The translations under genes were made by a program, and so were the position numbers. The notes under the pieces were generated by a model. That model ran no database searches, was not told where the DNA came from, and worked only from the letters and a program-made list of their open reading frames with translations. A stretch of 64,000 nt of DNA, from NCBI GenBank assembly GCA_963788655.1, contig CAWBHS010000065.1, forward strand, positions 1 to 64,000, given 5' to 3'. This document shows, one piece after another, positions 1-64,000 of this stretch; within the stretch, counting starts at the first letter, position 1, and every line of letters begins with the position of its first letter. This stretch comes from an uncultured Verrucomicrobiae bacterium. Its GTDB lineage: Bacteria > Verrucomicrobiota > Verrucomicrobiia > Limisphaerales > JAFGQR01.

Positions 1-2
1 GG

Positions 3-513
3 GTGAGTTTGCGTCTGGGCGTGCTGGCCGAACTGAGTCCGCTGGTGCGCGGGGAGATTTTCGACGGAACCTTTCCGGTTTACTCCTACCTCTACACCCT
101 GCGGCCGTTTAGGCGTCTAAACGGCGCGGCGGCCCTCGACGAGTTCGTGGCGGCGTTGCGCGGCAAAAAACTCAGTGCCCGGCAAATGGAGCAGTTGGCG
201 CACGGTTTTTTCCGCGGCCCGGAGTCGTTGCGGGAGCAGATCCGCCAAGGGCATCTGACCTTGCCGCTGCAACAGCTCAAGGAGTTGCCCGAGGATCCGG
301 ACGGGTGCAGCGAGTTTGAACGCCGGGTGGTCGCGGATCTGGAGCAGGCCCAGAGGATCCTGGTCCGCCTCATGACCAAAAGCACCAATCCCAGCCGACT
401 CTCCAGCCGTCCGTTTCGCGCCCAAGCCCATTTGCTGTGCGCCGGGTTGCTGTCCCGGTTGCCGGCCTTCTAAAACCATCCAAAAACTCCATGATCACTG
501 CGGACAAACGTAA
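3..513 (+). CDS. C-terminal part of a putative ParB/Spo0J-like protein (5' truncated; probable frameshift near 470)
   Basis: ORF 3..473 begins (W)VSLRLG, like the HTH end of ParB-like proteins I recall upstream of some IS21 transposases. A shifted frame continues KTIQKLHDHCGQT* and overlaps the istA start. Confidence 0.45.
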
Positions 514-1957
514 AGCGGTCTTCCTGTTGCATCAGGAAGGCGTCCCAAAGCGGGCGATTGCCCGTCAACTTCGACTCAGTCGCAACGCGGTGCGGCGGAT
601 TATCACCCAGTCCGGGCAGATGCCCCCGACCGTCGCCCGCCGCGAGTGGTGTTGGATGGCGACCTGTTGCGCCAACTGCACCAGGAGTGTGAGGGCTACG
701 CCCAGCGCATGACCGAAAAGCTGCGGGAAGAACACGGCATCACGGTCAAATACTCGACCCTGACGCGGCATCTGCGGGACCTGGGCATCACCGGCCCGAG
801 TCCGGCGCGCTGTCAAAAAGTGCCCGACGAACCCGGAGCGGAGATGCAGCATGATACCAGCCCGTTCACAGTGTGGGTGGGCCCGCAGCGGCTGCGGCTG
901 CAGGCCAGCCTGCTTTATCTGCGGTATTCCAAGCGGCGGTATCTGCAGTTCTACCCCGTCTTCGATCGCTTTCACCTGAAGTGCTTCCTGCATCTGGCCT
1001 TGATGCATTGGGGTTATGCGCCGCGGGTCTGCGTCATCGACAACACCAATCTGGCCCGTTGGCGCGGGTTGGGCGCTCGCGCGGTGATGGTCCCGGAGAT
1101 GGAAGTCTTCGCGCGCGGCTACGGCTTCAAGTTCCTGTGCCATGCGCCCAAGCATGCGGATCGGAAAGCAGGCGAGGAACGCAGCTTCCTGACCGTCGAA
1201 ACCAACTTCATTCCGGGCCGCACGTTTACCAGTCTGGAGGATCTCAACCACCAAGCTCTGGCGTGGTCCACCGTGCGGATGGAACAGCGACCGCAGGGCA
1301 AGGCCGGCCTCATTCCCGCGCAGGCCTTCGAATACGAACGCCAGTTCCTGACGCCACTGCCCCGGCATCTCCCGGCCCCTTACCAACTGTTGGATCGTTC
1401 CATCGACGAATACGGCTTCGTCGCCGTCGAGGGCAATTACTACGAAATGCCCGGCACCGGCCGGGGACAGGTCCAGGTGTTGCGCTACCTCCATCACGTG
1501 GTTCTTGGCCAGGATCGTCGCGCGGTGATCCAATACGCCCTGCCACCCTGGGGCGTGAAGAACCAGATCGTGCGCGCTCCCGGCCAGCCGGCGCGCTATC
1601 GCCCCCGCCACCTTCAACGCTCCAGTCACGAAGAGGAAAAACGTGCGCGCCCTGGCGCCGGAAGTCGCCGCCTACATCGACTTCATCCTCGCCACCCCGG
1701 GTCTGTTGCGTCACCAGTTCCTGCGCCGGCTCTGGGCGCGCCACCAACGCTGGGGCACGGGGCTGTTCCGGCGCACCGTGGAGCGAGCCCACCGCTACCA
1801 CATCACCAACCTGGAGACGATCGAACGCATCGCCCGGTTGCTCCTGGACGACACCGCGCTGCCCGAGCCCATGGTCGATCCCGATCTGGAAAAACGCCCC
1901 GCCTATCAGGAGGGCTCTCTCACCGACACGCCCGACCTCTCGCGCTATGATGACTGA
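491..1957 (+). CDS. istA: IS21-family transposase IstA (frameshifts near 645 and 1643)
   Basis: N-terminal HTH (LHQEGVPKRAIARQLRLSRNAVRR) from ATG 491. DDE-like motifs QHDTSP / VIDNTN / KAGEERSF in ORF 646..1950. C-terminal tail in ORF 1643..1957. Confidence 0.85.
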
Positions 1958-2687
1958 CACCCTGGCTGCGCAGTTGAAATACCTCCGCCTGACGGGCCTG
2001 TTGGCCCGCTGGGACGAATATTTGAAAGCCGCCGCTCAATCCAATCTCTCGCATGCCCGGCTGCTCACTCGCGTGATCGAGGAGGAATACCGGCTCAAGT
2101 GTGACCAGGCCCGTGAGCAGCGCCTCAAGCTGGCCAAAATCCCGGAGAAGCTGGTGCTCGATACCTTTCCCTTCGCTCGCCAACCCAAGCTCAACCAGAA
2201 GAAGATCCTGGCCCTCTACGACTCCATGGCTTTCCTCAAGGACAAACAAAATATCCTCTGGATGGGCGGCACCGGGGTCGGCAAGACCGGCTTGGCGACC
2301 GGCTTCCTCATCCAGGCCATCCATCAGGGAGCCCGCGGTCGTTACGTGCTCTTTGCCGATCTGCTGCACGAACTGCACCGCTCCCAGGCTGACCGTTCCC
2401 AGGCCCGTGTCCTGCGTCGCTATCTCCAATACGATATACTTTTGGTGGACGAAATTGGGTACGTCGAGGCCGAGCCCGCGCAAGTCGGCCTCTTCTTCAC
2501 CCTCCTGCACAAGCGCCACCGACAGCGCTCGACGCTCCTCACCTCCAACCTGGGGTTTAGCGAGTGGGCCTCCTTCCTGAAGAACCCCCATCTGACCGCC
2601 GCCTTGATCGACCGGCTGACCGAATCCAGCCACGTCTTCAACATGAAAGACTGCGTCAGCCTGCGCACCAGGATGACCGAGTCATGA
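1947..2687 (+). CDS. istB: IS21-family AAA+ ATPase IstB
   Basis: MMTDTLAAQLKYLRL start; Walker A GGTGVGKT; Walker B LLVDEIGY; TSNLGFSEW and AALIDRL motifs. Confidence 0.93.
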   Translation: MMTDTLAAQLKYLRLTGLLARWDEYLKAAAQSNLSHARLLTRVIEEEYRLKCDQAREQRLKLAKIPEKLVLDTFPFARQPKLNQKKILALYDSMAFLKDKQNILWMGGTGVGKTGLATGFLIQAIHQGARGRYVLFADLLHELHRSQADRSQARVLRRYLQYDILLVDEIGYVEAEPAQVGLFFTLLHKRHRQRSTLLTSNLGFSEWASFLKNPHLTAALIDRLTESSHVFNMKDCVSLRTRMTES

Positions 2688-3589
2688 ACCCCGTGAGATA
2701 CACCCCCGCAGACCATCCGCACAGTTCCCCATCGTTATCTCACGGGGTGAACTGGCGCGCCCGAGCCGACCGCCTGCGCGCCCTGCCGCTGCCGGTCGTC
2801 CTGGCGGCGTTGGAGGCCACCCCCGATCCCGGCGACCGGGCCAAGTGGCGCACCGCCCGCGGCGTGCTCTCCGTCACCGGCGCCAAGTTCATCAACTGGA
2901 GCCAAGGCGTCGGCGGTGGCGGCGCCATCGACTTGGTCATGCACATGCACCAACTGGGCTTTGGCCGGGCCCTGCAATGGTTGGAAGAGCGCTTCGGCAC
3001 TGGGCCGCCGGTCCAACCCGCCTTCAGCCCGGCGCCCCGGGTACTGACGCTCCCGCCTCCGTCGATGCACCACTGGCCCCGCGTTGAACGTTACCTCGTC
3101 GAACAACGGCAACTCCCGCGCTGGTTGCTCACGCCGCTCGTTCACGCCGGGATCATTTACGCGGACGCAAGGGCCAATGCTGTCTTCCTATTGGGCGACA
3201 CCCCAGCCACCGCGGTCGGCGCTGAACTGCGTGGCACCACCTCTGGGTCCTGGCGCGGCCTGGCTCCAGGCTCCCGCAAAGATGACGGCTGCTTCTCGGT
3301 GTCCACCGCCTCCGCCCAGGCCATCGTGCTCTGCGAATCGGCCATCGACGCCCTCAGTTGCCACGTCCTTCATCCGACCTTCCGCTGCCTCTCCACCTCC
3401 GGCGCCAGACCCGCCCCTGCCTGGCTCAGCGTCTGGCTCCGTTTGGGCCTGCCCCTCTTCTGCGGCTTCGACGCGGATCCCACCGGCGACGCCATGGCCC
3501 ATCGCATGATCGAGTCTCATCCTGCCATCGTCCGACTTCGTCCTCCGGCCAAAGACTGGAACGACGCCCTGCGTCTCCAGTCCCGCTGA
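2684..3589 (+). CDS. DUF3991/TOPRIM-domain primase-like protein
   Basis: ATGA overlap with the istB stop. GGGGAIDLV zinc-finger-like segment, YLVEQRQLP, TOPRIM motifs CESAIDALS and GFDAD, C-terminal KDWNDAL. Confidence 0.75.
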   Translation: MNPVRYTPADHPHSSPSLSHGVNWRARADRLRALPLPVVLAALEATPDPGDRAKWRTARGVLSVTGAKFINWSQGVGGGGAIDLVMHMHQLGFGRALQWLEERFGTGPPVQPAFSPAPRVLTLPPPSMHHWPRVERYLVEQRQLPRWLLTPLVHAGIIYADARANAVFLLGDTPATAVGAELRGTTSGSWRGLAPGSRKDDGCFSVSTASAQAIVLCESAIDALSCHVLHPTFRCLSTSGARPAPAWLSVWLRLGLPLFCGFDADPTGDAMAHRMIESHPAIVRLRPPAKDWNDALRLQSR

Positions 3590-3690
3590 ATCCGTCGCTT
3601 CCCTCGTCTCCGCGATCCGCGCTTCGTCGTTCCCTACTCGGAACCCGTCTTCCTCCCTGGAAAGGAAATCCCTCTGCCCTTCAGCCAGGT

Positions 3691-3739
3691 GGGTCACTTC
3701 TCATGAGCACCCCCGGGTCAATTTTCGTGAGCGGCGACG
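3691..3739 (+). repeat. IS21-type subterminal repeats at the right end of the element
   Basis: GGGTCACTTCTCATGAGC (3691-3708) and GGGTCAATTTTCGTGAGC (3715-3732), 24-bp period, followed by GGCGAC. Confidence 0.65.
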
Positions 3740-3795
3740 CCAACAACCGTTGGGTTCACATAAACTGTTGGGTTGGTCAGGCCATCCGGCCGTGG

Positions 3796-4635
3796 TCAAT
3801 TGCGTTTTTCAATCGAACCGTCATGCAGCACCACCCCGATGAAGCGCCATTTCTTGAGGAAGGCCGCGTGGGTTAAGGCTTGTTTGCCGAAAGATGGATC
3901 GCCCACGATCACGTAGCGGTCCGTGACTTCGAGGACCACCTGGTAATGATCCACCAGCAAACCGAACTTGATCACGGCCAGGGTTAGACCGGCTTGTCGC
4001 AATTCGTCCAGGGACTTGAACTGCTTCAGTTCGCACTTCAGACCATCGGCCTGATACTTGGTCTGCAAAACCTGGCAAAGGATGTCCGGCGGCGTGCCCA
4101 TGGCGTCGCTCGTATGGGCCAGAATTGCCAACTCCCCTTCCTCGGCGGGCAGACCCAGGCGGCGCAGCGCGGTGACGGCGGCAGCCGGACCGCAACTGTA
4201 GCTGGTGCTCTGCCGGCAGATACCGTCCTCGTCAATCTGCGTGAGGAGCGTGGCCAGATAGTTGCGGTTCAGCGCCGAAGCCGCGAATGGCCAGACGGAA
4301 GCATAACTGACAAAAACCACCATCAACAGCACCACCCAACGGCGTTGCCGGGGCGACGGCAGGCGCGACAACGGGGTGGTAAGCACCAACGGCGTGACCA
4401 GCGCAATGACCACAAAAGGGGTGCGCCCGGTCATCAGCCAGACAAAGGGTGCGTGGAAAGCAAGCGCGGGAAAGCGTCGGCCCAAGCCCATGATCAGAAT
4501 GATGGCCAGCGGCAGGAAATAGCCCAACAGCCAATAAGGTCTGCGCCAAGACGAGATCCACCAACCCAATCCCGCTCCGGCCAGCGCCAGCAGGGTAACG
4601 CCGATCGTTTCCAGCCACGGATTCATAATCGCCAA
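3796..4635 (-). CDS. Membrane-anchored C39-family cysteine peptidase
   Basis: About four N-terminal hydrophobic segments, then QSTSYSCGPAA (Cys), DHYQVV (His), VGDP (Asp). Confidence 0.8.
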   Translation of the reverse strand: MAIMNPWLETIGVTLLALAGAGLGWWISSWRRPYWLLGYFLPLAIILIMGLGRRFPALAFHAPFVWLMTGRTPFVVIALVTPLVLTTPLSRLPSPRQRRWVVLLMVVFVSYASVWPFAASALNRNYLATLLTQIDEDGICRQSTSYSCGPAAAVTALRRLGLPAEEGELAILAHTSDAMGTPPDILCQVLQTKYQADGLKCELKQFKSLDELRQAGLTLAVIKFGLLVDHYQVVLEVTDRYVIVGDPSFGKQALTHAAFLKKWRFIGVVLHDGSIEKRN

Positions 4636-4757
4636 GTCAATTTTGCCATTCGGATTGTCGTTGCAATGGGCCGCGTATGCTGGCGTCCTTTGAAAAACTG
4701 CAAAGAACCGCTTGCCACGCCGTAGGGTTTTAGGGCATATATTCGCCCGTGTTTAGC

Positions 4758-4832
4758 GACCCTATCGTCTAGCGGTTAGGACACCGCCCTTTCACGGCGG
4801 TAGCAGGGGTTCGAGTCCCCTTAGGGTCGCCA
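4758..4832 (+). tRNA. tRNA-Glu (TTC)
   Basis: Acceptor GACCCTA/TAGGGTC, anticodon arm CCGCC-CT-TTC-AC-GGCGG, T-loop GTTCGAGTC, encoded CCA. Confidence 0.97.
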
Positions 4833-4855
4833 CTTCCCTCAAACCAGCCAGCAAA

Positions 4856-6454
4856 CTACGGTCGGGTGACGGCCCGAAAGAAACGCAAGGACAAATCCGG
4901 CGAAGCACTGTTTGTGTAAAACCACGCGCCTCCGGTCAGCCGATTCGTCTGCAACGGGATCCATTCTTCAAAGTTCGTGGTTCCCTCGATCACCACGTCG
5001 TTGGCCGCATTACCGGTAACTTCGAAATAACATCGTCCGTCCGTCAACAACGCGGGTGCTTCCAAGTGCAGTTCTGTGAGGTTCAAATTCAGGTTCCACA
5101 ACATCGATTGGCCGAGCAAGCCAGCGGGGTCAGACCGTACTTTTGCACTGTGGTCCTGGACCGTCGCCTGAACGGTGTGGCTGCCATTGCCCAAGGACGA
5201 TGGGTTTAGACTGAAGGTGAGATTGGTCGCCCCGGAGACCGGCATCCCGTTGGTGCTCCATTGCACGCCGACTGAATTGGACGCTGGTTGCAATACGGTG
5301 ACGTTGAACGTCAGCGGCTCCGAGGTGGTGACCGAGAAATTGGTGACTGCCGGCTGGAGAGTATCAATCGGCCGCACGTGCTGGTAAATCGCCAGCACCA
5401 GCGCCTGCTGGCAGACTTCGCAGAAGGGACTGTAAGTATCATGCATGAGGCAATAGCGCTTCGGTCGATACCAACCAGTCGGGGAATAATGGGCGCCTTC
5501 GAACAAGCCCACTTTGTCCATATACTCGAAGGTCGGAGGCGTGGGGATGGGCGTATCCGGTTCGATCCACGCGTTCCACTTGATGAACTCGCGCCGGGTT
5601 TCACGAGTGGTGTTGGGATGTTCAATGTCTGGATACGTAAACCCGGGAACCTCGTAATCGTATTCGTCACCCAACTGGCCCAGCGTGTGCCCGGATTCGT
5701 GGACGAGGATTTCCGGACCGGCGGCGCTGGCAACGGAAGCCACGATGATTGGCCCGCCCGAGCCGCCAGGCATCGGATCGTTCACCAGCAGGAGGGGCAA
5801 ATCGCAATCGGGCATGAATTGCGTCAGCAACGCCTGGACTTTGCCCTCGCCATCCTGGTTGCTCGGGATGGTGACAAAATAATCGCTCACGTAAGCGCTG
5901 TTGAAATAGGTGTCACGATATAAAGGATAACCCGGATGGTCTGAGCCGGATTGGTTGGATTCGACGGCAATGGCAAACGCGTTGAAGTGATTGCGGTATT
6001 CCTGGTAGGGCTGCCAGGACAACAAGGTGTTCACCGCGTTGGTCGCATCCACCAGGAACTGACCCAATTGCGCACTGGTGTAGCCTTCGGACAAAACCAC
6101 GACGTTCAGCCGATTGGCCACGGGTCCGTTGGTCAGAAGCGTATGGAACGTCGGTGCCGCGGCCCAACACGAACCAGCGGTCATCAACGCGAGCACCAGC
6201 AATTGGCTGAGGGCGGGGAGGGCTGCTTGAAGGGTTGAAGGGTTGAAGCGTTGAAGGGGATGGGAAATTGCGCGGCTCGCGAAAGTCCGCACTAACGGCT
6301 GGACTGGAATGCTCAAGCAGTTCAAGCCACCAAAGCACAGAGTCTTCAGACGATACCAACTGCGAACCTGCGGGCAGCCCGAAGAACGGCCCCAAGCCGA
6401 GCCAGCCATTAGAGCCTTAAGGTTCATTCCGATGTTGGTGCCGCGAGACGCCAT
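4856..6454 (-). CDS. Secreted M64-family (IgA-peptidase-like) metallopeptidase; true start probably downstream of the ORF start
   Basis: VVLSEGYT, HESGHTLGQLGDEY zincin motif, GLFEGA..GWYRP..CLM..FCEVC, followed by Ig-like C-terminal domains. Confidence 0.85.
   Translation of the reverse strand: MASRGTNIGMNLKALMAGSAWGRSSGCPQVRSWYRLKTLCFGGLNCLSIPVQPLVRTFASRAISHPLQRFNPSTLQAALPALSQLLVLALMTAGSCWAAAPTFHTLLTNGPVANRLNVVVLSEGYTSAQLGQFLVDATNAVNTLLSWQPYQEYRNHFNAFAIAVESNQSGSDHPGYPLYRDTYFNSAYVSDYFVTIPSNQDGEGKVQALLTQFMPDCDLPLLLVNDPMPGGSGGPIIVASVASAAGPEILVHESGHTLGQLGDEYDYEVPGFTYPDIEHPNTTRETRREFIKWNAWIEPDTPIPTPPTFEYMDKVGLFEGAHYSPTGWYRPKRYCLMHDTYSPFCEVCQQALVLAIYQHVRPIDTLQPAVTNFSVTTSEPLTFNVTVLQPASNSVGVQWSTNGMPVSGATNLTFSLNPSSLGNGSHTVQATVQDHSAKVRSDPAGLLGQSMLWNLNLNLTELHLEAPALLTDGRCYFEVTGNAANDVVIEGTTNFEEWIPLQTNRLTGGAWFYTNSASPDLSLRFFRAVTRP
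6227..6258. repeat. Short tandem repeat (TTGAAGSG)x4
   Basis: ttgaaggg ttgaaggg ttgaagcg ttgaaggg read directly from the sequence. Confidence 0.8.
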
Positions 6455-6498
6455 AAGCCACTTACCATACCATCGTCACGCGCTGAAAGAAACGAAGT

Positions 6499-9303
6499 TC
6501 ACGGAGCAGGTTGCCAGGAGAGACGGAAGTACCGGGGGCCATTGGTGGCTCCGATCATGGCGGTGTATTTCCCGTTGGCCAGGGTGATGGGAACGTCGGA
6601 GGCAGGGCCCCATTGAATGGGAGGCGTAAGATCGGCGGTCTGTTGCAGTTGGGACGGCGAAACACTCGCGGGCCAGGTCAACTGCATCAGGCCGGGAGCC
6701 GGGCGCATCAGGGTCAACTCGGCAGTCAAGCTCACGGCCACGCAGGCGGAGAATTCCGAAGTGTTGTCATCCGGGTCGGTGGCAGTCGCAGTGATGGAAT
6801 AGCCAAGCGGTACTCCATGCGGCACCGTCACAGCAAAGTCAGCGTTGCAGTCACCAGCCGTGGCCACGGCGGTTTCGCCCAGGAAGATGGCGCCTTCGCC
6901 GTAGCCCAGGGAATCGCAATCGGGATTGGCGAAAAACTGCAGGCGATATAATTTGTTGGGTGCGCTGTTCAGGCTGCCCGCGACCAACGTGTCACTGCCA
7001 CTGTACACGGTGGCCAACACCGGGTAGTTTTGCCGCAAGTTTCCCCCGGTGTCCGCATCGCAATTGTCATTAGCGGAGACCCGCGGGTCACTGATGTCGA
7101 TACCCACGGTGGTGTTTCCAAAAATCTCATTGTCCAGGATCGCGTTGTTGGCGCTGCCATCGCGCACCCGCACTCCGGCGTAGTTTTTTGCGAACGCGAT
7201 GCGATTGCCGCGCCCGGCTCCACCAATAATGTTGTGAAAGGAGTTGGCTTCGAGATCGATGCCAAAGTAAAGGTTCCCCAAGTCGGACACGCCGTCGCTG
7301 GCCGTGCCGATCCAGTTATTTTCCACCGTGTTTCTGGTCGCGTTGACCATCCGGATACCCCACCAATTGCTCCCGGCGATCTGGTTACCGAGCTCGGCGA
7401 CGGCGCCGCCGATTTGGTTGGAAGAAGACCTTTGAATGTAAATGCCTTCCGTGCTGGGGTGGCCGAGGTCCTTGGTACCGGTGACATCCACGCCAATGCG
7501 GTTCCCCTGAATCTGGTTGCAGCAGGCGAAATTAGTGATGAAGATGCCGCCGTCCCGATTGGCCGCAATCACGTTGCCAAAATTCGGCGCGGCCCCGCCG
7601 ATCAAATTGGCGGATGCTTCCCAGATCCGCACGCCGTCCCGGCCATTGGCGAGGGCTTTCGTTCCCGTTGCCTCCGTACCGATGAAATTGCCTTGGATTT
7701 GATTGGAAACCGCCGTGCCTCCGAACAGAAAAACGCCATCCAGCGCGTTACCGGAAATGACATTCCGGGCTGCCGGTGCCGCTCCGCCGATGCGGTTTCC
7801 GGCGGATTCAAGGCGAATGCCGGTATCCTCGTTGGGCAACGCTTGCGTGCCGGTGGCGTCAGTGCCGATATAATTGCCCGCCACGATATTTCCGGAGGCG
7901 GCGGCATTGGCCACATAGACACCCTGGTATTTGTTGCCGGAAATGACGTTCCGCACGCCGGAGTCAGTACCGCCGATTTCGTTATTGCGGGCACCTTCAA
8001 TAGTAACGCCGGCGAAAAAGTTGCCCAAGGCATTGGTCCCGCTGACGTCCACGCCGATAAAATTACCGGCCACACGGTTCCCAGTGGCATTGCTGGCGAC
8101 GATCAGCACGCCGCTTTGGTGATTGGCAGAAACGACGTTTCGGGCCGCCGCGAGGTTGCCACCGATCAAATTGCTCGAGCCCATATCGATGGCCACGCCA
8201 TTGTAATGGTTGCCAAGGGCCAGGCGGCCCGTGACATCGGTACCGATCAAGTTGCCTTGGACGGCGTTGTTGCGGGCATTGGCGCCGCTGATCAGCAATC
8301 CCCGTTCACCGTTGCCGGAGATCAAGTTGCCGGCACCGGCATTCGTGCCGCCCACGGTGACGTTTTGCCCGTTCAACAGGCCGATCCCGTCGCTCGTGTT
8401 GGGCAGCGCAGTCGTGCCAGTCAGATCCGTACCAATGTAGTTCCCTTGAATGATGTTTCCGGTGGCCCCACCAAAATCGTCAAACAACTCGATCCCCTTT
8501 TGCTGGTTGCCCGAAATGACGTTGCCTTGGCCTGGAGCGCTCCCCCCAATGCGGTTGTACGGGGCGTTGTAGATAATGATGCCATTGGTGCGGTTGCCGA
8601 GCGCATGCGTACCGGCAGCATCCAGGCCGATGAAATTGCCTTCAACGCGGTTGCTCCGGCTGCTGTTGTCGTACAGGTAAATGCCAGCGCCCACATTGCC
8701 GGAAATCACGTTCCGATCGGCACTATGCGTACCGCCGATTTGATTGTTGCCGGATCGGAAAACCAGGATGCCGACATTCACATTGCCTAGGGCGCTGGTT
8801 CCCGGCAGGTCCACCCCAACGTAATTCCCTTGGATCACGTGTCCGCCATAACCCTGGAGGTTGACCCCGTAGTTGCGAAACCGATTGATGCCCAGGCCAC
8901 GAATGGAACAGCCGGAAGTGAGCAATGTGAGCCCGGAAGCCGTCGAACCGGCATTGGCGCCATTTAATTCGATCAATGGCTGGCCGTTGAATCCGGGCTG
9001 AGTCGTCCCGTCGATGTCCACGGCCTCCGTGATCGATGGGAGCGAGGTGGCTGGGGCAATGCTGTGAACGCCGGTTCCCGGAAGGGCGAACGCGATCCGA
9101 TCATTGCCCGCAACATTTGGCGTCGCATTGGCTTGCAGGATGGCCTCTCGCAGCGTTCCCGTGCCCGAATCGGCTGGTGAAGTTACGGTAAAAACCATTC
9201 CCGCGCCCAGCGGAAAAGTCATTGTCATCGCGAGGCACGCCAAGAAAAAACACCGGCAACCCGCGCGCACTCGGTTGTGTCCTGGCAGAGAGGGTATGGT
9301 CAT
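6499..9303 (-). CDS. Secreted right-handed parallel beta-helix repeat protein
   Basis: Signal-peptide-like N-terminus, DSGTGTLREAI motif, many GN(V/L)ISGN / GNxIGTD repeats, C-terminal QNYPVL and NTSEFS. Confidence 0.85.
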   Translation of the reverse strand: MTIPSLPGHNRVRAGCRCFFLACLAMTMTFPLGAGMVFTVTSPADSGTGTLREAILQANATPNVAGNDRIAFALPGTGVHSIAPATSLPSITEAVDIDGTTQPGFNGQPLIELNGANAGSTASGLTLLTSGCSIRGLGINRFRNYGVNLQGYGGHVIQGNYVGVDLPGTSALGNVNVGILVFRSGNNQIGGTHSADRNVISGNVGAGIYLYDNSSRSNRVEGNFIGLDAAGTHALGNRTNGIIIYNAPYNRIGGSAPGQGNVISGNQQKGIELFDDFGGATGNIIQGNYIGTDLTGTTALPNTSDGIGLLNGQNVTVGGTNAGAGNLISGNGERGLLISGANARNNAVQGNLIGTDVTGRLALGNHYNGVAIDMGSSNLIGGNLAAARNVVSANHQSGVLIVASNATGNRVAGNFIGVDVSGTNALGNFFAGVTIEGARNNEIGGTDSGVRNVISGNKYQGVYVANAAASGNIVAGNYIGTDATGTQALPNEDTGIRLESAGNRIGGAAPAARNVISGNALDGVFLFGGTAVSNQIQGNFIGTEATGTKALANGRDGVRIWEASANLIGGAAPNFGNVIAANRDGGIFITNFACCNQIQGNRIGVDVTGTKDLGHPSTEGIYIQRSSSNQIGGAVAELGNQIAGSNWWGIRMVNATRNTVENNWIGTASDGVSDLGNLYFGIDLEANSFHNIIGGAGRGNRIAFAKNYAGVRVRDGSANNAILDNEIFGNTTVGIDISDPRVSANDNCDADTGGNLRQNYPVLATVYSGSDTLVAGSLNSAPNKLYRLQFFANPDCDSLGYGEGAIFLGETAVATAGDCNADFAVTVPHGVPLGYSITATATDPDDNTSEFSACVAVSLTAELTLMRPAPGLMQLTWPASVSPSQLQQTADLTPPIQWGPASDVPITLANGKYTAMIGATNGPRYFRLSWQPAP

Positions 9304-9859
9304 GCAGGAATGGTTTTAGAGGATTATCGTCCAGCCTGCTTCGGAACCTTACGCCGAAGTGCCTTTGCCGCAAGGAAGTGTCAACTCGTTATCCATCGAT
9401 TGTGATCGAGACGATAACCGAGCGCGTGGTTAGAAGCAAGGACAACCTTGAACTTAACCCGGGCAAATCAGACGCCGGATCCCACGATGCCGCACTCGCA
9501 CAACCGTTGCTCCCGAAAACTGGCAAGTCTCACAACCGGAGCAAATTTTGCCGGATAGTGATAGATTGGCGAGGTGGGGCGGACTGAGGAGGATTGCCCC
9601 GATCACAGCCGCGTCGAATTGAGAAGCGTCGCCAGAACTCGAGCAACGCCAACAGAGCCAGGTATTTGGCGTAGGTTTACACTTCTGGCGTGCTCGCACA
9701 TCACGACCGCATTCCAGCACGACATTTGTCGGCAACTGTAGGCAGTGTTTTCTTGCCGGATCCACTGTTGAAATCGCTTCGCCCGCGACTACGGTAGACC
9801 GCAAGTTCCCTGGTTGCTGTGCGCTTGCTTGCCGTAGCTGATTGCAGCACACTGGCACC

Positions 9860-10063
9860 ATGTTGCAGGATGAACAAACCAGCCCGGAGCAAATCGATTC
9901 CTTCCGGCGGATGACGCCTGATCGACGACTCGCGCTGGCGGAGCGCCTTTACTGGTCTGCCCGGGAATGGAAGGCCTCGGGGCTGCGGATGCAGCACCCG
10001 GACTGGTCGGAGGCGCAAGTGTCGCGCGAAGTGACCCGCATTTTCCGCGATGCCCGAACCTGA
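9860..10063 (+). CDS. Small helical protein, putative antitoxin/partner of the downstream nucleotidyltransferase
   Basis: 67 aa (FRRMTPDRRLALA...LRMQHPDWSE); overlaps the next gene by 14 nt. Confidence 0.6.
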   Translation: MLQDEQTSPEQIDSFRRMTPDRRLALAERLYWSAREWKASGLRMQHPDWSEAQVSREVTRIFRDART

Positions 10064-10607
10064 GCTTTGTCTCCTGTTCGTGCGTCCGCTAAATCAGCTG
10101 GGCGTGCGATACCTGATCAGCGGCAGCATCGCCGCGATTCTCTACGGCGAGCCGCGCCTGACGCATGACGTGGATTTCGTGGTGTTTCTCCGAGATACGG
10201 ATATCTGTCGTCTGCCGGAAGTCTTCCCGTCACCCGCATTCTACGTTCCCCCGCCCGAGGCCATCGCCATGGAAGTGGCACGTGCGCAAAAGGGCCATTT
10301 TAACCTGATCCACACCGACACGGGATTCAAAGCGGACTTCTATACGGAAGGCCGCGATGAATTGCATGGATGGGCGTTTAGGAATGCCCGCAAATTGGCC
10401 TATCGCGGAGAGCCGGTCGTCGTGGCTCCCCCCGAATACGTCATCGTCCGCAAGTTAGAGTATTACCGCGAAGGCGGATCGGAGAAACATCTGCGGGATA
10501 TCCGCTCCATGCTCGCCGTGTCAGGCGACCAGTTCGACGGACCGGCCTTGCAGGACTGGATACGAAAACGCAACCTGGGTGCCGAGTGGCGGTCAGTTTC
10601 GAGTTGA
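10050..10607 (+). CDS. Pol-beta-superfamily nucleotidyltransferase (AbiEii/MenT-like)
   Basis: GSIAAILYGEPRLTHDVDFVV (GS...DxD) and the KL...EKHLRDI C-terminal motif. Confidence 0.75.
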   Translation: MPEPELCLLFVRPLNQLGVRYLISGSIAAILYGEPRLTHDVDFVVFLRDTDICRLPEVFPSPAFYVPPPEAIAMEVARAQKGHFNLIHTDTGFKADFYTEGRDELHGWAFRNARKLAYRGEPVVVAPPEYVIVRKLEYYREGGSEKHLRDIRSMLAVSGDQFDGPALQDWIRKRNLGAEWRSVSS

Positions 10608-10824
10608 GCCGCACGCGAACCGCCAAACCCGCTCTTGACTCGAACAGGAGGCATCCCGTTCGACACACCGTCATTCCTCCCCGCCTCCTGCTTCGCTAGC
10701 GTCAGCTAATTCGAGACATGGATTCACACGCCCAGCATAGGGTTGTCGGAGAGGATGCGGAACGGTGCCGCAGCCTCGAGAGGCCGCAGCACCGTGACCC
10801 GGCGGGCGAGCCGGGAAAAGAAGA

Positions 10825-11898
10825 TCAAGCCACCGAGACTTCCTTGCAGAGATACACGTCCTGGATGGCGTTGAGCAATTTCACGCCTTCGTCCATCGGG
10901 CGTTGGAAGGCTTTGCGGCCCGAGATCAGGCCGGTGCCGCCGGCGCGTTTGTTGATCACGGCCGTCGTGACGGCATCGCCGAAGTCGTTCTTGCCGGAAG
11001 CGCCGCCGCTGTTGATCAGGCCGGCGCGGCCCATGTAGCAATTGGCCACCTGGTAACGGCACAGGTCAATGGGATGATCGCTGCACAGTTCGGTGTAGAT
11101 GCGCTTGTCGAACTTGCCGTAGCTCGAGTCGCCCATGTTCAACGCCTCGAAGCCGCCGTTGTTCTCGGGAAGCTTCTGCTTGATGATGTCGGCCTGGATG
11201 GTGACGCCCAAGTGGTTGGCCTGGCCGGTCAGGTCGGCGGCGACGTGATAGTCTTTGTCCTTTTTGAAGGCGTTGTTGCGGAGGTAGCACCACAACACGG
11301 TCGCCAGCCCCAGTTCGTGCGCCAGGGCAAAGGCCTCGCTGACCTCCACGATTTGCCGTCCGCTTGCTTCCGAGCCGAAATAGATGGTGGCGCCCACGGC
11401 GGCCGCGCCCATCTCGGCGGCTTCTTCGACGGTGCCGAACATAATCTGATCAAACTTGTTCGGAAGCGTCATTAATTCGTTGTGGTTGATCTTTACGATG
11501 AACGGGATCTTGTGGGCGTATTTGCGGGCCACCACACCCAGGACGCCATAGGTGGAAGCCACGGCGTTGCAGCCGCCTTCGACGGCCAGTTTGACAATGT
11601 TTTCCGCGTCAAAATAATCCGGATTCTTGGCGAAGCTGGCCCCACCGGAATGTTCGATCCCCTGGTCCACCGGCAGGATGGAGAGAAACCCGGTGTCGGC
11701 CAGGCGTCCATGGCCGTACAGGCGCTGGAGATTGACCAGCACGCGGTTGTTGCGGTCGGACAACGACCAGACACGGTCCACGAAATCCGGGCCCGGCAAC
11801 TGCAGTCGCTCTTTGGCAATTTTCGGATTCTTAAAATTCAGCAGGGAATCGGCCTTTTCGCCGAGATGTTTTTCAATTGTTGCAATCATAGTGTTCAA
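10825..11898 (-). CDS. fbaB: Class I fructose-bisphosphate aldolase
   Basis: [21 protein letters not shown] (Schiff-base Lys), [17 protein letters not shown]. Confidence 0.95.
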
Positions 11899-12078
11899 TA
11901 CCAGTCAGTACGCTGTTAACGCCGCCCGGCAACCTCGCCCAGCGGCGCGTCAGCATTCCGGACATTATTTGCGAATTCGGAACCGGCGCAACATGTTTTC
12001 TGTCACGAGGCTCGCTAATGGGGTGCATCGAGCGAACGATGCTTGTTTTGCCCGACACAGCACCCTAGATTCCGGCCG

Positions 12079-12130
12079 TTCTGGATTTCGGGTTTCCTTC
12101 GGATTTCGGTCCTTGGGAACTCGGATCTAT
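12079..12130. repeat. Degenerate heptamer (TTCGGAT-like) tandem repeat
   Basis: ttctggatttcgggtttccttcggatttcggtccttgggaactcggatc in the fbaB-cruF intergenic region. Confidence 0.55.
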
Positions 12131-12147
12131 TTTGGCTTTGGTCTGCT

Positions 12148-13050
12148 ATGTTCGCGAATCCTCAATCGACCAATGCGCGGTTGCGTGAAGCGGTGATGGT
12201 TTGCCTGGTCTTCACGTGGATCGGCAGCGTGTTTGCGCTGTTTCCGGCCCCCGCGTCACCGACATATCCGGCTTGGCCGGACGGCATGCTGCTCACGTGC
12301 GCCACATTCTCCGTGCTGCTTTCCCTGAATCGCCATCTGCCCTGGCAAAATGTGGTGGTGGTCGCCTTGATCGTAGCCGTCATTGCTGGCGGCGTGTTTG
12401 GCGGATTCGCTTACGCCAGTCAACCGGGGCGGTCCCTGGTGTACGCGGACAAACTGGGCCCGAAATTCTTCGGATGTTTGCCGTGGACCATTCTGCCGGC
12501 CTGGCTGGTGATCTTTATGGCGGCGCGCGGGGTGGCGTTACTGATAATGCGGCCCTGGCGGAACGGAGCGCATTACGGCTGGTGGTTGATCGGTGTCACG
12601 ACGTTGGTGGTGCTCAACTTGGGCCTGGGCTTGGAACCTATGGCTTCGCAGGTGAAGCACTATTGGCGTTGGGAGGTGCCGGCTTGGAATTGGAACTGGC
12701 AGGGATTGCTATGGCCAGCCCTGGCCCTGTGGTGCGGGACCGCGCTGCTGATTCAACTCCTTGCGTTGCCCTGGCTGATTTCAAAAAAGCCGGTTGCGCC
12801 GCCGCCGGATTTCCATCCGCTCTTTCTCTGGTTCCTCATCAATTGGTGGACCATTGCCGGGAACTCGACGCGCGGCTTGCTGAGCAGTGCCGGACTTTCC
12901 TTGGGAACCATGGGAATTATCACCGCACTGGCGCTTCGCGGCGGGCTTCACTTCGAGAATCCTGTTTATCGGCGCCGGAAGGAGTTGGCGGCAACTCTAT
13001 CTGAGGGAAAGGCCCAGTCCGCTCAAACGGGCTCGGTCCCTGAGCGTTGA
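12148..13050 (+). CDS. CruF/DUF422-like carotenoid-biosynthesis membrane protein
   Basis: Polytopic membrane protein with YADKLGPKFFGCLPW, LEPMA and YWRW motifs. Confidence 0.65.
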   Translation: MFANPQSTNARLREAVMVCLVFTWIGSVFALFPAPASPTYPAWPDGMLLTCATFSVLLSLNRHLPWQNVVVVALIVAVIAGGVFGGFAYASQPGRSLVYADKLGPKFFGCLPWTILPAWLVIFMAARGVALLIMRPWRNGAHYGWWLIGVTTLVVLNLGLGLEPMASQVKHYWRWEVPAWNWNWQGLLWPALALWCGTALLIQLLALPWLISKKPVAPPPDFHPLFLWFLINWWTIAGNSTRGLLSSAGLSLGTMGIITALALRGGLHFENPVYRRRKELAATLSEGKAQSAQTGSVPER

Positions 13051-13059
13051 AGGAGTGGT

Positions 13060-13788
13060 TTACGGAGGAGTCCCTTGGCCGTCCGGCGGCAATCCTAGAT
13101 TGCGCAGGTCCGGCACGACGAACCACATGTTGATGGGGGTGAAACACTGGTGATAGCCGAGCGAGCGGGCGCTGCCGTCGGCAAAGGCATAATCGGACAC
13201 GCCGGAATTGGATCGGCCATAAGTGATATGCCGGGACTCCTCGAGTTGTTTCTCATCGTCGTAGGCATAGTAATCCATCCACCAATGGCCGGAGGTGGTC
13301 ATCTTTTCCCCGAACACGATGGTGTCGGAGGTTTGTTGGATCACCGTTTCTTTCACCGACTTGTTGGGAGAGGCGTTGGTGAAGTAATCGTTGAAACCAT
13401 TGAAAATGTAAGAACGCGGCGCTTCCAAGGCTGGAATTCCGCTGCCTTTTCCGAAGTTGTCCGGATTGATGCCGTCACTGGGGCAATAGAGAATCTTTAC
13501 GTCCTGGTAATTGGGCAGCAACGCCACGGGCCAATGGTTGCTGAGCGCGCCGCCACGCAGCGGATAAAAGTCGTCATTGTCGTTGGCATACATTGTCAGC
13601 GAAAGGCCCAGGTTCTTGAGATTGTTCACACAGGAGATGCGCTTGGCTCGCTCCTTGGCCTGCGCCAGCGCCGGCAACAACATGCCGGCCAGGATCGCGA
13701 TGATTGCGATGACAACCAGCAATTCGATCAATGTAAAGGCGAACGGGCTTCGCCGGGCTTGTTTTTGCAAACGTGATTTCGCCATCAT
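13060..13788 (-). CDS. Prepilin-type N-terminal cleavage/methylation (DUF1559-like) protein, paralog 1
   Basis: [36 protein letters not shown]-terminal H...[10 protein letters not shown]. Confidence 0.9.
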
Positions 13789-13926
13789 TTCTTCTCCAGA
13801 CGATAAGCGTAACCGACGGGTTACGATTTGTTTGGACGGCTCCTGACGCCGCCACATTCGAAGGGAAGCTCTCCTGTGGAACGTCCTGCTCAATCCGGCA
13901 GTTTAGCTGCAAACTCGCGCGCGCGG

Positions 13927-14679
13927 CTACGGCGTGCTGGGAGCGCCCGCGGGCAAACCCAGGTTTCGCAGCTCCGGTACAACGGCCCACATAAACACGG
14001 GGGAGATCGCCTGGCCAAAGATGAGGTAGCGGGCGCTGCCGTCGGCAAACGCATAATCCGAACCGCCCCCGCCCGAATTGGAGCGGGTGCTCATGTGCCG
14101 GCTTTGCTCGAGTTGCTTCAGGTCGTCCATGTTCTCGTAATCCATATAAAAGTGCCCGGACGAGGATTCCTTCTCGCCAAACACAATAGTGTCGGTGGGC
14201 TCCCGAATCGCGTTTTCGGACATGCTCAAGGCCGCGCTGCCGCTCATGTAACCGCTATAATTGCTCGGCGACGCATACTTGAAGTAATCGTTCCACCCAT
14301 TGATAATGAAGCTGCGCGGCGCGGCATCCGCCGGAAAGTTTGCGTCATTCTTGCCAAGGGTTTCCGGATTCGGAATGTCACTGGGACAGGTGAGGATTTT
14401 CAAATCCTGGTAGTAGGGTCGCAAGGTGGTCGGCCAGCGTTTGCTGAACACGCGGGGCGGGAACTTGCCGTCATAATCATCCGCATACATTTTCACGGAC
14501 AGGCTCAAGTTCTTCAGATTGTTGATGCATGCAATGCGTTTGGCGGTTTCTTTGGCTTTGGCCAGGGCTGGCAACAACATGCCGGCCAGGATCGCAATGA
14601 TTGCGATGACCACCAGCAATTCGATCAATGTAAAGGCGCCCTTGTGCGGGGCGCCCGGTCCAAAATTCCTATTTTTCAT
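13927..14679 (-). CDS. Prepilin-type N-terminal cleavage/methylation (DUF1559-like) protein, paralog 2
   Basis: [39 protein letters not shown]...[10 protein letters not shown]. Confidence 0.9.
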
Positions 14680-14857
14680 AGACACCATTTTGTCAGACGG
14701 CTGATGGGTCCAGCCGGTTACGGGCGAGTTTGACTCTCGGATCATTGGGAAAATTCATCGGTGGCCTTGGCCAGCGCGGCTGAACGATTGGAAGAACCGG
14801 CGCAATTAAGAATTTCCTTTGCACCCGGCGGGGGGCCAATTAGTTTAACCGGCGGCT

Positions 14858-14931
14858 TGTCCGATGGTGTAACGGTAGCACACGGGCCTTTGGAGCCTTT
14901 TGTCCAGGTTCGAATCCTGGTCGGACAGCCA
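14858..14931 (+). tRNA. tRNA-Gln (TTG)
   Basis: Acceptor TGTCCGA/TCGGACA, anticodon loop CT-TTG-GA, T-loop GTTCGAATC, encoded CCA. Confidence 0.95.
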
Positions 14932-15152
14932 ATTCAAACTTAAGAAATGCAATAAATACAGGGGTTTTCTCACTTATTGTCAGTGCAGCGATTTGTCATG
15001 AAATGCAATTTTTGGCAAGTATTTTGGCAAATCCTGGGGCCGTTATCCTCCCCGGAAAAGCACCGTAAGCCCTCTTGCGACTGAGTTTTGCATCGCACGC
15101 GGCCTGGTAACACTTCGCTTTGTCTGACCAAACGCAAACTGGAGGGCGAAGC

Positions 15153-15303
15153 GCTGACCAGGCGCGGGCAACAGCCCCAACGTGATCCTCCGCCACGACA
15201 AGCGCTTGGTGAAGGAAGCCGAAGCGAAGGAATTCTGGTCCATCACTCCGGCAACGGGTTAAGGGCGAAATCATAAAGTTCCCGACCAAGGCAGCGCCGT
15301 AAC
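15153..15303 (+). pseudogene. C-terminal remnant of a tyrosine integrase
   Basis: Hand translation: ADQA / GNSPNVILRHDKRLVKEAEAKEFWSITP / GEIIKFP. This resembles the GNSPxxIxxHY end of PVC-type tyrosine recombinases; the catalytic Tyr codon position reads GAC (Asp). Confidence 0.6.
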
Positions 15304-15647
15304 ACGAACCACAAAACTGTTGCTGCGACGCGTCCAGTCTTCGCACCTTGAAAACATTCTTGGCACCATCCGGAGCGTTGACGCGTTGACGCACCACGCA
15401 ATTTTTTTGATGCAATTTGAGGACTATGCGTGCAAAGCTTCGCATCGCTGCGTCATGTCTGAGGTAACAAAATGCTTGCCATCTGTCAGCAGGTTTCTAT
15501 GCAGAGGCGCTTGAACAAGCCTGTAAGGCTGGAAACCATGTACTCCCGAAAGCACGTTCGCCGCGGGAATAGTCCCCAATTGCCACGGGCCCACATTCCT
15601 CATGTCTCCCCGCATCGTCTGCCCAATCGCGTGATCCTGCTCTGACC

Positions 15648-18600
15648 ATGTCCAATCCCTTCTTCGACCATCCCATCCTGAATTCGCCGTATGCGTGCCC
15701 TGGGCGGCATTGGGAACTGGACGAGCAAGGCCAGCCCACTCAACGGATCCTGGACACCCGCCGGCGCGCCGATTTCATTACCCCGATTCCAAAGCCGAAG
15801 AAACGGAAGAAATCCACGCAGCAGGAGGAGATGGTGTTCGACGAGGGGAAAGGGCTTTCCACCAAGGACCAGCAATACGATCCCACCTCGATCATCAACG
15901 AAGTGCGCCAGAACGTGGATGCCTGGCGGGCACTGCCCAATCCCAACCAGTGGCAGGTCACGCCGGAAACCGCCCGACTGCTCCAGCACTGGCGGCACCA
16001 CGACATTCGGCGGCATCCGCCCTTTCTTCTGCCAGGTGGAGGCGGTCGAAACGGCCATCTGGCTAACGGAAGTTGCACCCCAGATCCAAGAGTGGCAAGC
16101 GACTGCTCGACCACCTGGCCAACGCCAACAAGGAGGCCAATCCGGAGCTGATGCGCCTGGCGCTAAAACTGGCCACAGGCGCGGGCAAGACCACCGTCAT
16201 GGCCATGCTCATCGCCTGGCAGACCATCAACGCGGTCCGCCGCCCAGGCAGCAAGAACTTCACGCGCGGATTCCTCGTCGTGCGCCCGGACTCACCATCA
16301 AAGACCGCCTGCGGGTTCTGCAGCCGAACGATCCGGACAGCTACTATGCCAGTCGCGAACTCGTTCCCCAGGACATGTTGGACGACGTGAACCGCGCCAA
16401 GATCGTCATCACCAATTATCCACGCCTTCAAGCTTGCGCGAACGCATCGAGCTTTCCGCCGGCGGGCGCTCACTGCTCAAAGGGCGCACGGGCGACGATC
16501 TGAACACCACGGAAACCGAGGGTCAGATGCTCCAGCGGGTCATGCCGGACCTCATGGGCATGAAAAACATCCTGGTGCTCAATGACGAAGCGCACCATTG
16601 CTATCGCGAAAAGCCAAAGGAACCCGACGATGAGGACCTGAAGGGCGATGACAAGAAGGAAGCTCGAGAAAAACAACGAAGCCGCCCGCCTCTGGATCTC
16701 CGGTCTCGAAGCCGTGAACCGAAAACTGGGTCTGGCGCGCGTGATCGACCTCTCGGCCACTCCGTTCTTCTTGCGCGGTTCCGGCTATGCTGAAGGCACG
16801 CTCTTCCCGTGGACCATGAGCGACTTTTCGCTGATGGATGCCATCGAGTGCGGCATCGTGAAACTGCCCCGCGTTCCCGTCGCGGAAAACATTCCCGGCG
16901 ACGAGATGCCGATGTTACCGCAATCTCTGGGAGAACATCCGCAAGGACATGCCGAAGAAAGGTCGCGGCAAGGCGGAGGCACTCGATCCGCTCAAACTCC
17001 CCACCCGGCTGCAGACCGCGCTCCAGGCGCTCTACGGGCACTACGAGAAGACCTACAAACTCTGGGAGGAGGCGGGCATTCGGGTGCCGCCCTGTTTCAT
17101 CGTTGTTTGCCAAAACACCGCCATCTCGAAGCTGGTCTATGACTTCATTTCCGGCTTCCAGCGTAAGAACGATGACGGCACGACCACGCTGGAGAACGGC
17201 CGCCTGCCCTGTTCCGCAACTTCGACGAGACCACCGGCAACCCGCTTCCCCGCCCCAACACCCTGCTGATTGACAGTGAACAACTCGAAGCCGGCGACGC
17301 CCTCGACGACGAACTTTCGCAGCATGGCGGCAGACGAAATCGAACGCTTTCGCCGCGAAATCATCGAGCGCACCGGGGACGCCCGCGTCGGCCGAGCAAC
17401 CTCACCGACCAGGAGTTGCTGCGCGAAGTCATGAACACCGTCGGCAAGTACGGCCAACTCGGCGGGGCCATTCGCTGCGTCGTTTCCGTTTCGATGCTCA
17501 CCGAAGGTTGGGATGCCAATACCGTCACCCACGTTCTCGGCATTCGCGCCTTTGGCACCCAACTCCTGTGCGAACAGGTCATCGGGCGCGCACTGCGGCG
17601 CCAGTCCTACGACCTGAATGAGGAGGGGCTCTTCAATGTCGAATACGCCGATGTATTCGGCATTCCGTTCGACTTCACGGCCAAGCCCGTCGTCGCGCCG
17701 CCGCAACCGCCGCGCGAAACGGTTCAGGTCAAAGCGGTCCGCCCCGAACGGGACGCGCTCGAAATCCGATTCCCCCGCGTCGAAGGCTACCGCGTCGAAC
17801 TGCCGGAAGAACGTCTCACAGCCAGTTCAACGACGATTCCGTTCTTGAACTCACTCCCGATCTGGTCGGCCCTTCCATAACCCGAAACTCCGGCATCATC
17901 GGTGAAGGCGTGGACATGAATCTGGAGCACCTGGGCGACGTGCGCCCCTCCACGCTGGTGTTCCACCTCACCCAGCGACTGCTCTACACTAAATGGCGCG
18001 ATCCCGGCGAGGAACCCAAGCTCCATCTCTTCGGCCAGCTCAAGCGCATCACCAAGCAGTGGCTCGACGCCTGCCTCGTCTGCAAAGGCGGCACCTATCC
18101 CGCCCAGCTCATGTATCAGGAACTCGCGGACATGGCGTGCAATCGGATCACCGCCGGCATCACCGCGCAGTTCGATAGGCAAGCGCCCCATCAAAGCCTT
18201 GCTCGATCCCTACAATCCCACTGGCTCGTCGGCCCACGTTCGATTTCAACACCTCGCAGCACCGACCGTTGGGAAACCAGATTCCGAGCATTGCCACGTC
18301 AACTGGGTGGTGCTCGACAGCGATTGGGAAGCCGAGTTCTGCCGCGTGGCGGAGTCGCATCCGAAGGTTCGCGCCTACGTCAAGAATCACAATCTTGGCC
18401 TCGAAGTGCCCTATCGATACGGCTCGGAAATCGCGGAAATATCGCCCCGACTTCATCGTACTGGTGGACGATGGCCACGGCCCCGAGCGATCTGCTCCAC
18501 CTGGTCGTCGAAATCAAAGGCTATCGGCGCGAGGACGCGAAAGAGAAGAAAGCCGACCATGGAAACCTATTGGGTGCCTGGCGTGAACAATCTGGAAGCA

Positions 18601-18740
18601 ATACGGCCGATGGGCGTTCGCCGAGTTCACCGAGGTGTACCAAATCGAAGCAGACTTCGAAGCAAAGGTAGAAACCGAGTTCAGCCGGATGATTGACAAG
18701 GTCACGACAGAATCCGACACGAAGAAGAAGGATAACGGAT
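15648..18740 (+). pseudogene. Type III-like restriction endonuclease/helicase (Res, BPTD_3080-like); many frameshifts (pseudogene or sequencing error)
   Basis: Fragments in changing frames: PILNSPY, LKLATGAGKTTVM (Walker A), LNDEAHHCY (DEAH), SMLTEGWD, LCEQVIGRALRR, PDFIV / VEIKG (PD-(D/E)xK). Confidence 0.85.
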
Positions 18741-20620
18741 GTTTGATACCACCAAAGAGGACCTCAAAGACATACTGCGCAAAGTGGAGGAAGGAAAACT
18801 CCAGCTTCCCGATTTTCAGCGCGACTACGTATGGGGTGACGAAGACGTTCGAAGTCTGATCGCATCGATTGCCAAAGGATTCCCGGTTGGGGCGTTGTTG
18901 ACGTTGGAGACGGGTGGCGAGGTGGAGTTCAAGCCTCGACTGTTGCGTCGGGGTACCGGAACCTAAATGTCTGAATCCAGGCGAATTGCTGCTGGATGGT
19001 CAGCAGCGAATGACTTCGCTGTATCAGGCGACGTTCGCGAAAACGCCTGTTCGAACGCGAACGCCGAAGGGCATGGAGATCGAGCGCTTCTACTACCTCG
19101 ACATCAAGCTTGCGGTGTCGCGTGGGACACTCGACGAGGCGATCGTCGGGGTGCCCGCGGACAGGATCGTTCGAACCAATTCGTCGAAAGCCGGTTCTCG
19201 ACCTTTCCACAAAGGAAGCCGAATTCGAGCACGACTGTTCCCGCTCAACCAAGTCTTCGACAGCCGCAACTGGTATTCATGACTGGCGCGGCTATTGGAA
19301 GACGCGAAAGGCCGGACGTTCGACATTGAGACGAAGTTTTTCAGGGGCATCGTCGATACCATCCAGCGCTACAAAATGCCAATCATCCGTCTCGACCGGA
19401 ACAACAGTCGCGAGGCCATCTGTCTGGTATTCGAGAAAGTGAATGTTGGTGGGAAGAAACTGGATGCGTTCGAGCTGGTCACCGCGATCTATGCCGCCGT
19501 CGATTCGACCTGCGAGAGGACTGGCACGGACCTCAGCCGGCAAAGCGCTCAAGGACGCCACGCGCGAATGATCGCATGCGCCAAATCGACGTGACGTGTT
19601 GACGCAGATCGCGAGCACGGATTTCCTTCAGGCGTGCACATTACTCCACACCCGGGAAACGCGCTTCGAAAAAGCGGATCAGGGGTTAAAGGATAAGGAA
19701 CTGCCGCAGGTGTAGTGTAAGCGTGCAGGCAATGCTCGGGTTGCCGCTACAGGCGTATCGCGCCACGCAGACGCCCTTGAGTCGGGCTTCATAGAAGCCG
19801 CGGGATTTCTGAACGAGCTGAAGATCATTTGGCACAAAGACGTACCGTATCCACCGCAAATCGTAGCACTTGCCGTATTCCATTCTGTGGTCGGAGAACA
19901 GCACAGACAGCGGCGGCCAAGGAAAGGCTGGCCCAGTGGTTTTGGTCGGTGGTACTGGGAGAGCTGTACGGATCTAGCACGGAATCAAGACTGGGGCGCG
20001 ATGTACCTGAGCTAGTCGAGTGGATCATGGACGCGGGCCGCGACCTAGTTCGCTCGACGAAGCGATATTCCAGCAGGACCGATCTCTACTGCGCTGCGGA
20101 CACGTCAATCTGCCGCCTACAAGAGGAGTGCACGCGCTTCTGATGCGCCAAGGCTGCCGGGATTTCATTACGGGCACGCGCTACCGATCTGATGACGTTT
20201 TACAACGACAAGATCGACATCCACCATATCTTTCCGCAGAAGTAGTGCAAGAAGCAGGCTTAAACCCGACGGTCTTCAATGCGGTGGTCAACAAGACCCC
20301 ACTCTCGAAGAAGTCGAACATCCTGATCAGCGGTGACGCTCCGTCTGTCTATCTGGCGCGGATCGAAACCGAAGCAGGGCTTGTCTCCCGAAAGGCTGGA
20401 CTGACATCCTGCGTACGCACTTGATCGAGCCAGAACACCTGCGAGCGGACAATTTCGAAGGCTTCTTCGATGCGCGCATCAAAGCGCTCGCGACTCTGAT
20501 CGCCGGCGCGCTTGGCAAGGCAGTGGTTGAAAGCACGGATCGAATGAAGAGGAACACGAAGTTGAGGAAGATATCGAGTTGCTACCAGCCGAAGCGGACG
20601 AAGAGTTGGCGGCAGTGTAA
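18739..20620 (+). pseudogene. DUF262 (GmrSD-like) protein with C-terminal HNH-like part; frameshifts and in-frame stops
   Basis: QLPDFQRDYVW, LLDGQQRMTSL, VFEKVNVGGKKL, DIHHIFP, NKTPLS fragments. Confidence 0.8.
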
Positions 20621-20634
20621 GGTGCACAAGTCCC

Positions 20635-23477
20635 AGGGCCAAAAAAACCCAAATCCCCCAAATCCGTCGAATCCCTCAAGCACGCGGAGGATAAGCGGAA
20701 GAACATCCCCTCCGCCGAGCAGCAGTCCATCGTGCAGACGGAGCACGAGCAGCCGAAGTCCATCCGACTACCCGCGCAATACCGACCTCGACCCCCAGCT
20801 CGTCTGGCGCGGGAAGGATGAGCAGGACTGGAGCGACCTCGTTGTCCACGCCCCACCGCTTTACATCCAGGAAAAGGTCCATCCCAAGGTGCTGATTGAC
20901 GATTTGCTGCGCCAGACCAAGGAGACCAAGGCGCAAGAGCCCGGTTTCCAGACCGACCTCTTTGCCGACTTCAACGGCATGCCCAAAGGGCGTGGACAAG
21001 ACGGAGTTCTACCAGCACGACCAGAACTGGTCCAACCGCATGATCCTGGGCGACTCCCTCCAGGTCATGGCCAGCCTGGCCGAGCGCGAGGGCCTGCGCG
21101 GGCGCGTGCAGTGCATCTACTTCGACCCGCCCTACGGCATCAAGTTCAACAGCAACTTCCAGTGGTCCACCACCAGCCGCGACGTGAAGGACGGCAACGC
21201 CGGCCACATCACCCGCGAGCCCGAGCAGGTCAAAGCCTTCCGCGACACCTGGCGCGACGGCATCCACAGCTACCTCACCTATCTGCGTGATCGGTTGACA
21301 GTGGCTCGTGATCTTGTTGACCGATTCCGGCTCCATCTTCGTGCAGATCGGCGATGAAAATGTCCACCGCGTCCGGGCGGTGATGGATGAGGTGTTTGGG
21401 AAGACAATTTCGTCTCCAAATCACTTCGACGATATGCGGATGGCCATCGGACGTTCAAAGCGTCACCAACATCATTGGTGGTATGCAAAGTCCAAGCGCA
21501 TTTCAAATACCGCGGCTGTCAAGCGTCTAAGACGAGGTGATCAGGTTCGATTTACCTGCTTACGCGAAGAGACGTTCGCCTACCATCCGGAACAAACTGA
21601 CGCGACGATCCGTCGATGCTTTCCGACTGCGTTCAAGAGGTCCGGTTGTCGGATACACCCCAGTTGCGCAATCCGAGATTTCACTCAAAATGGATTCGAG
21701 ACAGTGCTGGCAATCGTTGGAACAATCGTCGGAATCGAACGACTGAGAGGGCGAGCATTCACTGGAAAGTCAGCGTTCGACATCGCCTTCCTGTCGACTA
21801 TCCGCATGCGAGCGATAACATTTGGGCAGACACCGTCATTCGTGCCGACAAATGTATATCGTCAGACGGACCATCGTCATCAACGCTGCCTCCTCATGTG
21901 ACCATGACCCCGGCGACCTCGTGCTGGACCCGACCTGCGGTTCCGGCACCACCGCCACCGTCGCCGAGCAATGGGGCCGCCGCTGGATCACGATTGACAC
22001 TTCGCGCGTGGCGCTGGCGCTGGCCCGTGCCCGCATCATGGGCGCGCGTTATCCCTTTTACCTGCTGGCCGATTCCCGCGAGGGCCAGATCAAGGAAGCC
22101 GAAGTCACCCGCACCGCGCCGAGTTCGCAGCCCGTGCAGGGGAACATCCGCCACGGCTTCGTCTATGAGCGCGTGCCGCACATCACCCTCAAGTCCATCG
22201 CCAACAACGCGGAGATCGATGTCATCTGGGACCAGTGGCAGGCGAAACTGGAGCCGTTGCGCGAGAAGCTGAACGCCGCGCTCAAGCAGACCTGGCAGGA
22301 GTGGGAGATACCGCGCGAGCTTCCCCCTGAATATTGTAGCAGCCGACGTGAGGAGGCTCATACTTCTTCCGGGAAAAGTCAGAGCCTCGTTACCTCGTCT
22401 GCTACCGAGATTGAGAAGCTGCACGCCGACTGGTGGCAGGCCCGCATCGCCCGGCAGCAGGAGATCGACAAGTCCATCGCGGCCAAGGCCGAGTTTGAAT
22501 ACCTTTACGACAAGCCCTACGACGACAAGAAGATCGTCCGCGTGGCCGGTCCCTTCACCGTGGAGAGCCTCAGCCCCCATCGCGTCCTGGGCGTGGATGA
22601 AGACGATGAATTGATCGACTCGCTGAAAGAGGACAGCACCGAATACGGAGCCAAGCAATCCTTCCCCCAAATGATCCTGGAGAACCTCAAGACCGCCGGC
22701 GTGCAGCAGGCGCACAAGGAGGACCGCATTGTGTTCGATTCGTTGACGCTCTGGCCGGGCGAGGGAATGATCTGCGCGGTCGGCACGTTTGAAGCCAGTG
22801 ATGAGTGGCTGGGGGCTGGTGCTTCGTCCCAAGCCACAAACCACAAATCACAAACCACTGCCCGCAAAGCGGGCATCTTCATTGGTCCAGAATTCGGCAC
22901 GGTCACCCGTCCCGATCTTGTGGAGGCCGCCCGCGAGTGTGGCGACGCGGGGTTCGATGTATTGATCGCCTGCGCCTTCAACTACGAGGCGCACGCCACG
23001 GAGTTCAGCAAGCTGGGCCGCATCCCCGTGCTCAAGGCCCGCATGAACGCCGACCTGCACATGGCCGAAGACCTCAAAAACACCGGCAAAGGAAATCTCT
23101 TCGTCATCTTCGGTGAGCCGGACATCACGCTCATCAACGACAAGGACGGCAGGCTGCGCGTGAAAGTGAACGGCGTGGACGTGTTTAAACCCCAGACCGG
23201 CGAAGTGGTCAGCCACGGCGCCGACGGCATCGCCTGCTGGTTCATCGACACCGACTACAACGAAGAAAGTTTCTTCGTCCGCCACGCCTACTTCCTCGGC
23301 GCGAACGACCCGTATTCCGCGCTGAAGACGACCCTGAAAGCGGAGATCAACGCAGAGGCATGGGCGACGTTGAACAGCGACACGTCACGGCCTTTCGGAA
23401 AGCCCAAGTCCGGCCGCATCGCCGTGAAGGTGATCAATCACTTGGGAGACGAGGTGATGAAAGTGTTTAAGGTGTGA
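20635..23477 (+). CDS. Site-specific N6-adenine DNA methyltransferase (Mod, beta-type motif order); 5' half frameshifted, start uncertain
   Basis: [33 protein letters not shown] (motif IV), [11 protein letters not shown] (motif I), C-terminal [16 protein letters not shown]. Confidence 0.85.
22336..22405. repeat. GTAG-type palindromic REP/MITE-like element, in frame inside the methyltransferase
   Basis: Left arm GTAGCAGCCGACGTGAGGAGGCTC; right arm GAGCCTCGTTACCTCGTCTGCTAC (20/24 complementary). Confidence 0.8.
22797..22859. repeat. Inverted heptamer-repeat element in frame inside the methyltransferase
   Basis: agtgatg-agtggct-gggggct ... gccacaa-accacaa-atcacaa-accact, translated as [21 protein letters not shown]. 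Confidence 0.5.
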
Positions 23478-23527
23478 CTGGACTCGACTGGCGAACAATC
23501 TGCCTGTAGCTTACTGACGAACCGCAA

Positions 23528-24634
23528 ATGAAATCTGAGTTTATCCAACCCCGGTTTGAGGGTGCCCGCTTCGCGGAGCACACCCTGCCCTTGGACGTGG
23601 CCAAGGATTTAGCTGCCTACGAGACATTGCTGGTGGAGTTGGCAAAGCACCTCTACCTGAAAGACCACCCGGAACGGCAACGTGTCCTCAAGGGGTTTGC
23701 GGCGGACTTTCACCTGCATTTGGAACGGGTCGATGACGGCTGCGCCCGAACGATGCTGTCGCTGGTTACCGCCGGCACGCTGGCGCTGGGAGCGGGGGCA
23801 AACACCTATTTTGAGCGTGCGCGCGATTTGATCACTGAGTGTGTTGGCGCCCCGGATGGGCAACTGCCGCCAGACTTTCCGCAAGAACTTCTGGCGTATT
23901 TCAATCAGATTGGTCGCTCGCTCAATGCGGATGAACGCATGGAACTGCCGGTGGCAGGCGCGCGACCGGCAGTCCTGACGCCGGAGCGGCGCAAGCGGTT
24001 GGTGCTGGCCGCCAATGCCGTTTACGAGCAGCCCATCGAACTTGTCGGCACCGTCGTGGAGGCGAACTGGGAGAAATCATCGTTTCAGTTACGGCAAATG
24101 GCCGGCGATCCGGCAGTGGTTGTGGTGCCGATGCCCGACGCGTTTCACGGACAGGCGCGGAATTTCGGAGGTCGCGACCGCCATCAGATTACGGTCAAGG
24201 GCGTGGGCGCATTTGATTCGTGGGATCGACTTCAGAAGATTGTTTCCGTCGAGTCGCTGGAGGTGCAACCGGATTACCACCTCGCTGGCAGGTTTGACGA
24301 ATTGCGTAGTCTGGATGCTGGCTGGCATGACGGTCAGGGAGTTGCGCTGGACCGAAGCAAGCTGGACCAAGTGGCCGCGAAGATGGTCGGGCACTACCCC
24401 GAGAAATTGCCTTTGCCTGCCATTGTGCCAACGCCTGAAGGCAACCTCTTGTTCGAATGGAACACTCCCAGCGAACCGTCACTGGACCTGAATCTTGCGA
24501 CGCTGGCGGGTGCATTTCATGCCTTTGACCCCGAGAAGGGCGATTTGGAGCACGAATTCAAGCTCTCGGAATCAGACGAGTGGCCGAAACTGTTCTCCTT
24601 TCTGACACACAACCTCGGCCAAGTCTCCGTATGA
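23528..24634 (+). CDS. Hypothetical protein, 368 aa (defence-island gene)
   Basis: Intact ORF. C-terminal LRSLDAGWHDGQG...PAIVPTPEGNLLFEW module. ATGA overlap with the next gene. Confidence 0.75.
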   Translation: MKSEFIQPRFEGARFAEHTLPLDVAKDLAAYETLLVELAKHLYLKDHPERQRVLKGFAADFHLHLERVDDGCARTMLSLVTAGTLALGAGANTYFERARDLITECVGAPDGQLPPDFPQELLAYFNQIGRSLNADERMELPVAGARPAVLTPERRKRLVLAANAVYEQPIELVGTVVEANWEKSSFQLRQMAGDPAVVVVPMPDAFHGQARNFGGRDRHQITVKGVGAFDSWDRLQKIVSVESLEVQPDYHLAGRFDELRSLDAGWHDGQGVALDRSKLDQVAAKMVGHYPEKLPLPAIVPTPEGNLLFEWNTPSEPSLDLNLATLAGAFHAFDPEKGDLEHEFKLSESDEWPKLFSFLTHNLGQVSV

Positions 24635-25014
24635 ATGTTGATACGTTGCTCCTCCGCCAAGCACATCCGAATTTCGTGGACGGAGATCTGCCAACCAGTC
24701 AGGTCTTCATGCCGAATTCTGAAGACCAAGGGCGGATGTCCGCATACGATGGTGATCAAATTAGTCCGAGCGACGCTCACGCTCACTACACCGGCACCTT
24801 GAAGAAGCAATCCCACAGCGTCTGGGCGGTATCGAAAGGCGAGGCCGACAGCAATTCCGTTCCTGCTTCGCCTGACCCGCTTCCTGATTTCCCATCGCAC
24901 TCAAAGATTGATTTTAGTCAGTTACCGGAGACTCGTTGGCGCAGAGTAGCCAAGAAGCTTAAGGCGCTGGCCATTGCTCGCGGATGCCAGTTCAAGGCAG
25001 ACTCACTTGCGTAG
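24631..25014 (+). CDS. Hypothetical protein, 127 aa, possible ADP-ribosyltransferase-like (Tse2/RES-like) fold
   Basis: ATG 24631 overlaps the upstream stop. Pattern LLR...FxP..DxGxMSxY...W.V...PDP....H resembles minimal ART-fold toxins (fold is inference). Confidence 0.65.
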   Translation: MNVDTLLLRQAHPNFVDGDLPTSQVFMPNSEDQGRMSAYDGDQISPSDAHAHYTGTLKKQSHSVWAVSKGEADSNSVPASPDPLPDFPSHSKIDFSQLPETRWRRVAKKLKALAIARGCQFKADSLA

Positions 25015-25024
25015 TCAGCCCGCC

Positions 25025-25100
25025 ATGGACTTCCGAATCGCCGATACCTTCACCGACAGCCTTGCTCGCCGGAACGGCGAGGAGCAAAAGGCCGTAAGAA
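25025..25100 (+). pseudogene. N-terminal stub of a UvrD-like defence-associated helicase
   Basis: Hand translation MDFRIADTFTDSLARRNGEEQKAV, matching from memory the N-terminus of helicases found beside this RM type; similarity then stops. Confidence 0.55.
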
Positions 25101-25452
25101 GAAATTGAATCCGTCGCTGCGTGGCTGGCTGAGCACGAGAAAGCCGGAGTGCTTCCCCATGAGTTTGGTGTCTTTGTTCGCTCAGCAGGTCAATTGGACC
25201 GCGCCAAAGCCGCGGTCCAAGAGTCAGGATTGCCCTTCAAGATTCTCGACGATCACGTCCAGACATCCAGCGGTCACGTGTCAACACTTCGGTTATCATG
25301 AGCGGAATCGACCTGAGGTTGGCTGGCGTGGTTAATCGGTCGGCAAGAACTCGGCGCTGCGGCTGCATACCGAGCCTGTGGATAATCTGAAGCCAGCCAA
25401 GTGGGCCGGCAACTTGCCCCGCCCGCTCGCCCCGACTAACATTGGAGGCACA

Positions 25453-28400
25453 ATGACGAAATCAGCGCCGATGCCAGTCATCCGTTTGCAGGGTGTGCGG
25501 CACAACAATTTGAAGAATTTCGACCTCAACCTCCCGTTGGGGCGGCTGATCGTCATTACCGGGTTGAGCGGCTCGGGTAAAAGCTCCCTGGCCTTCGACA
25601 CGCTCTACGCCGAAGGCCAACGGCGCTACATCGAGACGTTTTCCCCTTACGCCCGCCAGTTCTTTGACCGCATGGACAAGCCGCAGGTGGACCGCATCGA
25701 AGGCATTCCGCCGGCGATCGCCATCGAGCAGCGCAACACCGTGCGCACCACGCGCTCCACCGTGGGCACCATGACCGAGTTGTGCGACTACCTGAAGCTC
25801 CTGTGGCCGCACATGGCGCAACTGCACTGCCGCCAGTGCGGCCAGCCTGTCCGCAAGGAACCGCCGCAATCCGTTTGGGAGACTGTGACCGCCCGGCTGC
25901 AAACAGATTGCGAAGTGCCTCATTACCTTCGACGTGCCGTTGTCGGAAAAGCTGTCGCTGGCGGATTCGTTGGGGCTGGTTGCCAAGCAAGGCTACCAAC
26001 GCCTGCTGGTCGAGGGCCAGGTGATCCGCGTGGACGATGTTCCCGCGCACTTCGCGTCCGACGCCACGCAACTGACGATTGTTCAGGACCGCTGCAAACT
26101 GGCTTCGGATCAGCGGGCCCGCTTCATCGAAGCCTGCGAACAAGCCTATCATTTCGGCAAAGGCAAACTGGCGGTGCATGCTTTGACGTCGGCGGTGGGC
26201 AACGCGTCGCTTGCCATTGCCGAAAAGCTGCCATTTTCCAGTCGCCTTCATTGCGCCACCTGCGACCTGGATTATCACGATCCCTCGCCGGCGCTGTTTA
26301 GTTACAATCATCCGGTCGGTGCGTGCCCGCACTGCAAAGGCTTTGGCCGCATCATCTCCATCGATTACCATCTCGCGGTCCCGGACCGTTCGTTGAGCTT
26401 GGCGCAAGGTGCGGTCAAGCCCTGGCGCCACGGCTTCAGCGCCGAATGCCAGGATGACCTGCGGAAGTTTTGTCGCCTTCGTAAAGTGCCGATGAACGTG
26501 CCGTTCGAAGACCTGCCATCCGCGCAGCAAACCTGGGTGATTGACGGCGATCCCGGTTACGGCACGGACGACGCGCACCAATGGCCGCGAGCCTGGTACG
26601 GCGTCAAAGGTTACTTCCGCTGGCTGGAGAGCAAATCCTACAAGATGCACGTGCGCGTGCTGCTGTCCCGCTACCGCGCCTACACGACCTGCCCGGAATG
26701 CCAGGGCAAACGGTTCCAGCCGGAGACGCTGCTCTACCGCATCCCCGTGAACGCAAACGTGCCGCCGCCGGCGCCTGTTCGCCGCGGCAAGAATGGTAAA
26801 TCGTCCGACAACGGGCTGGTTTCCCATATCAAATCGGAGGATTTGACTCTGGCCGATCTCTACGCCCTGCCAATCGACGGGGCGCTCCGAGTGATCGAGC
26901 AACTTGTCACCGAGCATTCGTTCGCGCCCAACGATCCGTTGACCCTCGTCCTCGAAGAAGTCCGCGCCCGCTTGCGCTATCTCGTCGAAGTTGGCCTGGG
27001 CTACCTGACGCTTGATCGCACCACCCGCTCGCTGTCGGGTGGCGAAACCGAGCGCGTCAACCTGACCACCTGCCTCGGCACACGATTGGTCAACACACTC
27101 TTCGTATTGGACGAACCCAGCGTCGGCCTGCACCCGCGCGACACCGCCCGACTGGTCCACATTTTGGAACGGCTGCGCGACACCGGTAACTCGGTGGTCG
27201 TGGTCGAACACGAAGCGAACGTAATTCGCGCCGCCGACCAGATAGTCGATCTGGGTCCCGGCTCCGGCGAAGCCGGCGGACAAATCGTTTTTCAGGGGCC
27301 GATGGAAGCGATTCTGCACAGCGACCGCTCGCTGACTGGCCAATACTTGAGCGGGCAAAGGCAAATCGAAATTCCACCTCGCCGGTCGGTCAAAGTTGGA
27401 CCAAAGCGACTGAACGATCATTCCTCGCTAATCATCACTGGCGCCAATCGGCACAACCTCAAAAACCTGGCGGTCGAAATTCCGTTGCAGCGGTTTGTTT
27501 GCCTAACGGGGGTGAGTGGCTCGGGCAAGACCACGTTGGTCCGCGACGTATTGCTGCCGGCACTCGAATCCCAGTTGAAATGCGGCCTGGGCGAACGCAA
27601 AGCCTCGGACCGCATGGACGACCATCACGAGCGCGAAGACCAGGAAACGACGCTTGCCCCCGGAACGGCGAGCGCGCAAGCCAAAGTGGTCGGCGGCGAC
27701 CCACTCGCGCGCGTCGTGTTGGTGGACCAATCGCCGCTGGGCAAATCGCCGCGATCCAATCCGGCGGTCTATACGGGGGCCTTCGATCACATTCGCGAAC
27801 TCTTCGCCCAAACTGAGATGGCCCGGCAACGCGGACTGAAGGCCAGCGCGTTCAGCTTCAATTCGGCCCAGGGCCAGTGCGAACGCTGCCGTGGCGTCGG
27901 CTTCGAAAAAGTCGAAATGCAGTTTCTTAGCGACGTGTTCATCCGTTGCCCCGCCTGCAACGGCCGGCGCTACCGGGAACACATTCTCGAAGTGAAGGTT
28001 GAGGGCCATTGGACGTCTTCCCTCCGCGCTGTATCCATCGCTGATTTGCTGGAAGCCACCGTGGATGAAACCATCGCCTTTTTCTCCCCGATGAGCGACA
28101 GCCGACCGGCGCAGCGGGCGGTGGCGAACCTGAAACTGCTTCAGGAGGTCGGTCTGGGTTATCTCCGTCTGGGCCAGCCCATCAACACGCTCAGTGGGGG
28201 TGAAAGTCAGCGGCTCAAACTGGTCAGTCATCTGGCTGAGTCCGCTGTGGCGGCGGTGCCAGGCCCGCGCGCCAAATCGAAGTCCGGCAAGCCGGAACCG
28301 CCGCCGCCCCCCGCCCAGCGGCACACCCTCTTCTTGTTCGACGAGCCCACGACCGGCTTGCATTTCCACGACGTGGGGGTGCTGCTCAAAGTCTTCCAAC

Positions 28401-31400
28401 GCCTCGTGGATGCCGGTCATTCACTGTTGGTGATCGAGCACAATCTCGACGTGATCAAATGCGCCGATTGGATCATCGACCTGGGACCCGAAGCCGGCGA
28501 ACGCGGCGGCCAGGTCGTTGCCAGCGGCACCCCGGAGGACATTGCCGCATGCGATGCCAGCCATACCGGCCAATTCCTGCGGACCGTCTTGCCAACACCG
28601 AAATCCCCTCGTGGCAGCCGACGTGAGGAGGCTCAAATTTCATCGAAAGACGATTCTGTTCTCGCCAAGAATGAGCCTCCTTACGTCGGCTGCTACGATT
28701 CTTCAGACAAGACCGTAAGTCCTACGGCTGGAGCTTTACGGGAAGCATCTACGTCCAGCGTCTCGCCGCGCGCTTTACCGACGGTCCATCGCAATTCGAG
28801 CATCACCATCCTCGGCGCGCGCGAGCACAATCTGAAGGATCTCGCTCTCGACATTCCGCGCGACCAATTCGTGGTCGTGACCGGCGTCAGCGGTTCGGGC
28901 AAAAGCACGCTGGCGTTTGACCTGTTGTTCGCCGAAGGCCAACGCCGGTTTCTCGATTCGATGAACACCTACGCCCGACAGTTCGTCGAGCAAATGGCGC
29001 GGCCCGACGTGGACCTCATTGCCGGACTGCCGCCGACGGTCAGCATCGAGCAGCGCACCACCCGCGGCGGCGGCAAGAGCACCGTGGCCACGGTGACCGA
29101 GGTGTACCATTTTCTGCGGCTGCTCTTTGCGCGGCTGGGGACGCAGCATTGTCCCGACTGCCAATTGCCGGTGGAGGCCCAGACCCGCGACCAACTCGCG
29201 CGCGGCCTGATGGCCGAACTCAAACAACGCGGCGCGCTGCGCCTGCTGGCGCCCGTCGTCCGCAACCGCAAAGGCTTTCACTCCGACGTAGCCGACTGGG
29301 CCGCCAAACATGGCTACGCCGAAATCCGCGCGGATGGAAAATTCTACGACACCGGGAAACCCTTTCGCCTCGACCGCTTCCGCGAACACGACGTGGAGAT
29401 TGCCGTGGGCCGCCTGGATTCCCGAGGCACGCGCTCCGGACGGCAACTCATCGAGGAAGCTCTCAAACTTGGCCAGGGCGCGCTCTTCGCCCTGGACCAG
29501 CGCGACAAGCTATCCATTCACTCGACCGAACGCGCCTGCCCTCGATGCAGCCGTTCGTTCGCGCCGCTGGATCCAAAGATGTTCAGCTACAATTCCGCGC
29601 AAGGTTGGTGTCCTCGTTGCCGCGGCTTCGGTGAAATCTTTTATATGCCGGAGGACGTGGATCGTGGAGAACGCGCCGATGCCATCGAGGAAACGTGGTT
29701 CCGATGGATGGAGGACCAACGAGAGGTGTGCCCGGAGTGTCACGGCGCGCGCTTGAATCCCATTGCGCGAGCAGTCCGCTTGTCGCCGGCCGATTCCCGA
29801 CTGAGCCTCTCCAAGTCGCGGGCCGGCGCAACGATTGACGACATTTCGCAACTGGCCGTCGAGCCGGCCTACGACGTTTTCCGCTGCCTCAAATTCAAAG
29901 GGCGCGCCGCGGCGATTGCGCGGGACATCCTGCCGGAAATTGCGGAACGGCTCAAATTCCTCACCGACGTCGGACTCGGTTACCTCCAATTAGGCCGCGG
30001 CGTGACCACCCTCAGCGGCGGTGAAGCCCAACGCATCCGGCTGGCGGCGCAACTGGGCTCGAATCTTAGCGGCGTGCTCTATGTGCTGGACGAGCCAACG
30101 ATTGGTCTGCACGCGCGGGACAACGAACAACTGCTCGGCGCGCTGGCGCAGCTCCGTTCGCGCGGCAATTCGCTGGTGGTCGTCGAGCACGACGAAGACA
30201 CCATGCGCCACGCGGACTACATCATCGATCTCGGTCCCGGGGCGGGCATCCATGGCGGGCAACTGGTGGCTGGCGGCACGTTGGACGAACTGCTGCGCCA
30301 CGACGAGTCGGTCACCGGCCAATGCTTGCGGGCGCAGGAAACCAAGCAATATCCAACGCGCGGCCAACGGCGGCCGGTCAACGGCGGAAGATCATCTCGC
30401 GGGTCACGGCCTGCCAACAGCCGTGGCTCATCCGTAAATGGCACTACTCGCATTCGGAGCAGGCAACCAGCCACTCAGTGGTTGGTGTTCCGCAAAGCGG
30501 CGGTCCACAATTTGAAGAACCTCACGGTCCAGTTTCCTTTGAACCGGCTGGTACTAATCACGGGCGTCAGCGGCTCCGGCAAAAGCACCCTGGTTCGCGA
30601 ATGCCTGTTGCCCGCGCTGAATGAAGCGCTCAAACCGCGCCGGTCGCGTGCCGCGGCGACGAAGGGGACGCTCACTGGCTACGAAGCGCTTAAGGCGGTC
30701 TATGAGGTTGATCAATCGCCCATTGGCCGGACGCCGCGTTCGGTGCCGGCCACCTACGTGGGTTTCTTCGACGAGATTCGCCGCCTGTTTGCCCAGACGC
30801 CCGAGGCCCGTTTGCGCGGCTATGGGCCGGGACGATTTTCCTTCAACAGCAAACAAGGCCGTTGCCCCGAATGCGAAGGCGCGGGCATCATCAAACTGGA
30901 AATGAACTTCCTGCCGCCCGCGTTTGTGCGCTGCGAACGCTGCGGGGGCTCGCGCTTCAATCGCGAAACGCTCGACATCGAATACGCCGGCAAGACCATC
31001 GCGCAGGTGCTCGAAATGAGCGTCGAGGAAGCGCTCCGGTTCTTCTCCGGCATTCCCAAAATCCGGCGGGCGCTCGAAGCCCTGCACGACACCGGCCTCG
31101 ACTATTTGAAGCTGGGCCAAACCAGCCCAACGCTGAGCGGCGGCGAAGCACAACGGGTGAAGCTGGTAACGCATTTGCTGACCGGCTTAAAGCCGCAGCT
31201 CGAATTGACTGATCCCAACGACCCGAAGCAGAAACGCAATCTCTTCATCCTGGAAGAACCGACCATCGGCTTGCACATCGCGGACGTGCGCCGCTTGGTC
31301 GAAGTGCTGCAACGGTTGGTGGACGCCGGACATTCCGTGATCGTCATCGAGCACAATCTCGACCTCATTGCCGAGGCGGACTGGGTGATTGACCTGGGCC

Positions 31401-31522
31401 CGGAAGGCGGCGATGACGGTGGCCGAATTGTGATGGCCGGCACACCTGAAGAGATCGCCCGTCACCGGCCCTCGCACACGGGGCGGTTCTTGCGGAAGAT
31501 GTTGAAACGGCGAAAACGTTGA
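25453..31522 (+). CDS. uvrA: Double-length (tandem-fused) excinuclease ABC subunit A; one frameshift near 25917
   Basis: GGAGG RBS before ATG 25453. Four Walker A motifs ([24 protein letters not shown] x2), four LSGGE signatures, multiple CxxC zinc modules. Confidence 0.93.
28611..28696. repeat. GTAG-type palindromic REP/MITE-like element, in frame in the uvrA inter-module linker
   Basis: Left arm GTGGCAGCCGACGTGAGGAGGCTC (23/24 identical to the 22336 copy); right arm GAGCCTCCTTACGTCGGCTGCTAC. Confidence 0.85.
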
Positions 31523-31596
31523 AGGAGTTAAGTTTTCGTTTGCGCCCACCGTTTGCACCGGGTGAAGATGCTCGGCATCCGTGGTGCGCAATTCGC

Positions 31597-31640
31597 TTTG
31601 GGGCTTGGGAATTGGGACTTTTCCGGAGCTTGGTCATTAG
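31597..31640. repeat. Degenerate TTGG(N3) heptamer repeat
   Basis: tttggggcttgggaattgggacttttccggagcttggtcatt; ends in the same TTGGTCATT as the element at 57061-57202. Confidence 0.55.
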
Positions 31641-31667
31641 TCCAGCGATGGGCAATCCCGGCTAAAC

Positions 31668-33488
31668 CTACTGGTTCCCTGCCAGCCGGGTGATTTGTTC
31701 CACTTCCTGGTCCAGCGTTGGCACCCAGGTCTGGCCGGACGCCTTTTGGGTTTGCTGTGCCTCGAGGAACCATTTCTTGGCCGCTGAGTAATTGTGAAGT
31801 TTCCAATAGGCCACCCCAATGGCGCGGGTGAGGTGGGTCACATTTTCCTGGCGAACCCGCTCATAGCTATGGGTGCGGGCCAGGCGAAGTCCCTGTTGAA
31901 ATTGGGCAATGGCTTCTTCGGGCCGGCCCCGGTTTACCAGGATCATGCCCCGGCGCATGAACAGGTTCGGCGTGTTGACTGTGCCGCGTCGGGCGACCGC
32001 CAGTTCAAATTGCTCCCAGGCCAAATCCCACAAGTGGTCGCGATAGGCCGTGGACTCGGTTTTGGTTTGGACCTTGCCTTCCCATTCAGCCTTGAGGCTG
32101 GCCACCTGCGCCGCGTTGGTCATTACCGCTTCCGCCAGCGTGAGTTCACGCGGCAAATCCACGGCCTGGTTAGCAGTGAGGAACTGGTTCATGCGATCGC
32201 CGGCCTCCTGGTAAACGGTCCCCAAATACTCATTGTTTTGGTAGGCACGGGATTTGGCGGTGGCGGCATACCACACGGAACGGGGATCGTTCCATTCATT
32301 CAAATAGAGCCGCGTCTTGCCGGCCCAAAGGCCCGCCACGCACAGGAAGGCAATCCCGTAACTCCAACGATTCGACTCCGGCCGGACCGCGCTGCGAGTA
32401 ATCGCCTCGGCCAACAACAGGCATAAGCCCACGGACGGCAGGAACAAGTAGCGATCGGTGATGGGGGTGATGAAGCTGAAGACCATGGGTGGGATCAGTT
32501 GGATCAGAATCCAATACCACAACATCATCGCCACCGGATTCAACAAACGGTGCAATAGCAGCGGCCCCAGCCAGGCGAAGGCGACGAGGACAATGACCAC
32601 GACATTGACGGGAAAGGTGAGTTGTTCCGCACTGAGGGTTGGCCGGTACAACACGTAATCACCCAAGCCGGTCAACAGCCATAAATTCGAAATCTGATTG
32701 GCGGCCAGCACCGCCAGGTCGTAGGACCGGCGAGTGTCGGGCTGGGCGCCCATGGTCGGCAACGCAAATAGAATGGTGATCAGCCCAAAGGGTATCTTGT
32801 CCAGCAACAGCGACCATCCGCGCCGTTTTTCGACGAAGAAATCCCAACCGACCATGACCGCCGGCAGCAAGACCACGGACTGTTTGCCGGCAGTTGCCAG
32901 CAGGAAACCAACGATGCTCGCGGCATAGAACCACTTGGCAAATCGGGTTTGCCGGCGATAGAGCAAATACAAGGTCATGGTCAGCACGCCAAACGCGGTG
33001 GCCACCAGGTCCTTCCGACTGGACAGCCAGGCCACCACTTCGACGTGGGCCGGGTGGACCAGGAACAGCAGCGCGGCCCCCGCCGACATGACCAAGTTGG
33101 GCCGGATGGTGAATGCCAGGCAGTAAACCATGCAAACCGCAAAGCCATTCCACAGCACGTTGGAAAGGTGCATGGCGAACGCATCTTTGCCGCCGGCCAA
33201 TAAAACGTCCAAACTGTAGCTTAGCAGGTGGAGCGGCGAGAAATTTGCAAAATAGGGTGCGCTACAAATCCGGACCAGGTTGGCGACAGCGAACGAGTTG
33301 ATGTACGGATTGTTGACGACGTAATCGGGATCATCCAGCGAGAAGAATCCCAAGCGCAACGCTGGCCAGTAAAGGGCCAAGTTGGCCAACAGCAATCCAC
33401 CGATGATGGCCAAATGCCATTCCCACCGCACCTGGTTCTTCGAGGCGGCGGCAACTGATGCTTTTCGTTTGGTGCGCTTGCGTTTCAC
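31668..33488 (-). CDS. TMTC-like (GT-C fold) membrane glycosyltransferase with C-terminal TPRs; start uncertain
   Basis: LDDPDYVVNNP, HPAHVEVVAWLSSRKDL, DRYLFLP, many TM segments, TPR-like C-terminus. Confidence 0.75.
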   Translation of the reverse strand: MKRKRTKRKASVAAASKNQVRWEWHLAIIGGLLLANLALYWPALRLGFFSLDDPDYVVNNPYINSFAVANLVRICSAPYFANFSPLHLLSYSLDVLLAGGKDAFAMHLSNVLWNGFAVCMVYCLAFTIRPNLVMSAGAALLFLVHPAHVEVVAWLSSRKDLVATAFGVLTMTLYLLYRRQTRFAKWFYAASIVGFLLATAGKQSVVLLPAVMVGWDFFVEKRRGWSLLLDKIPFGLITILFALPTMGAQPDTRRSYDLAVLAANQISNLWLLTGLGDYVLYRPTLSAEQLTFPVNVVVIVLVAFAWLGPLLLHRLLNPVAMMLWYWILIQLIPPMVFSFITPITDRYLFLPSVGLCLLLAEAITRSAVRPESNRWSYGIAFLCVAGLWAGKTRLYLNEWNDPRSVWYAATAKSRAYQNNEYLGTVYQEAGDRMNQFLTANQAVDLPRELTLAEAVMTNAAQVASLKAEWEGKVQTKTESTAYRDHLWDLAWEQFELAVARRGTVNTPNLFMRRGMILVNRGRPEEAIAQFQQGLRLARTHSYERVRQENVTHLTRAIGVAYWKLHNYSAAKKWFLEAQQTQKASGQTWVPTLDQEVEQITRLAGNQ

Positions 33489-33829
33489 GATTGTGCTCGG
33501 GCTTGTTCCATACCGATAGACCTCCGGGAGCGCGAGCAGAATTGTAACGACCACCGGAAAGGAATCAGGCGGAGCCGCGGGACAAAGTGACAATCCGAGT
33601 CCCGAAATCCAAGGTCTGCAAGCAGGGTTCCCCCCACCGAAAACTCCTTAAGCTCTGGGACTGGTTGCCGAAGTTTACTTTGAATAGACGCGATTCCAGC
33701 GAATTGAGTCCGAGGACAGTGATGCGTTGGAATACCAATGGAAGCAGTAAAACCGTCCTCCATGCGCGGCGGAACCATCCGCCACCGACCTGGCAGTTGG
33801 CATGGAAGACGACATTCGAAGTCTAAGTT

Positions 33830-35041
33830 ATGCCGTCATACGTTTACGTCGCGAGAGAAACGGGGAGCGGACGAGAAATTCGCAACAGCCTCGAGGCTGC
33901 CTCCGAGCAGGCGGCCATCGCCGCCCTGCTGAATCGCAATTTGCTCGTCGTCTCCATCCAGGAGCGCATCGGTAAAAAGGGTAAAACCTCCGGAGGCAAG
34001 GTCAACCTGGCGGATCTGGTGGTATTCACCCGCCAATTGGCCACCATGATCGACGCCGGTCTGGCCATGGTGCAATCATTGCAGGCGCTGGCCGACCAGA
34101 CCAAGAACAAGGCGATGCGCGATGTCATCCGCGACGTTTGCACCCGGGTCGAAGGGGGCGACAGTTTTTCCGAAGCCCTGAGCAAGCATCCCAAGGTGTT
34201 CGCCCGGCTTTACGTGTGCATGGTGGGCGCCGGCGAGCGGGGCGGTTTGTTGTCGGAGATTCTCAGCCGCCTGGCCACTTACCTGGAAAATGCGGCGCGC
34301 CTGCGCAAGAAGGTCAAATCGGCCATGATGTATCCGACGGTCGTCACGATTGTGGCCATCGGGATCACCATTTTCCTGCTGATCAAAGTCGTGCCGGTGT
34401 TCGGGGACGTTTACAAAGGCTTCGGGGCGAAATTGCCCGCTCCGACGATGGCGTTGCTGGCAGTCAGCAACGCAACCCAGAAGTACATTCTCTACATTCT
34501 CCCGGCCATCATCGGTATGGTTTACGCCTGGATTGCCTACATCAAGACCGCTTCGGGACGCGAGTTTTGGGATCGCCTCCGCATTAAGCTGCCGATCTTC
34601 GGTTCGATTGCCCACAAGATTTGTCTGGGCCGGTTCACGCGCACCCTGGCGTCGCTGATCCGCAGCGGCGTGCCCATCCTTGAAGTGCTGCAAATCGTCT
34701 CCAACACCGTCGGCAACGTGATCATGGAGAAAGCGGTGCGGGCGTCGGCGGCCGATATCGAGCGTGGCGAAAGCATTTCGTCTTCGCTGGGCAAGCATCA
34801 GATCTTTCCCTCGATGATCATCCGGATGGTGACCGCCGGCGAACAGACCGGCAAGATCGAGCAGATGTTGGAACAGATCGCCGATTTTCTGGACGAAGAA
34901 ATGGAAACGACTTTGTCCGGTTTGACCTCTCTCATCGAACCCTTGTTGATCGTGTTTCTGGGCGTGACGGTGGGCGGTATCGCCATCTGCATGTTCCTGC
35001 CGATCTTCAAGATGAGCGAAATCATCAATCCGCCTAAATGA
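33830..35041 (+). CDS. pilC: Type IV pilus/T2SS inner-membrane platform protein (PilC/GspF family)
   Basis: FTRQLATMIDAGL, AGERGG, SAMMYP, AGEQTGKI, LIEPLLIV. Confidence 0.92.
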   Translation: MPSYVYVARETGSGREIRNSLEAASEQAAIAALLNRNLLVVSIQERIGKKGKTSGGKVNLADLVVFTRQLATMIDAGLAMVQSLQALADQTKNKAMRDVIRDVCTRVEGGDSFSEALSKHPKVFARLYVCMVGAGERGGLLSEILSRLATYLENAARLRKKVKSAMMYPTVVTIVAIGITIFLLIKVVPVFGDVYKGFGAKLPAPTMALLAVSNATQKYILYILPAIIGMVYAWIAYIKTASGREFWDRLRIKLPIFGSIAHKICLGRFTRTLASLIRSGVPILEVLQIVSNTVGNVIMEKAVRASAADIERGESISSSLGKHQIFPSMIIRMVTAGEQTGKIEQMLEQIADFLDEEMETTLSGLTSLIEPLLIVFLGVTVGGIAICMFLPIFKMSEIINPPK

Positions 35042-35080
35042 CGGTGACGGCCGCGAGTCGCCAGGAACTCGCGCGGATGA

Positions 35081-35114
35081 AATTGGAGTCCGGACGCGAG
35101 TCCGGGCTCCAATT
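35081..35114. terminator. Hairpin between convergent pilC and pafA (probable bidirectional terminator)
   Basis: AATTGGAGTCCGGAC-GCGA-GTCCGGGCTCCAATT: 15-bp stem with a GNRA loop. Confidence 0.6.
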
Positions 35115-35117
35115 GGT

Positions 35118-36463
35118 TTAGGGTTGGAAGGGATTGAGCATCCGAATGCGCCGGTCGTTGCCCAGTTCAACCGCTTCCCAATCGAGGAAATAGGAACACT
35201 TTTTGTCCAGGATTTCGTGCATCAACCGGCTGCGCAAATGGGCCCGCGAATTGGGGGGCGGCCGCGTCATCGCCTGGCGCAAGCCCGCGGCCGGCCACAA
35301 ATCGCCGGGTTCGGCCATGGCGATTCCCAAACTCCGCTTCGGGTGAATCTGGTGAAACTCGAGATCCTGTGACTCGAGCCAGGGATCGCCCCATTCCAAC
35401 CCTTCGCGGGTGCAGAATTCACGGAACAGATATTCCTTGCTCACCCAATCCAACTTACCCACCAACGTCAGGGGATCCGCGGCGAGACTTTCAATGACCT
35501 GGCCCCAGAGCGTGAGCAACGCGTCGGTTTCCGTGTCCCGCCCCTGGAAATTTCTTTTGGCCTTTTGATATACACCTCGAGGAGTTCGAGCGCATCGGCC
35601 GGTTTGCCATCGGCCAGCGTCACACTCCAGGGCGGCCGCAAATTGCGCGAGAGCGTCCGCAGCGAGGTGACGGCGTCCAACAGGGCCAGTTCCGGCAAAT
35701 CGTCGGCGTCCAGGAGGTCCAACACGAGACGGGTGGTGCCGACTTTCAGGAACAAAGCCCGCGGTAGCACATTGCTGTCGCCGTGAATGAGGTGCAACCG
35801 ACGGAACAACCGCGGATCGGCCAAGGGTTCGTCGCGCGTGTTAATGATGGCGCGATTGTGTTGCACCCACTCGAAGAAATCATTTTGGATGTAGTCGGCC
35901 CGCTGGCTGATTTGAAAGAGAGCCGGATTCTCGCGCATCACAATTTCACCGCGGAACCGGGTTGGCCGGATGGCTCCCACCCTGCCCGAGCCGGAATAGA
36001 GGACCCGCAACGTCAGAAAGGCCAGCAAGGACAACACGTTCTTCTCGTGCAGCGGCGCCTTGCGGTCGAGGGAATAATTCTCATGACAACCAAACGTCGC
36101 CCCGGTGTGATGATCGACATTGTTGCGGATGATGCTGACGCGAGTTTCCAGACCCAAGTCGCGCACGGCTTCGAGCAGAAGCATGTCGCCGGCCCGATCG
36201 TAATGCACAACTTCGGTGGCGGTGGTACATTCCGGGGTGCAATACTCCAGGTGCCCCATGTCGATGTAAACCCGGCCCCCGTTGAAAAGAAATCCTCCGT
36301 TGCCGGCCGGTTCATCCCAATCCCGGTCATGCCGGTCAATCAAACCGTAGCGGTGTTTTTCGAACAACCAGTCCCGAATGCGCGGCAGGAGATCCGACGC
36401 CTGGACGGGCGGCTCGACCAAACATCCGTATTCAGTTTCAATGCCTGTAATGCGACGTGACAT
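35118..36463 (-). CDS. pafA: Pup/UBact-protein ligase (PafA-like); frameshift near 35570
   Basis: GIETEYG, FLFNGGRVYID, EYCTPEC, FGCHENY, ISQRAD, IINTRDEP, RRLHLIHGDSN. C-terminus (LDWVSK, DLEFH) lies in ORF 35118..35519. Confidence 0.9.
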
Positions 36464-36598
36464 GTTTCAAAGACTTACGGGCCCTGCCCTTTTGGTGACA
36501 AGCCCGGACTCCCACAATCGTTCCCTTGCGCCGGCCACGGGTGAGTTCCTGCCGCGCACGCCCCGTTTCGTTCTTTGGGTGAAACAAGTCGGGGTTGG

Positions 36599-37312
36599 TT
36601 ACCCGAGCTTCAATTCCTGATATTGCACCGAGCCGGCGCGTTGCCGATCCAACCACCCGGCTTCCACCGTCTTACCCGAGATCGACAGCAGCGGCTCGGA
36701 CGGCAGAGCCAATTCAGCGAAGGTTTTGCCTTCCGTCACTGCTTGCCAGGCGGTCAGGCAGGCGGAGGCGACTTGGTCCAGGGAATCCTTGGCCCGCAGA
36801 TGTTCCTGGAGCCAGCGGGTGGCATCTTCTTCCACTTTGGGATCGCTGCACGCCACCAGCACGCCGGAGGTTTCATAACGGTGGTTGCCGTCAAAGTGCA
36901 GACGCACCAGCACGTCCTGCTCCGGCGATTCCCCCAGTTCGGCAAAAACGGCTTCGACGATTAGCGGCGGCGAAAAGATCTGTTCGAAACTATTCTTGAA
37001 CGAAGGACTCAGCGCAAAACTGATCAGGCGGCGCAACGTGACGTCTTTGGGCGACCGGGTGAAGCCCTCGAGATGAGCCGCTTCAATGGCCGACTGACGG
37101 ACTTTCTCGATGTCCACCGGATGGCCAAGCGCCGCAAAACCGTGCCGGTTGTAAATCTCGAACACTTTGGAATGCCCGTGCCCAACGCCCAGCAGCAAAA
37201 TGCCGGTCGGTCGGGAGACCGCAAACACCGGTGTGCCGCCTTTGAGTTGCTCGCGGATGTACTCCCGGCGATTGCCGATGGCCTCCAACCAACGATACGG
37301 TTCTTCGGTCAT
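36599..37312 (-). CDS. prcA: 20S proteasome alpha subunit
   Basis: RREYIREQL..G, KVFEIYNR.GFAALG, YxRxDV-like FTRSPKDVT; ATGA overlap with prcB. Confidence 0.85.
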   Translation of the reverse strand: MTEEPYRWLEAIGNRREYIREQLKGGTPVFAVSRPTGILLLGVGHGHSKVFEIYNRHGFAALGHPVDIEKVRQSAIEAAHLEGFTRSPKDVTLRRLISFALSPSFKNSFEQIFSPPLIVEAVFAELGESPEQDVLVRLHFDGNHRYETSGVLVACSDPKVEEDATRWLQEHLRAKDSLDQVASACLTAWQAVTEGKTFAELALPSEPLLSISGKTVEAGWLDRQRAGSVQYQELKLG

Positions 37313-38067
37313 GACTGGGATTCTTTCCAAAACCGGGCCTGCTCCTCCGGGCTGATCGAGCGGACTCCCTCGCGCGACAACACTTTGATGGTGGCAAACA
37401 ACTTCCGATCCGGGTGAACGCCGCCGGTGGCCGTGTCAAATTCCGCCGCGGTCATCAGCAGGCGATTGGCCAAACTGCAAGCCGGTCCTAAGGCCATCTC
37501 TTCCGGTCGCGGTTTCCCCCATTTCTCCAGGTAGTGAAGGACGCTCTTGATGCTGGCGGAACCGGAACCGCTGCCGGCGTATTGAGCCGCTTCAAACTGG
37601 GCGCCCAACGGATCGTAAAATTGAATTACCGGTTTGGCATCAGGCTCGTTGACCTCGACCCCGGCAAAAATCGGAGAAACCGCCCCAAAGCCTTGAATGG
37701 TCGCCGGAATGTTATCGCGGAGCAATTTGGACAACGCCCGAATTTTGGCCGGCACACTCATGGATTGCAACTGGCTGCGGCGATAAAACTCGAAGGTGGT
37801 TTGCAGCGTGCGCGCCATTTCGAACGCGGTGGCCGGCACGCCCGCAATTGCCATGAGCGAGTGCGAATCCAACTCCAGGATCTTGTCCGTCTTGTCGGAG
37901 AAGATCAGGTTACCGGCCGTGGCCCGATGGTCGCCGGCGATCACCACTCCATCGGCACAATGGAAGGCAAACACCGTCGTCGCCTCCAACGGCAACGGTC
38001 CACCGCTCGGCACCCCGAGCGCCGGCAGTGGGTTCTTCGGCAGCAAGGCCAGAAAATCGCCGTTCAT
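37309..38067 (-). CDS. prcB: 20S proteasome beta subunit
   Basis: Short propeptide then TTVFAF, AGDHRATAGN, DKI, YDPLG, GSGS, DTATGG (Ntn-hydrolase motifs). Confidence 0.9.
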   Translation of the reverse strand: MNGDFLALLPKNPLPALGVPSGGPLPLEATTVFAFHCADGVVIAGDHRATAGNLIFSDKTDKILELDSHSLMAIAGVPATAFEMARTLQTTFEFYRRSQLQSMSVPAKIRALSKLLRDNIPATIQGFGAVSPIFAGVEVNEPDAKPVIQFYDPLGAQFEAAQYAGSGSGSASIKSVLHYLEKWGKPRPEEMALGPACSLANRLLMTAAEFDTATGGVHPDRKLFATIKVLSREGVRSISPEEQARFWKESQS

Positions 38068-38236
38068 TGCCCCGTGCGCTGGCGATAGCGTCGGGCCTGG
38101 TCCGGATCCACCTTGCGCATGCGCTTCAGCAACTCCTCGGTGTTGGGTTTATCGACTTGCGGGGCGCGTGGCCCGTCACCCCTCCTCCCCCGGGTGCCGG
38201 AGCGGTCGGACGTGGTTTTTGAATTCTTTCTGGCAT
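38064..38236 (-). CDS. ubact: Prokaryotic ubiquitin-like protein UBact (about 57 aa; 1-nt indel in a G-run near 38180)
   Basis: Hand translation, adding one G: MPERIQKPRPTAPAPGGGGGDGPRAPQVDKPNTEELLKRMRKVDPDQARRYRQRTGQ*. The stop overlaps the prcB ATG, and the gene sits between dop and prcB. Confidence 0.88.
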
Positions 38237-38255
38237 ACAGTTAACTACTACATCA

Positions 38256-39776
38256 CTAAAGCACCTTTGCAAAGTTCAGGTGGATTAAATCTTCCACCGC
38301 CTCGGCAGCGCTGATGACCTTCAAACTCTGTCGGACCTGGATCGGATCGAACAAATTGCGCAGATCCAGTTCAACGCGTTGCCGACTGCCGCGCAGCAAC
38401 AGGTAGTCCCATTGCGTGGCTTCCACCGCGCTACCGAATTTCTCAATGCAACGGCCGCGTACCGCCGCGCGGGTGGTATGCGGCGGGCACATGCTGTGAT
38501 GAGAAATCTCCGGCAGCGAATACGGGAGCCGAAAGGCCTTCTGGCCCATCAAGCCGTAGAATAGACCCAGGTCGCGATCCAGTTGGTGATAGGTCAGGTC
38601 GAGGCTGCGCAACCACGGATCCTCCGGGGACAGATGCTCCAATTCACGGAATTGCTCGACAAGTTTGTATTTGGCCGCCCAGTCCAGGCGATCGGCAGTG
38701 GCCAATGGATCACGTTCCAAGTCGCCCAAGATTTCCTCCCAGGCCTGGATCAGTTGGCGCCAGTCGGCATCAAGGTCGGGACAAAATTCCTTCACCAGTT
38801 CCACGTAGCGTTGCTGCACGGCGAGCGCCGTAGTTGGTCGGCCTTCAGCTTCCTGGCAGTGCCACTTCCACGTCGTGTCACGGGAGATGCGTTTCAGGGT
38901 CTGAAGCGGATCGCCGAGATCGGGTACGCGTTCGACGGGTGCGCCGTTCAGCAGGGCCTGCAATACCAGGGCGGTAGTGCCGATCTTCAAATAGGTCGAA
39001 TAAAACGACAAATTGGCATCGCCAATGATCACGTGGAAGCGGCGGTACACCTCGTTGTTGGCGTGCGGTTCGTCGCGGGTATTGATGATCGGCCGGCGCT
39101 GCATTGTGTCCACACTTTGCAACTCGGAGAAGAAGTCGCTGCGCTGCGAAATTTGGAAACCCGGACCGAGGAACTTGTCTTCGTCTTCCCAGCCGAACTT
39201 GCCGGCGCCGCAATAAATCTGGCGCGTAATCAGGAAGGCGAGCACGCCTTGTGTCAGCCGGTCCCAGGTCAAGGTGCGGGGCATCAGATAATTCTCGTGG
39301 CAGCCGTAGCTATGCCCCCGAAAGTCGGTGTTGTTCTTGTAGAGCACCACCGGGTTGTCCGAGCCTTGACTCACCACGCGGGCGCATTCCAGCAGCAGGC
39401 AGTCGCCCTGGTAGTCCTGCTGCAGAATTTCGAGCAACGTGCTGCACTCGGGCGTGCAATACTCGGGGTGGGCATGATCGTTGTAAAAGCGGCCGCCATT
39501 GCGCAGCACCATGTCGCTCTTGATTTCGTGGAAGGTGAGCGAGCGTTGGGCATCCTGCGCAAAGTAATGATTTTCGTCGCGGTCCTGGAGCAGTTCTTTG
39601 ACCCGGAATCCACGAGCGTCGCAGTGAGGATCTTCGCAATTGTAATCCCAGCGCATCCGTACCCCCGGCGCTTTGGTGGCCCGAACCAACGCGATGGACT
39701 CGGCCACGACATCCACTTCCGCGGGCTGCTGGCGGGAGATGCCGATCTCTGTTTCAATGCCGAATTGAATATCCAT
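38256..39776 (-). CDS. dop: Deamidase/depupylase Dop-like (PafA2 family)
   Basis: FGIETEIG, Dop-loop-like WDYNCEDPHCDARGF, NGGRFYNDHAHPEY, KNNTD..GHSYGCHENY, RPIINTRDEPH, RRFHVIIGDAN. Confidence 0.9.
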   Translation of the reverse strand: MDIQFGIETEIGISRQQPAEVDVVAESIALVRATKAPGVRMRWDYNCEDPHCDARGFRVKELLQDRDENHYFAQDAQRSLTFHEIKSDMVLRNGGRFYNDHAHPEYCTPECSTLLEILQQDYQGDCLLLECARVVSQGSDNPVVLYKNNTDFRGHSYGCHENYLMPRTLTWDRLTQGVLAFLITRQIYCGAGKFGWEDEDKFLGPGFQISQRSDFFSELQSVDTMQRRPIINTRDEPHANNEVYRRFHVIIGDANLSFYSTYLKIGTTALVLQALLNGAPVERVPDLGDPLQTLKRISRDTTWKWHCQEAEGRPTTALAVQQRYVELVKEFCPDLDADWRQLIQAWEEILGDLERDPLATADRLDWAAKYKLVEQFRELEHLSPEDPWLRSLDLTYHQLDRDLGLFYGLMGQKAFRLPYSLPEISHHSMCPPHTTRAAVRGRCIEKFGSAVEATQWDYLLLRGSRQRVELDLRNLFDPIQVRQSLKVISAAEAVEDLIHLNFAKVL

Positions 39777-39881
39777 AAAATCTGGTGCTGGCGCGAAAGG
39801 TTTCCTTGGGCCGCCAGTATAGGGGATTTGACGGAGCCGGAAGTGCCGCATTCATTCCCATCAAACCAGGCAATCCATGCG

Positions 39882-41579
39882 CTAAATTGTTCCGGACGAG
39901 TTGGTGGAGTCCGCGGTGCGATACGGCGCGAGTCGCACGACATTGCCCGGATCAAAATCCGTCAGTTTAAGCCAGTCCTCCGTGATGTCGCTAGGCGGGA
40001 ACAGATCGTTTTCGCGATATTCGCAGTTTAGCGCTTGCTGCAAATCCTGGAGGGCTAACGGCGACTCCGTCTTGACCGCAATAGACCGCTTGATGGCGTA
40101 TTCCTTGGCCCGTTCGACAATTGCCGCAATGATGGCTCCGCTGGCCAGATCGCCACGGAATAAATAGTCGTGTTTGCCACTGCGGTAGGTGATGTCCAAA
40201 AACCGGTTGTCCTCCGATTTGGCATAGTGCTGGTCGGCGATCTTCTTCACCAATTCCGGCTGCGGTGTTTCCAACGGCAGATCGGACGTCAGGTAAATCC
40301 GGTATATTTCCTCCGCCGCTTCCTTGTTTGGACGTTTCACGCGAATCTTCCGGTCAATGCGCCCCGGACGCAAGATGGCGGGATCGATCAAGTCGGCGCG
40401 ATTGGACGCCAAGATCACCACGACGTTTTGCAGCGGTTCCAAGCCGTCCATCTCCGTGCAGAACATCGGCACGAGCGTGGACAGAATACTGGTTCCGCCG
40501 CGGAGCGCGTGCCGGGTGCCCAAGATGGATTCGGCTTCATCAATGAACAGAAAGGCCAGGTGGCCTTCGGCGGCTTTCTCGCGGCACTGGGCAAACAGGT
40601 CGCGCACCTGCCGCTCCGATTCGCCCAGCCACATGTTGAGGATTTCCGGACCCTTGACGGTGAGGAAGAATTCCGGGCGATCTTCGCCGGTTTCGGCCTT
40701 GATTTGCTGCCGCAAATTGTGAGCGGTGGCTTTGCCCAACAAGGTTTTGCCGCAACCCGGCGGCCCGTAGAGCAGGAAGCCTTTGGGCACGGGATGATTG
40801 AACCGCTTGAACAAGTGCGCGTGGAGGAACGGCAGTTCGATCGAGTCGCGAATCGCCTCGACCGCTTCCTGTTGTCCTCCAATCTTGTTCCAAGGCAATT
40901 GCTCAACCCGAGCCAGGGTGCGATCGGCGCGCTTGGCGGTGCCAATGATTTCCACCGCCACGCGTTGATTGGCGTCCAAACGCAGGTCAAGTCCGGCTTT
41001 CAATTTCTCTTTCACCAGCAGCGACGAACGCGCGACGATCAGATCGGAAATGCCGGTTTCATTGCCGACCCGCAAACGGCCGTCGGTGAGCAATTCCATA
41101 ACTCGCACCACGGGACCGTTTTGATCGAACTCGAAGGCGTCAATCACGGCAAAGGCTTCATTGAGCAACACCCGTACACCGGTATCGAGGCTGTCCTTGG
41201 GCAACGAAGGATCGACGCTGCAGACGTAATCCGATCCATTCGCGCAAACCAGCGCGCGATCCTTGCCCAACTTTTGGAGCAACGTGCCCAATCGCAACGC
41301 GGGCGACCGGAGTTTTTCCACCGCTTCGCTGAGCTTCTCCACCGCGTGACGGGCCTGGTCCTGGACCTCTTCCATTTCCTGAATCCGCCGCCGTAACAGA
41401 GACATGTCCGCGGACATCGCCCCCTGCAGAGCCATCTTATGGGTAATGAGATCCACCAACTGGAGGGCCGACATCTGTTCGACCTGCTCTTCCGGGACCG
41501 CTTCCTCAATCGCGGGGAACTCAAAATCCGTTGCCCGATGGGTCGCGGACTGTGCTCGGCTCTTGCTCGATTTGTTCAC
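39882..41579 (-). CDS. arc: Proteasomal AAA+ ATPase ARC/Mpa (start uncertain; ORF open to 41663)
   Basis: N-terminal coiled coil and OB-like region, GPPGCGKT, KGPEILNMWLGESE, FIDEAES, SNRADLIDPAILRPGRID, SGAIIAAIVERAK. Confidence 0.92.
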   Translation of the reverse strand: MNKSSKSRAQSATHRATDFEFPAIEEAVPEEQVEQMSALQLVDLITHKMALQGAMSADMSLLRRRIQEMEEVQDQARHAVEKLSEAVEKLRSPALRLGTLLQKLGKDRALVCANGSDYVCSVDPSLPKDSLDTGVRVLLNEAFAVIDAFEFDQNGPVVRVMELLTDGRLRVGNETGISDLIVARSSLLVKEKLKAGLDLRLDANQRVAVEIIGTAKRADRTLARVEQLPWNKIGGQQEAVEAIRDSIELPFLHAHLFKRFNHPVPKGFLLYGPPGCGKTLLGKATAHNLRQQIKAETGEDRPEFFLTVKGPEILNMWLGESERQVRDLFAQCREKAAEGHLAFLFIDEAESILGTRHALRGGTSILSTLVPMFCTEMDGLEPLQNVVVILASNRADLIDPAILRPGRIDRKIRVKRPNKEAAEEIYRIYLTSDLPLETPQPELVKKIADQHYAKSEDNRFLDITYRSGKHDYLFRGDLASGAIIAAIVERAKEYAIKRSIAVKTESPLALQDLQQALNCEYRENDLFPPSDITEDWLKLTDFDPGNVVRLAPYRTADSTNSSGTI

Positions 41580-41883
41580 AGTGGAACTATACGACAGGTT
41601 GGTATTCGCGCAAACGAGGGTGGGAAGTTTTCGCGGTAGTTTTGCAGTCAACGGTTGCTGCACCCACCACTGTTCTCGACGAGCACCCGGGAGTGCTCCC
41701 CGTCAGGGGTGGGTACGGGCTGGCTGTGCAGCACGACTATCGCGCAGAATGGACTTCAGCCATCCCATTCGCTGTTGGTTCAGCGTTTCAACTTTTCGCC
41801 CCTTCTCTCCTTCACCCTCCGTTACGGAGCAAATCCGAATTCAATGGCCTCCCCGGATCCGGTTGGTTAGGTAAAAATGATAG

Positions 41884-41929
41884 TTAGAATTATTCCAATT
41901 ATTGACAAGCCTCCGGCACTTGTTAGATT
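41884..41929 (+). promoter_or_regulatory. Fur/PerR-like box plus sigma70 promoter of the fur-suf operon
   Basis: 7-1-7 inverted repeat TTAGAAT-T-ATTCCAA (41884-41898), TTGACA (41902-41907), extended -10 TGtTAGATT (41921-41929). Confidence 0.65.
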
Positions 41930-41937
41930 GCCGCAGG

Positions 41938-42378
41938 ATGAAATCGGTGGGCAATACGATTGATGGCCGGCGGTTGAACGAACGGCTGGCCACGAGCGGG
42001 CTGCGCTTCACGGCGCAGCGCCGCCACGTTTATGAAGTGCTCCTGCAAAAACAGGATCACCCGTCCGCCGAAGAAATCTTTATCCGGGCCAAGAAGGGTA
42101 TGCCGGAAATTTCCATGGCCACGGTGTACAATTGCGTGGATACGCTGGTAAAGTGCGGCTTGGTGCGGTTGGTGCATTTGGATCGCGGCCCGACCCGCTA
42201 TTGTTCCAATATGCGGGAGCACGGACATTTTTACTGCGATGTCTGTGGCAGCGTTTATGATTTCGACCTGGCCCGAAATGCGCCGCCCGCCGAATTGCAA
42301 CTGCCGCGCGGCTACAAGGCCAGCCATTACGAGATTGCCGTCCATGGCGTCTGCCCGGATTGTGCGGACGCAAAGTGA
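41938..42378 (+). CDS. Fur-family transcriptional regulator (PerR-like)
   Basis: GLRFTAQR, HPSAEEI, SMATVYN, HGHFYCDVCG, GVCPDC. Confidence 0.92.
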   Translation: MKSVGNTIDGRRLNERLATSGLRFTAQRRHVYEVLLQKQDHPSAEEIFIRAKKGMPEISMATVYNCVDTLVKCGLVRLVHLDRGPTRYCSNMREHGHFYCDVCGSVYDFDLARNAPPAELQLPRGYKASHYEIAVHGVCPDCADAK

Positions 42379-42447
42379 ACAGCCGGTTGTGCGGATCAAA
42401 ACAGTCGAACGATTTAATTTTAACGAGAGTAACCAGTTAACGGAAAC

Positions 42448-43896
42448 ATGAGTTCAGCCACGGAAACCATCGAAGGCTTTGTCAAACGCGAGTACAAGTA
42501 CGGGTTCTACACCGACATGGAAGCCGACTCTGCGCCTCCCGGTTTGAATGAGGACATCATTCGGTTCATCTCGCTCAAGAAAGAAGAACCGGAGTGGCTT
42601 TTGGAATGGCGGTTGAAGGCGTACCGGCACTGGTTGACGATGAAGGTGCCCGCCTGGCCGAAGGTCCACTACCCGCCGGTTAACTTTCAGGACATCGTGT
42701 ATTACTCGGCGCCCCGCGGACAGGTCAACGCCCCCAAGAGCTTGGACGAAGTGGATCCCAAACTGCTCGAGACCTACGAAAAACTGGGCATTCCCCTGAA
42801 GGAACGTGAACGTCTGGCCGGGGTCGCGGTGGACGCGGTGTTTGACAGTGTGTCGGTGGGCACCACGTTCAAGGAGCGGCTGGCGGAGAAAGGCATCATC
42901 TTCTGCTCGATCAGCGAAGCGGTACGGGAACACCCGGAACTGGTGCGCAAGTACCTCGGCACGGTGGTTCCGTACAAGGACAATTTCTACGCGGCATTGA
43001 ATTCCGCGGTGTTTACCGACGGATCCTTTTGTTACATCCCCAAAGGCGTGCGGTGCCCGATGGAACTGTCCACCTATTTCCGCATCAACGCCGCCAAGTC
43101 CGGCCAGTTCGAACGCACCCTCATTGTGGCCGAGGAAGGCGCGTATGTAAGTTACTTGGAAGGCTGCACGGCCCCAATGCGCGATGAGAACCAGCTTCAC
43201 GCCGCGGTCGTCGAACTGCTCGCGTTGGAGCGGGCGGAAATCAAATATTCGACCGTGCAAAACTGGTATCCGGGCGATGAACAAGGACGCGGCGGCATTT
43301 ACAACTTCGTGACCAAGCGCGGCCTGTGTAAAGGTCGCAATTCGAAGATCTCCTGGACCCAGGTCGAAACCGGCTCAGCGATCACGTGGAAATATCCGAG
43401 CTGCATCCTCCAAGGCGAGAATGCCGTGGGCGAATTCTATTCCGTGGCGCTGACCAACAATTACCAACAGGCGGACACGGGCACCAAGATGGTTCACATC
43501 GGCAAGAACACCCGGAGCACGATTGTGTCCAAGGGCATTTCCGCCGGACACGGCCAGAACAGCTACCGCGGCCTGGTCAAAGTGCAGAAGAGCGCCGCCC
43601 ACGCGCGTAATTTCTCGCAGTGCGACTCGCTGTTGATTGGCGACCAGTGCGGCGCCCACACGTTTCCTTACATCGAAGTGAAAAACACCTCGGGCCGGGT
43701 CGAGCACGAGGCGACCACTTCGAAGATTGGCGAAGACCAAATTTTCTATTGCAACCAACGGGGCATTTCCACGCAGGACGCGGTGAACATGATCGTCAAC
43801 GGTTTTTGCAAAGAAGTGTTCCGTGAGCTGCCGATGGAGTTCGCCGTGGAAGCCCAAAAACTGCTGGGCGTGAGCCTGGAGGGTAGCGTAGGTTAG
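42448..43896 (+). CDS. sufB: Fe-S cluster assembly protein SufB
   Basis: [44 protein letters not shown]. Confidence 0.97.
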
Positions 43897-43956
43897 CTGG
43901 CCGGACAGGAACACGAACCGACCGGTGCCATGGTGGTGTCGGAGGCGGGCAAAACT

Positions 43957-44451
43957 ATGGCAGAAGGCTTTTTCGACACAGCGCAGATTTGCAAGAACGG
44001 TCATCTGGTGAACGACAGCATGAAACGGTTTCCCGAAGCCAATTCACTATTTTGCTCCAAATGCGGCGAACCCACCATCACCGAGTGCGAAGCGTGCCAC
44101 ACGCCCATCCGCGGTTACTATCAGGTGCCGGGCGTCATCGGCTATTCCGAACGCAAAAAGGTGGCGCCGAACTTTTGCCACCACTGCGGCAAGACGTATC
44201 CCTGGACCGACCGCTGGCTGCAAACCAGCCGGGAAATGGTGAACGAGCTGGACGAATTGGCGCCGCCGGATCGGGAGCAGTTTCAACGCTGTCTGCCCGA
44301 CTTGGTGCGGGAAGGCCCGGCCACGGAACTGGCGGCAGTGCGCGTCCGGAAGATTATGAAGAAGCTCAACAAAGAGACCTATGAACTGACGCGAATGGTC
44401 ATTGACGAGCAGTTGAGCGAACCGGCGCGCAAAACCTTGTTTGGATTGTAA
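43957..44451 (+). CDS. DUF2321-like Cys-rich protein
   Basis: AQICKNGH, FCSKCG, ECEAC..PIRG, FCHHCGKTYPW, then a helical C-terminus. Confidence 0.7.
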   Translation: MAEGFFDTAQICKNGHLVNDSMKRFPEANSLFCSKCGEPTITECEACHTPIRGYYQVPGVIGYSERKKVAPNFCHHCGKTYPWTDRWLQTSREMVNELDELAPPDREQFQRCLPDLVREGPATELAAVRVRKIMKKLNKETYELTRMVIDEQLSEPARKTLFGL

Positions 44452-44527
44452 AACGCGCGAGGGGCGCACCGCCGATGGCGGGAACAATTTACTAATGAAG
44501 TAAGCGACGAGAACGAACAAAGAAGAC

Positions 44528-45298
44528 ATGACTCAACCAATCCTTGAAATCAAAAACCTGAGTGCCGGGGTCGAGAACAAACAGATTCTCAAAGGCATCA
44601 ACCTGACCGTCAATCCCGGCGAAGTCCACGCCGTCATGGGCCCGAATGGCAGCGGCAAGAGCACCCTCGCCGCGGTGCTCGCCGGTCGCGCCGGCTACGA
44701 GGTCAACGGCGGTGACGTGCTTTATCTGGGGCAGAACCTGCTCGAATTGGCTCCGGAAGAACGCGCTCGCGAAGGGCTCTTTCTCGCGTTCCAATACCCG
44801 GTGGAAATTCCCGGAGTCAACAGCACCTACTTTTTGAAAGCAGCCTACAACGAGATCCGCAAACACAAAAGCCAGCCCGAGCTCGACGCCATGGAGTTTC
44901 TCGAACTGGTGAAGGAGAGGATGAAGCTGTTGCACCTGCCGGATGACTTGCTCAAGCGTCCGGTGAACGAAGGGTTCTCCGGCGGCGAGAAAAAACGGAA
45001 TGAGATCTTTCAAATGGCGGTGCTGGAACCGCGCCTGGCCGTGCTCGATGAAACGGATTCCGGCCTGGACATTGACGCGCTTAAAGTCGTGGCCAACGGC
45101 GTCAACAAATTGAAAAGCGCCGACAACGCCCAGCTTGTCATCACCCATTACCAACGGCTGCTGAATTACATTGTGCCGGACTTCGTGCATGTCTTGTACG
45201 ACGGCCGGATCGTCAAATCCGGCGGCAAAGAGCTGGCGTTCGAACTCGAGGAAAAAGGCTACGACTGGATCATCAACCCGGAGCCTGTCCCAGCCTGA
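44528..45298 (+). CDS. sufC: Fe-S cluster assembly ATPase SufC
   Basis: GPNGSGKST, FQYPVEIPGV, GFSGGEKKRNE, LDETDSGLDIDA. Confidence 0.97.
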   Translation: MTQPILEIKNLSAGVENKQILKGINLTVNPGEVHAVMGPNGSGKSTLAAVLAGRAGYEVNGGDVLYLGQNLLELAPEERAREGLFLAFQYPVEIPGVNSTYFLKAAYNEIRKHKSQPELDAMEFLELVKERMKLLHLPDDLLKRPVNEGFSGGEKKRNEIFQMAVLEPRLAVLDETDSGLDIDALKVVANGVNKLKSADNAQLVITHYQRLLNYIVPDFVHVLYDGRIVKSGGKELAFELEEKGYDWIINPEPVPA

Positions 45299-45323
45299 TC
45301 CGACAACCCGTTTAAGGAACCAC

Positions 45324-46709
45324 ATGGTGACTGCTCTTCCCGCCAATTCGAATCAAGTCCTGAAAGAAACCGGCCCCTACTGGGACAAGTTCGCGCGGCT
45401 GCAAAAGGTCCTCCACGATCCGGACTGGGTGGCGGCGGCGCGCAAAGCGGCGATGTCCCGCTTCACCGAATTGGGCTTCCCCACCTTGCAGGATGAAGAC
45501 TGGCGCTTCACCAATCTGGCGCCGCTGGTCAAGCTGCCCTTTCGTCCACAGTTTGCGCTGCCCACCGAGGGTTTGACCCGCGACATCTTGGAACCGCTGG
45601 CCTTTGCCGGCGGCAACGGACCGCGGTTGGTATTCGTCAACGGCCATTTCGCCCCGGAACTTTCCACAGTAACTTCGCTGCCGGACGGCGTGATCGTGAG
45701 CAGCCTTGCCGCCGCGCTGGCGAAGGAGCCGGAACTGTTGCGGAAGCATCTATTCCGCGTGGCGAAAACCGAGGCCAATGCCTTTGCGGCTTTGAACACC
45801 GCGTTCTTCCAGGACGGCCTGTTCATTTATGTTCCTGCAGGCCAGGTTGTCTCCGAACCGGTGCAAGCGGTTTATGTCTCCACCGCCAAAGAAAATGGCG
45901 GCACCGCGCACCCGCGCAATTTGATCGTGGCCGAAGCCAACAGCCAATTGACCTTCCTCGAGAATTACGTCAGCGCCACGACGGCGGCACATTTTACCAA
46001 CGCCGTGACCGAATTGGTGGCGGGCGACAATGCGCAAATCGAACACGTCAAATACCAAAACGAAGGTCTGCAGGCCTTCCATTTGGCGGCGCTGCAATCC
46101 GACCTGGGCCGCAACTCTCGGGTGGCGATGCATTCGTTTGCCCTCGGCGCCCGGCTTTCCCGGAACAACATCGACACCTATCTCGGCGGCGAAGGGCTGG
46201 AGTGCATGTTGAACGGTCTGTACGTGACTCGTGACGACCAACTGGCCGACCATCACATGGTGGTCGAACACGCCCAGCCTCATTGCGACAGTCACGAGTA
46301 TTTCAATGGCATTCTCGCCGACCGATCCAAAGGGGTCTTCCACGGACGCATCCTGGTGCAGCCCGGTGCGCAAAAGACCGACGCCAAGCAAACCAACAAA
46401 AACTTGCTGCTTTCCGACGACGCCACGGTCGATACCAAACCGCAACTGGAGATTTACGCCGACGACGTGAAATGCACCCACGGCGCTACCATCGGCCAGT
46501 TGAACGAGGAATCCATTTTCTATCTCCGCTCGCGCGGCATCGGACTCGAAACCGCGCGCCGGATGTTGATTCATGCGTTTGCCGGCGAAATCATCGAACG
46601 CATTCGCCATCCGGCGGTGCGCGAGGAACTCGATCAAATTATTTGGGACCGCCTGGAAGAACATCCGTTGGTGGGTGAAAAACATGACGCCGCGTTGGTC
46701 GAAGCCTGA
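45324..46709 (+). CDS. sufD: Fe-S cluster assembly protein SufD
   Basis: EDWRFTN, AQKTDAKQ, KPQLEIYADDVKCTHGAT, FYLRSRGI. Confidence 0.95.
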   Translation: MVTALPANSNQVLKETGPYWDKFARLQKVLHDPDWVAAARKAAMSRFTELGFPTLQDEDWRFTNLAPLVKLPFRPQFALPTEGLTRDILEPLAFAGGNGPRLVFVNGHFAPELSTVTSLPDGVIVSSLAAALAKEPELLRKHLFRVAKTEANAFAALNTAFFQDGLFIYVPAGQVVSEPVQAVYVSTAKENGGTAHPRNLIVAEANSQLTFLENYVSATTAAHFTNAVTELVAGDNAQIEHVKYQNEGLQAFHLAALQSDLGRNSRVAMHSFALGARLSRNNIDTYLGGEGLECMLNGLYVTRDDQLADHHMVVEHAQPHCDSHEYFNGILADRSKGVFHGRILVQPGAQKTDAKQTNKNLLLSDDATVDTKPQLEIYADDVKCTHGATIGQLNEESIFYLRSRGIGLETARRMLIHAFAGEIIERIRHPAVREELDQIIWDRLEEHPLVGEKHDAALVEA

Positions 46710-46756
46710 ACCAATGGAACGTTTGAAATCCCCCCACCACTGGCCGTGCGCAGCCT

Positions 46757-47212
46757 ATGTTTGACGACTTAACCGATTTGTATCAGCAGGTCATTCTCGA
46801 CCACAGCAAGAGCCCGCGTAATTTCCACAAGCTCGAGGGCGCCACCCACACCGCGCGCGGCCAAAACCCGTTGTGCGGCGACAACGTCACGCTCTATCTG
46901 CAAACCGAAGGCGACGTCATCAAGGACATCAGTTTCGAAGGTTCGGGCTGCGCCATTTCGAAGGCTTCGGCCTCGTTGTTGACTGCCGCGCTCAAAGGTA
47001 AAACCAAGGCCGAAGTGAAAGCGCTGTTCGACAAAGTTCACGATATGGTGACCACCGGCAAAGGCAGCGGCGAAGTCGGCAAACTCTCAGTGTTTGCCGG
47101 CGTCCATAAATTTCCCGCGCGCGTCAAATGCGCCATTCTCCCATGGCACGCCGTCATGGCTGCCTTGGAAGGAAAACAGGAGCCGGTGAGCACGGAGAAA
47201 GAGGACACTTGA
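46757..47212 (+). CDS. sufU: SUF-system NifU/SufU protein
   Basis: LYQQVILDH, NPLCGD, GCAISKASAS, RVKCA. Confidence 0.93.
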   Translation: MFDDLTDLYQQVILDHSKSPRNFHKLEGATHTARGQNPLCGDNVTLYLQTEGDVIKDISFEGSGCAISKASASLLTAALKGKTKAEVKALFDKVHDMVTTGKGSGEVGKLSVFAGVHKFPARVKCAILPWHAVMAALEGKQEPVSTEKEDT

Positions 47213-47269
47213 TTGGCGCTCAACTGATGCCGTTTGTGCAAAAAACGTTTTCCCAAGATCTTTCAACCT

Positions 47270-47839
47270 ATGGACACGAATGAATCCGTAACGCTCGTTC
47301 GCGACGTCGAAGCCGCCATGGTGCCCGCGGGCACCCCGGTCACTTTGGAGAAAGGTGTTTCCGCCCGCATTACCCAATCGCTGGGCGGCACTTATACCGT
47401 CGTAGTCAATGGCAACATGTTCCGCATCGACAGCCGGAATGCCGACGCGTTGGGACTCAAGCCGGAAACACCATCCGCCGCGCCCGCCACGGAAGCGGGT
47501 CCGGGTAAATCCACGACGCCGGAAGACTTGGAAAAGCAGGTCTGGGACGAGTTGAAGAACGTTTACGATCCGGAGATCCCAGTCAATATCGTGGACCTCG
47601 GGCTCGTGTACGATTGCACGGTCAGCCCGCTCGGAACGGACAACACGTTCAAAGTCCACGTGCGCATGACCCTGACCGCGCCCGGTTGTGGCATGGGACC
47701 CATGATTGCCCAGGATGCCCAGAACCGCCTGCTCTCCCTCGAACCCGTCGATGAAGCCGAAGTCGAGTTGGTGTGGGATCCGCCATGGAACCAAGACATG
47801 CTGTCCGAAACCGCCAAATTGCAGCTTGGATTGATGTAG
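47270..47839 (+). CDS. sufT: SufT (DUF59) Fe-S assembly protein
   Basis: ITQSLGG, YDPEIPVNIVDLGLVY, MTLTAPGCGMG, VWDPPW. Confidence 0.9.
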   Translation: MDTNESVTLVRDVEAAMVPAGTPVTLEKGVSARITQSLGGTYTVVVNGNMFRIDSRNADALGLKPETPSAAPATEAGPGKSTTPEDLEKQVWDELKNVYDPEIPVNIVDLGLVYDCTVSPLGTDNTFKVHVRMTLTAPGCGMGPMIAQDAQNRLLSLEPVDEAEVELVWDPPWNQDMLSETAKLQLGLM

Positions 47840-47851
47840 GATCGCAATTCC

Positions 47852-49114
47852 ATGACCACGGAAAACGCCACCTCATCTGCCGCCACCCAGTCGGTCGATT
47901 GGCCCTCATTGCGCGCTGACTTTCCCATTCTCGATCAGCAGGTCAACGGCAAGCCCTTGATCTATTTTGACAATGCGGCAACGTCGCAAAAACCGCGGGC
48001 CGTGATCGAGGCCTTGCGCCATTATTACGAGCACGACAACGCCAATGTCCACCGCGGTATTCACAAGCTGAGCAACCGGGCCACCGCCGCCTTTGAAGCC
48101 GCGCGGGAACGCACCGCGAAGTTCATCAATGCCCATAGCGCCGAGGAAATTGTCTTCACGCGCGGCACCACCGAGGGCATCAACTTGGTCGCCCAGGCTT
48201 GGGGTTCCCAGCATCTTCAGCGCGGCGACAAAATTCTGCTCACCGAGATGGAGCACCACAGCAACATCGTGCCCTGGCAACTGCTGGCGAAACGCAGCGG
48301 CGCGCAACTGGTGTATTTACCCGTAACCGGTGATCTGGGTTTGATCGATTTCTCCCGACTCGACGATTGGCTGACCCCGGAGGTCAAACTGGTTTCGCTG
48401 ACCCATATCTCGAACTCACTCGGTACGATCAATCCGGTAGCCGAAGTCTGCGCGAAAGCGCGAAAGCGCGGTATCACCACGCTCGTCGATGCGGCCCAAA
48501 GCGCGGGCCACCGGAAGCTTGATGTTCAGGAGATCGGCTGCGATTTCCTGGCGTTCAGCGGACACAAAATGTGCGGGCCCACCGGTTTCGGCATTCTTTA
48601 TGGCCGCGCCGAGCAATTGGAAGCCATGCCCCCATACCAGGGTGGCGGCGAAATGATTCTGTCCGTGGATTTCCAAGAGACGACCTTCAAGCAAGCGCCG
48701 CACAAGTTTGAAGCGGGCACGCCCGACATCTCCGGCGCCATCGGGCTGCACGCCGCGATGGATTATCTGGACCGGATCGAGCGCGATAACATTGCCCGGC
48801 ACGATCTGGAACTGGGCGCCTACGCGTACGAAAAGCTCGCGCAACTGAAGAACATTCGCCTCTTTGGACCCGCCACCGGCCGGGCTGGCTTGGTAAGCTT
48901 TTTGTTGAAAGACATCCACGCGCATGACGTGGTGACGGTGGCGGACCAATTCGGCGTGGCCCTGCGCGGTGGGCACCATTGCAATCAGCCGTTGATGCAC
49001 AAGCTGGGCGTCGAATCCACGGCCCGCGCCAGTTTCTATTTTTACAACACCACCGCCGAAATTGACCGGTTCGTGGAAGTCATTCGTGAAATCCAGAAAT
49101 TCTTTGGTGCGTAA
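47852..49114 (+). CDS. sufS: Cysteine desulfurase SufS
   Basis: DNAATSQKP, EHHSNIVPW, FSGHKMCGP (PLP Lys), RGGHHCNQP (catalytic Cys). Confidence 0.96.
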   Translation: MTTENATSSAATQSVDWPSLRADFPILDQQVNGKPLIYFDNAATSQKPRAVIEALRHYYEHDNANVHRGIHKLSNRATAAFEAARERTAKFINAHSAEEIVFTRGTTEGINLVAQAWGSQHLQRGDKILLTEMEHHSNIVPWQLLAKRSGAQLVYLPVTGDLGLIDFSRLDDWLTPEVKLVSLTHISNSLGTINPVAEVCAKARKRGITTLVDAAQSAGHRKLDVQEIGCDFLAFSGHKMCGPTGFGILYGRAEQLEAMPPYQGGGEMILSVDFQETTFKQAPHKFEAGTPDISGAIGLHAAMDYLDRIERDNIARHDLELGAYAYEKLAQLKNIRLFGPATGRAGLVSFLLKDIHAHDVVTVADQFGVALRGGHHCNQPLMHKLGVESTARASFYFYNTTAEIDRFVEVIREIQKFFGA

Positions 49115-49162
49115 CAGTTCAACCCGACTGCAATCGCCAGCCAGCGAGCCAGTGACGAAACC

Positions 49163-49711
49163 ATGACCACTCTCGTTCGCGAATTGGAAGCCCGACTGCA
49201 GCCGTGGCGTCCCGACAATGCGCCGGAGGTTGAGCGGGATTTGCTGCGCACCCTGGCCCGCCTCGAAAACGAAGAGGCCTTGGGCCCCATCGACGCCACT
49301 GGCCAACCGGGGCGGTTCATTCTGGCGGCCGGTGGTTTGGTTTGGCATCGGCCGGCCCACGAACGATGCCTGGCGCTCATCCATCGTCCGCGCTATGACG
49401 ACTGGACCCTGCCCAAAGGAAAAATGGACCACGGGGAAATCCCCTCCAAAACGGCGCGCCGCGAAGTCTGGGAAGAAACCGCCTGCCGGGTCGAACTCCG
49501 CCAATTTGCCGGCATCATTGATTACGTCGTCAAGACTGGCCCCAAATTTGTGCTCTACTGGGAAATGGAGGCCATTCAGGTCAACCCGCTCAAGCCCTCT
49601 TCCGAAGTGGACGACCTGGTCTGGCTGCCTTTACCGGCGGCACGGCAGCGGCTGAGCTACGACGTGGAGCGTAATTTCTTACAGCGCGTTCTGGCGCCGG
49701 AAGACGTTTGA
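49163..49711 (+). CDS. NUDIX hydrolase (MutT1-like)
   Basis: HRPRYDDWTLPKGKMDHGE...ARREVWEETA Nudix box. Confidence 0.88.
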   Translation: MTTLVRELEARLQPWRPDNAPEVERDLLRTLARLENEEALGPIDATGQPGRFILAAGGLVWHRPAHERCLALIHRPRYDDWTLPKGKMDHGEIPSKTARREVWEETACRVELRQFAGIIDYVVKTGPKFVLYWEMEAIQVNPLKPSSEVDDLVWLPLPAARQRLSYDVERNFLQRVLAPEDV

Positions 49712-49773
49712 AAGCCAAGCTTGCCACAGGAAAACGAGTCGTTACCCTGCGCCGCAATACAACATTTAACACT

Positions 49774-50220
49774 ATGAAAATCTTCTCAATGATTATCGCG
49801 CTGTTGGTGGCGACGTCCTTCAACCTGCTCGCCGCCGATGGTGGAGCCCGGAACGCCAAAAAAGCCAAGGCCCCCAAGGAAAGCAAGCAGGCCAAAACCG
49901 CCAAGCAGCCCAAGGGCAAGCTGTATCACGTCGTGGCGTTCAAATTTAAAGCCGACGCCACTCCGGAACAAATCAAGGAAGTGGAAGACGCCTTCGAGGC
50001 GTTGAAAGGCAAGGTTGCGGAGATCAAGTCCCTGGAATGGGGCACCAACGTCAGCCCGGAAAAACACGACAAGGGCTTCACCCATTGCTTCGTCCTCACC
50101 TTCAAAAAAGAAGCGGATCGTGATGCGTACCTCGTGCATCCGGCCCACAAGGCCTTTGGCGCTCTGGTCGGACCGGTAATGGACGATGTCTTTGTGGTGG
50201 ATTTCTGGGGAAAGAAATAA
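49774..50220 (+). CDS. Dabb (stress-responsive alpha/beta barrel) protein with signal peptide
   Basis: HVVAFKFK, WGTNVSPE, GFTHCF, YLVHPAH, VFVVDF. Confidence 0.88.
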   Translation: MKIFSMIIALLVATSFNLLAADGGARNAKKAKAPKESKQAKTAKQPKGKLYHVVAFKFKADATPEQIKEVEDAFEALKGKVAEIKSLEWGTNVSPEKHDKGFTHCFVLTFKKEADRDAYLVHPAHKAFGALVGPVMDDVFVVDFWGKK

Positions 50221-50235
50221 ATCTTCAGCGGCCAC

Positions 50236-50451
50236 AGCCGCACCAAGGCGCATCGTCAATGGCGCGGCCAGGAGTTTCAGCGCGACCTCCAAGCCCGCGG
50301 GATTTACGTCCCCAGCACCTCCTGGGCAGGACTGGCCGAAGAAGCCGGCGGCGCGTACAAGGACATAGATGAGGTTATCGAAGCGTCTGACCTCGCCGGA
50401 TTGTGTCGGCGCGTAGTGCGGCTGACGCCCATCGGTAACATCAAAGGTTGA
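50236..50451 (+). pseudogene. rtcB: C-terminal remnant of RtcB RNA ligase
   Basis: Hand translation: SRTKAHRQWRG..LQARGIYV / LAEEAGGAYKDIDEVIE...VRLTPIGNIKG*. This is the RtcB C-terminus; no N-terminal part is present. Confidence 0.75.
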
Positions 50452-50452
50452 C

Positions 50453-50662
50453 ATGCCCAATCGCACCCCCACGACCATCATCAGCGGTCCGCTCGGTAGC
50501 GGCAAGACCACCCTGCTGCGTTATGTGCTCGCATCTACTCGACGCAAGCTCGCCATTGTGATGAACGAGTTTGACGGAGTAGCGATTGACATCAAGATCA
50601 TCGAAGACAAAAGCATTCGCGTGGCCGAACGGGCCGGACAACGTTACCCGAAAACCCAATAG
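50453..50662 (+). pseudogene. N-terminal fragment of a CobW/COG0523-family GTPase
   Basis: TIISGPLGSGKTTLL..LAIVMNEFD; truncated before the CxCC motif. Confidence 0.7.
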
Positions 50663-50871
50663 ACCACGACCTGGACCGCGCAAATCAGCACTGCCCAGAA
50701 ACGCACATTGCGCCACCACGGCGGTACCCCATCTTCCTGGCCAATCAGTCGTTTGGGCAGGGCCATGATGCCGATCAAGAGCAGCAGGAACACACCGCTG
50801 AACATGATTTGTCCGATGGACGCCAGCAGCAGGATTGAAATACCGGTGGACATAAAGAGAACCATTTCCAT
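50644..50871 (-). CDS. Small membrane protein downstream of the SSS transporter
   Basis: About 75 aa, hydrophobic, PPWWRNVRFWA; starts 4 nt after the SSS stop. Confidence 0.6.
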   Translation of the reverse strand: MEMVLFMSTGISILLLASIGQIMFSGVFLLLLIGIMALPKRLIGQEDGVPPWWRNVRFWAVLICAVQVVVYWVFG

Positions 50872-50875
50872 CGCT

Positions 50876-52399
50876 TCACTTGAGGGGAATCCAACACACC
50901 AATCCCCGTAACCGTTCTTCATCGTGCGGTTGGGTGAACAAACTCACGCCCACCGTGACGGCCAGCGATGCTACGAAGGACCACCAGGCCGCCCAAAGAA
51001 ACGGCACCCCGCCCGTGATGCCCAACAGCACTTCGGCCCAATTCAACACGGCGGCCGTGCCGACACCAGCCACCATCCCCACCATTCCCCCGGCGGCGGT
51101 GGTGCGGCGGGTCAGCATGCCCAACAGTAGCAACGCCAGGAGCGGTCCTTGGAAGAAGGTCAGAAACGTTTGAAACGCCTCGAAGACCGAGCTGAATTGA
51201 GTCTTGATCGGGTAGCTCAAGACCGCGCCGCCCAGCAAAAGCAACACAACCAGCCAGCGGCCAGTTTTCAGGCACTGGTGATCGGTGGCTTGGGGATTGA
51301 TGAATGGTCGATAGAGATCGGTGACCAACAGGGTGCTCGCCGAATTGACGTAGGAATCGAGATTGGACAGTACGCCGGCAAGAAACGCCCCAATGACAAT
51401 CCCAAGCACGCCCGTGGGCAGCAGGTGGGCCACCAACATCGGGAGCACGCGATTGCCATCCCAATGCTCGCCGGGCTGGCCCAATTGTTCGTGGAACAAT
51501 GCCAGCCCGATCAGTCCGGGCACCACCAGTAGAACCGGAAAGATCAATTTGATGCCCGCGCAAAACACATACGAGGCCCGGGCTTCGTTTTGACTGCGCG
51601 TTCCCAGGGTGCGTTGCACGATGGCCTGGTTGCCGATCCAATACGCCGGCCCCAGCACGAAGCCCAACCCGAGCAGGACCGCCGGCCAGGGATAGACCGG
51701 ATGATCTGCCGGCGGTAACAAGTCGAAATGGTGTTGGGTCCAATTCAGGCTGCCAATCGTGGCCTTGAGTCCCCCCAAGCCCCCGGCTTTCCAGAGTCCC
51801 AACCCACAGATCAGGGCGGCGCCGATGATCAATACAATGCACGAAAGCACGTCCGTGAACACCACCGCCTTCAAGCCGCCGGTGGTGGTGTAAATGCCCA
51901 CGGCTACCACCGAGACACTCACCGAGAACCAGAACGACCACCCCAGCAACACTTCAAACATGGCCGCGGCACTCACGAAGATCGTTCCCAACGTTGCCGT
52001 CATGAACAACACCCAGATCACGGCGAAGAAGGTGCGCACGCTCAGGTTGTAACGGCGTCCCAAATACTCGGGCACGGTATAGACTCCCGCGATCCAAAAA
52101 TACGGCATGAACAAGAACGCCGCCAGCAGGACCGGGAAAATGCACCCAATGAAATCGTAGTTCATCATCACGATGCCGTGCCGGTAGGCGTCGCCAGCCA
52201 GGCCGACCATGTCCTTGGCGCCGATGTCCGAAACCACCAGTGACATGCCGGCCGCCCACCATGGCAACGATTTGCCGGCCAGGAAGAAATCGCGGCTCGA
52301 TTTAATGCCCCGGCTCAGCCAAAGCCCCAGCCAGACCACCGCCGCGAGATACACCACCACGAGGGCCACATCCAAAGGTGCAAGTCGCAGCGTGTCCAT
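50876..52399 (-). CDS. Sodium:solute symporter (SLC5/SSS) family transporter
   Basis: FFLAGKSLPWW, TVPEYLGRRY, GGLKAVVFTD, NQAIVQR, many TM helices. Confidence 0.93.
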   Translation of the reverse strand: MDTLRLAPLDVALVVVYLAAVVWLGLWLSRGIKSSRDFFLAGKSLPWWAAGMSLVVSDIGAKDMVGLAGDAYRHGIVMMNYDFIGCIFPVLLAAFLFMPYFWIAGVYTVPEYLGRRYNLSVRTFFAVIWVLFMTATLGTIFVSAAAMFEVLLGWSFWFSVSVSVVAVGIYTTTGGLKAVVFTDVLSCIVLIIGAALICGLGLWKAGGLGGLKATIGSLNWTQHHFDLLPPADHPVYPWPAVLLGLGFVLGPAYWIGNQAIVQRTLGTRSQNEARASYVFCAGIKLIFPVLLVVPGLIGLALFHEQLGQPGEHWDGNRVLPMLVAHLLPTGVLGIVIGAFLAGVLSNLDSYVNSASTLLVTDLYRPFINPQATDHQCLKTGRWLVVLLLLGGAVLSYPIKTQFSSVFEAFQTFLTFFQGPLLALLLLGMLTRRTTAAGGMVGMVAGVGTAAVLNWAEVLLGITGGVPFLWAAWWSFVASLAVTVGVSLFTQPHDEERLRGLVCWIPLK

Positions 52400-52585
52400 G
52401 GGATTACCGGGTGCCTGTTTGTTGCCGTCGAATCATGAGAACGGCGGGGAATGTAAAGTGGAACGGGGGTGCAAGGCTATCGGAAAGTTGCATAAGCGGG
52501 AGAGTCCGGTGAACGAAGTGCCCCGCGCCGATTCGGTCCGCGTAGCCAGGCTTGACTTCACGCTGACGGCCCCTAACTTTCGGTT

Positions 52586-52792
52586 ATGCGTAACTTCTTT
52601 GCCGACACTGTGCTCCAAGAAGACGGAAAGCTGAACCTGGACCATTTGCCCTTTCAGGAAGGAGACGCTGTTCGAGTCTTCATCACCGCGACTGAACGTC
52701 CGGTAGAAAATCATCATCTTCGCGGTACCGTGCTCAAGTATGAGCAACCCTTCGACCCTGTTGCGCCAGAGGACTGGATCGCCGTCCAATGA
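52586..52792 (+). CDS. Putative VapB-type antitoxin
   Basis: 68 aa, LPFQEGDAVRV...LRG...PFDPVAPEDW; ATGA overlap with a PIN-like start. Confidence 0.65.
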   Translation: MRNFFADTVLQEDGKLNLDHLPFQEGDAVRVFITATERPVENHHLRGTVLKYEQPFDPVAPEDWIAVQ

Positions 52793-52845
52793 TCGTATTG
52801 GACACTCACCTCTGGATCTGGTGGGTCAACGGCAGTGCCGCACTT
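52789..52845 (+). pseudogene. N-terminal stub of a VapC PIN toxin
   Basis: MIVLDTHLWIWWVNGS is a typical PIN N-terminus; the rest of the domain is absent. Confidence 0.65.
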
Positions 52846-52887
52846 GTGCCTGAAACGGAATTGCGTTCGGCTTTGTCCCTCATACCC

Positions 52888-55849
52888 ATGAATTATCCAA
52901 TTCGTCCAACTTCAAAGGGCCAAACCATTGGTCTGATGGCCGTCCTGTTGTCTCTCTTTTGGCTCACTGTCCCGCCGCCGGCAAACGCGCAAATGGTCAC
53001 GGGCAGTAGCATGACGGATTTTGCCAAGACGTTCGGCATTTCCGCCCAAGGCTGGTCGGTGCAGCAGTTGGAGTGCAACCTCGGGGCCAATGCGCTTTGG
53101 CCCGCGGAAACGGCCACGTTCACGTTCTTCATCAAACCGGGGCAATCGTATCAAGGTCCGCTCAAAGTGGACGTGATTCAGTATGGCACCCGAGGCAAAC
53201 CGGGCGATTGGTGGCAACCCGTCGTGTTCAAAATCGCCGACGTGAGTTCGCTCAGGCTGAACGTGGATTTGCCGGCCAAGGGCGGGCTGGTGACGGTCGG
53301 GCCAAAGATCGGTGATGCCTTTGGCGGATACGCCGTCATCCTCGAGTTGGGCGAACGCGGACGGGCCTTTGGCGCCGCCTGTGTGCGCGTTCCGGCGCCT
53401 GAGCCCAGCCGGGTCTGGCTACCGACATACGCGATGGATTTGGGTTGGCCGCACGAAATGTCGCCGGTGGTCTTCAATGTGTTCAAGCGGCTGGGGGTCA
53501 AAGGCGCCCGCACCGAGGGCGGCTATAACACCATACGCGACGCGCACACCGACTGGGCGATGGCGAATGATCTCACCCTTATGCTCACCGTGGGCTGCGG
53601 CAACACGCCGCGGGAGCAACAACCGCTCGGCCGCGGCCGGCCTTGGTTGCGGGCGAACGGGGAGATGATCGAGGGGGTGAAAGAGGACTTGGCGTGGCTG
53701 CCTTCCTTCGATCCGGAATTCAAACGTTACCTGAAAAATGTGCTCATCGAGCAAGGCTGGCCCAAAGGTCCGATTAACGCCGTCGAGTTGTGGAACGAAC
53801 CGTGGGAAGGCGTCTCCATTTCCGGCTGGGGTGCGGATTGCCTGCGCTACCGGGAAATTTACCAGGTGATGGCCGAGGCGGTCATCGAGGCGCGCCAGGA
53901 AGCGGGCGTTAAGGTGCTCATTGGCGGGGCTTGTTCCTCGGCCAATACGCGCGACAAGTTGTTCTGTGACGGGACGGACAAGTTCCTGCCCTGGCTGGAT
54001 TTCGTCAGCATCCACTACCAGCCGTTGGCCGCCGATCCGGTGCTCGAACCCAAATGGATGCACCGCCAAGGCCCCTACGGACGCGTGAAAGTTTGGGATA
54101 CCGAAAGCTGGGTGGCCAATTCCGATGACCGCGTGGCGGCCGTCATTGCCTCGATGCGCGCCATGGGCCAGGATCGCACGGCGGGCATTTACGCCGGCAA
54201 TGTGTTCACCTCCCAGAAGCCGCGCCTGAATGGCAAGGAATACGCCGTCGCCCAGGTCTGGGCCCCCGGTGCCGCGGTGGCTGCCTGCCAGAAATTCATC
54301 GGTCAGCGGGCGTTCAAGGAAATCCTGTTCAAGAACGGCTTGCCGTGGGTGTTCGTCTTCGATGGCTTGCCCAAGCGAGTCGGCAAAGAACGCACCGGAC
54401 CCGTCGATCCGGACGATGGCACGCTCGTCATCGTGGGCGACCTGGGCGCCAGCTACGACAAAAACCGCACCTTGTTCCGTTCGGTCAACTTGGCGCCGGA
54501 TGCCAAGATGGAACTCGGCGACGGTGGCGGCCAGTTTGTGCTCCATGATTTCTATGCCAATCCGCTGCCGTCCCATGGGGACAAGATCACTGTGCCACTG
54601 AATGGTCTGGGTTACTTCCTTCGCGCGGACGGAAGTCACGGTTCGTTTGCGCGGCTGCTGGCGGCGGTCAACACCGCAACCATCACCGGCATCGATCCCG
54701 TGGAAATCATCGCCCACGATATGACGGCGCCCATTGCCGCCCGGCCCAAACTCAAATTGAAAATCACCAACGTGCTGAACCGGCCCGTGAAGGGCACGTT
54801 GTCGGTTCGCCTCGAAGGGCTCACGGTCGAGCCGGCGGAACAGGCGGTGACCGTGGCCGGTCAGCAGAGCCGGGAAGTGTTCGTCACCGTTACCGGCGGA
54901 ACAGCGGCGGCCGACAACAATTACAAGTTGCTCGCCACGTTTGACGCGGGCCGCGACGGCACCAAGAAACACGCCGAGCTTGATGCATGTGAACTTCGTT
55001 GCCAAACGCACCATCACCGTGGACGGGAAACTGGACGACTGGCAGGGCGTCATCCCACAAACCAGCGCTCAGACCGTCGGTGCGAGCCAAACCGAAAAGG
55101 CCTATCGGCCCTTCCTGAATTGGGACCACCAGGGCGGTGGTGGCGCGGTGACTGCCTGGCTGGCGCACGACGACACGTTCTTCTATTTCGCTGCCAAAGT
55201 CCCGCGCATGGGCGACATGATCCGCTTCGAAACCCGTCGAGACGACGACTATTTCTATCCGGCCAAGGTCATCAGCAAAGGCCAGGAACTCACCTGGCCG
55301 GCGGGAGTGCGGCGGTTTTCATACCGCAAGAATTTCGACATTCCTTCCGGCAACGGCCAACACAACGTCCAGATCGCTTTCAACGTCATTCCGCCGGAGC
55401 AGAAGGCCCATCTCCAATATCCCGTCGGCACGATGCCGCACTTTTGCGCCTACTTCGACACCGACTACGAGTTCGCGTTGAACAAAGTCGGCCGGTCCTA
55501 CGGCGGCGGCACGGAAATCTTCTGTCTCCAACGGCCCGGCATGATGCGCAAACATTTCTTCCCGCGACAGCCGAAGGCGCCCATTGACGGTGGGCCGGTC
55601 AAAGGCGCCGCCAAATTGGTCGTGCAGGACAACTTGGTCGAGTGCGCCATCCCTTGGAGTGAGTTGCCGGAAGTGCAGGCGCGACTCGCGGCGGGACAGA
55701 CCGTGAAGTTCAGCTTCCGCGTGAACGACGGCGGCCAGGCCTTCGAATTGGCTGCCGGTCGGAGTGTGTCCAAAGACAACTGCCTGGCGTTTCACAACGA
55801 TTGGTCCACGCACTGGGCCAACGAAGTGGAGTTTGGCTTTGAGAGGTAA
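52888..55849 (+). CDS. Large secreted putative clan GH-A glycoside hydrolase with C-terminal CBM9-like domain; frameshift near 54980
   Basis: Signal peptide; ELWNEPW (acid/base-like) and VWDTESW (nucleophile-like); SIHYQP; ITVDGKLDDW..DDTFFYFAAKV in ORF 54941..55849. Confidence 0.65.
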
Positions 55850-55877
55850 GCAAGCACGGGGGCAACTCACGCTTTCC

Positions 55878-55947
55878 GGAGCGCGGACATTCCTATCCGC
55901 TTCCCAGTTGCCCGAACGCTCCAAGCGGACAAGAATGTCCGCGCTCC
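55878..55947. repeat. Palindromic REP-like element (GGAG type)
   Basis: GGAGCGCGGACATTCCTATCCGCTT ... AAGCGGACAAGAATGTCCGCGCTCC (23/25 complementary). Confidence 0.8.
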
Positions 55948-56004
55948 AATCGCCCTCGGTGTGGATTCCGCGAGATGCTGGTTCCAAGCTCCCGTGGCAA
56001 ATCA

Positions 56005-56137
56005 GTAGGACAGGCGTCCCGCCTGTCCCGAACGGCAGTAAACCAGGGACTTGGGACGCAGCGCCGCGACATTCTCAGCGTCTCCAAAGGTGAGGACATC
56101 CCTGCGCTATTCGAGACAGGCGTGACGCTTGTCCTAC
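56005..56137. repeat. GTAG-type REP doublet (REPIN-like)
   Basis: GTAGGACAGGCGTCCCGCCTGTC (56005-56027) and inverted GACAGGCGTGACGCTTGTCCTAC (56115-56137). Confidence 0.8.
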
Positions 56138-56219
56138 GTTGCCGAATCGTCTCGTGACGCTTCCACTTGCTGAATCGTTACCCCTTGCGATCGGCGGAGG
56201 GACAGGCTAAGCATGGAGC

Positions 56220-57065
56220 GTGGTTAATGAACGTTATGGTGATGCCTCATTGGTGCTGGTGGGGCATGGTTCCGCGAAGAATGCCGATTCCTGCCGCACT
56301 GTTTATCAACATGCCGCCACCTTGCGCGAACGGCATTTGTTCGCCGAGGTGCGCGAGGCCTTTCTGCGGCAGGAGCCCTCGCTGAAGGATGTATTTGCCA
56401 CCGTCACTGCCGCGCGGGTGTTCGTGGTGCCGTTGTTCATCAGCGAAGGCTATTTCACCGAACAGTTCATTCCTCGGGAATTGCGGTTGCGCGCCGAAGG
56501 CGAATCGGATTTTGCCCGGCGCCAGCATCGCGGTTCCCAAACGATCTTTTATTGCAGTCCCATCGGCACGCATCCCAGTATGACCGGCGTGTTGCTCGAA
56601 CGCGCCCGCGAAATCGTGGCGCAACATCCGTTTCCCCACGCCCCCCTGCCGCACGAGATTGCCTTGTTCATCGCCGGCCATGGGACGCCTAAAGACCGCA
56701 ACTCGCGGCAAGCCATTGACCGGCAGGTGGAAGATATTCGCCGTCTCAAACTCTACGCGGAAGTCCACGCGGTGTTCCTGGAAGAGTCACCGCGCATTGC
56801 CGACTGCTATCAGTTGACCGCGGCCCGCAACTTCGTGCTGGTGCCGTTCTTCATCAGCGACGGTTTGCATGTGCGGGAAGACATTCCGGTCTTGTTGGGC
56901 GAACCGGAGCAACTCGTCCGGCAACGACTCGAGCAAGGACAGGCTTCGTGGCGCAATCCCACCGAACGCCATGGCAAACGCGTTTGGTACAGCGCGAGCG
57001 TCGGCAGTGAACCCCGTATCGCGGACGTCATCCTGGAGCGCGTGCGCGAAGCCCAGGAAGAATGA
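56220..57065 (+). CDS. CbiX/SirB-like sirohydrochlorin chelatase (two-domain)
   Basis: LVGHGS, VVPLFISEGYF, IAGHGT, VPFFISDGLHVREDIP. Confidence 0.8.
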   Translation: MVNERYGDASLVLVGHGSAKNADSCRTVYQHAATLRERHLFAEVREAFLRQEPSLKDVFATVTAARVFVVPLFISEGYFTEQFIPRELRLRAEGESDFARRQHRGSQTIFYCSPIGTHPSMTGVLLERAREIVAQHPFPHAPLPHEIALFIAGHGTPKDRNSRQAIDRQVEDIRRLKLYAEVHAVFLEESPRIADCYQLTAARNFVLVPFFISDGLHVREDIPVLLGEPEQLVRQRLEQGQASWRNPTERHGKRVWYSASVGSEPRIADVILERVREAQEE

Positions 57066-57202
57066 CCAAGGACCAATGAACCAATGACCAGAGAATGATC
57101 AAGAGCCAATGACCAACTTGCTACCGACGGGCTGCTCGAAGTGGACTTGGATCTTGGGCCTTGGACATTCTCTGGTGCTTGGTCCTTGGTTCCTTGGTCA
57201 TT
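57061..57202. repeat. Inverted heptamer-repeat element between convergent cbiX and recQ
   Basis: AATGACCAAGGACCAATGAACCAATGACCAGAGAATG... inverted to ...CATTCTCTGGTGCTTGGTCCTTGGTTCCTTGGTCATT. Confidence 0.75.
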
Positions 57203-59360
57203 GCGGTTTCGCGGCTCGATAAATACGCAGCAGTCCAAAATCCACTTTCCCGCCGAGTAGTTCGTGCGCGCCAGTTAAATTGCCGGGGCCGCACTTGGCG
57301 AAGGCCGCGGCTATTTGTTGTTGCTCGTCGTCCGTGAAAATGCGTCCCAAATCCACGGCTTCCCCGGCTTGAATCGCGGTGGCCAAATGGCCGCAAACGG
57401 TGCTGGTCACCAGCATTCGATGGCTCGCAATTTCCTCGATGGACTCCCCGGCCCGGAACCGCCGTAGCGTTTCGAACGTCGTATCGTTCAAGCTGGACCG
57501 GGCGGGAGCGGCGGCTGCAAACGAATCATCGGCAAACATCTGCCGCGGATAGGTGCGCAGGTGACCGGCGATTTCGGCCTCGAATTGGGCGCCGAACTCC
57601 TGGAGTTTGCGTTCCCCAACCCCACTGATCCGGCGGAACTCGCGTTCGTTCGCAGGATAGTACCGCGCCATTTGTCGAAGGGACACGTCGGAGAAAATGA
57701 TGTACGGCGGCACCCCGCGTTCGTCGGCCAATTGTTTACGCAGCGTGCGCAACCGCTCGAACAACACCTCGTCGCACGCAATCTCGCCGGCCCGACCGAT
57801 CTTCGGCTCGGGCAGCTTCATCGGGCGGGTCAGTTGGATGGGGGTCCGTTGACGCAGCACTTGCAACCCCTCGGCAGTCAACTCGAGCACGTTAAACTTT
57901 TCCGGCAGTTGCCGCACATAGCCCAACCGCATTAACTCGCGTCCAATCACCGCCCATTCGGGCCGGCTGTGTTCCTTGCCGATGCCGTAGGTGGACAATT
58001 CGGCGTGATGAAATTTGCGAATCTTTTCCGTGTCGGCGCCGGTCAGCACTTCGATGACGTGGTTCAAACCCACGCCAAAACCGCTGCGCTCCCGAATGCG
58101 ATAGATGCACGACAACAGTTTCTGCGCGGCCAGCGTGCCGTCGTACGTTTCACGTGGCGACAGGCAGTTATCGCAGCCGCCGCAATTCTCCTCGGTGTGC
58201 TCCTCGCCGAAATAGTGCAGCATCGTCACCCGCCGGCACTCGCTGCTTTCGGCGTAATGGACCATTTGCTCCAATTGCTCGTAAGCAATCTGGCGCTCCT
58301 TCGGATTGGGTTTTTCCTCGATGAACTGTTTTTGCTTCACCACGTCGCCGGCGCTGAATAGCAACAGACATTCGCTGGGCAAACCATCCCGACCCGCCCG
58401 CCCGGTTTCCTGGTAATAGCCCTCGAGGTTCTTGGGTAAGTCGTAATGGACCACGAAACGCACGTTCGGCTTGTTGATCCCCATGCCGAACGCGATCGTC
58501 GCGCACACCACGCGCACTTCGTCGCGCAGAAAGAGATCCTGGCTGTTCGAGCGATCTTTGTTGCCCATTCCCGCGTGGTAGGACGCGGCCTTCACCCCGT
58601 CCGCATTGAGCCGCGCCGCCAGGCGTTCGGCAGACTTGCGCGCCTGACAATACACAATCCCACCGTCGCGTGGTCGGGCGTGCAGGAAGTCGAGCAACTG
58701 CTCGTAAGCCCGCGACTTGGGAATGACCCGATACGTGAGATTGGGCCGGTTGAAGCTGGCGACGTAGCAACGCGGCTCGCGCAAGTGCAGTTGCTGGACA
58801 ATGTCTCCGCGCACCCGTTCGGTGGCGGTGGCGGTCAAAGCCATCAACGGTACCGGCGGAAACAACTCGCGCAGTTTGGACAACTGGCGATATTCCGGCC
58901 GGAAATCGTGTCCCCACTCGCTGATGCAGTGGGCTTCGTCGATGGCCAGCAAGTTGACCTTCCACTGCTTGAGCGCGTCCAGCGTGCCATCCAGCATCAA
59001 CCGCTCAGGCGCTAAATACAGCATCCGGTAATCCCCCTGATACAGTCCCCGGAACCGCTGCCGCGACTCGCCGGCGGCCAGGGACGAATTGAGGAACGTG
59101 GCCGGCACGCCGCTGGCCTGCATGGCATCGACCTGGTCTTTCATCAAGGCAATCAGCGGCGAGACGACCACCGTCAACCCGTCTCGCACCATCGCGGGCA
59201 GTTGGAAGCACAGCGATTTACCACCGCCCGTTGGCAGCAGGGCAAACACATCCTGGCCTCCGAGGGCATCGCGGATGATTTCCTCCTGCAACGGGCGAAA
59301 GGAAGTGAAGCCGAAGTATTGCTTCAGCAGCGGCATCAAATCAATGGTAGCGGGCTTCAT
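57198..59360 (-). CDS. recQ: DNA helicase RecQ (RQC, HRDC and C-terminal HTH)
   Basis: PTGGGKSLC, IDEAHCISEWGHDFRP, ATIAFGMGI, QETGRAGRDG, CRR..CGGCDNC, VPPYIIFSD. Confidence 0.97.
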   Translation of the reverse strand: MKPATIDLMPLLKQYFGFTSFRPLQEEIIRDALGGQDVFALLPTGGGKSLCFQLPAMVRDGLTVVVSPLIALMKDQVDAMQASGVPATFLNSSLAAGESRQRFRGLYQGDYRMLYLAPERLMLDGTLDALKQWKVNLLAIDEAHCISEWGHDFRPEYRQLSKLRELFPPVPLMALTATATERVRGDIVQQLHLREPRCYVASFNRPNLTYRVIPKSRAYEQLLDFLHARPRDGGIVYCQARKSAERLAARLNADGVKAASYHAGMGNKDRSNSQDLFLRDEVRVVCATIAFGMGINKPNVRFVVHYDLPKNLEGYYQETGRAGRDGLPSECLLLFSAGDVVKQKQFIEEKPNPKERQIAYEQLEQMVHYAESSECRRVTMLHYFGEEHTEENCGGCDNCLSPRETYDGTLAAQKLLSCIYRIRERSGFGVGLNHVIEVLTGADTEKIRKFHHAELSTYGIGKEHSRPEWAVIGRELMRLGYVRQLPEKFNVLELTAEGLQVLRQRTPIQLTRPMKLPEPKIGRAGEIACDEVLFERLRTLRKQLADERGVPPYIIFSDVSLRQMARYYPANEREFRRISGVGERKLQEFGAQFEAEIAGHLRTYPRQMFADDSFAAAAPARSSLNDTTFETLRRFRAGESIEEIASHRMLVTSTVCGHLATAIQAGEAVDLGRIFTDDEQQQIAAAFAKCGPGNLTGAHELLGGKVDFGLLRIYRAAKPQ

Positions 59361-59512
59361 AACCAGGCAATTGAAACAACCGGATTTTCGCTAAAAATGC
59401 GCTCGGCTCAAGCCGTTTGTTTGCGTGGCGGGAACGCGCCGGCGAAAGTCGAAGAGGCAGGGGTTGCCATTCTGCTTGCCGATCGTTCGTGTCGGGCCAA
59501 TCATTCTCCCCC

Positions 59513-60277
59513 ATGAAAACAATCCTGACCGCCGTTGCCGGCCTGTGTTGCTGCTGTGCTCCTTTGTTCGCCGCGCAAGGGCTCATCGTGGCCGACGAAA
59601 TTCCCGCCATGCAATATTTGGCCGATCAAATTAGCGCCGAAGAAAACATCGCCACCACGGTCGTTACGCAGGACAAGCTGCCGGCAGACTTGGCGAAGTA
59701 TTCGGCGGTGATCGTTTATATCCACCGCGACCTGAATGCGCCGGCGGAAAAGGCCCTCATCGATTACACGCAGCAGGGCGGCAAGCTCATCGCGCTGCAC
59801 CATTCGATCAGCTCCGGCAAACGCAAAAACAAACAGTGGTTCTCGTTCCTCGGCGTGCAACTGCCGACCGGCGATGTTAGCCAGGGCGGCTACAAATGGA
59901 TCGAACCGGTCACCTTGCAGGTGGTCAATCTGGCGCCCAAGCATTTCATCACGAGTCATCAGTTGGAATACCCAGGCCGGATCGCCTACACGCCCTCGGA
60001 CGTAGGCGGTAGCGAAACGTCCCGCCCCGGTTTCACGCTGCCCGAGTCGGAGGTGTATCTCAACCACACCTACACCGAACCGCGCACCATCCTCCTCGGC
60101 TTCAAATACACCGACGCGAAGTCCGGGAAGGTGTACATGCAGGACCGCGCCGGCTGGATCAAACCGGCGGGCAAGGGTTGGATCATTTACTTCCTGCCGG
60201 GGCACAGTCTGCGCGACTTCAAGAATCCCGCTTATGCCCGGCTGGTGTTGAACGCCGTGATTTATCAACCCCATTGA
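59513..60277 (+). CDS. Secreted ThuA-like (class I glutamine amidotransferase-like) domain protein
   Basis: Signal-like N-terminus, GGKLIALHH, HFIT, EVY, GKGWIIYFLPGH. Confidence 0.7.
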   Translation: MKTILTAVAGLCCCCAPLFAAQGLIVADEIPAMQYLADQISAEENIATTVVTQDKLPADLAKYSAVIVYIHRDLNAPAEKALIDYTQQGGKLIALHHSISSGKRKNKQWFSFLGVQLPTGDVSQGGYKWIEPVTLQVVNLAPKHFITSHQLEYPGRIAYTPSDVGGSETSRPGFTLPESEVYLNHTYTEPRTILLGFKYTDAKSGKVYMQDRAGWIKPAGKGWIIYFLPGHSLRDFKNPAYARLVLNAVIYQPH

Positions 60278-60302
60278 CTCGCCACCGGTCCGAACAATTC
60301 GG

Positions 60303-61229
60303 CTACCGGTGGCGCCGGAGAAACTGCTCGATTTCCTGGCGAAGGGGGGCGGAAGGTTGTGCGCCCATCCGGGTGACCGACAACGCTCCCGCGGCGTTGG
60401 CAAAACGCACCGCTTCGGCTAGCTCCCGACCTTCGGCCAGGGCAACTGCCAAAGCGCCGTTAAAAACGTCACCGGCGGCAGTGGTATCCACGGCCTTCAC
60501 TTTGAATCCGCGTACAAACGTACGGGCTTCGCGAGTGGCAATCAACGCGCCGCGGGCGCCCAGAGTCACGATGACCACTTCGATGCCTTTAGCCAGCAAC
60601 GCTTCGGCAGCCCGCGTGGCCGAAGCATTGTTGCGCACCTTGATCCCGGTCAGCAATTCGGCTTCGCTTTCATTGGGCGTCAGGATGGACACCCGCCGCA
60701 AAAGTTTGTCCGGCAACCTCCGGGCCGGTGCCGGATTCAGAATAACGCGCACGCTGTGTTCCCGCGCCAGTTCGACTGCGGCCTGTACCGTTGGCAGCGG
60801 CGTTTCCAGTTGCACCACCAGCACCCGGGCGTGAGCAAAGGCTTGCTTTGCTTTCTGCACGTCCGCCGGGGAAAGCCGACGGTTCGCTCCGGAGGCCACG
60901 GCGATGCTGTTCTCCCCGTCGCGGGCGACAAAGATTAGCGCCACACCAGAGGGACAGGTCTGGTCGCGATAGACGTGGTCCACGTGAATCCTGTCCCGCT
61001 GAAAACCCGCCACTGCCTGATCACCGAACATGTCCTGGCCGACGCGCGCTATGAACGTCACGTCGCCGCCAGCCCGCGCGGCGCCGACGGCCTGATTGGC
61101 CCCTTTGCCGCCCGGCGCGGTCACCAACTCACCCCCGAGAATCGTTTCGCCGGGCCGGGGAATGCGCGCCAGTTTGATGATCATGTCCGTGTTGGAACTG
61201 CCCACCACAATGATGCTTGGTTTTGCCAT
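60303..61229 (-). CDS. rbsK: Ribokinase
   Basis: VGSSNTD, GGKGANQAV, NPAPA, PNESE, DTTAAGDVFNG (PfkB signatures). Confidence 0.95.
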   Translation of the reverse strand: MAKPSIIVVGSSNTDMIIKLARIPRPGETILGGELVTAPGGKGANQAVGAARAGGDVTFIARVGQDMFGDQAVAGFQRDRIHVDHVYRDQTCPSGVALIFVARDGENSIAVASGANRRLSPADVQKAKQAFAHARVLVVQLETPLPTVQAAVELAREHSVRVILNPAPARRLPDKLLRRVSILTPNESEAELLTGIKVRNNASATRAAEALLAKGIEVVIVTLGARGALIATREARTFVRGFKVKAVDTTAAGDVFNGALAVALAEGRELAEAVRFANAAGALSVTRMGAQPSAPLRQEIEQFLRRHR

Positions 61230-61246
61230 GGATTGCTCTTTTGCCT

Positions 61247-62233
61247 TCAGCTTTTGCGCCGGTTCATGCGTTGACGGTATTGATCCAAAATCACCGCGGC
61301 AATGATCACAAACCCGGTGACCAGCCGTTTGGTTTCATCCTTGGCCCCAACGGCGGCCAGCCCTGAGTTCAGCACGGCAATGATCAGTACGCCAAAAAAG
61401 GTGCTGACCACCGAACCACGTCCGCCCATCAGGCTGGTTCCGCCGATCACGGCCGCCGCGATGGCCTGCAATTCGAAGCCGTTGCCGGCGTTAGGATTGG
61501 CCGACTGTCCCAGCCGCGCCGTGTCAATGATGGCCCCCAGGGCCACCAGAAATCCACTGATGACAAACACCGTGATCTTGATCGGCCGCGGGTCGATGCC
61601 GGACAGGCGAACGGCTTCTTCATTGGTGCCGATCGCCACCATGTATCGGCCCAGCACCGTGCGCGACAACACCAATTGGCCAGCCACCACCACCCCGATC
61701 GCCAGCAGAAACGGCAGTGACAAACCGAAGACGGAGGTTTCGGTAATCCAGGCAATCGGTGCGCCGACATAGATCGTCCGGGATTGGGTAACGAGATGCG
61801 CTCCACCGCGCGCGATTTCCATCATGCCCAGCGTGACAATGAATGACGGCAATCCCCAGCGGGTCGAGACCCAGCCATTGAAACCGCCGCACGCCAGACC
61901 GGTGGCCAGCGCCGCGACCAGCGCCAGTTCCAACGGCCAGTGCAGGCGCATCAAGCACGCGCCCATCACCGCCCCGCAGAATCCGAGCACCGATCCCACG
62001 GACAAATCAATCCCAGCGATGATCAACACGAAGGTCATCCCCGTGGCCACGAGGACCATCGCGGGAATTTGGTTGGCGATGACCAGGAGATTCCGCGACT
62101 CGGTAAAATGCTGGGTGCTGAGGTTGAACACCACGATCAGCAGCACCAGCGCCCCGATCAGACCGAGATACTCGACGGCCCACCCGAACCATTCGGAGCG
62201 GCGAAGCAGTTTGCGCATGAGATTCATGTTCAT
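61247..62233 (-). CDS. rbsC: Ribose-type ABC transporter permease
   Basis: GMTFVLIIAGIDLSVGS, PSFIVTLG, NEEAVRLSGI, ELQAIAAAVIGGTSL. Confidence 0.9.
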   Translation of the reverse strand: MNMNLMRKLLRRSEWFGWAVEYLGLIGALVLLIVVFNLSTQHFTESRNLLVIANQIPAMVLVATGMTFVLIIAGIDLSVGSVLGFCGAVMGACLMRLHWPLELALVAALATGLACGGFNGWVSTRWGLPSFIVTLGMMEIARGGAHLVTQSRTIYVGAPIAWITETSVFGLSLPFLLAIGVVVAGQLVLSRTVLGRYMVAIGTNEEAVRLSGIDPRPIKITVFVISGFLVALGAIIDTARLGQSANPNAGNGFELQAIAAAVIGGTSLMGGRGSVVSTFFGVLIIAVLNSGLAAVGAKDETKRLVTGFVIIAAVILDQYRQRMNRRKS

Positions 62234-63754
62234 TCGTGGTTGTCTTCTGAACCAATCCGGCTGAGCGCGGCGGCCATGATTTTGTCCTGCGTCCAGTCGC
62301 CGCGGCGAAAGGTCGCCGCCAGGTGTCCGGCCGACATCACGGCGATCCGGTCGCAGAGGGTGAGCAATTCCTTGAGGTCCGAAGACACCATGATGATCGC
62401 CTTGCCTTGTTCGGCCAATTGACCGAGCAACTGGTAAATCTCGAACCGCGCGCCCACGTCGATGCCGCGGGTTGGCTCGTCAAAAATCAGAACGTCGCAA
62501 TTGCGGGACAGCCATTTGGCAATGAGGACTTTTTGCTGGTTGCCCCCGCTCAACTCGTCCACCGGTTGTTCGATGGAATGGCATCGCACCGTCAACGCCC
62601 GTGCCCAGCGCGTCGCCTCACTTTGCTCGAGGAGCGAACGAATCCACGCACCCGCCCGGCTGAGTTGGCGAAGGCAAATCAGGCTGACGTTGGCCCGTAC
62701 CGACAGTGGCAGTAACAAGCCTTCTTCTTTGCGGTTTTCCGGCAGCAACGCGATCCCATGGCGCACCGCGTCGCGCGGCGAGCGAATGGCAAGTGGGGTG
62801 AGCGGACCCGTGAAGATAAACCTCGCCTCCCTCCGCTACGTCCGCTCCGAACAAGGCGCGCATCGTCTCGGTGCGGCCCGCTCCCATCAATCCGGCAAAT
62901 CCCAAAATCTCGCCCCGGTGGACTTCGAAGCTTACGGAACGCACGGCGGTCCCGCGATTGAGGTTCTTGACCCGCAGGGCCACCGGACCAGCTTCCTTGG
63001 TCGGGCGCTGGACGGTTTCCCCCAATTCGCGCCCGACCATCAGCCGAACCACTTCATCCTGGTTACATTCCTTCGCAGCGCGCGTGGCCACCTTATGTCC
63101 GTCGCGCAGCACGCTGACGCGGTCGCTGATGCGCTGGATTTCCTCCAGCCGATGGGAGATGTAGATGATGCCGGTGCCAGCGGCCTGCAAGCGGGCGATT
63201 TGCACAAACAGCCGTTCGATCTCGGGATCGGTCAGCGCCGCGGTGGGTTCATCGAGAATCAGAATATCGCAGCGCTTCGAGATGCCGGCGGCGATCTCGA
63301 CCAATTGCTGTTGGCCAACGCCCAGGGTTTTAACTGGGCGCGATGGATCCAAATCGCCGAGACCAACTTCCGCCAAGACTTGATGCGCTTCGGCGTGCAA
63401 GCGCGGGTAATCAATCCATCCCCAGCGATGGGGCAACCGTTCCACGAACAGGCTCTCGGCCACCGTGAGGTTACCGATGAGATTCAACTCCTGCATCACC
63501 ATCCGGATGCCGTGTTGTTCCGCGTCGGTTTTGTTGCGGGGATGATACGGAGCGCCGATCAGGTGCAGGGTGCCGGCATCGGCGGGTGTTAATCCGGCGA
63601 TGATGCGGGACAAGGTGCTCTTGCCGGCGCCGTTCTCGCCGACCAGGGCGTGGACTTCGCCGCGTTGCAGGTCGAAGTGAACCTGACTCAGCACCGGGGC
63701 CGCGTAGGACTTGCACAGGCCCGTGATGGCCAGCAAAGAAGCGGCTTCGGCCAT
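62230..63754 (-). CDS. rbsA: Ribose-type sugar ABC transporter ATP-binding protein; frameshift near 62790
   Basis: GENGAGKST, ILDEPTA, GLMGAGRTE; second half ENRKEEGL, LSGGNQQK, FDEPTRGIDVGA. Confidence 0.9.
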
Positions 63755-63767
63755 GCGGCGGCAGGCG

Positions 63768-64000
63768 TTAGTTGCTCTCGGGAAGGCGTTGTTTGACGAC
63801 CAAATCCACCGGCGTTTCGCGATCAGCCGGGGCGCTTTGGTTGCGCAACATTTCGAGCGCGTACTCGATGCCATACACCGCCAGGCGGTCGGCATATTGG
63901 TCGGCCGTCGCCAGGACCTTGCCCTCTTTGACCAATTCCCGCACCGCCGCGATGTTGTCGTAGCCCACCACTTTCACCTGCCCGAGTTTGCCGGCGGCTT
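63768..64000 (-). CDS. Sugar ABC transporter substrate-binding protein (C-terminal part, truncated by window end)
   Basis: VVGYDNI, LATADQ, TPVDLV (RbsB-like C-terminus), directly upstream of rbsA. Confidence 0.8.
   Translation of the reverse strand, partial: AAGKLGQVKVVGYDNIAAVRELVKEGKVLATADQYADRLAVYGIEYALEMLRNQSAPADRETPVDLVVKQRLPESN

Follow-up and report, generated by a model that had tools for sequence, protein, structure and literature searches.

A verrucomicrobial copy of the known Gram-negative UBact-proteasome operon, with two frame breaks that most likely are assembly errors

The window, a stretch of 64,000 nucleotides, carries six co-oriented genes on its minus strand between positions 35118 and 41663, in the order arc, dop-type, ubact, prcB, prcA and pafA-like. 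Together they form a UBact-proteasome operon of the type known from Gram-negative bacteria that is most likely intact in the cell, the two breaks in its reading frames probably being single-base deletion errors of the assembly. The operon is an ordinary copy of the catalogued UBact-proteasome cluster of Verrucomicrobia and as such is already known. With a cluster type known computationally since 2008, a curated family model and a common occurrence in soil Verrucomicrobiota, its discovery value is small; the practical result is that frame breaks in this genome are not to be taken as pseudogenes. UBact is said to have received its name in a paper by Lehmann et al. 2017.

Gene content and layout

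An earlier note on this DNA had listed these six genes in this arrangement, and all of them were retrieved by the analysis of open reading frames and by profile searches:

39882..41663, minus strand: arc/mpa-like proteasomal AAA ATPase, 593 aa from GTG 41663
38256..39851, minus strand: dop-type deamidase/depupylase homologue, 531-aa ORF
38064..38236, minus strand: ubact, frame-broken in the assembly, NF033388 match in the C-terminal part
37309..38067, minus strand: prcB, 20S beta subunit, 252 aa, PF00227 and TIGR03690
36599..37312, minus strand: prcA, 20S alpha subunit, probable ATG 37312, TIGR03691
35118..36463, minus strand: pafA-like gene of the Pup_ligase family, frame-broken in the assembly, PF03136 over two ORFs

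The proposed ATGA coupling of ubact, prcB and prcA was located in the sequence at both junctions. The ubact stop codon (38066-38064) overlaps the prcB start codon (ATG 38067-38065), and the prcB stop codon (37311-37309) overlaps an ATG at 37312; in a longer prcA ORF that starts with TTG 37330, this codon stands for residue 7. Profiles of the Pup_ligase, UBact, proteasome and ARC families, suggested beforehand as a check, all found their counterparts within the operon, with E-values far beyond chance.

The arc product combines an AAA domain (PF00004, 106.5 bits) with both OB domains of proteasomal ATPases (PF17758, 55.2 bits; PF16450, 44.9 bits), and the Walker A (GPPGCGKT) and Walker B (FIDEAE) motifs are present in its translation. 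Against TIGR03689 it scores 427.5 bits over profile positions 8-499 of 512, with a cut-off of 504.75, and shows the architecture of two OB domains plus AAA. Its true start is uncertain, as the alignment with the same-genus orthologue begins near 41627 and the GTG of the ORF lies at 41663. The best-scoring families for the 20S subunits were TIGR03690 for PrcB and TIGR03691 for PrcA. PrcB reached 82 bits on PF00227 and 134 bits on TIGR03690, below the cut-off of 191.9, and its residues Thr30, Asp46 and Lys62, corresponding to Thr1, Asp17 and Lys33 of the mature protein, are invariant in seven of seven aligned orthologues. PrcA yielded 66.7 bits on TIGR03691 over profile positions 13-212 of 229, below the cut-off of 139.05, and no Pfam match at E<=0.01.

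The assignment of UBact made in the earlier note was upheld by NF033388, on which the C-terminal 42 residues alone score 74.6 bits (profile positions 16-54 of 54, cut-off 35), and the orthologue from a genome of the same genus, G001, scores 82.4 bits. The C-terminus, RYRQRTGQ followed by the stop codon, fits an RQRTG[EQ] end and recurs in 22 related loci. That the system type was already known is likewise correct: an equivalog model for UBact exists in NCBIfam, and the available part of a 2008 paper (PMC2588565) describes Pup conjugation as sporadic in verrucomicrobia, nitrospirae, deltaproteobacteria and planctomycetes, with G[EQ] as the C-terminus of the tag. With respect to the Gram-negative UBact cluster (Mpa/ARC-Dop-UBact-PrcB-PrcA-PafA), the six genes and their order are identical, the family model is passed and the RYRQRTGQ end is that of the relatives. 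Nothing of substance differs, apart from the single missing base that breaks ubact, and likewise the sixth gene, in this assembly.

Thirteen of 14 related loci stem from MAGs titled Verrucomicrobia, Verrucomicrobiota, Verrucomicrobiales or Verrucomicrobiia, Limisphaerales or Moanabacter, and one from a MAG titled Limnocylindrales, in line with the earlier attribution to a probable verrucomicrobium. In the G001 operon (loci L021/L031) all six genes are open and in the same order, with a UBact of 57 aa and a PafA-like protein of 448 aa. The two operons are collinear over about 7.8 kb with a DNA identity of 74-78%, a stretch that takes in the T2SS-F gene next to them, and their proteins are 75-89% identical (80% over 581 aa for ARC, 75% for PrcA), with 72% for the C-terminal half of the PafA-like protein.

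Frame breaks in ubact and in the sixth gene

Both suspected indels were confirmed as changes of frame, one in ubact near 38180-38183 and one in the pafA-like gene at about 35561/35562. The N-terminal part of UBact, MPERIQKPRPTAPAPGGGG, is encoded in one frame from ATG 38236 to about 38180, and the C-terminal part, GDGPRAPQVDKPNTEELLKRMRKVDPDQARRYRQRTGQ, followed by the stop codon, in the -1 frame from about 38183 to 38064; the missing base falls in the G-rich run GGAGGAGG-GGTGAC. The pafA-like gene is distributed over the ORFs 36463-35468 and 35519-35118, which correspond to positions 1-312 and 324-440 of PF03136 (263.9 and 83.7 bits, gathering cut-off 25), and lacks one base at ATCAAAAG-GCC. 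Relative to the intact G001 operon, each break amounts to exactly one missing base. If the reading frame may change at the break, UBact is represented from residue 1 to 57 and the PafA-like protein from 1 to 447 out of 448 aa; the halves of the latter match residues 1-308 at 87% and 300-447 at 72% identity.

A member of the UBact family would be expected to have a single ORF of about 55-60 codons, which the one missing base interrupts here. We found it in 16 of 40 sampled relatives (one per family, same order), in one frame in all 16, and again in one frame in 22 of 30 other scanned loci, the other eight being without a UBact-type ORF end. As the break lies inside the G-rich run CCCGGGGGAGGAGGGG and the shift required is -1, one could suppose that programmed -1 ribosomal frameshifting, or else transcriptional slippage on this run, restores the frame in the cell. 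None of the 16 relatives and none of the 22 loci with a UBact end needs such a shift, however, and frame breaks occur throughout the essential genes of the same genome, so that this explanation is ruled out for all practical purposes.

These essential genes provide the measure for the quality of the assembly. In the same genome, rpoB is divided into three frame pieces, rpoC and secA into six each and gyrA into six or more, adding up, by our count, to 16 or more frame switches over some 11.9 kb, as compared to two in 6.5 kb for the operon. Elsewhere in the window, a GmrSD-like gene and the gene for an ABC ATPase are split as well. With its two breaks, the operon lies at or below the error rate of the assembly, and the breaks thus constitute no evidence of decay. 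Their most likely source is the noise of the assembly, a reading that is statistical rather than direct. Note that the term 'homopolymer error' proved too narrow, since the switches in rpoB and rpoC are not confined to long homopolymers; 'single-base deletion error' fits. The one public run listed, a soil metagenome with 0.09 of the sampled words, yields short contigs that cover neither break site, no RNA run was listed, and two exact-pattern scans of metagenome contigs for the ubact G-run site with two or three bases at the break returned no matches. Outside the operon and the adjoining T2SS-F gene, the G001 contig shows no collinearity with the window, so it offers no gauge of the local error rate.

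If the breaks were real, the lineage would be dismantling its tagging arm, with ubact and the ligase-like gene as young pseudogenes and with ARC, the Dop-type enzyme and the 20S core retained. Both breaks do hit the two tagging-specific genes, and among the nearest-clade loci the pafA-like gene is absent in the 2-4 kb after prcA in L025 and L027 and present as fragments only in L024, so that relatives do at times lose this gene beside the operon; six further loci carry arc-dop without adjoining ubact or prcBA. Moreover, the window has fewer breaks than the contigs that bear rpoBC, secA and gyrA, with uninterrupted ORFs of 1877, 938 and 730 aa, which places the local error rate below the genome-wide figure. 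Given roughly five breaks in the other 57 kb, however, the Poisson probability of two in 6.5 kb is still about 0.1 and the excess is not significant. Many more breaks per kb are found in the essential genes of this assembly, each break in the operon concerns one base, and both genes are otherwise undisrupted. The N-terminal part of the pafA-like product is even the best-conserved operon protein with respect to G001 (89% over aligned codons), and its dN/dS of 0.060 goes along with 0.087 for the C-terminal half, 0.014 for the C-terminal part of ubact, 0.090 for arc, 0.085 for dop, 0.075 for prcB and 0.141 for prcA; these values are rough, with dS saturated at 1.2-2.8, and across so long a divergence they are blind to recent inactivation. 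We consider an ongoing loss of the tagging arm very unlikely. The earlier note had named confirmed frameshifts as the sign of a decaying operon, and the frameshifts are indeed there, but they consist of single missing bases of the kind that breaks essential genes in the same assembly, and decay does not follow from them.

The two Pup_ligase paralogues

The conserved part of the dop-type product begins at Met26 (ATG 39776). It matches PF03136 with 460.7 bits (E 7e-138, gathering cut-off 25) and scores higher on the Dop model TIGR03688 (417.7 bits) than on the PafA model TIGR03686 (312.9 bits), although the equivalog cut-off of TIGR03688, 492.3 bits, is not reached. Solved references were Dop 4b0r/5lrt and PafA 4b0t/4bjr; the closest solved relative is the Dop from Acidothermus, 4b0r, with 319.7 bits (residues 30-486 aligned to 5-458), versus 210.1 bits for PafA 4b0t. 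As the alignment runs through the loop region of 4b0r, the Dop-loop is present, and the protein has a 33-residue insertion relative to the sixth-gene product; the available part of PMC7947786 gives the Dop-loop as an insertion of about 40 residues. The catalytic Asp motif, YNDHAHPEY, aligns ungapped with YVDHAHPEY of 4b0r, with no extra residue.

The sixth gene is less clear-cut. Its two halves score 186.5 and 57.6 bits on TIGR03686, for which the equivalog cut-off is 551.3, and for the intact G001 orthologue the Dop model (271 bits) comes out slightly ahead of the PafA model (249.4 bits), and solved Dop (204.9 bits) ahead of solved PafA (193.8 bits). The motif YIDMGHLEY has the spacing of Dop, ungapped against YVDHAHPEY, and lacks the one extra residue beside the catalytic Asp that accompanies the 'VHA to LVGS' change of the PafA-type segment, as set out in the available text of PMC7947786. 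Where Dop and PafA share a pair of conserved threonines, this protein has Val-Gln. A helical alpha-loop would be a further trait of strict PafA; in an AlphaFold2 model of the G001 orthologue (mean pLDDT 69.3) a helix is predicted for residues 195-202, within an alpha-loop stretch (159-206) where pLDDT stays under 50, and a Foldseek search with this model ended in a near-tie between PafA 4bjr (TM 0.76) and Dop 4b0r (TM 0.77) that cannot separate the two.

On these grounds the operon could be intact and the sixth gene nonetheless not encode a ligase, its product being a second hydrolase or a regulator and ligation falling to the Dop-type enzyme or some other protein, or the two paralogues could split the work in a way unlike actinobacterial Dop and PafA. 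Yet the Dop-loop is absent from the sixth-gene product in the alignments, the G001 orthologue aligns end-to-end with the PafA model (3-447 to 1-444 of 457), and the gene sits in PafA's place in the operon. According to the available part of PMC7947786, Dop becomes a ligase once it has lost the Dop-loop and its alpha-loop has been altered, these two changes being sufficient. Furthermore, the tag system needs a ligase, and no third Pup_ligase gene was found in the genome, which is 86% complete. A sixth gene that is not a ligase is hence improbable in our view. The earlier identification as pafA is sustained by position and architecture and failed in the strict PafA tests run here; judged by its sequence, 'pafA' is a label of position and architecture and the protein is not a strict PafA, as holds for its relatives.

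Within the family of the sixth gene, D68, M69, H71 and E73 are invariant in 35 members; the gene also has an invariant alpha-loop of its own, NDFFEWVQHNRAIINTRDEP. A search with the product returned 4823 database proteins at E<=1e-10; among the matches listed (best 120 of 4823) identity is 69-86%, bar the query itself, and nearly all are about 448 aa long. One source uses the name 'PafA2 family' for this group.

Proposed degradation pathway and the actinobacterial Pup system

Gene identities, order, coupling, catalytic motifs and conservation are observed, and every biochemical step of the following scheme we infer from homology to the actinobacterial Pup system. UBact would be made with a C-terminal Gln, which entails a need for deamidation; the Dop-type enzyme would convert this Gln to Glu and probably also strips the tag from proteins. 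The sixth-gene enzyme, devoid of a Dop-loop, would use ATP to activate the gamma-carboxylate and ligate it to substrate lysines. An ARC hexamer is then predicted to bind the tag, unfold the substrate and feed it into the PrcA/PrcB 20S core, which would degrade it by means of the Thr1/Asp17/Lys33 site that is intact in sequence. In the literature searched, which had most subscription journals outside its range, we found no bench study of UBact.

The C-terminus of ARC reads NSSGTI in place of GQYL, the tail that according to the available text of PMC8142254 is needed for gate opening in Mpa. Among the 11 readable C-termini of the clade, the window included, we found SGTI, AAAV, SGIV and QSAI, with GQYL in 0 of 11 and a penultimate Tyr in 0 of 11; two of 12 related loci were unreadable with the frame guess used. 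The missing GQYL tail is thus common to the relatives. Given this tail and, in the sixth gene, the Dop spacing, the separate alpha-loop and the replaced Thr-Thr pair, it is conceivable, if on the whole unlikely, that the tagging arm in this clade is no plain copy of the Pup scheme, with the sixth gene as a separately specialised Pup_ligase paralogue, and that the chemistry of ligation, the roles of the two paralogues and the docking of the ATPase to the 20S core all differ from mycobacteria; any such departure would characterise the family and not the window in particular.

Gene order, enzyme families and folds are shared with the actinobacterial Pup system (mpa, dop, pup, prcB, prcA and pafA in M. 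tuberculosis), as are a Gln-ended tag beside a Dop-type enzyme with Dop-loop and, in PrcB, the complete Thr1/Asp17/Lys33 site. The tag, in contrast, is Pup there and UBact here, and all five large proteins of the window score below the actinobacterial equivalog cut-offs. Actinobacterial PafA has the extra residue beside the catalytic Asp, whereas the sixth gene is without it and has the alpha-loop NDFFEWVQHNRAIINTRDEP; Mpa ends in GQYL, whereas the readable ARC tails of the window and its relatives are SGTI, AAAV, SGIV or QSAI. A further listed difference is the propeptide of PrcB, which in the window comprises 29 residues and is followed by TTVFAF.

Gene content and layout of the operon

Profile searches returned a match for each of six genes, all in the same orientation on the minus strand at 35118-41663. 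This confirmed the earlier note's observation of six co-oriented genes, and its reading of them as a complete operon for UBact, a Pup-like tag, and a proteasome is supported. The ARC, Pup_ligase, UBact and Proteasome families were all matched.

Genes of the operon, in operon order
39882-41663, minus: ARC/Mpa-type AAA ATPase, with AAA and both proteasomal-ATPase OB domains (TIGR03689, 427.5 bits)
38256-39851, minus: Dop-type Pup_ligase gene (PF03136, 460.7 bits, E 7e-138)
38236-38064, minus: ubact (C-part, NF033388, 74.6 bits; cut-off 35)
37309-38067, minus: prcB (PF00227, 82 bits; TIGR03690, 134 bits)
36599-37312, minus: prcA (TIGR03691, 66.7 bits)
35118-36463, minus: sixth gene, the second Pup_ligase gene (PF03136 positions 1-312 and 324-440, in two ORFs)

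The proposed ATGA coupling of ubact, prcB and prcA was found at both junctions: the prcB start overlaps the ubact stop, and prcA is opened by an ATG at 37312 that overlaps the prcB stop. The first ATG of dop follows arc after 30 nt, ubact follows dop after 19 nt, and the sixth gene follows prcA after 135 nt. The downstream neighbour, a T2SS-F gene, is convergent; upstream, a Fur-family gene and a suf operon diverge from the arc promoter region. These lie at 41902-49111 on the plus strand, in the order Fur-family regulator, sufB, a DUF2321 gene, sufC, sufD, a NifU-like gene, FeS_assembly_P and sufS, with the DUF2321 gene placed between sufB and sufC.

The two frame breaks

The N-part of ubact, MPERIQKPRPTAPAPGGGG, lies in one frame and the C-part, GDGPRAPQVDKPNTEELLKRMRKVDPDQARRYRQRTGQ, ending at the stop, in the -1 frame; likewise, the sixth gene keeps one frame up to profile position 312 and continues in the -1 frame. 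In G001, a genome of the same genus, all six genes are open, with a UBact of 57 aa and a sixth-gene product of 448 aa. Compared with G001 either break amounts to one missing base, at GGAGGAGG-GGTGAC in ubact and at ATCAAAAG-GCC in the sixth gene. If the frame shift is allowed for, the pieces span UBact residues 1-57 and residues 1-447 of the 448-aa protein.

We consider it very probable that both breaks are assembly errors, and the evidence for this, although indirect, is strong. The genome that holds the window is in draft form: 115 contigs, with completeness at 86% and contamination at 5.6%. Its rpoB falls into 3 frame pieces, rpoC into 6 with an in-frame TGA, secA into 6 and gyrA into 6 or more (C45:50900-59000, C38:173700-176500 and C58:17600-20200; some with in-frame TGA). 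Together these four genes contain 16 or more frame switches over about 11.9 kb, versus 2 in 6.5 kb of the operon; being essential, they cannot be pseudogenes. Single-base indel errors are frequent in this assembly, and any pseudogene call in it needs reads. The single public read run listed, with 9% of sampled words, covered neither break site, and two pattern scans of metagenome contigs for the ubact break site gave no match. Within the window, the frame also changes inside a GmrSD-like gene and inside a two-domain ABC ATPase, and RtcB, CobW and a DNA methylase occur as fragments only.

Among relatives, UBact is uninterrupted in all 16 that possess it, and in 22 of 30 other loci scanned; the remaining 8 had no UBact-type ORF end within the available stretch. 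As judged from dN/dS against G001, which is rough because dS is saturated, the operon genes are under purifying selection (0.060 and 0.087 for the sixth-gene halves, 0.014 for the UBact C-part, 0.075-0.141 for the other four). That the breaks are something other than assembly error, which we consider improbable, is favored by two observations: rpoBC, secA and gyrA lie on contigs that are more broken than the window, and in three close relatives no intact sixth gene stands beside prcA. Nevertheless, with essential genes of the same assembly likewise broken, the breaks are most likely artefacts, and decay through frameshifts in ubact and pafA, which the earlier note gave as grounds for refutation, is not borne out.

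Other irregular genes were seen in the window. At 18736-19591 (plus strand) the N-domain of a GmrSD-type restriction endonuclease is split, with PF03235 positions 1-49 at 18736-18963, positions 141-198 at 19283-19591 and the middle unmatched. The ABC ATPase at 62233-63973 (minus strand), with its first ABC_tran domain complete in 62621-63973 and the second in another frame at 62233-62835, seems to carry one more single frame break. At 50221-50659 (plus strand) RtcB is represented only by its last 72 profile positions (355-426 of 426), with just the first 54 of a CobW-type GTPase directly behind; these could be remnants of genes or the result of a mis-join. An unbroken ORF of 1877 aa at 25889-31519 (plus strand) carries UvrA interaction and DNA-binding domains with several P-loop/ABC signatures, at about twice the normal UvrA length.

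The Dop-type gene and the sixth gene

The second gene is of Dop type by its sequence: it scores 417.7 bits with the Dop model versus 312.9 with that of PafA, aligns over its full length, Dop-loop included, to the solved Acidothermus Dop, contains the YNDHAHPEY motif, and, compared with the sixth gene, has 33 inserted residues.

The designation of the sixth gene as pafA stands in part. Its position, the lack of a Dop-loop and an end-to-end alignment to the PafA model agree with it, and by position and architecture the product is a putative ligase. However, it scores slightly higher on Dop models and the solved Dop than on PafA, retains the Dop spacing beside the catalytic Asp, and has Val-Gln in place of a Thr-Thr pair described in PMC7947786 as conserved in both Dop and PafA. 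Judged by these features, it is not a strict PafA. A structure model and a fold search did not separate ligase from hydrolase. No third Pup_ligase gene was found in the draft genome (86% complete). The family to which the product belongs is large and uniform: a homologue search retrieved 4823 proteins with E<=1e-10, and among the 120 matches listed nearly all have 448 aa, under the names 'proteasome accessory factor PafA2 family' or 'proteasome accessory factor A'.

Proposed working, the core particle and distribution

Most probably, judging by homology with the Pup system, the Dop-type enzyme would deamidate UBact-Gln to UBact-Glu, the sixth-gene enzyme would phosphorylate the gamma-carboxylate and ligate it to substrate lysines, and ARC would bind the tag and unfold the substrate into the 20S core; the Dop-type enzyme would also remove the tag. 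PrcB has a 29-residue propeptide and then the Thr1/Asp17/Lys33 set, which is conserved in 7 of 7 orthologues. Walker A and B are retained in ARC, whose C-terminus is SGTI. Unlike Mpa, where GQYL is needed for gate opening according to PMC8142254, none of 11 readable ARC C-termini in the clade carries this motif. Clade ends (window 39882-39900 and loci L024-L037 of related genomes) are small and hydrophobic (SGTI, AAAV, SGIV, QSAI) and have no penultimate tyrosine. The operon differs from the actinobacterial paradigm in its non-strict PafA and missing GQYL, but as both are common to the relatives examined, neither is particular to the window.

The name UBact reportedly comes from a paper by Lehmann et al. 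in 2017. The system type was, as the earlier note held, already known. NCBIfam has an equivalog model for UBact, which turned up in 16 of 40 families sampled within the window's order. Iyer, Burroughs and Aravind (2008, PMC2588565) reported Pup conjugation in verrucomicrobia as well as in other lineages, Hecht et al. (2020, PMC7947786) mentioned that Verrucomicrobia drafts contain homologues of Dop and PafA, and a 2024 review (PMC11354881) names Ubact alongside Pup. Based on these reports, the model and the distribution, the operon is one more instance of a known system. A literature search whose coverage excluded most subscription journals found no bench study of UBact, which is weak evidence.

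In line with a probable verrucomicrobium, the nearest loci come from MAGs titled with Verrucomicrobiota lineages, with one exception titled Limnocylindrales. Across the phylum the UBact cluster is modular. In the closest clade outside the genus, L025 and L027 have no pafA-like gene over the 2-4 kb that follow prcA, and L024 has pieces of it only (residues 1-39 and 323-448, at 9213-9703 and 11823-12104) and a frame-split dop. The more distant Verrucomicrobiota loci L028 and L032-L036 have arc beside dop, at about 4200-7500 of each locus, whereas ubact, prcB and prcA are all missing from the next 6 kb downstream. L029 and L030 carry dop-ubact-prcB-prcA and pafA but lack arc within 6 kb upstream.
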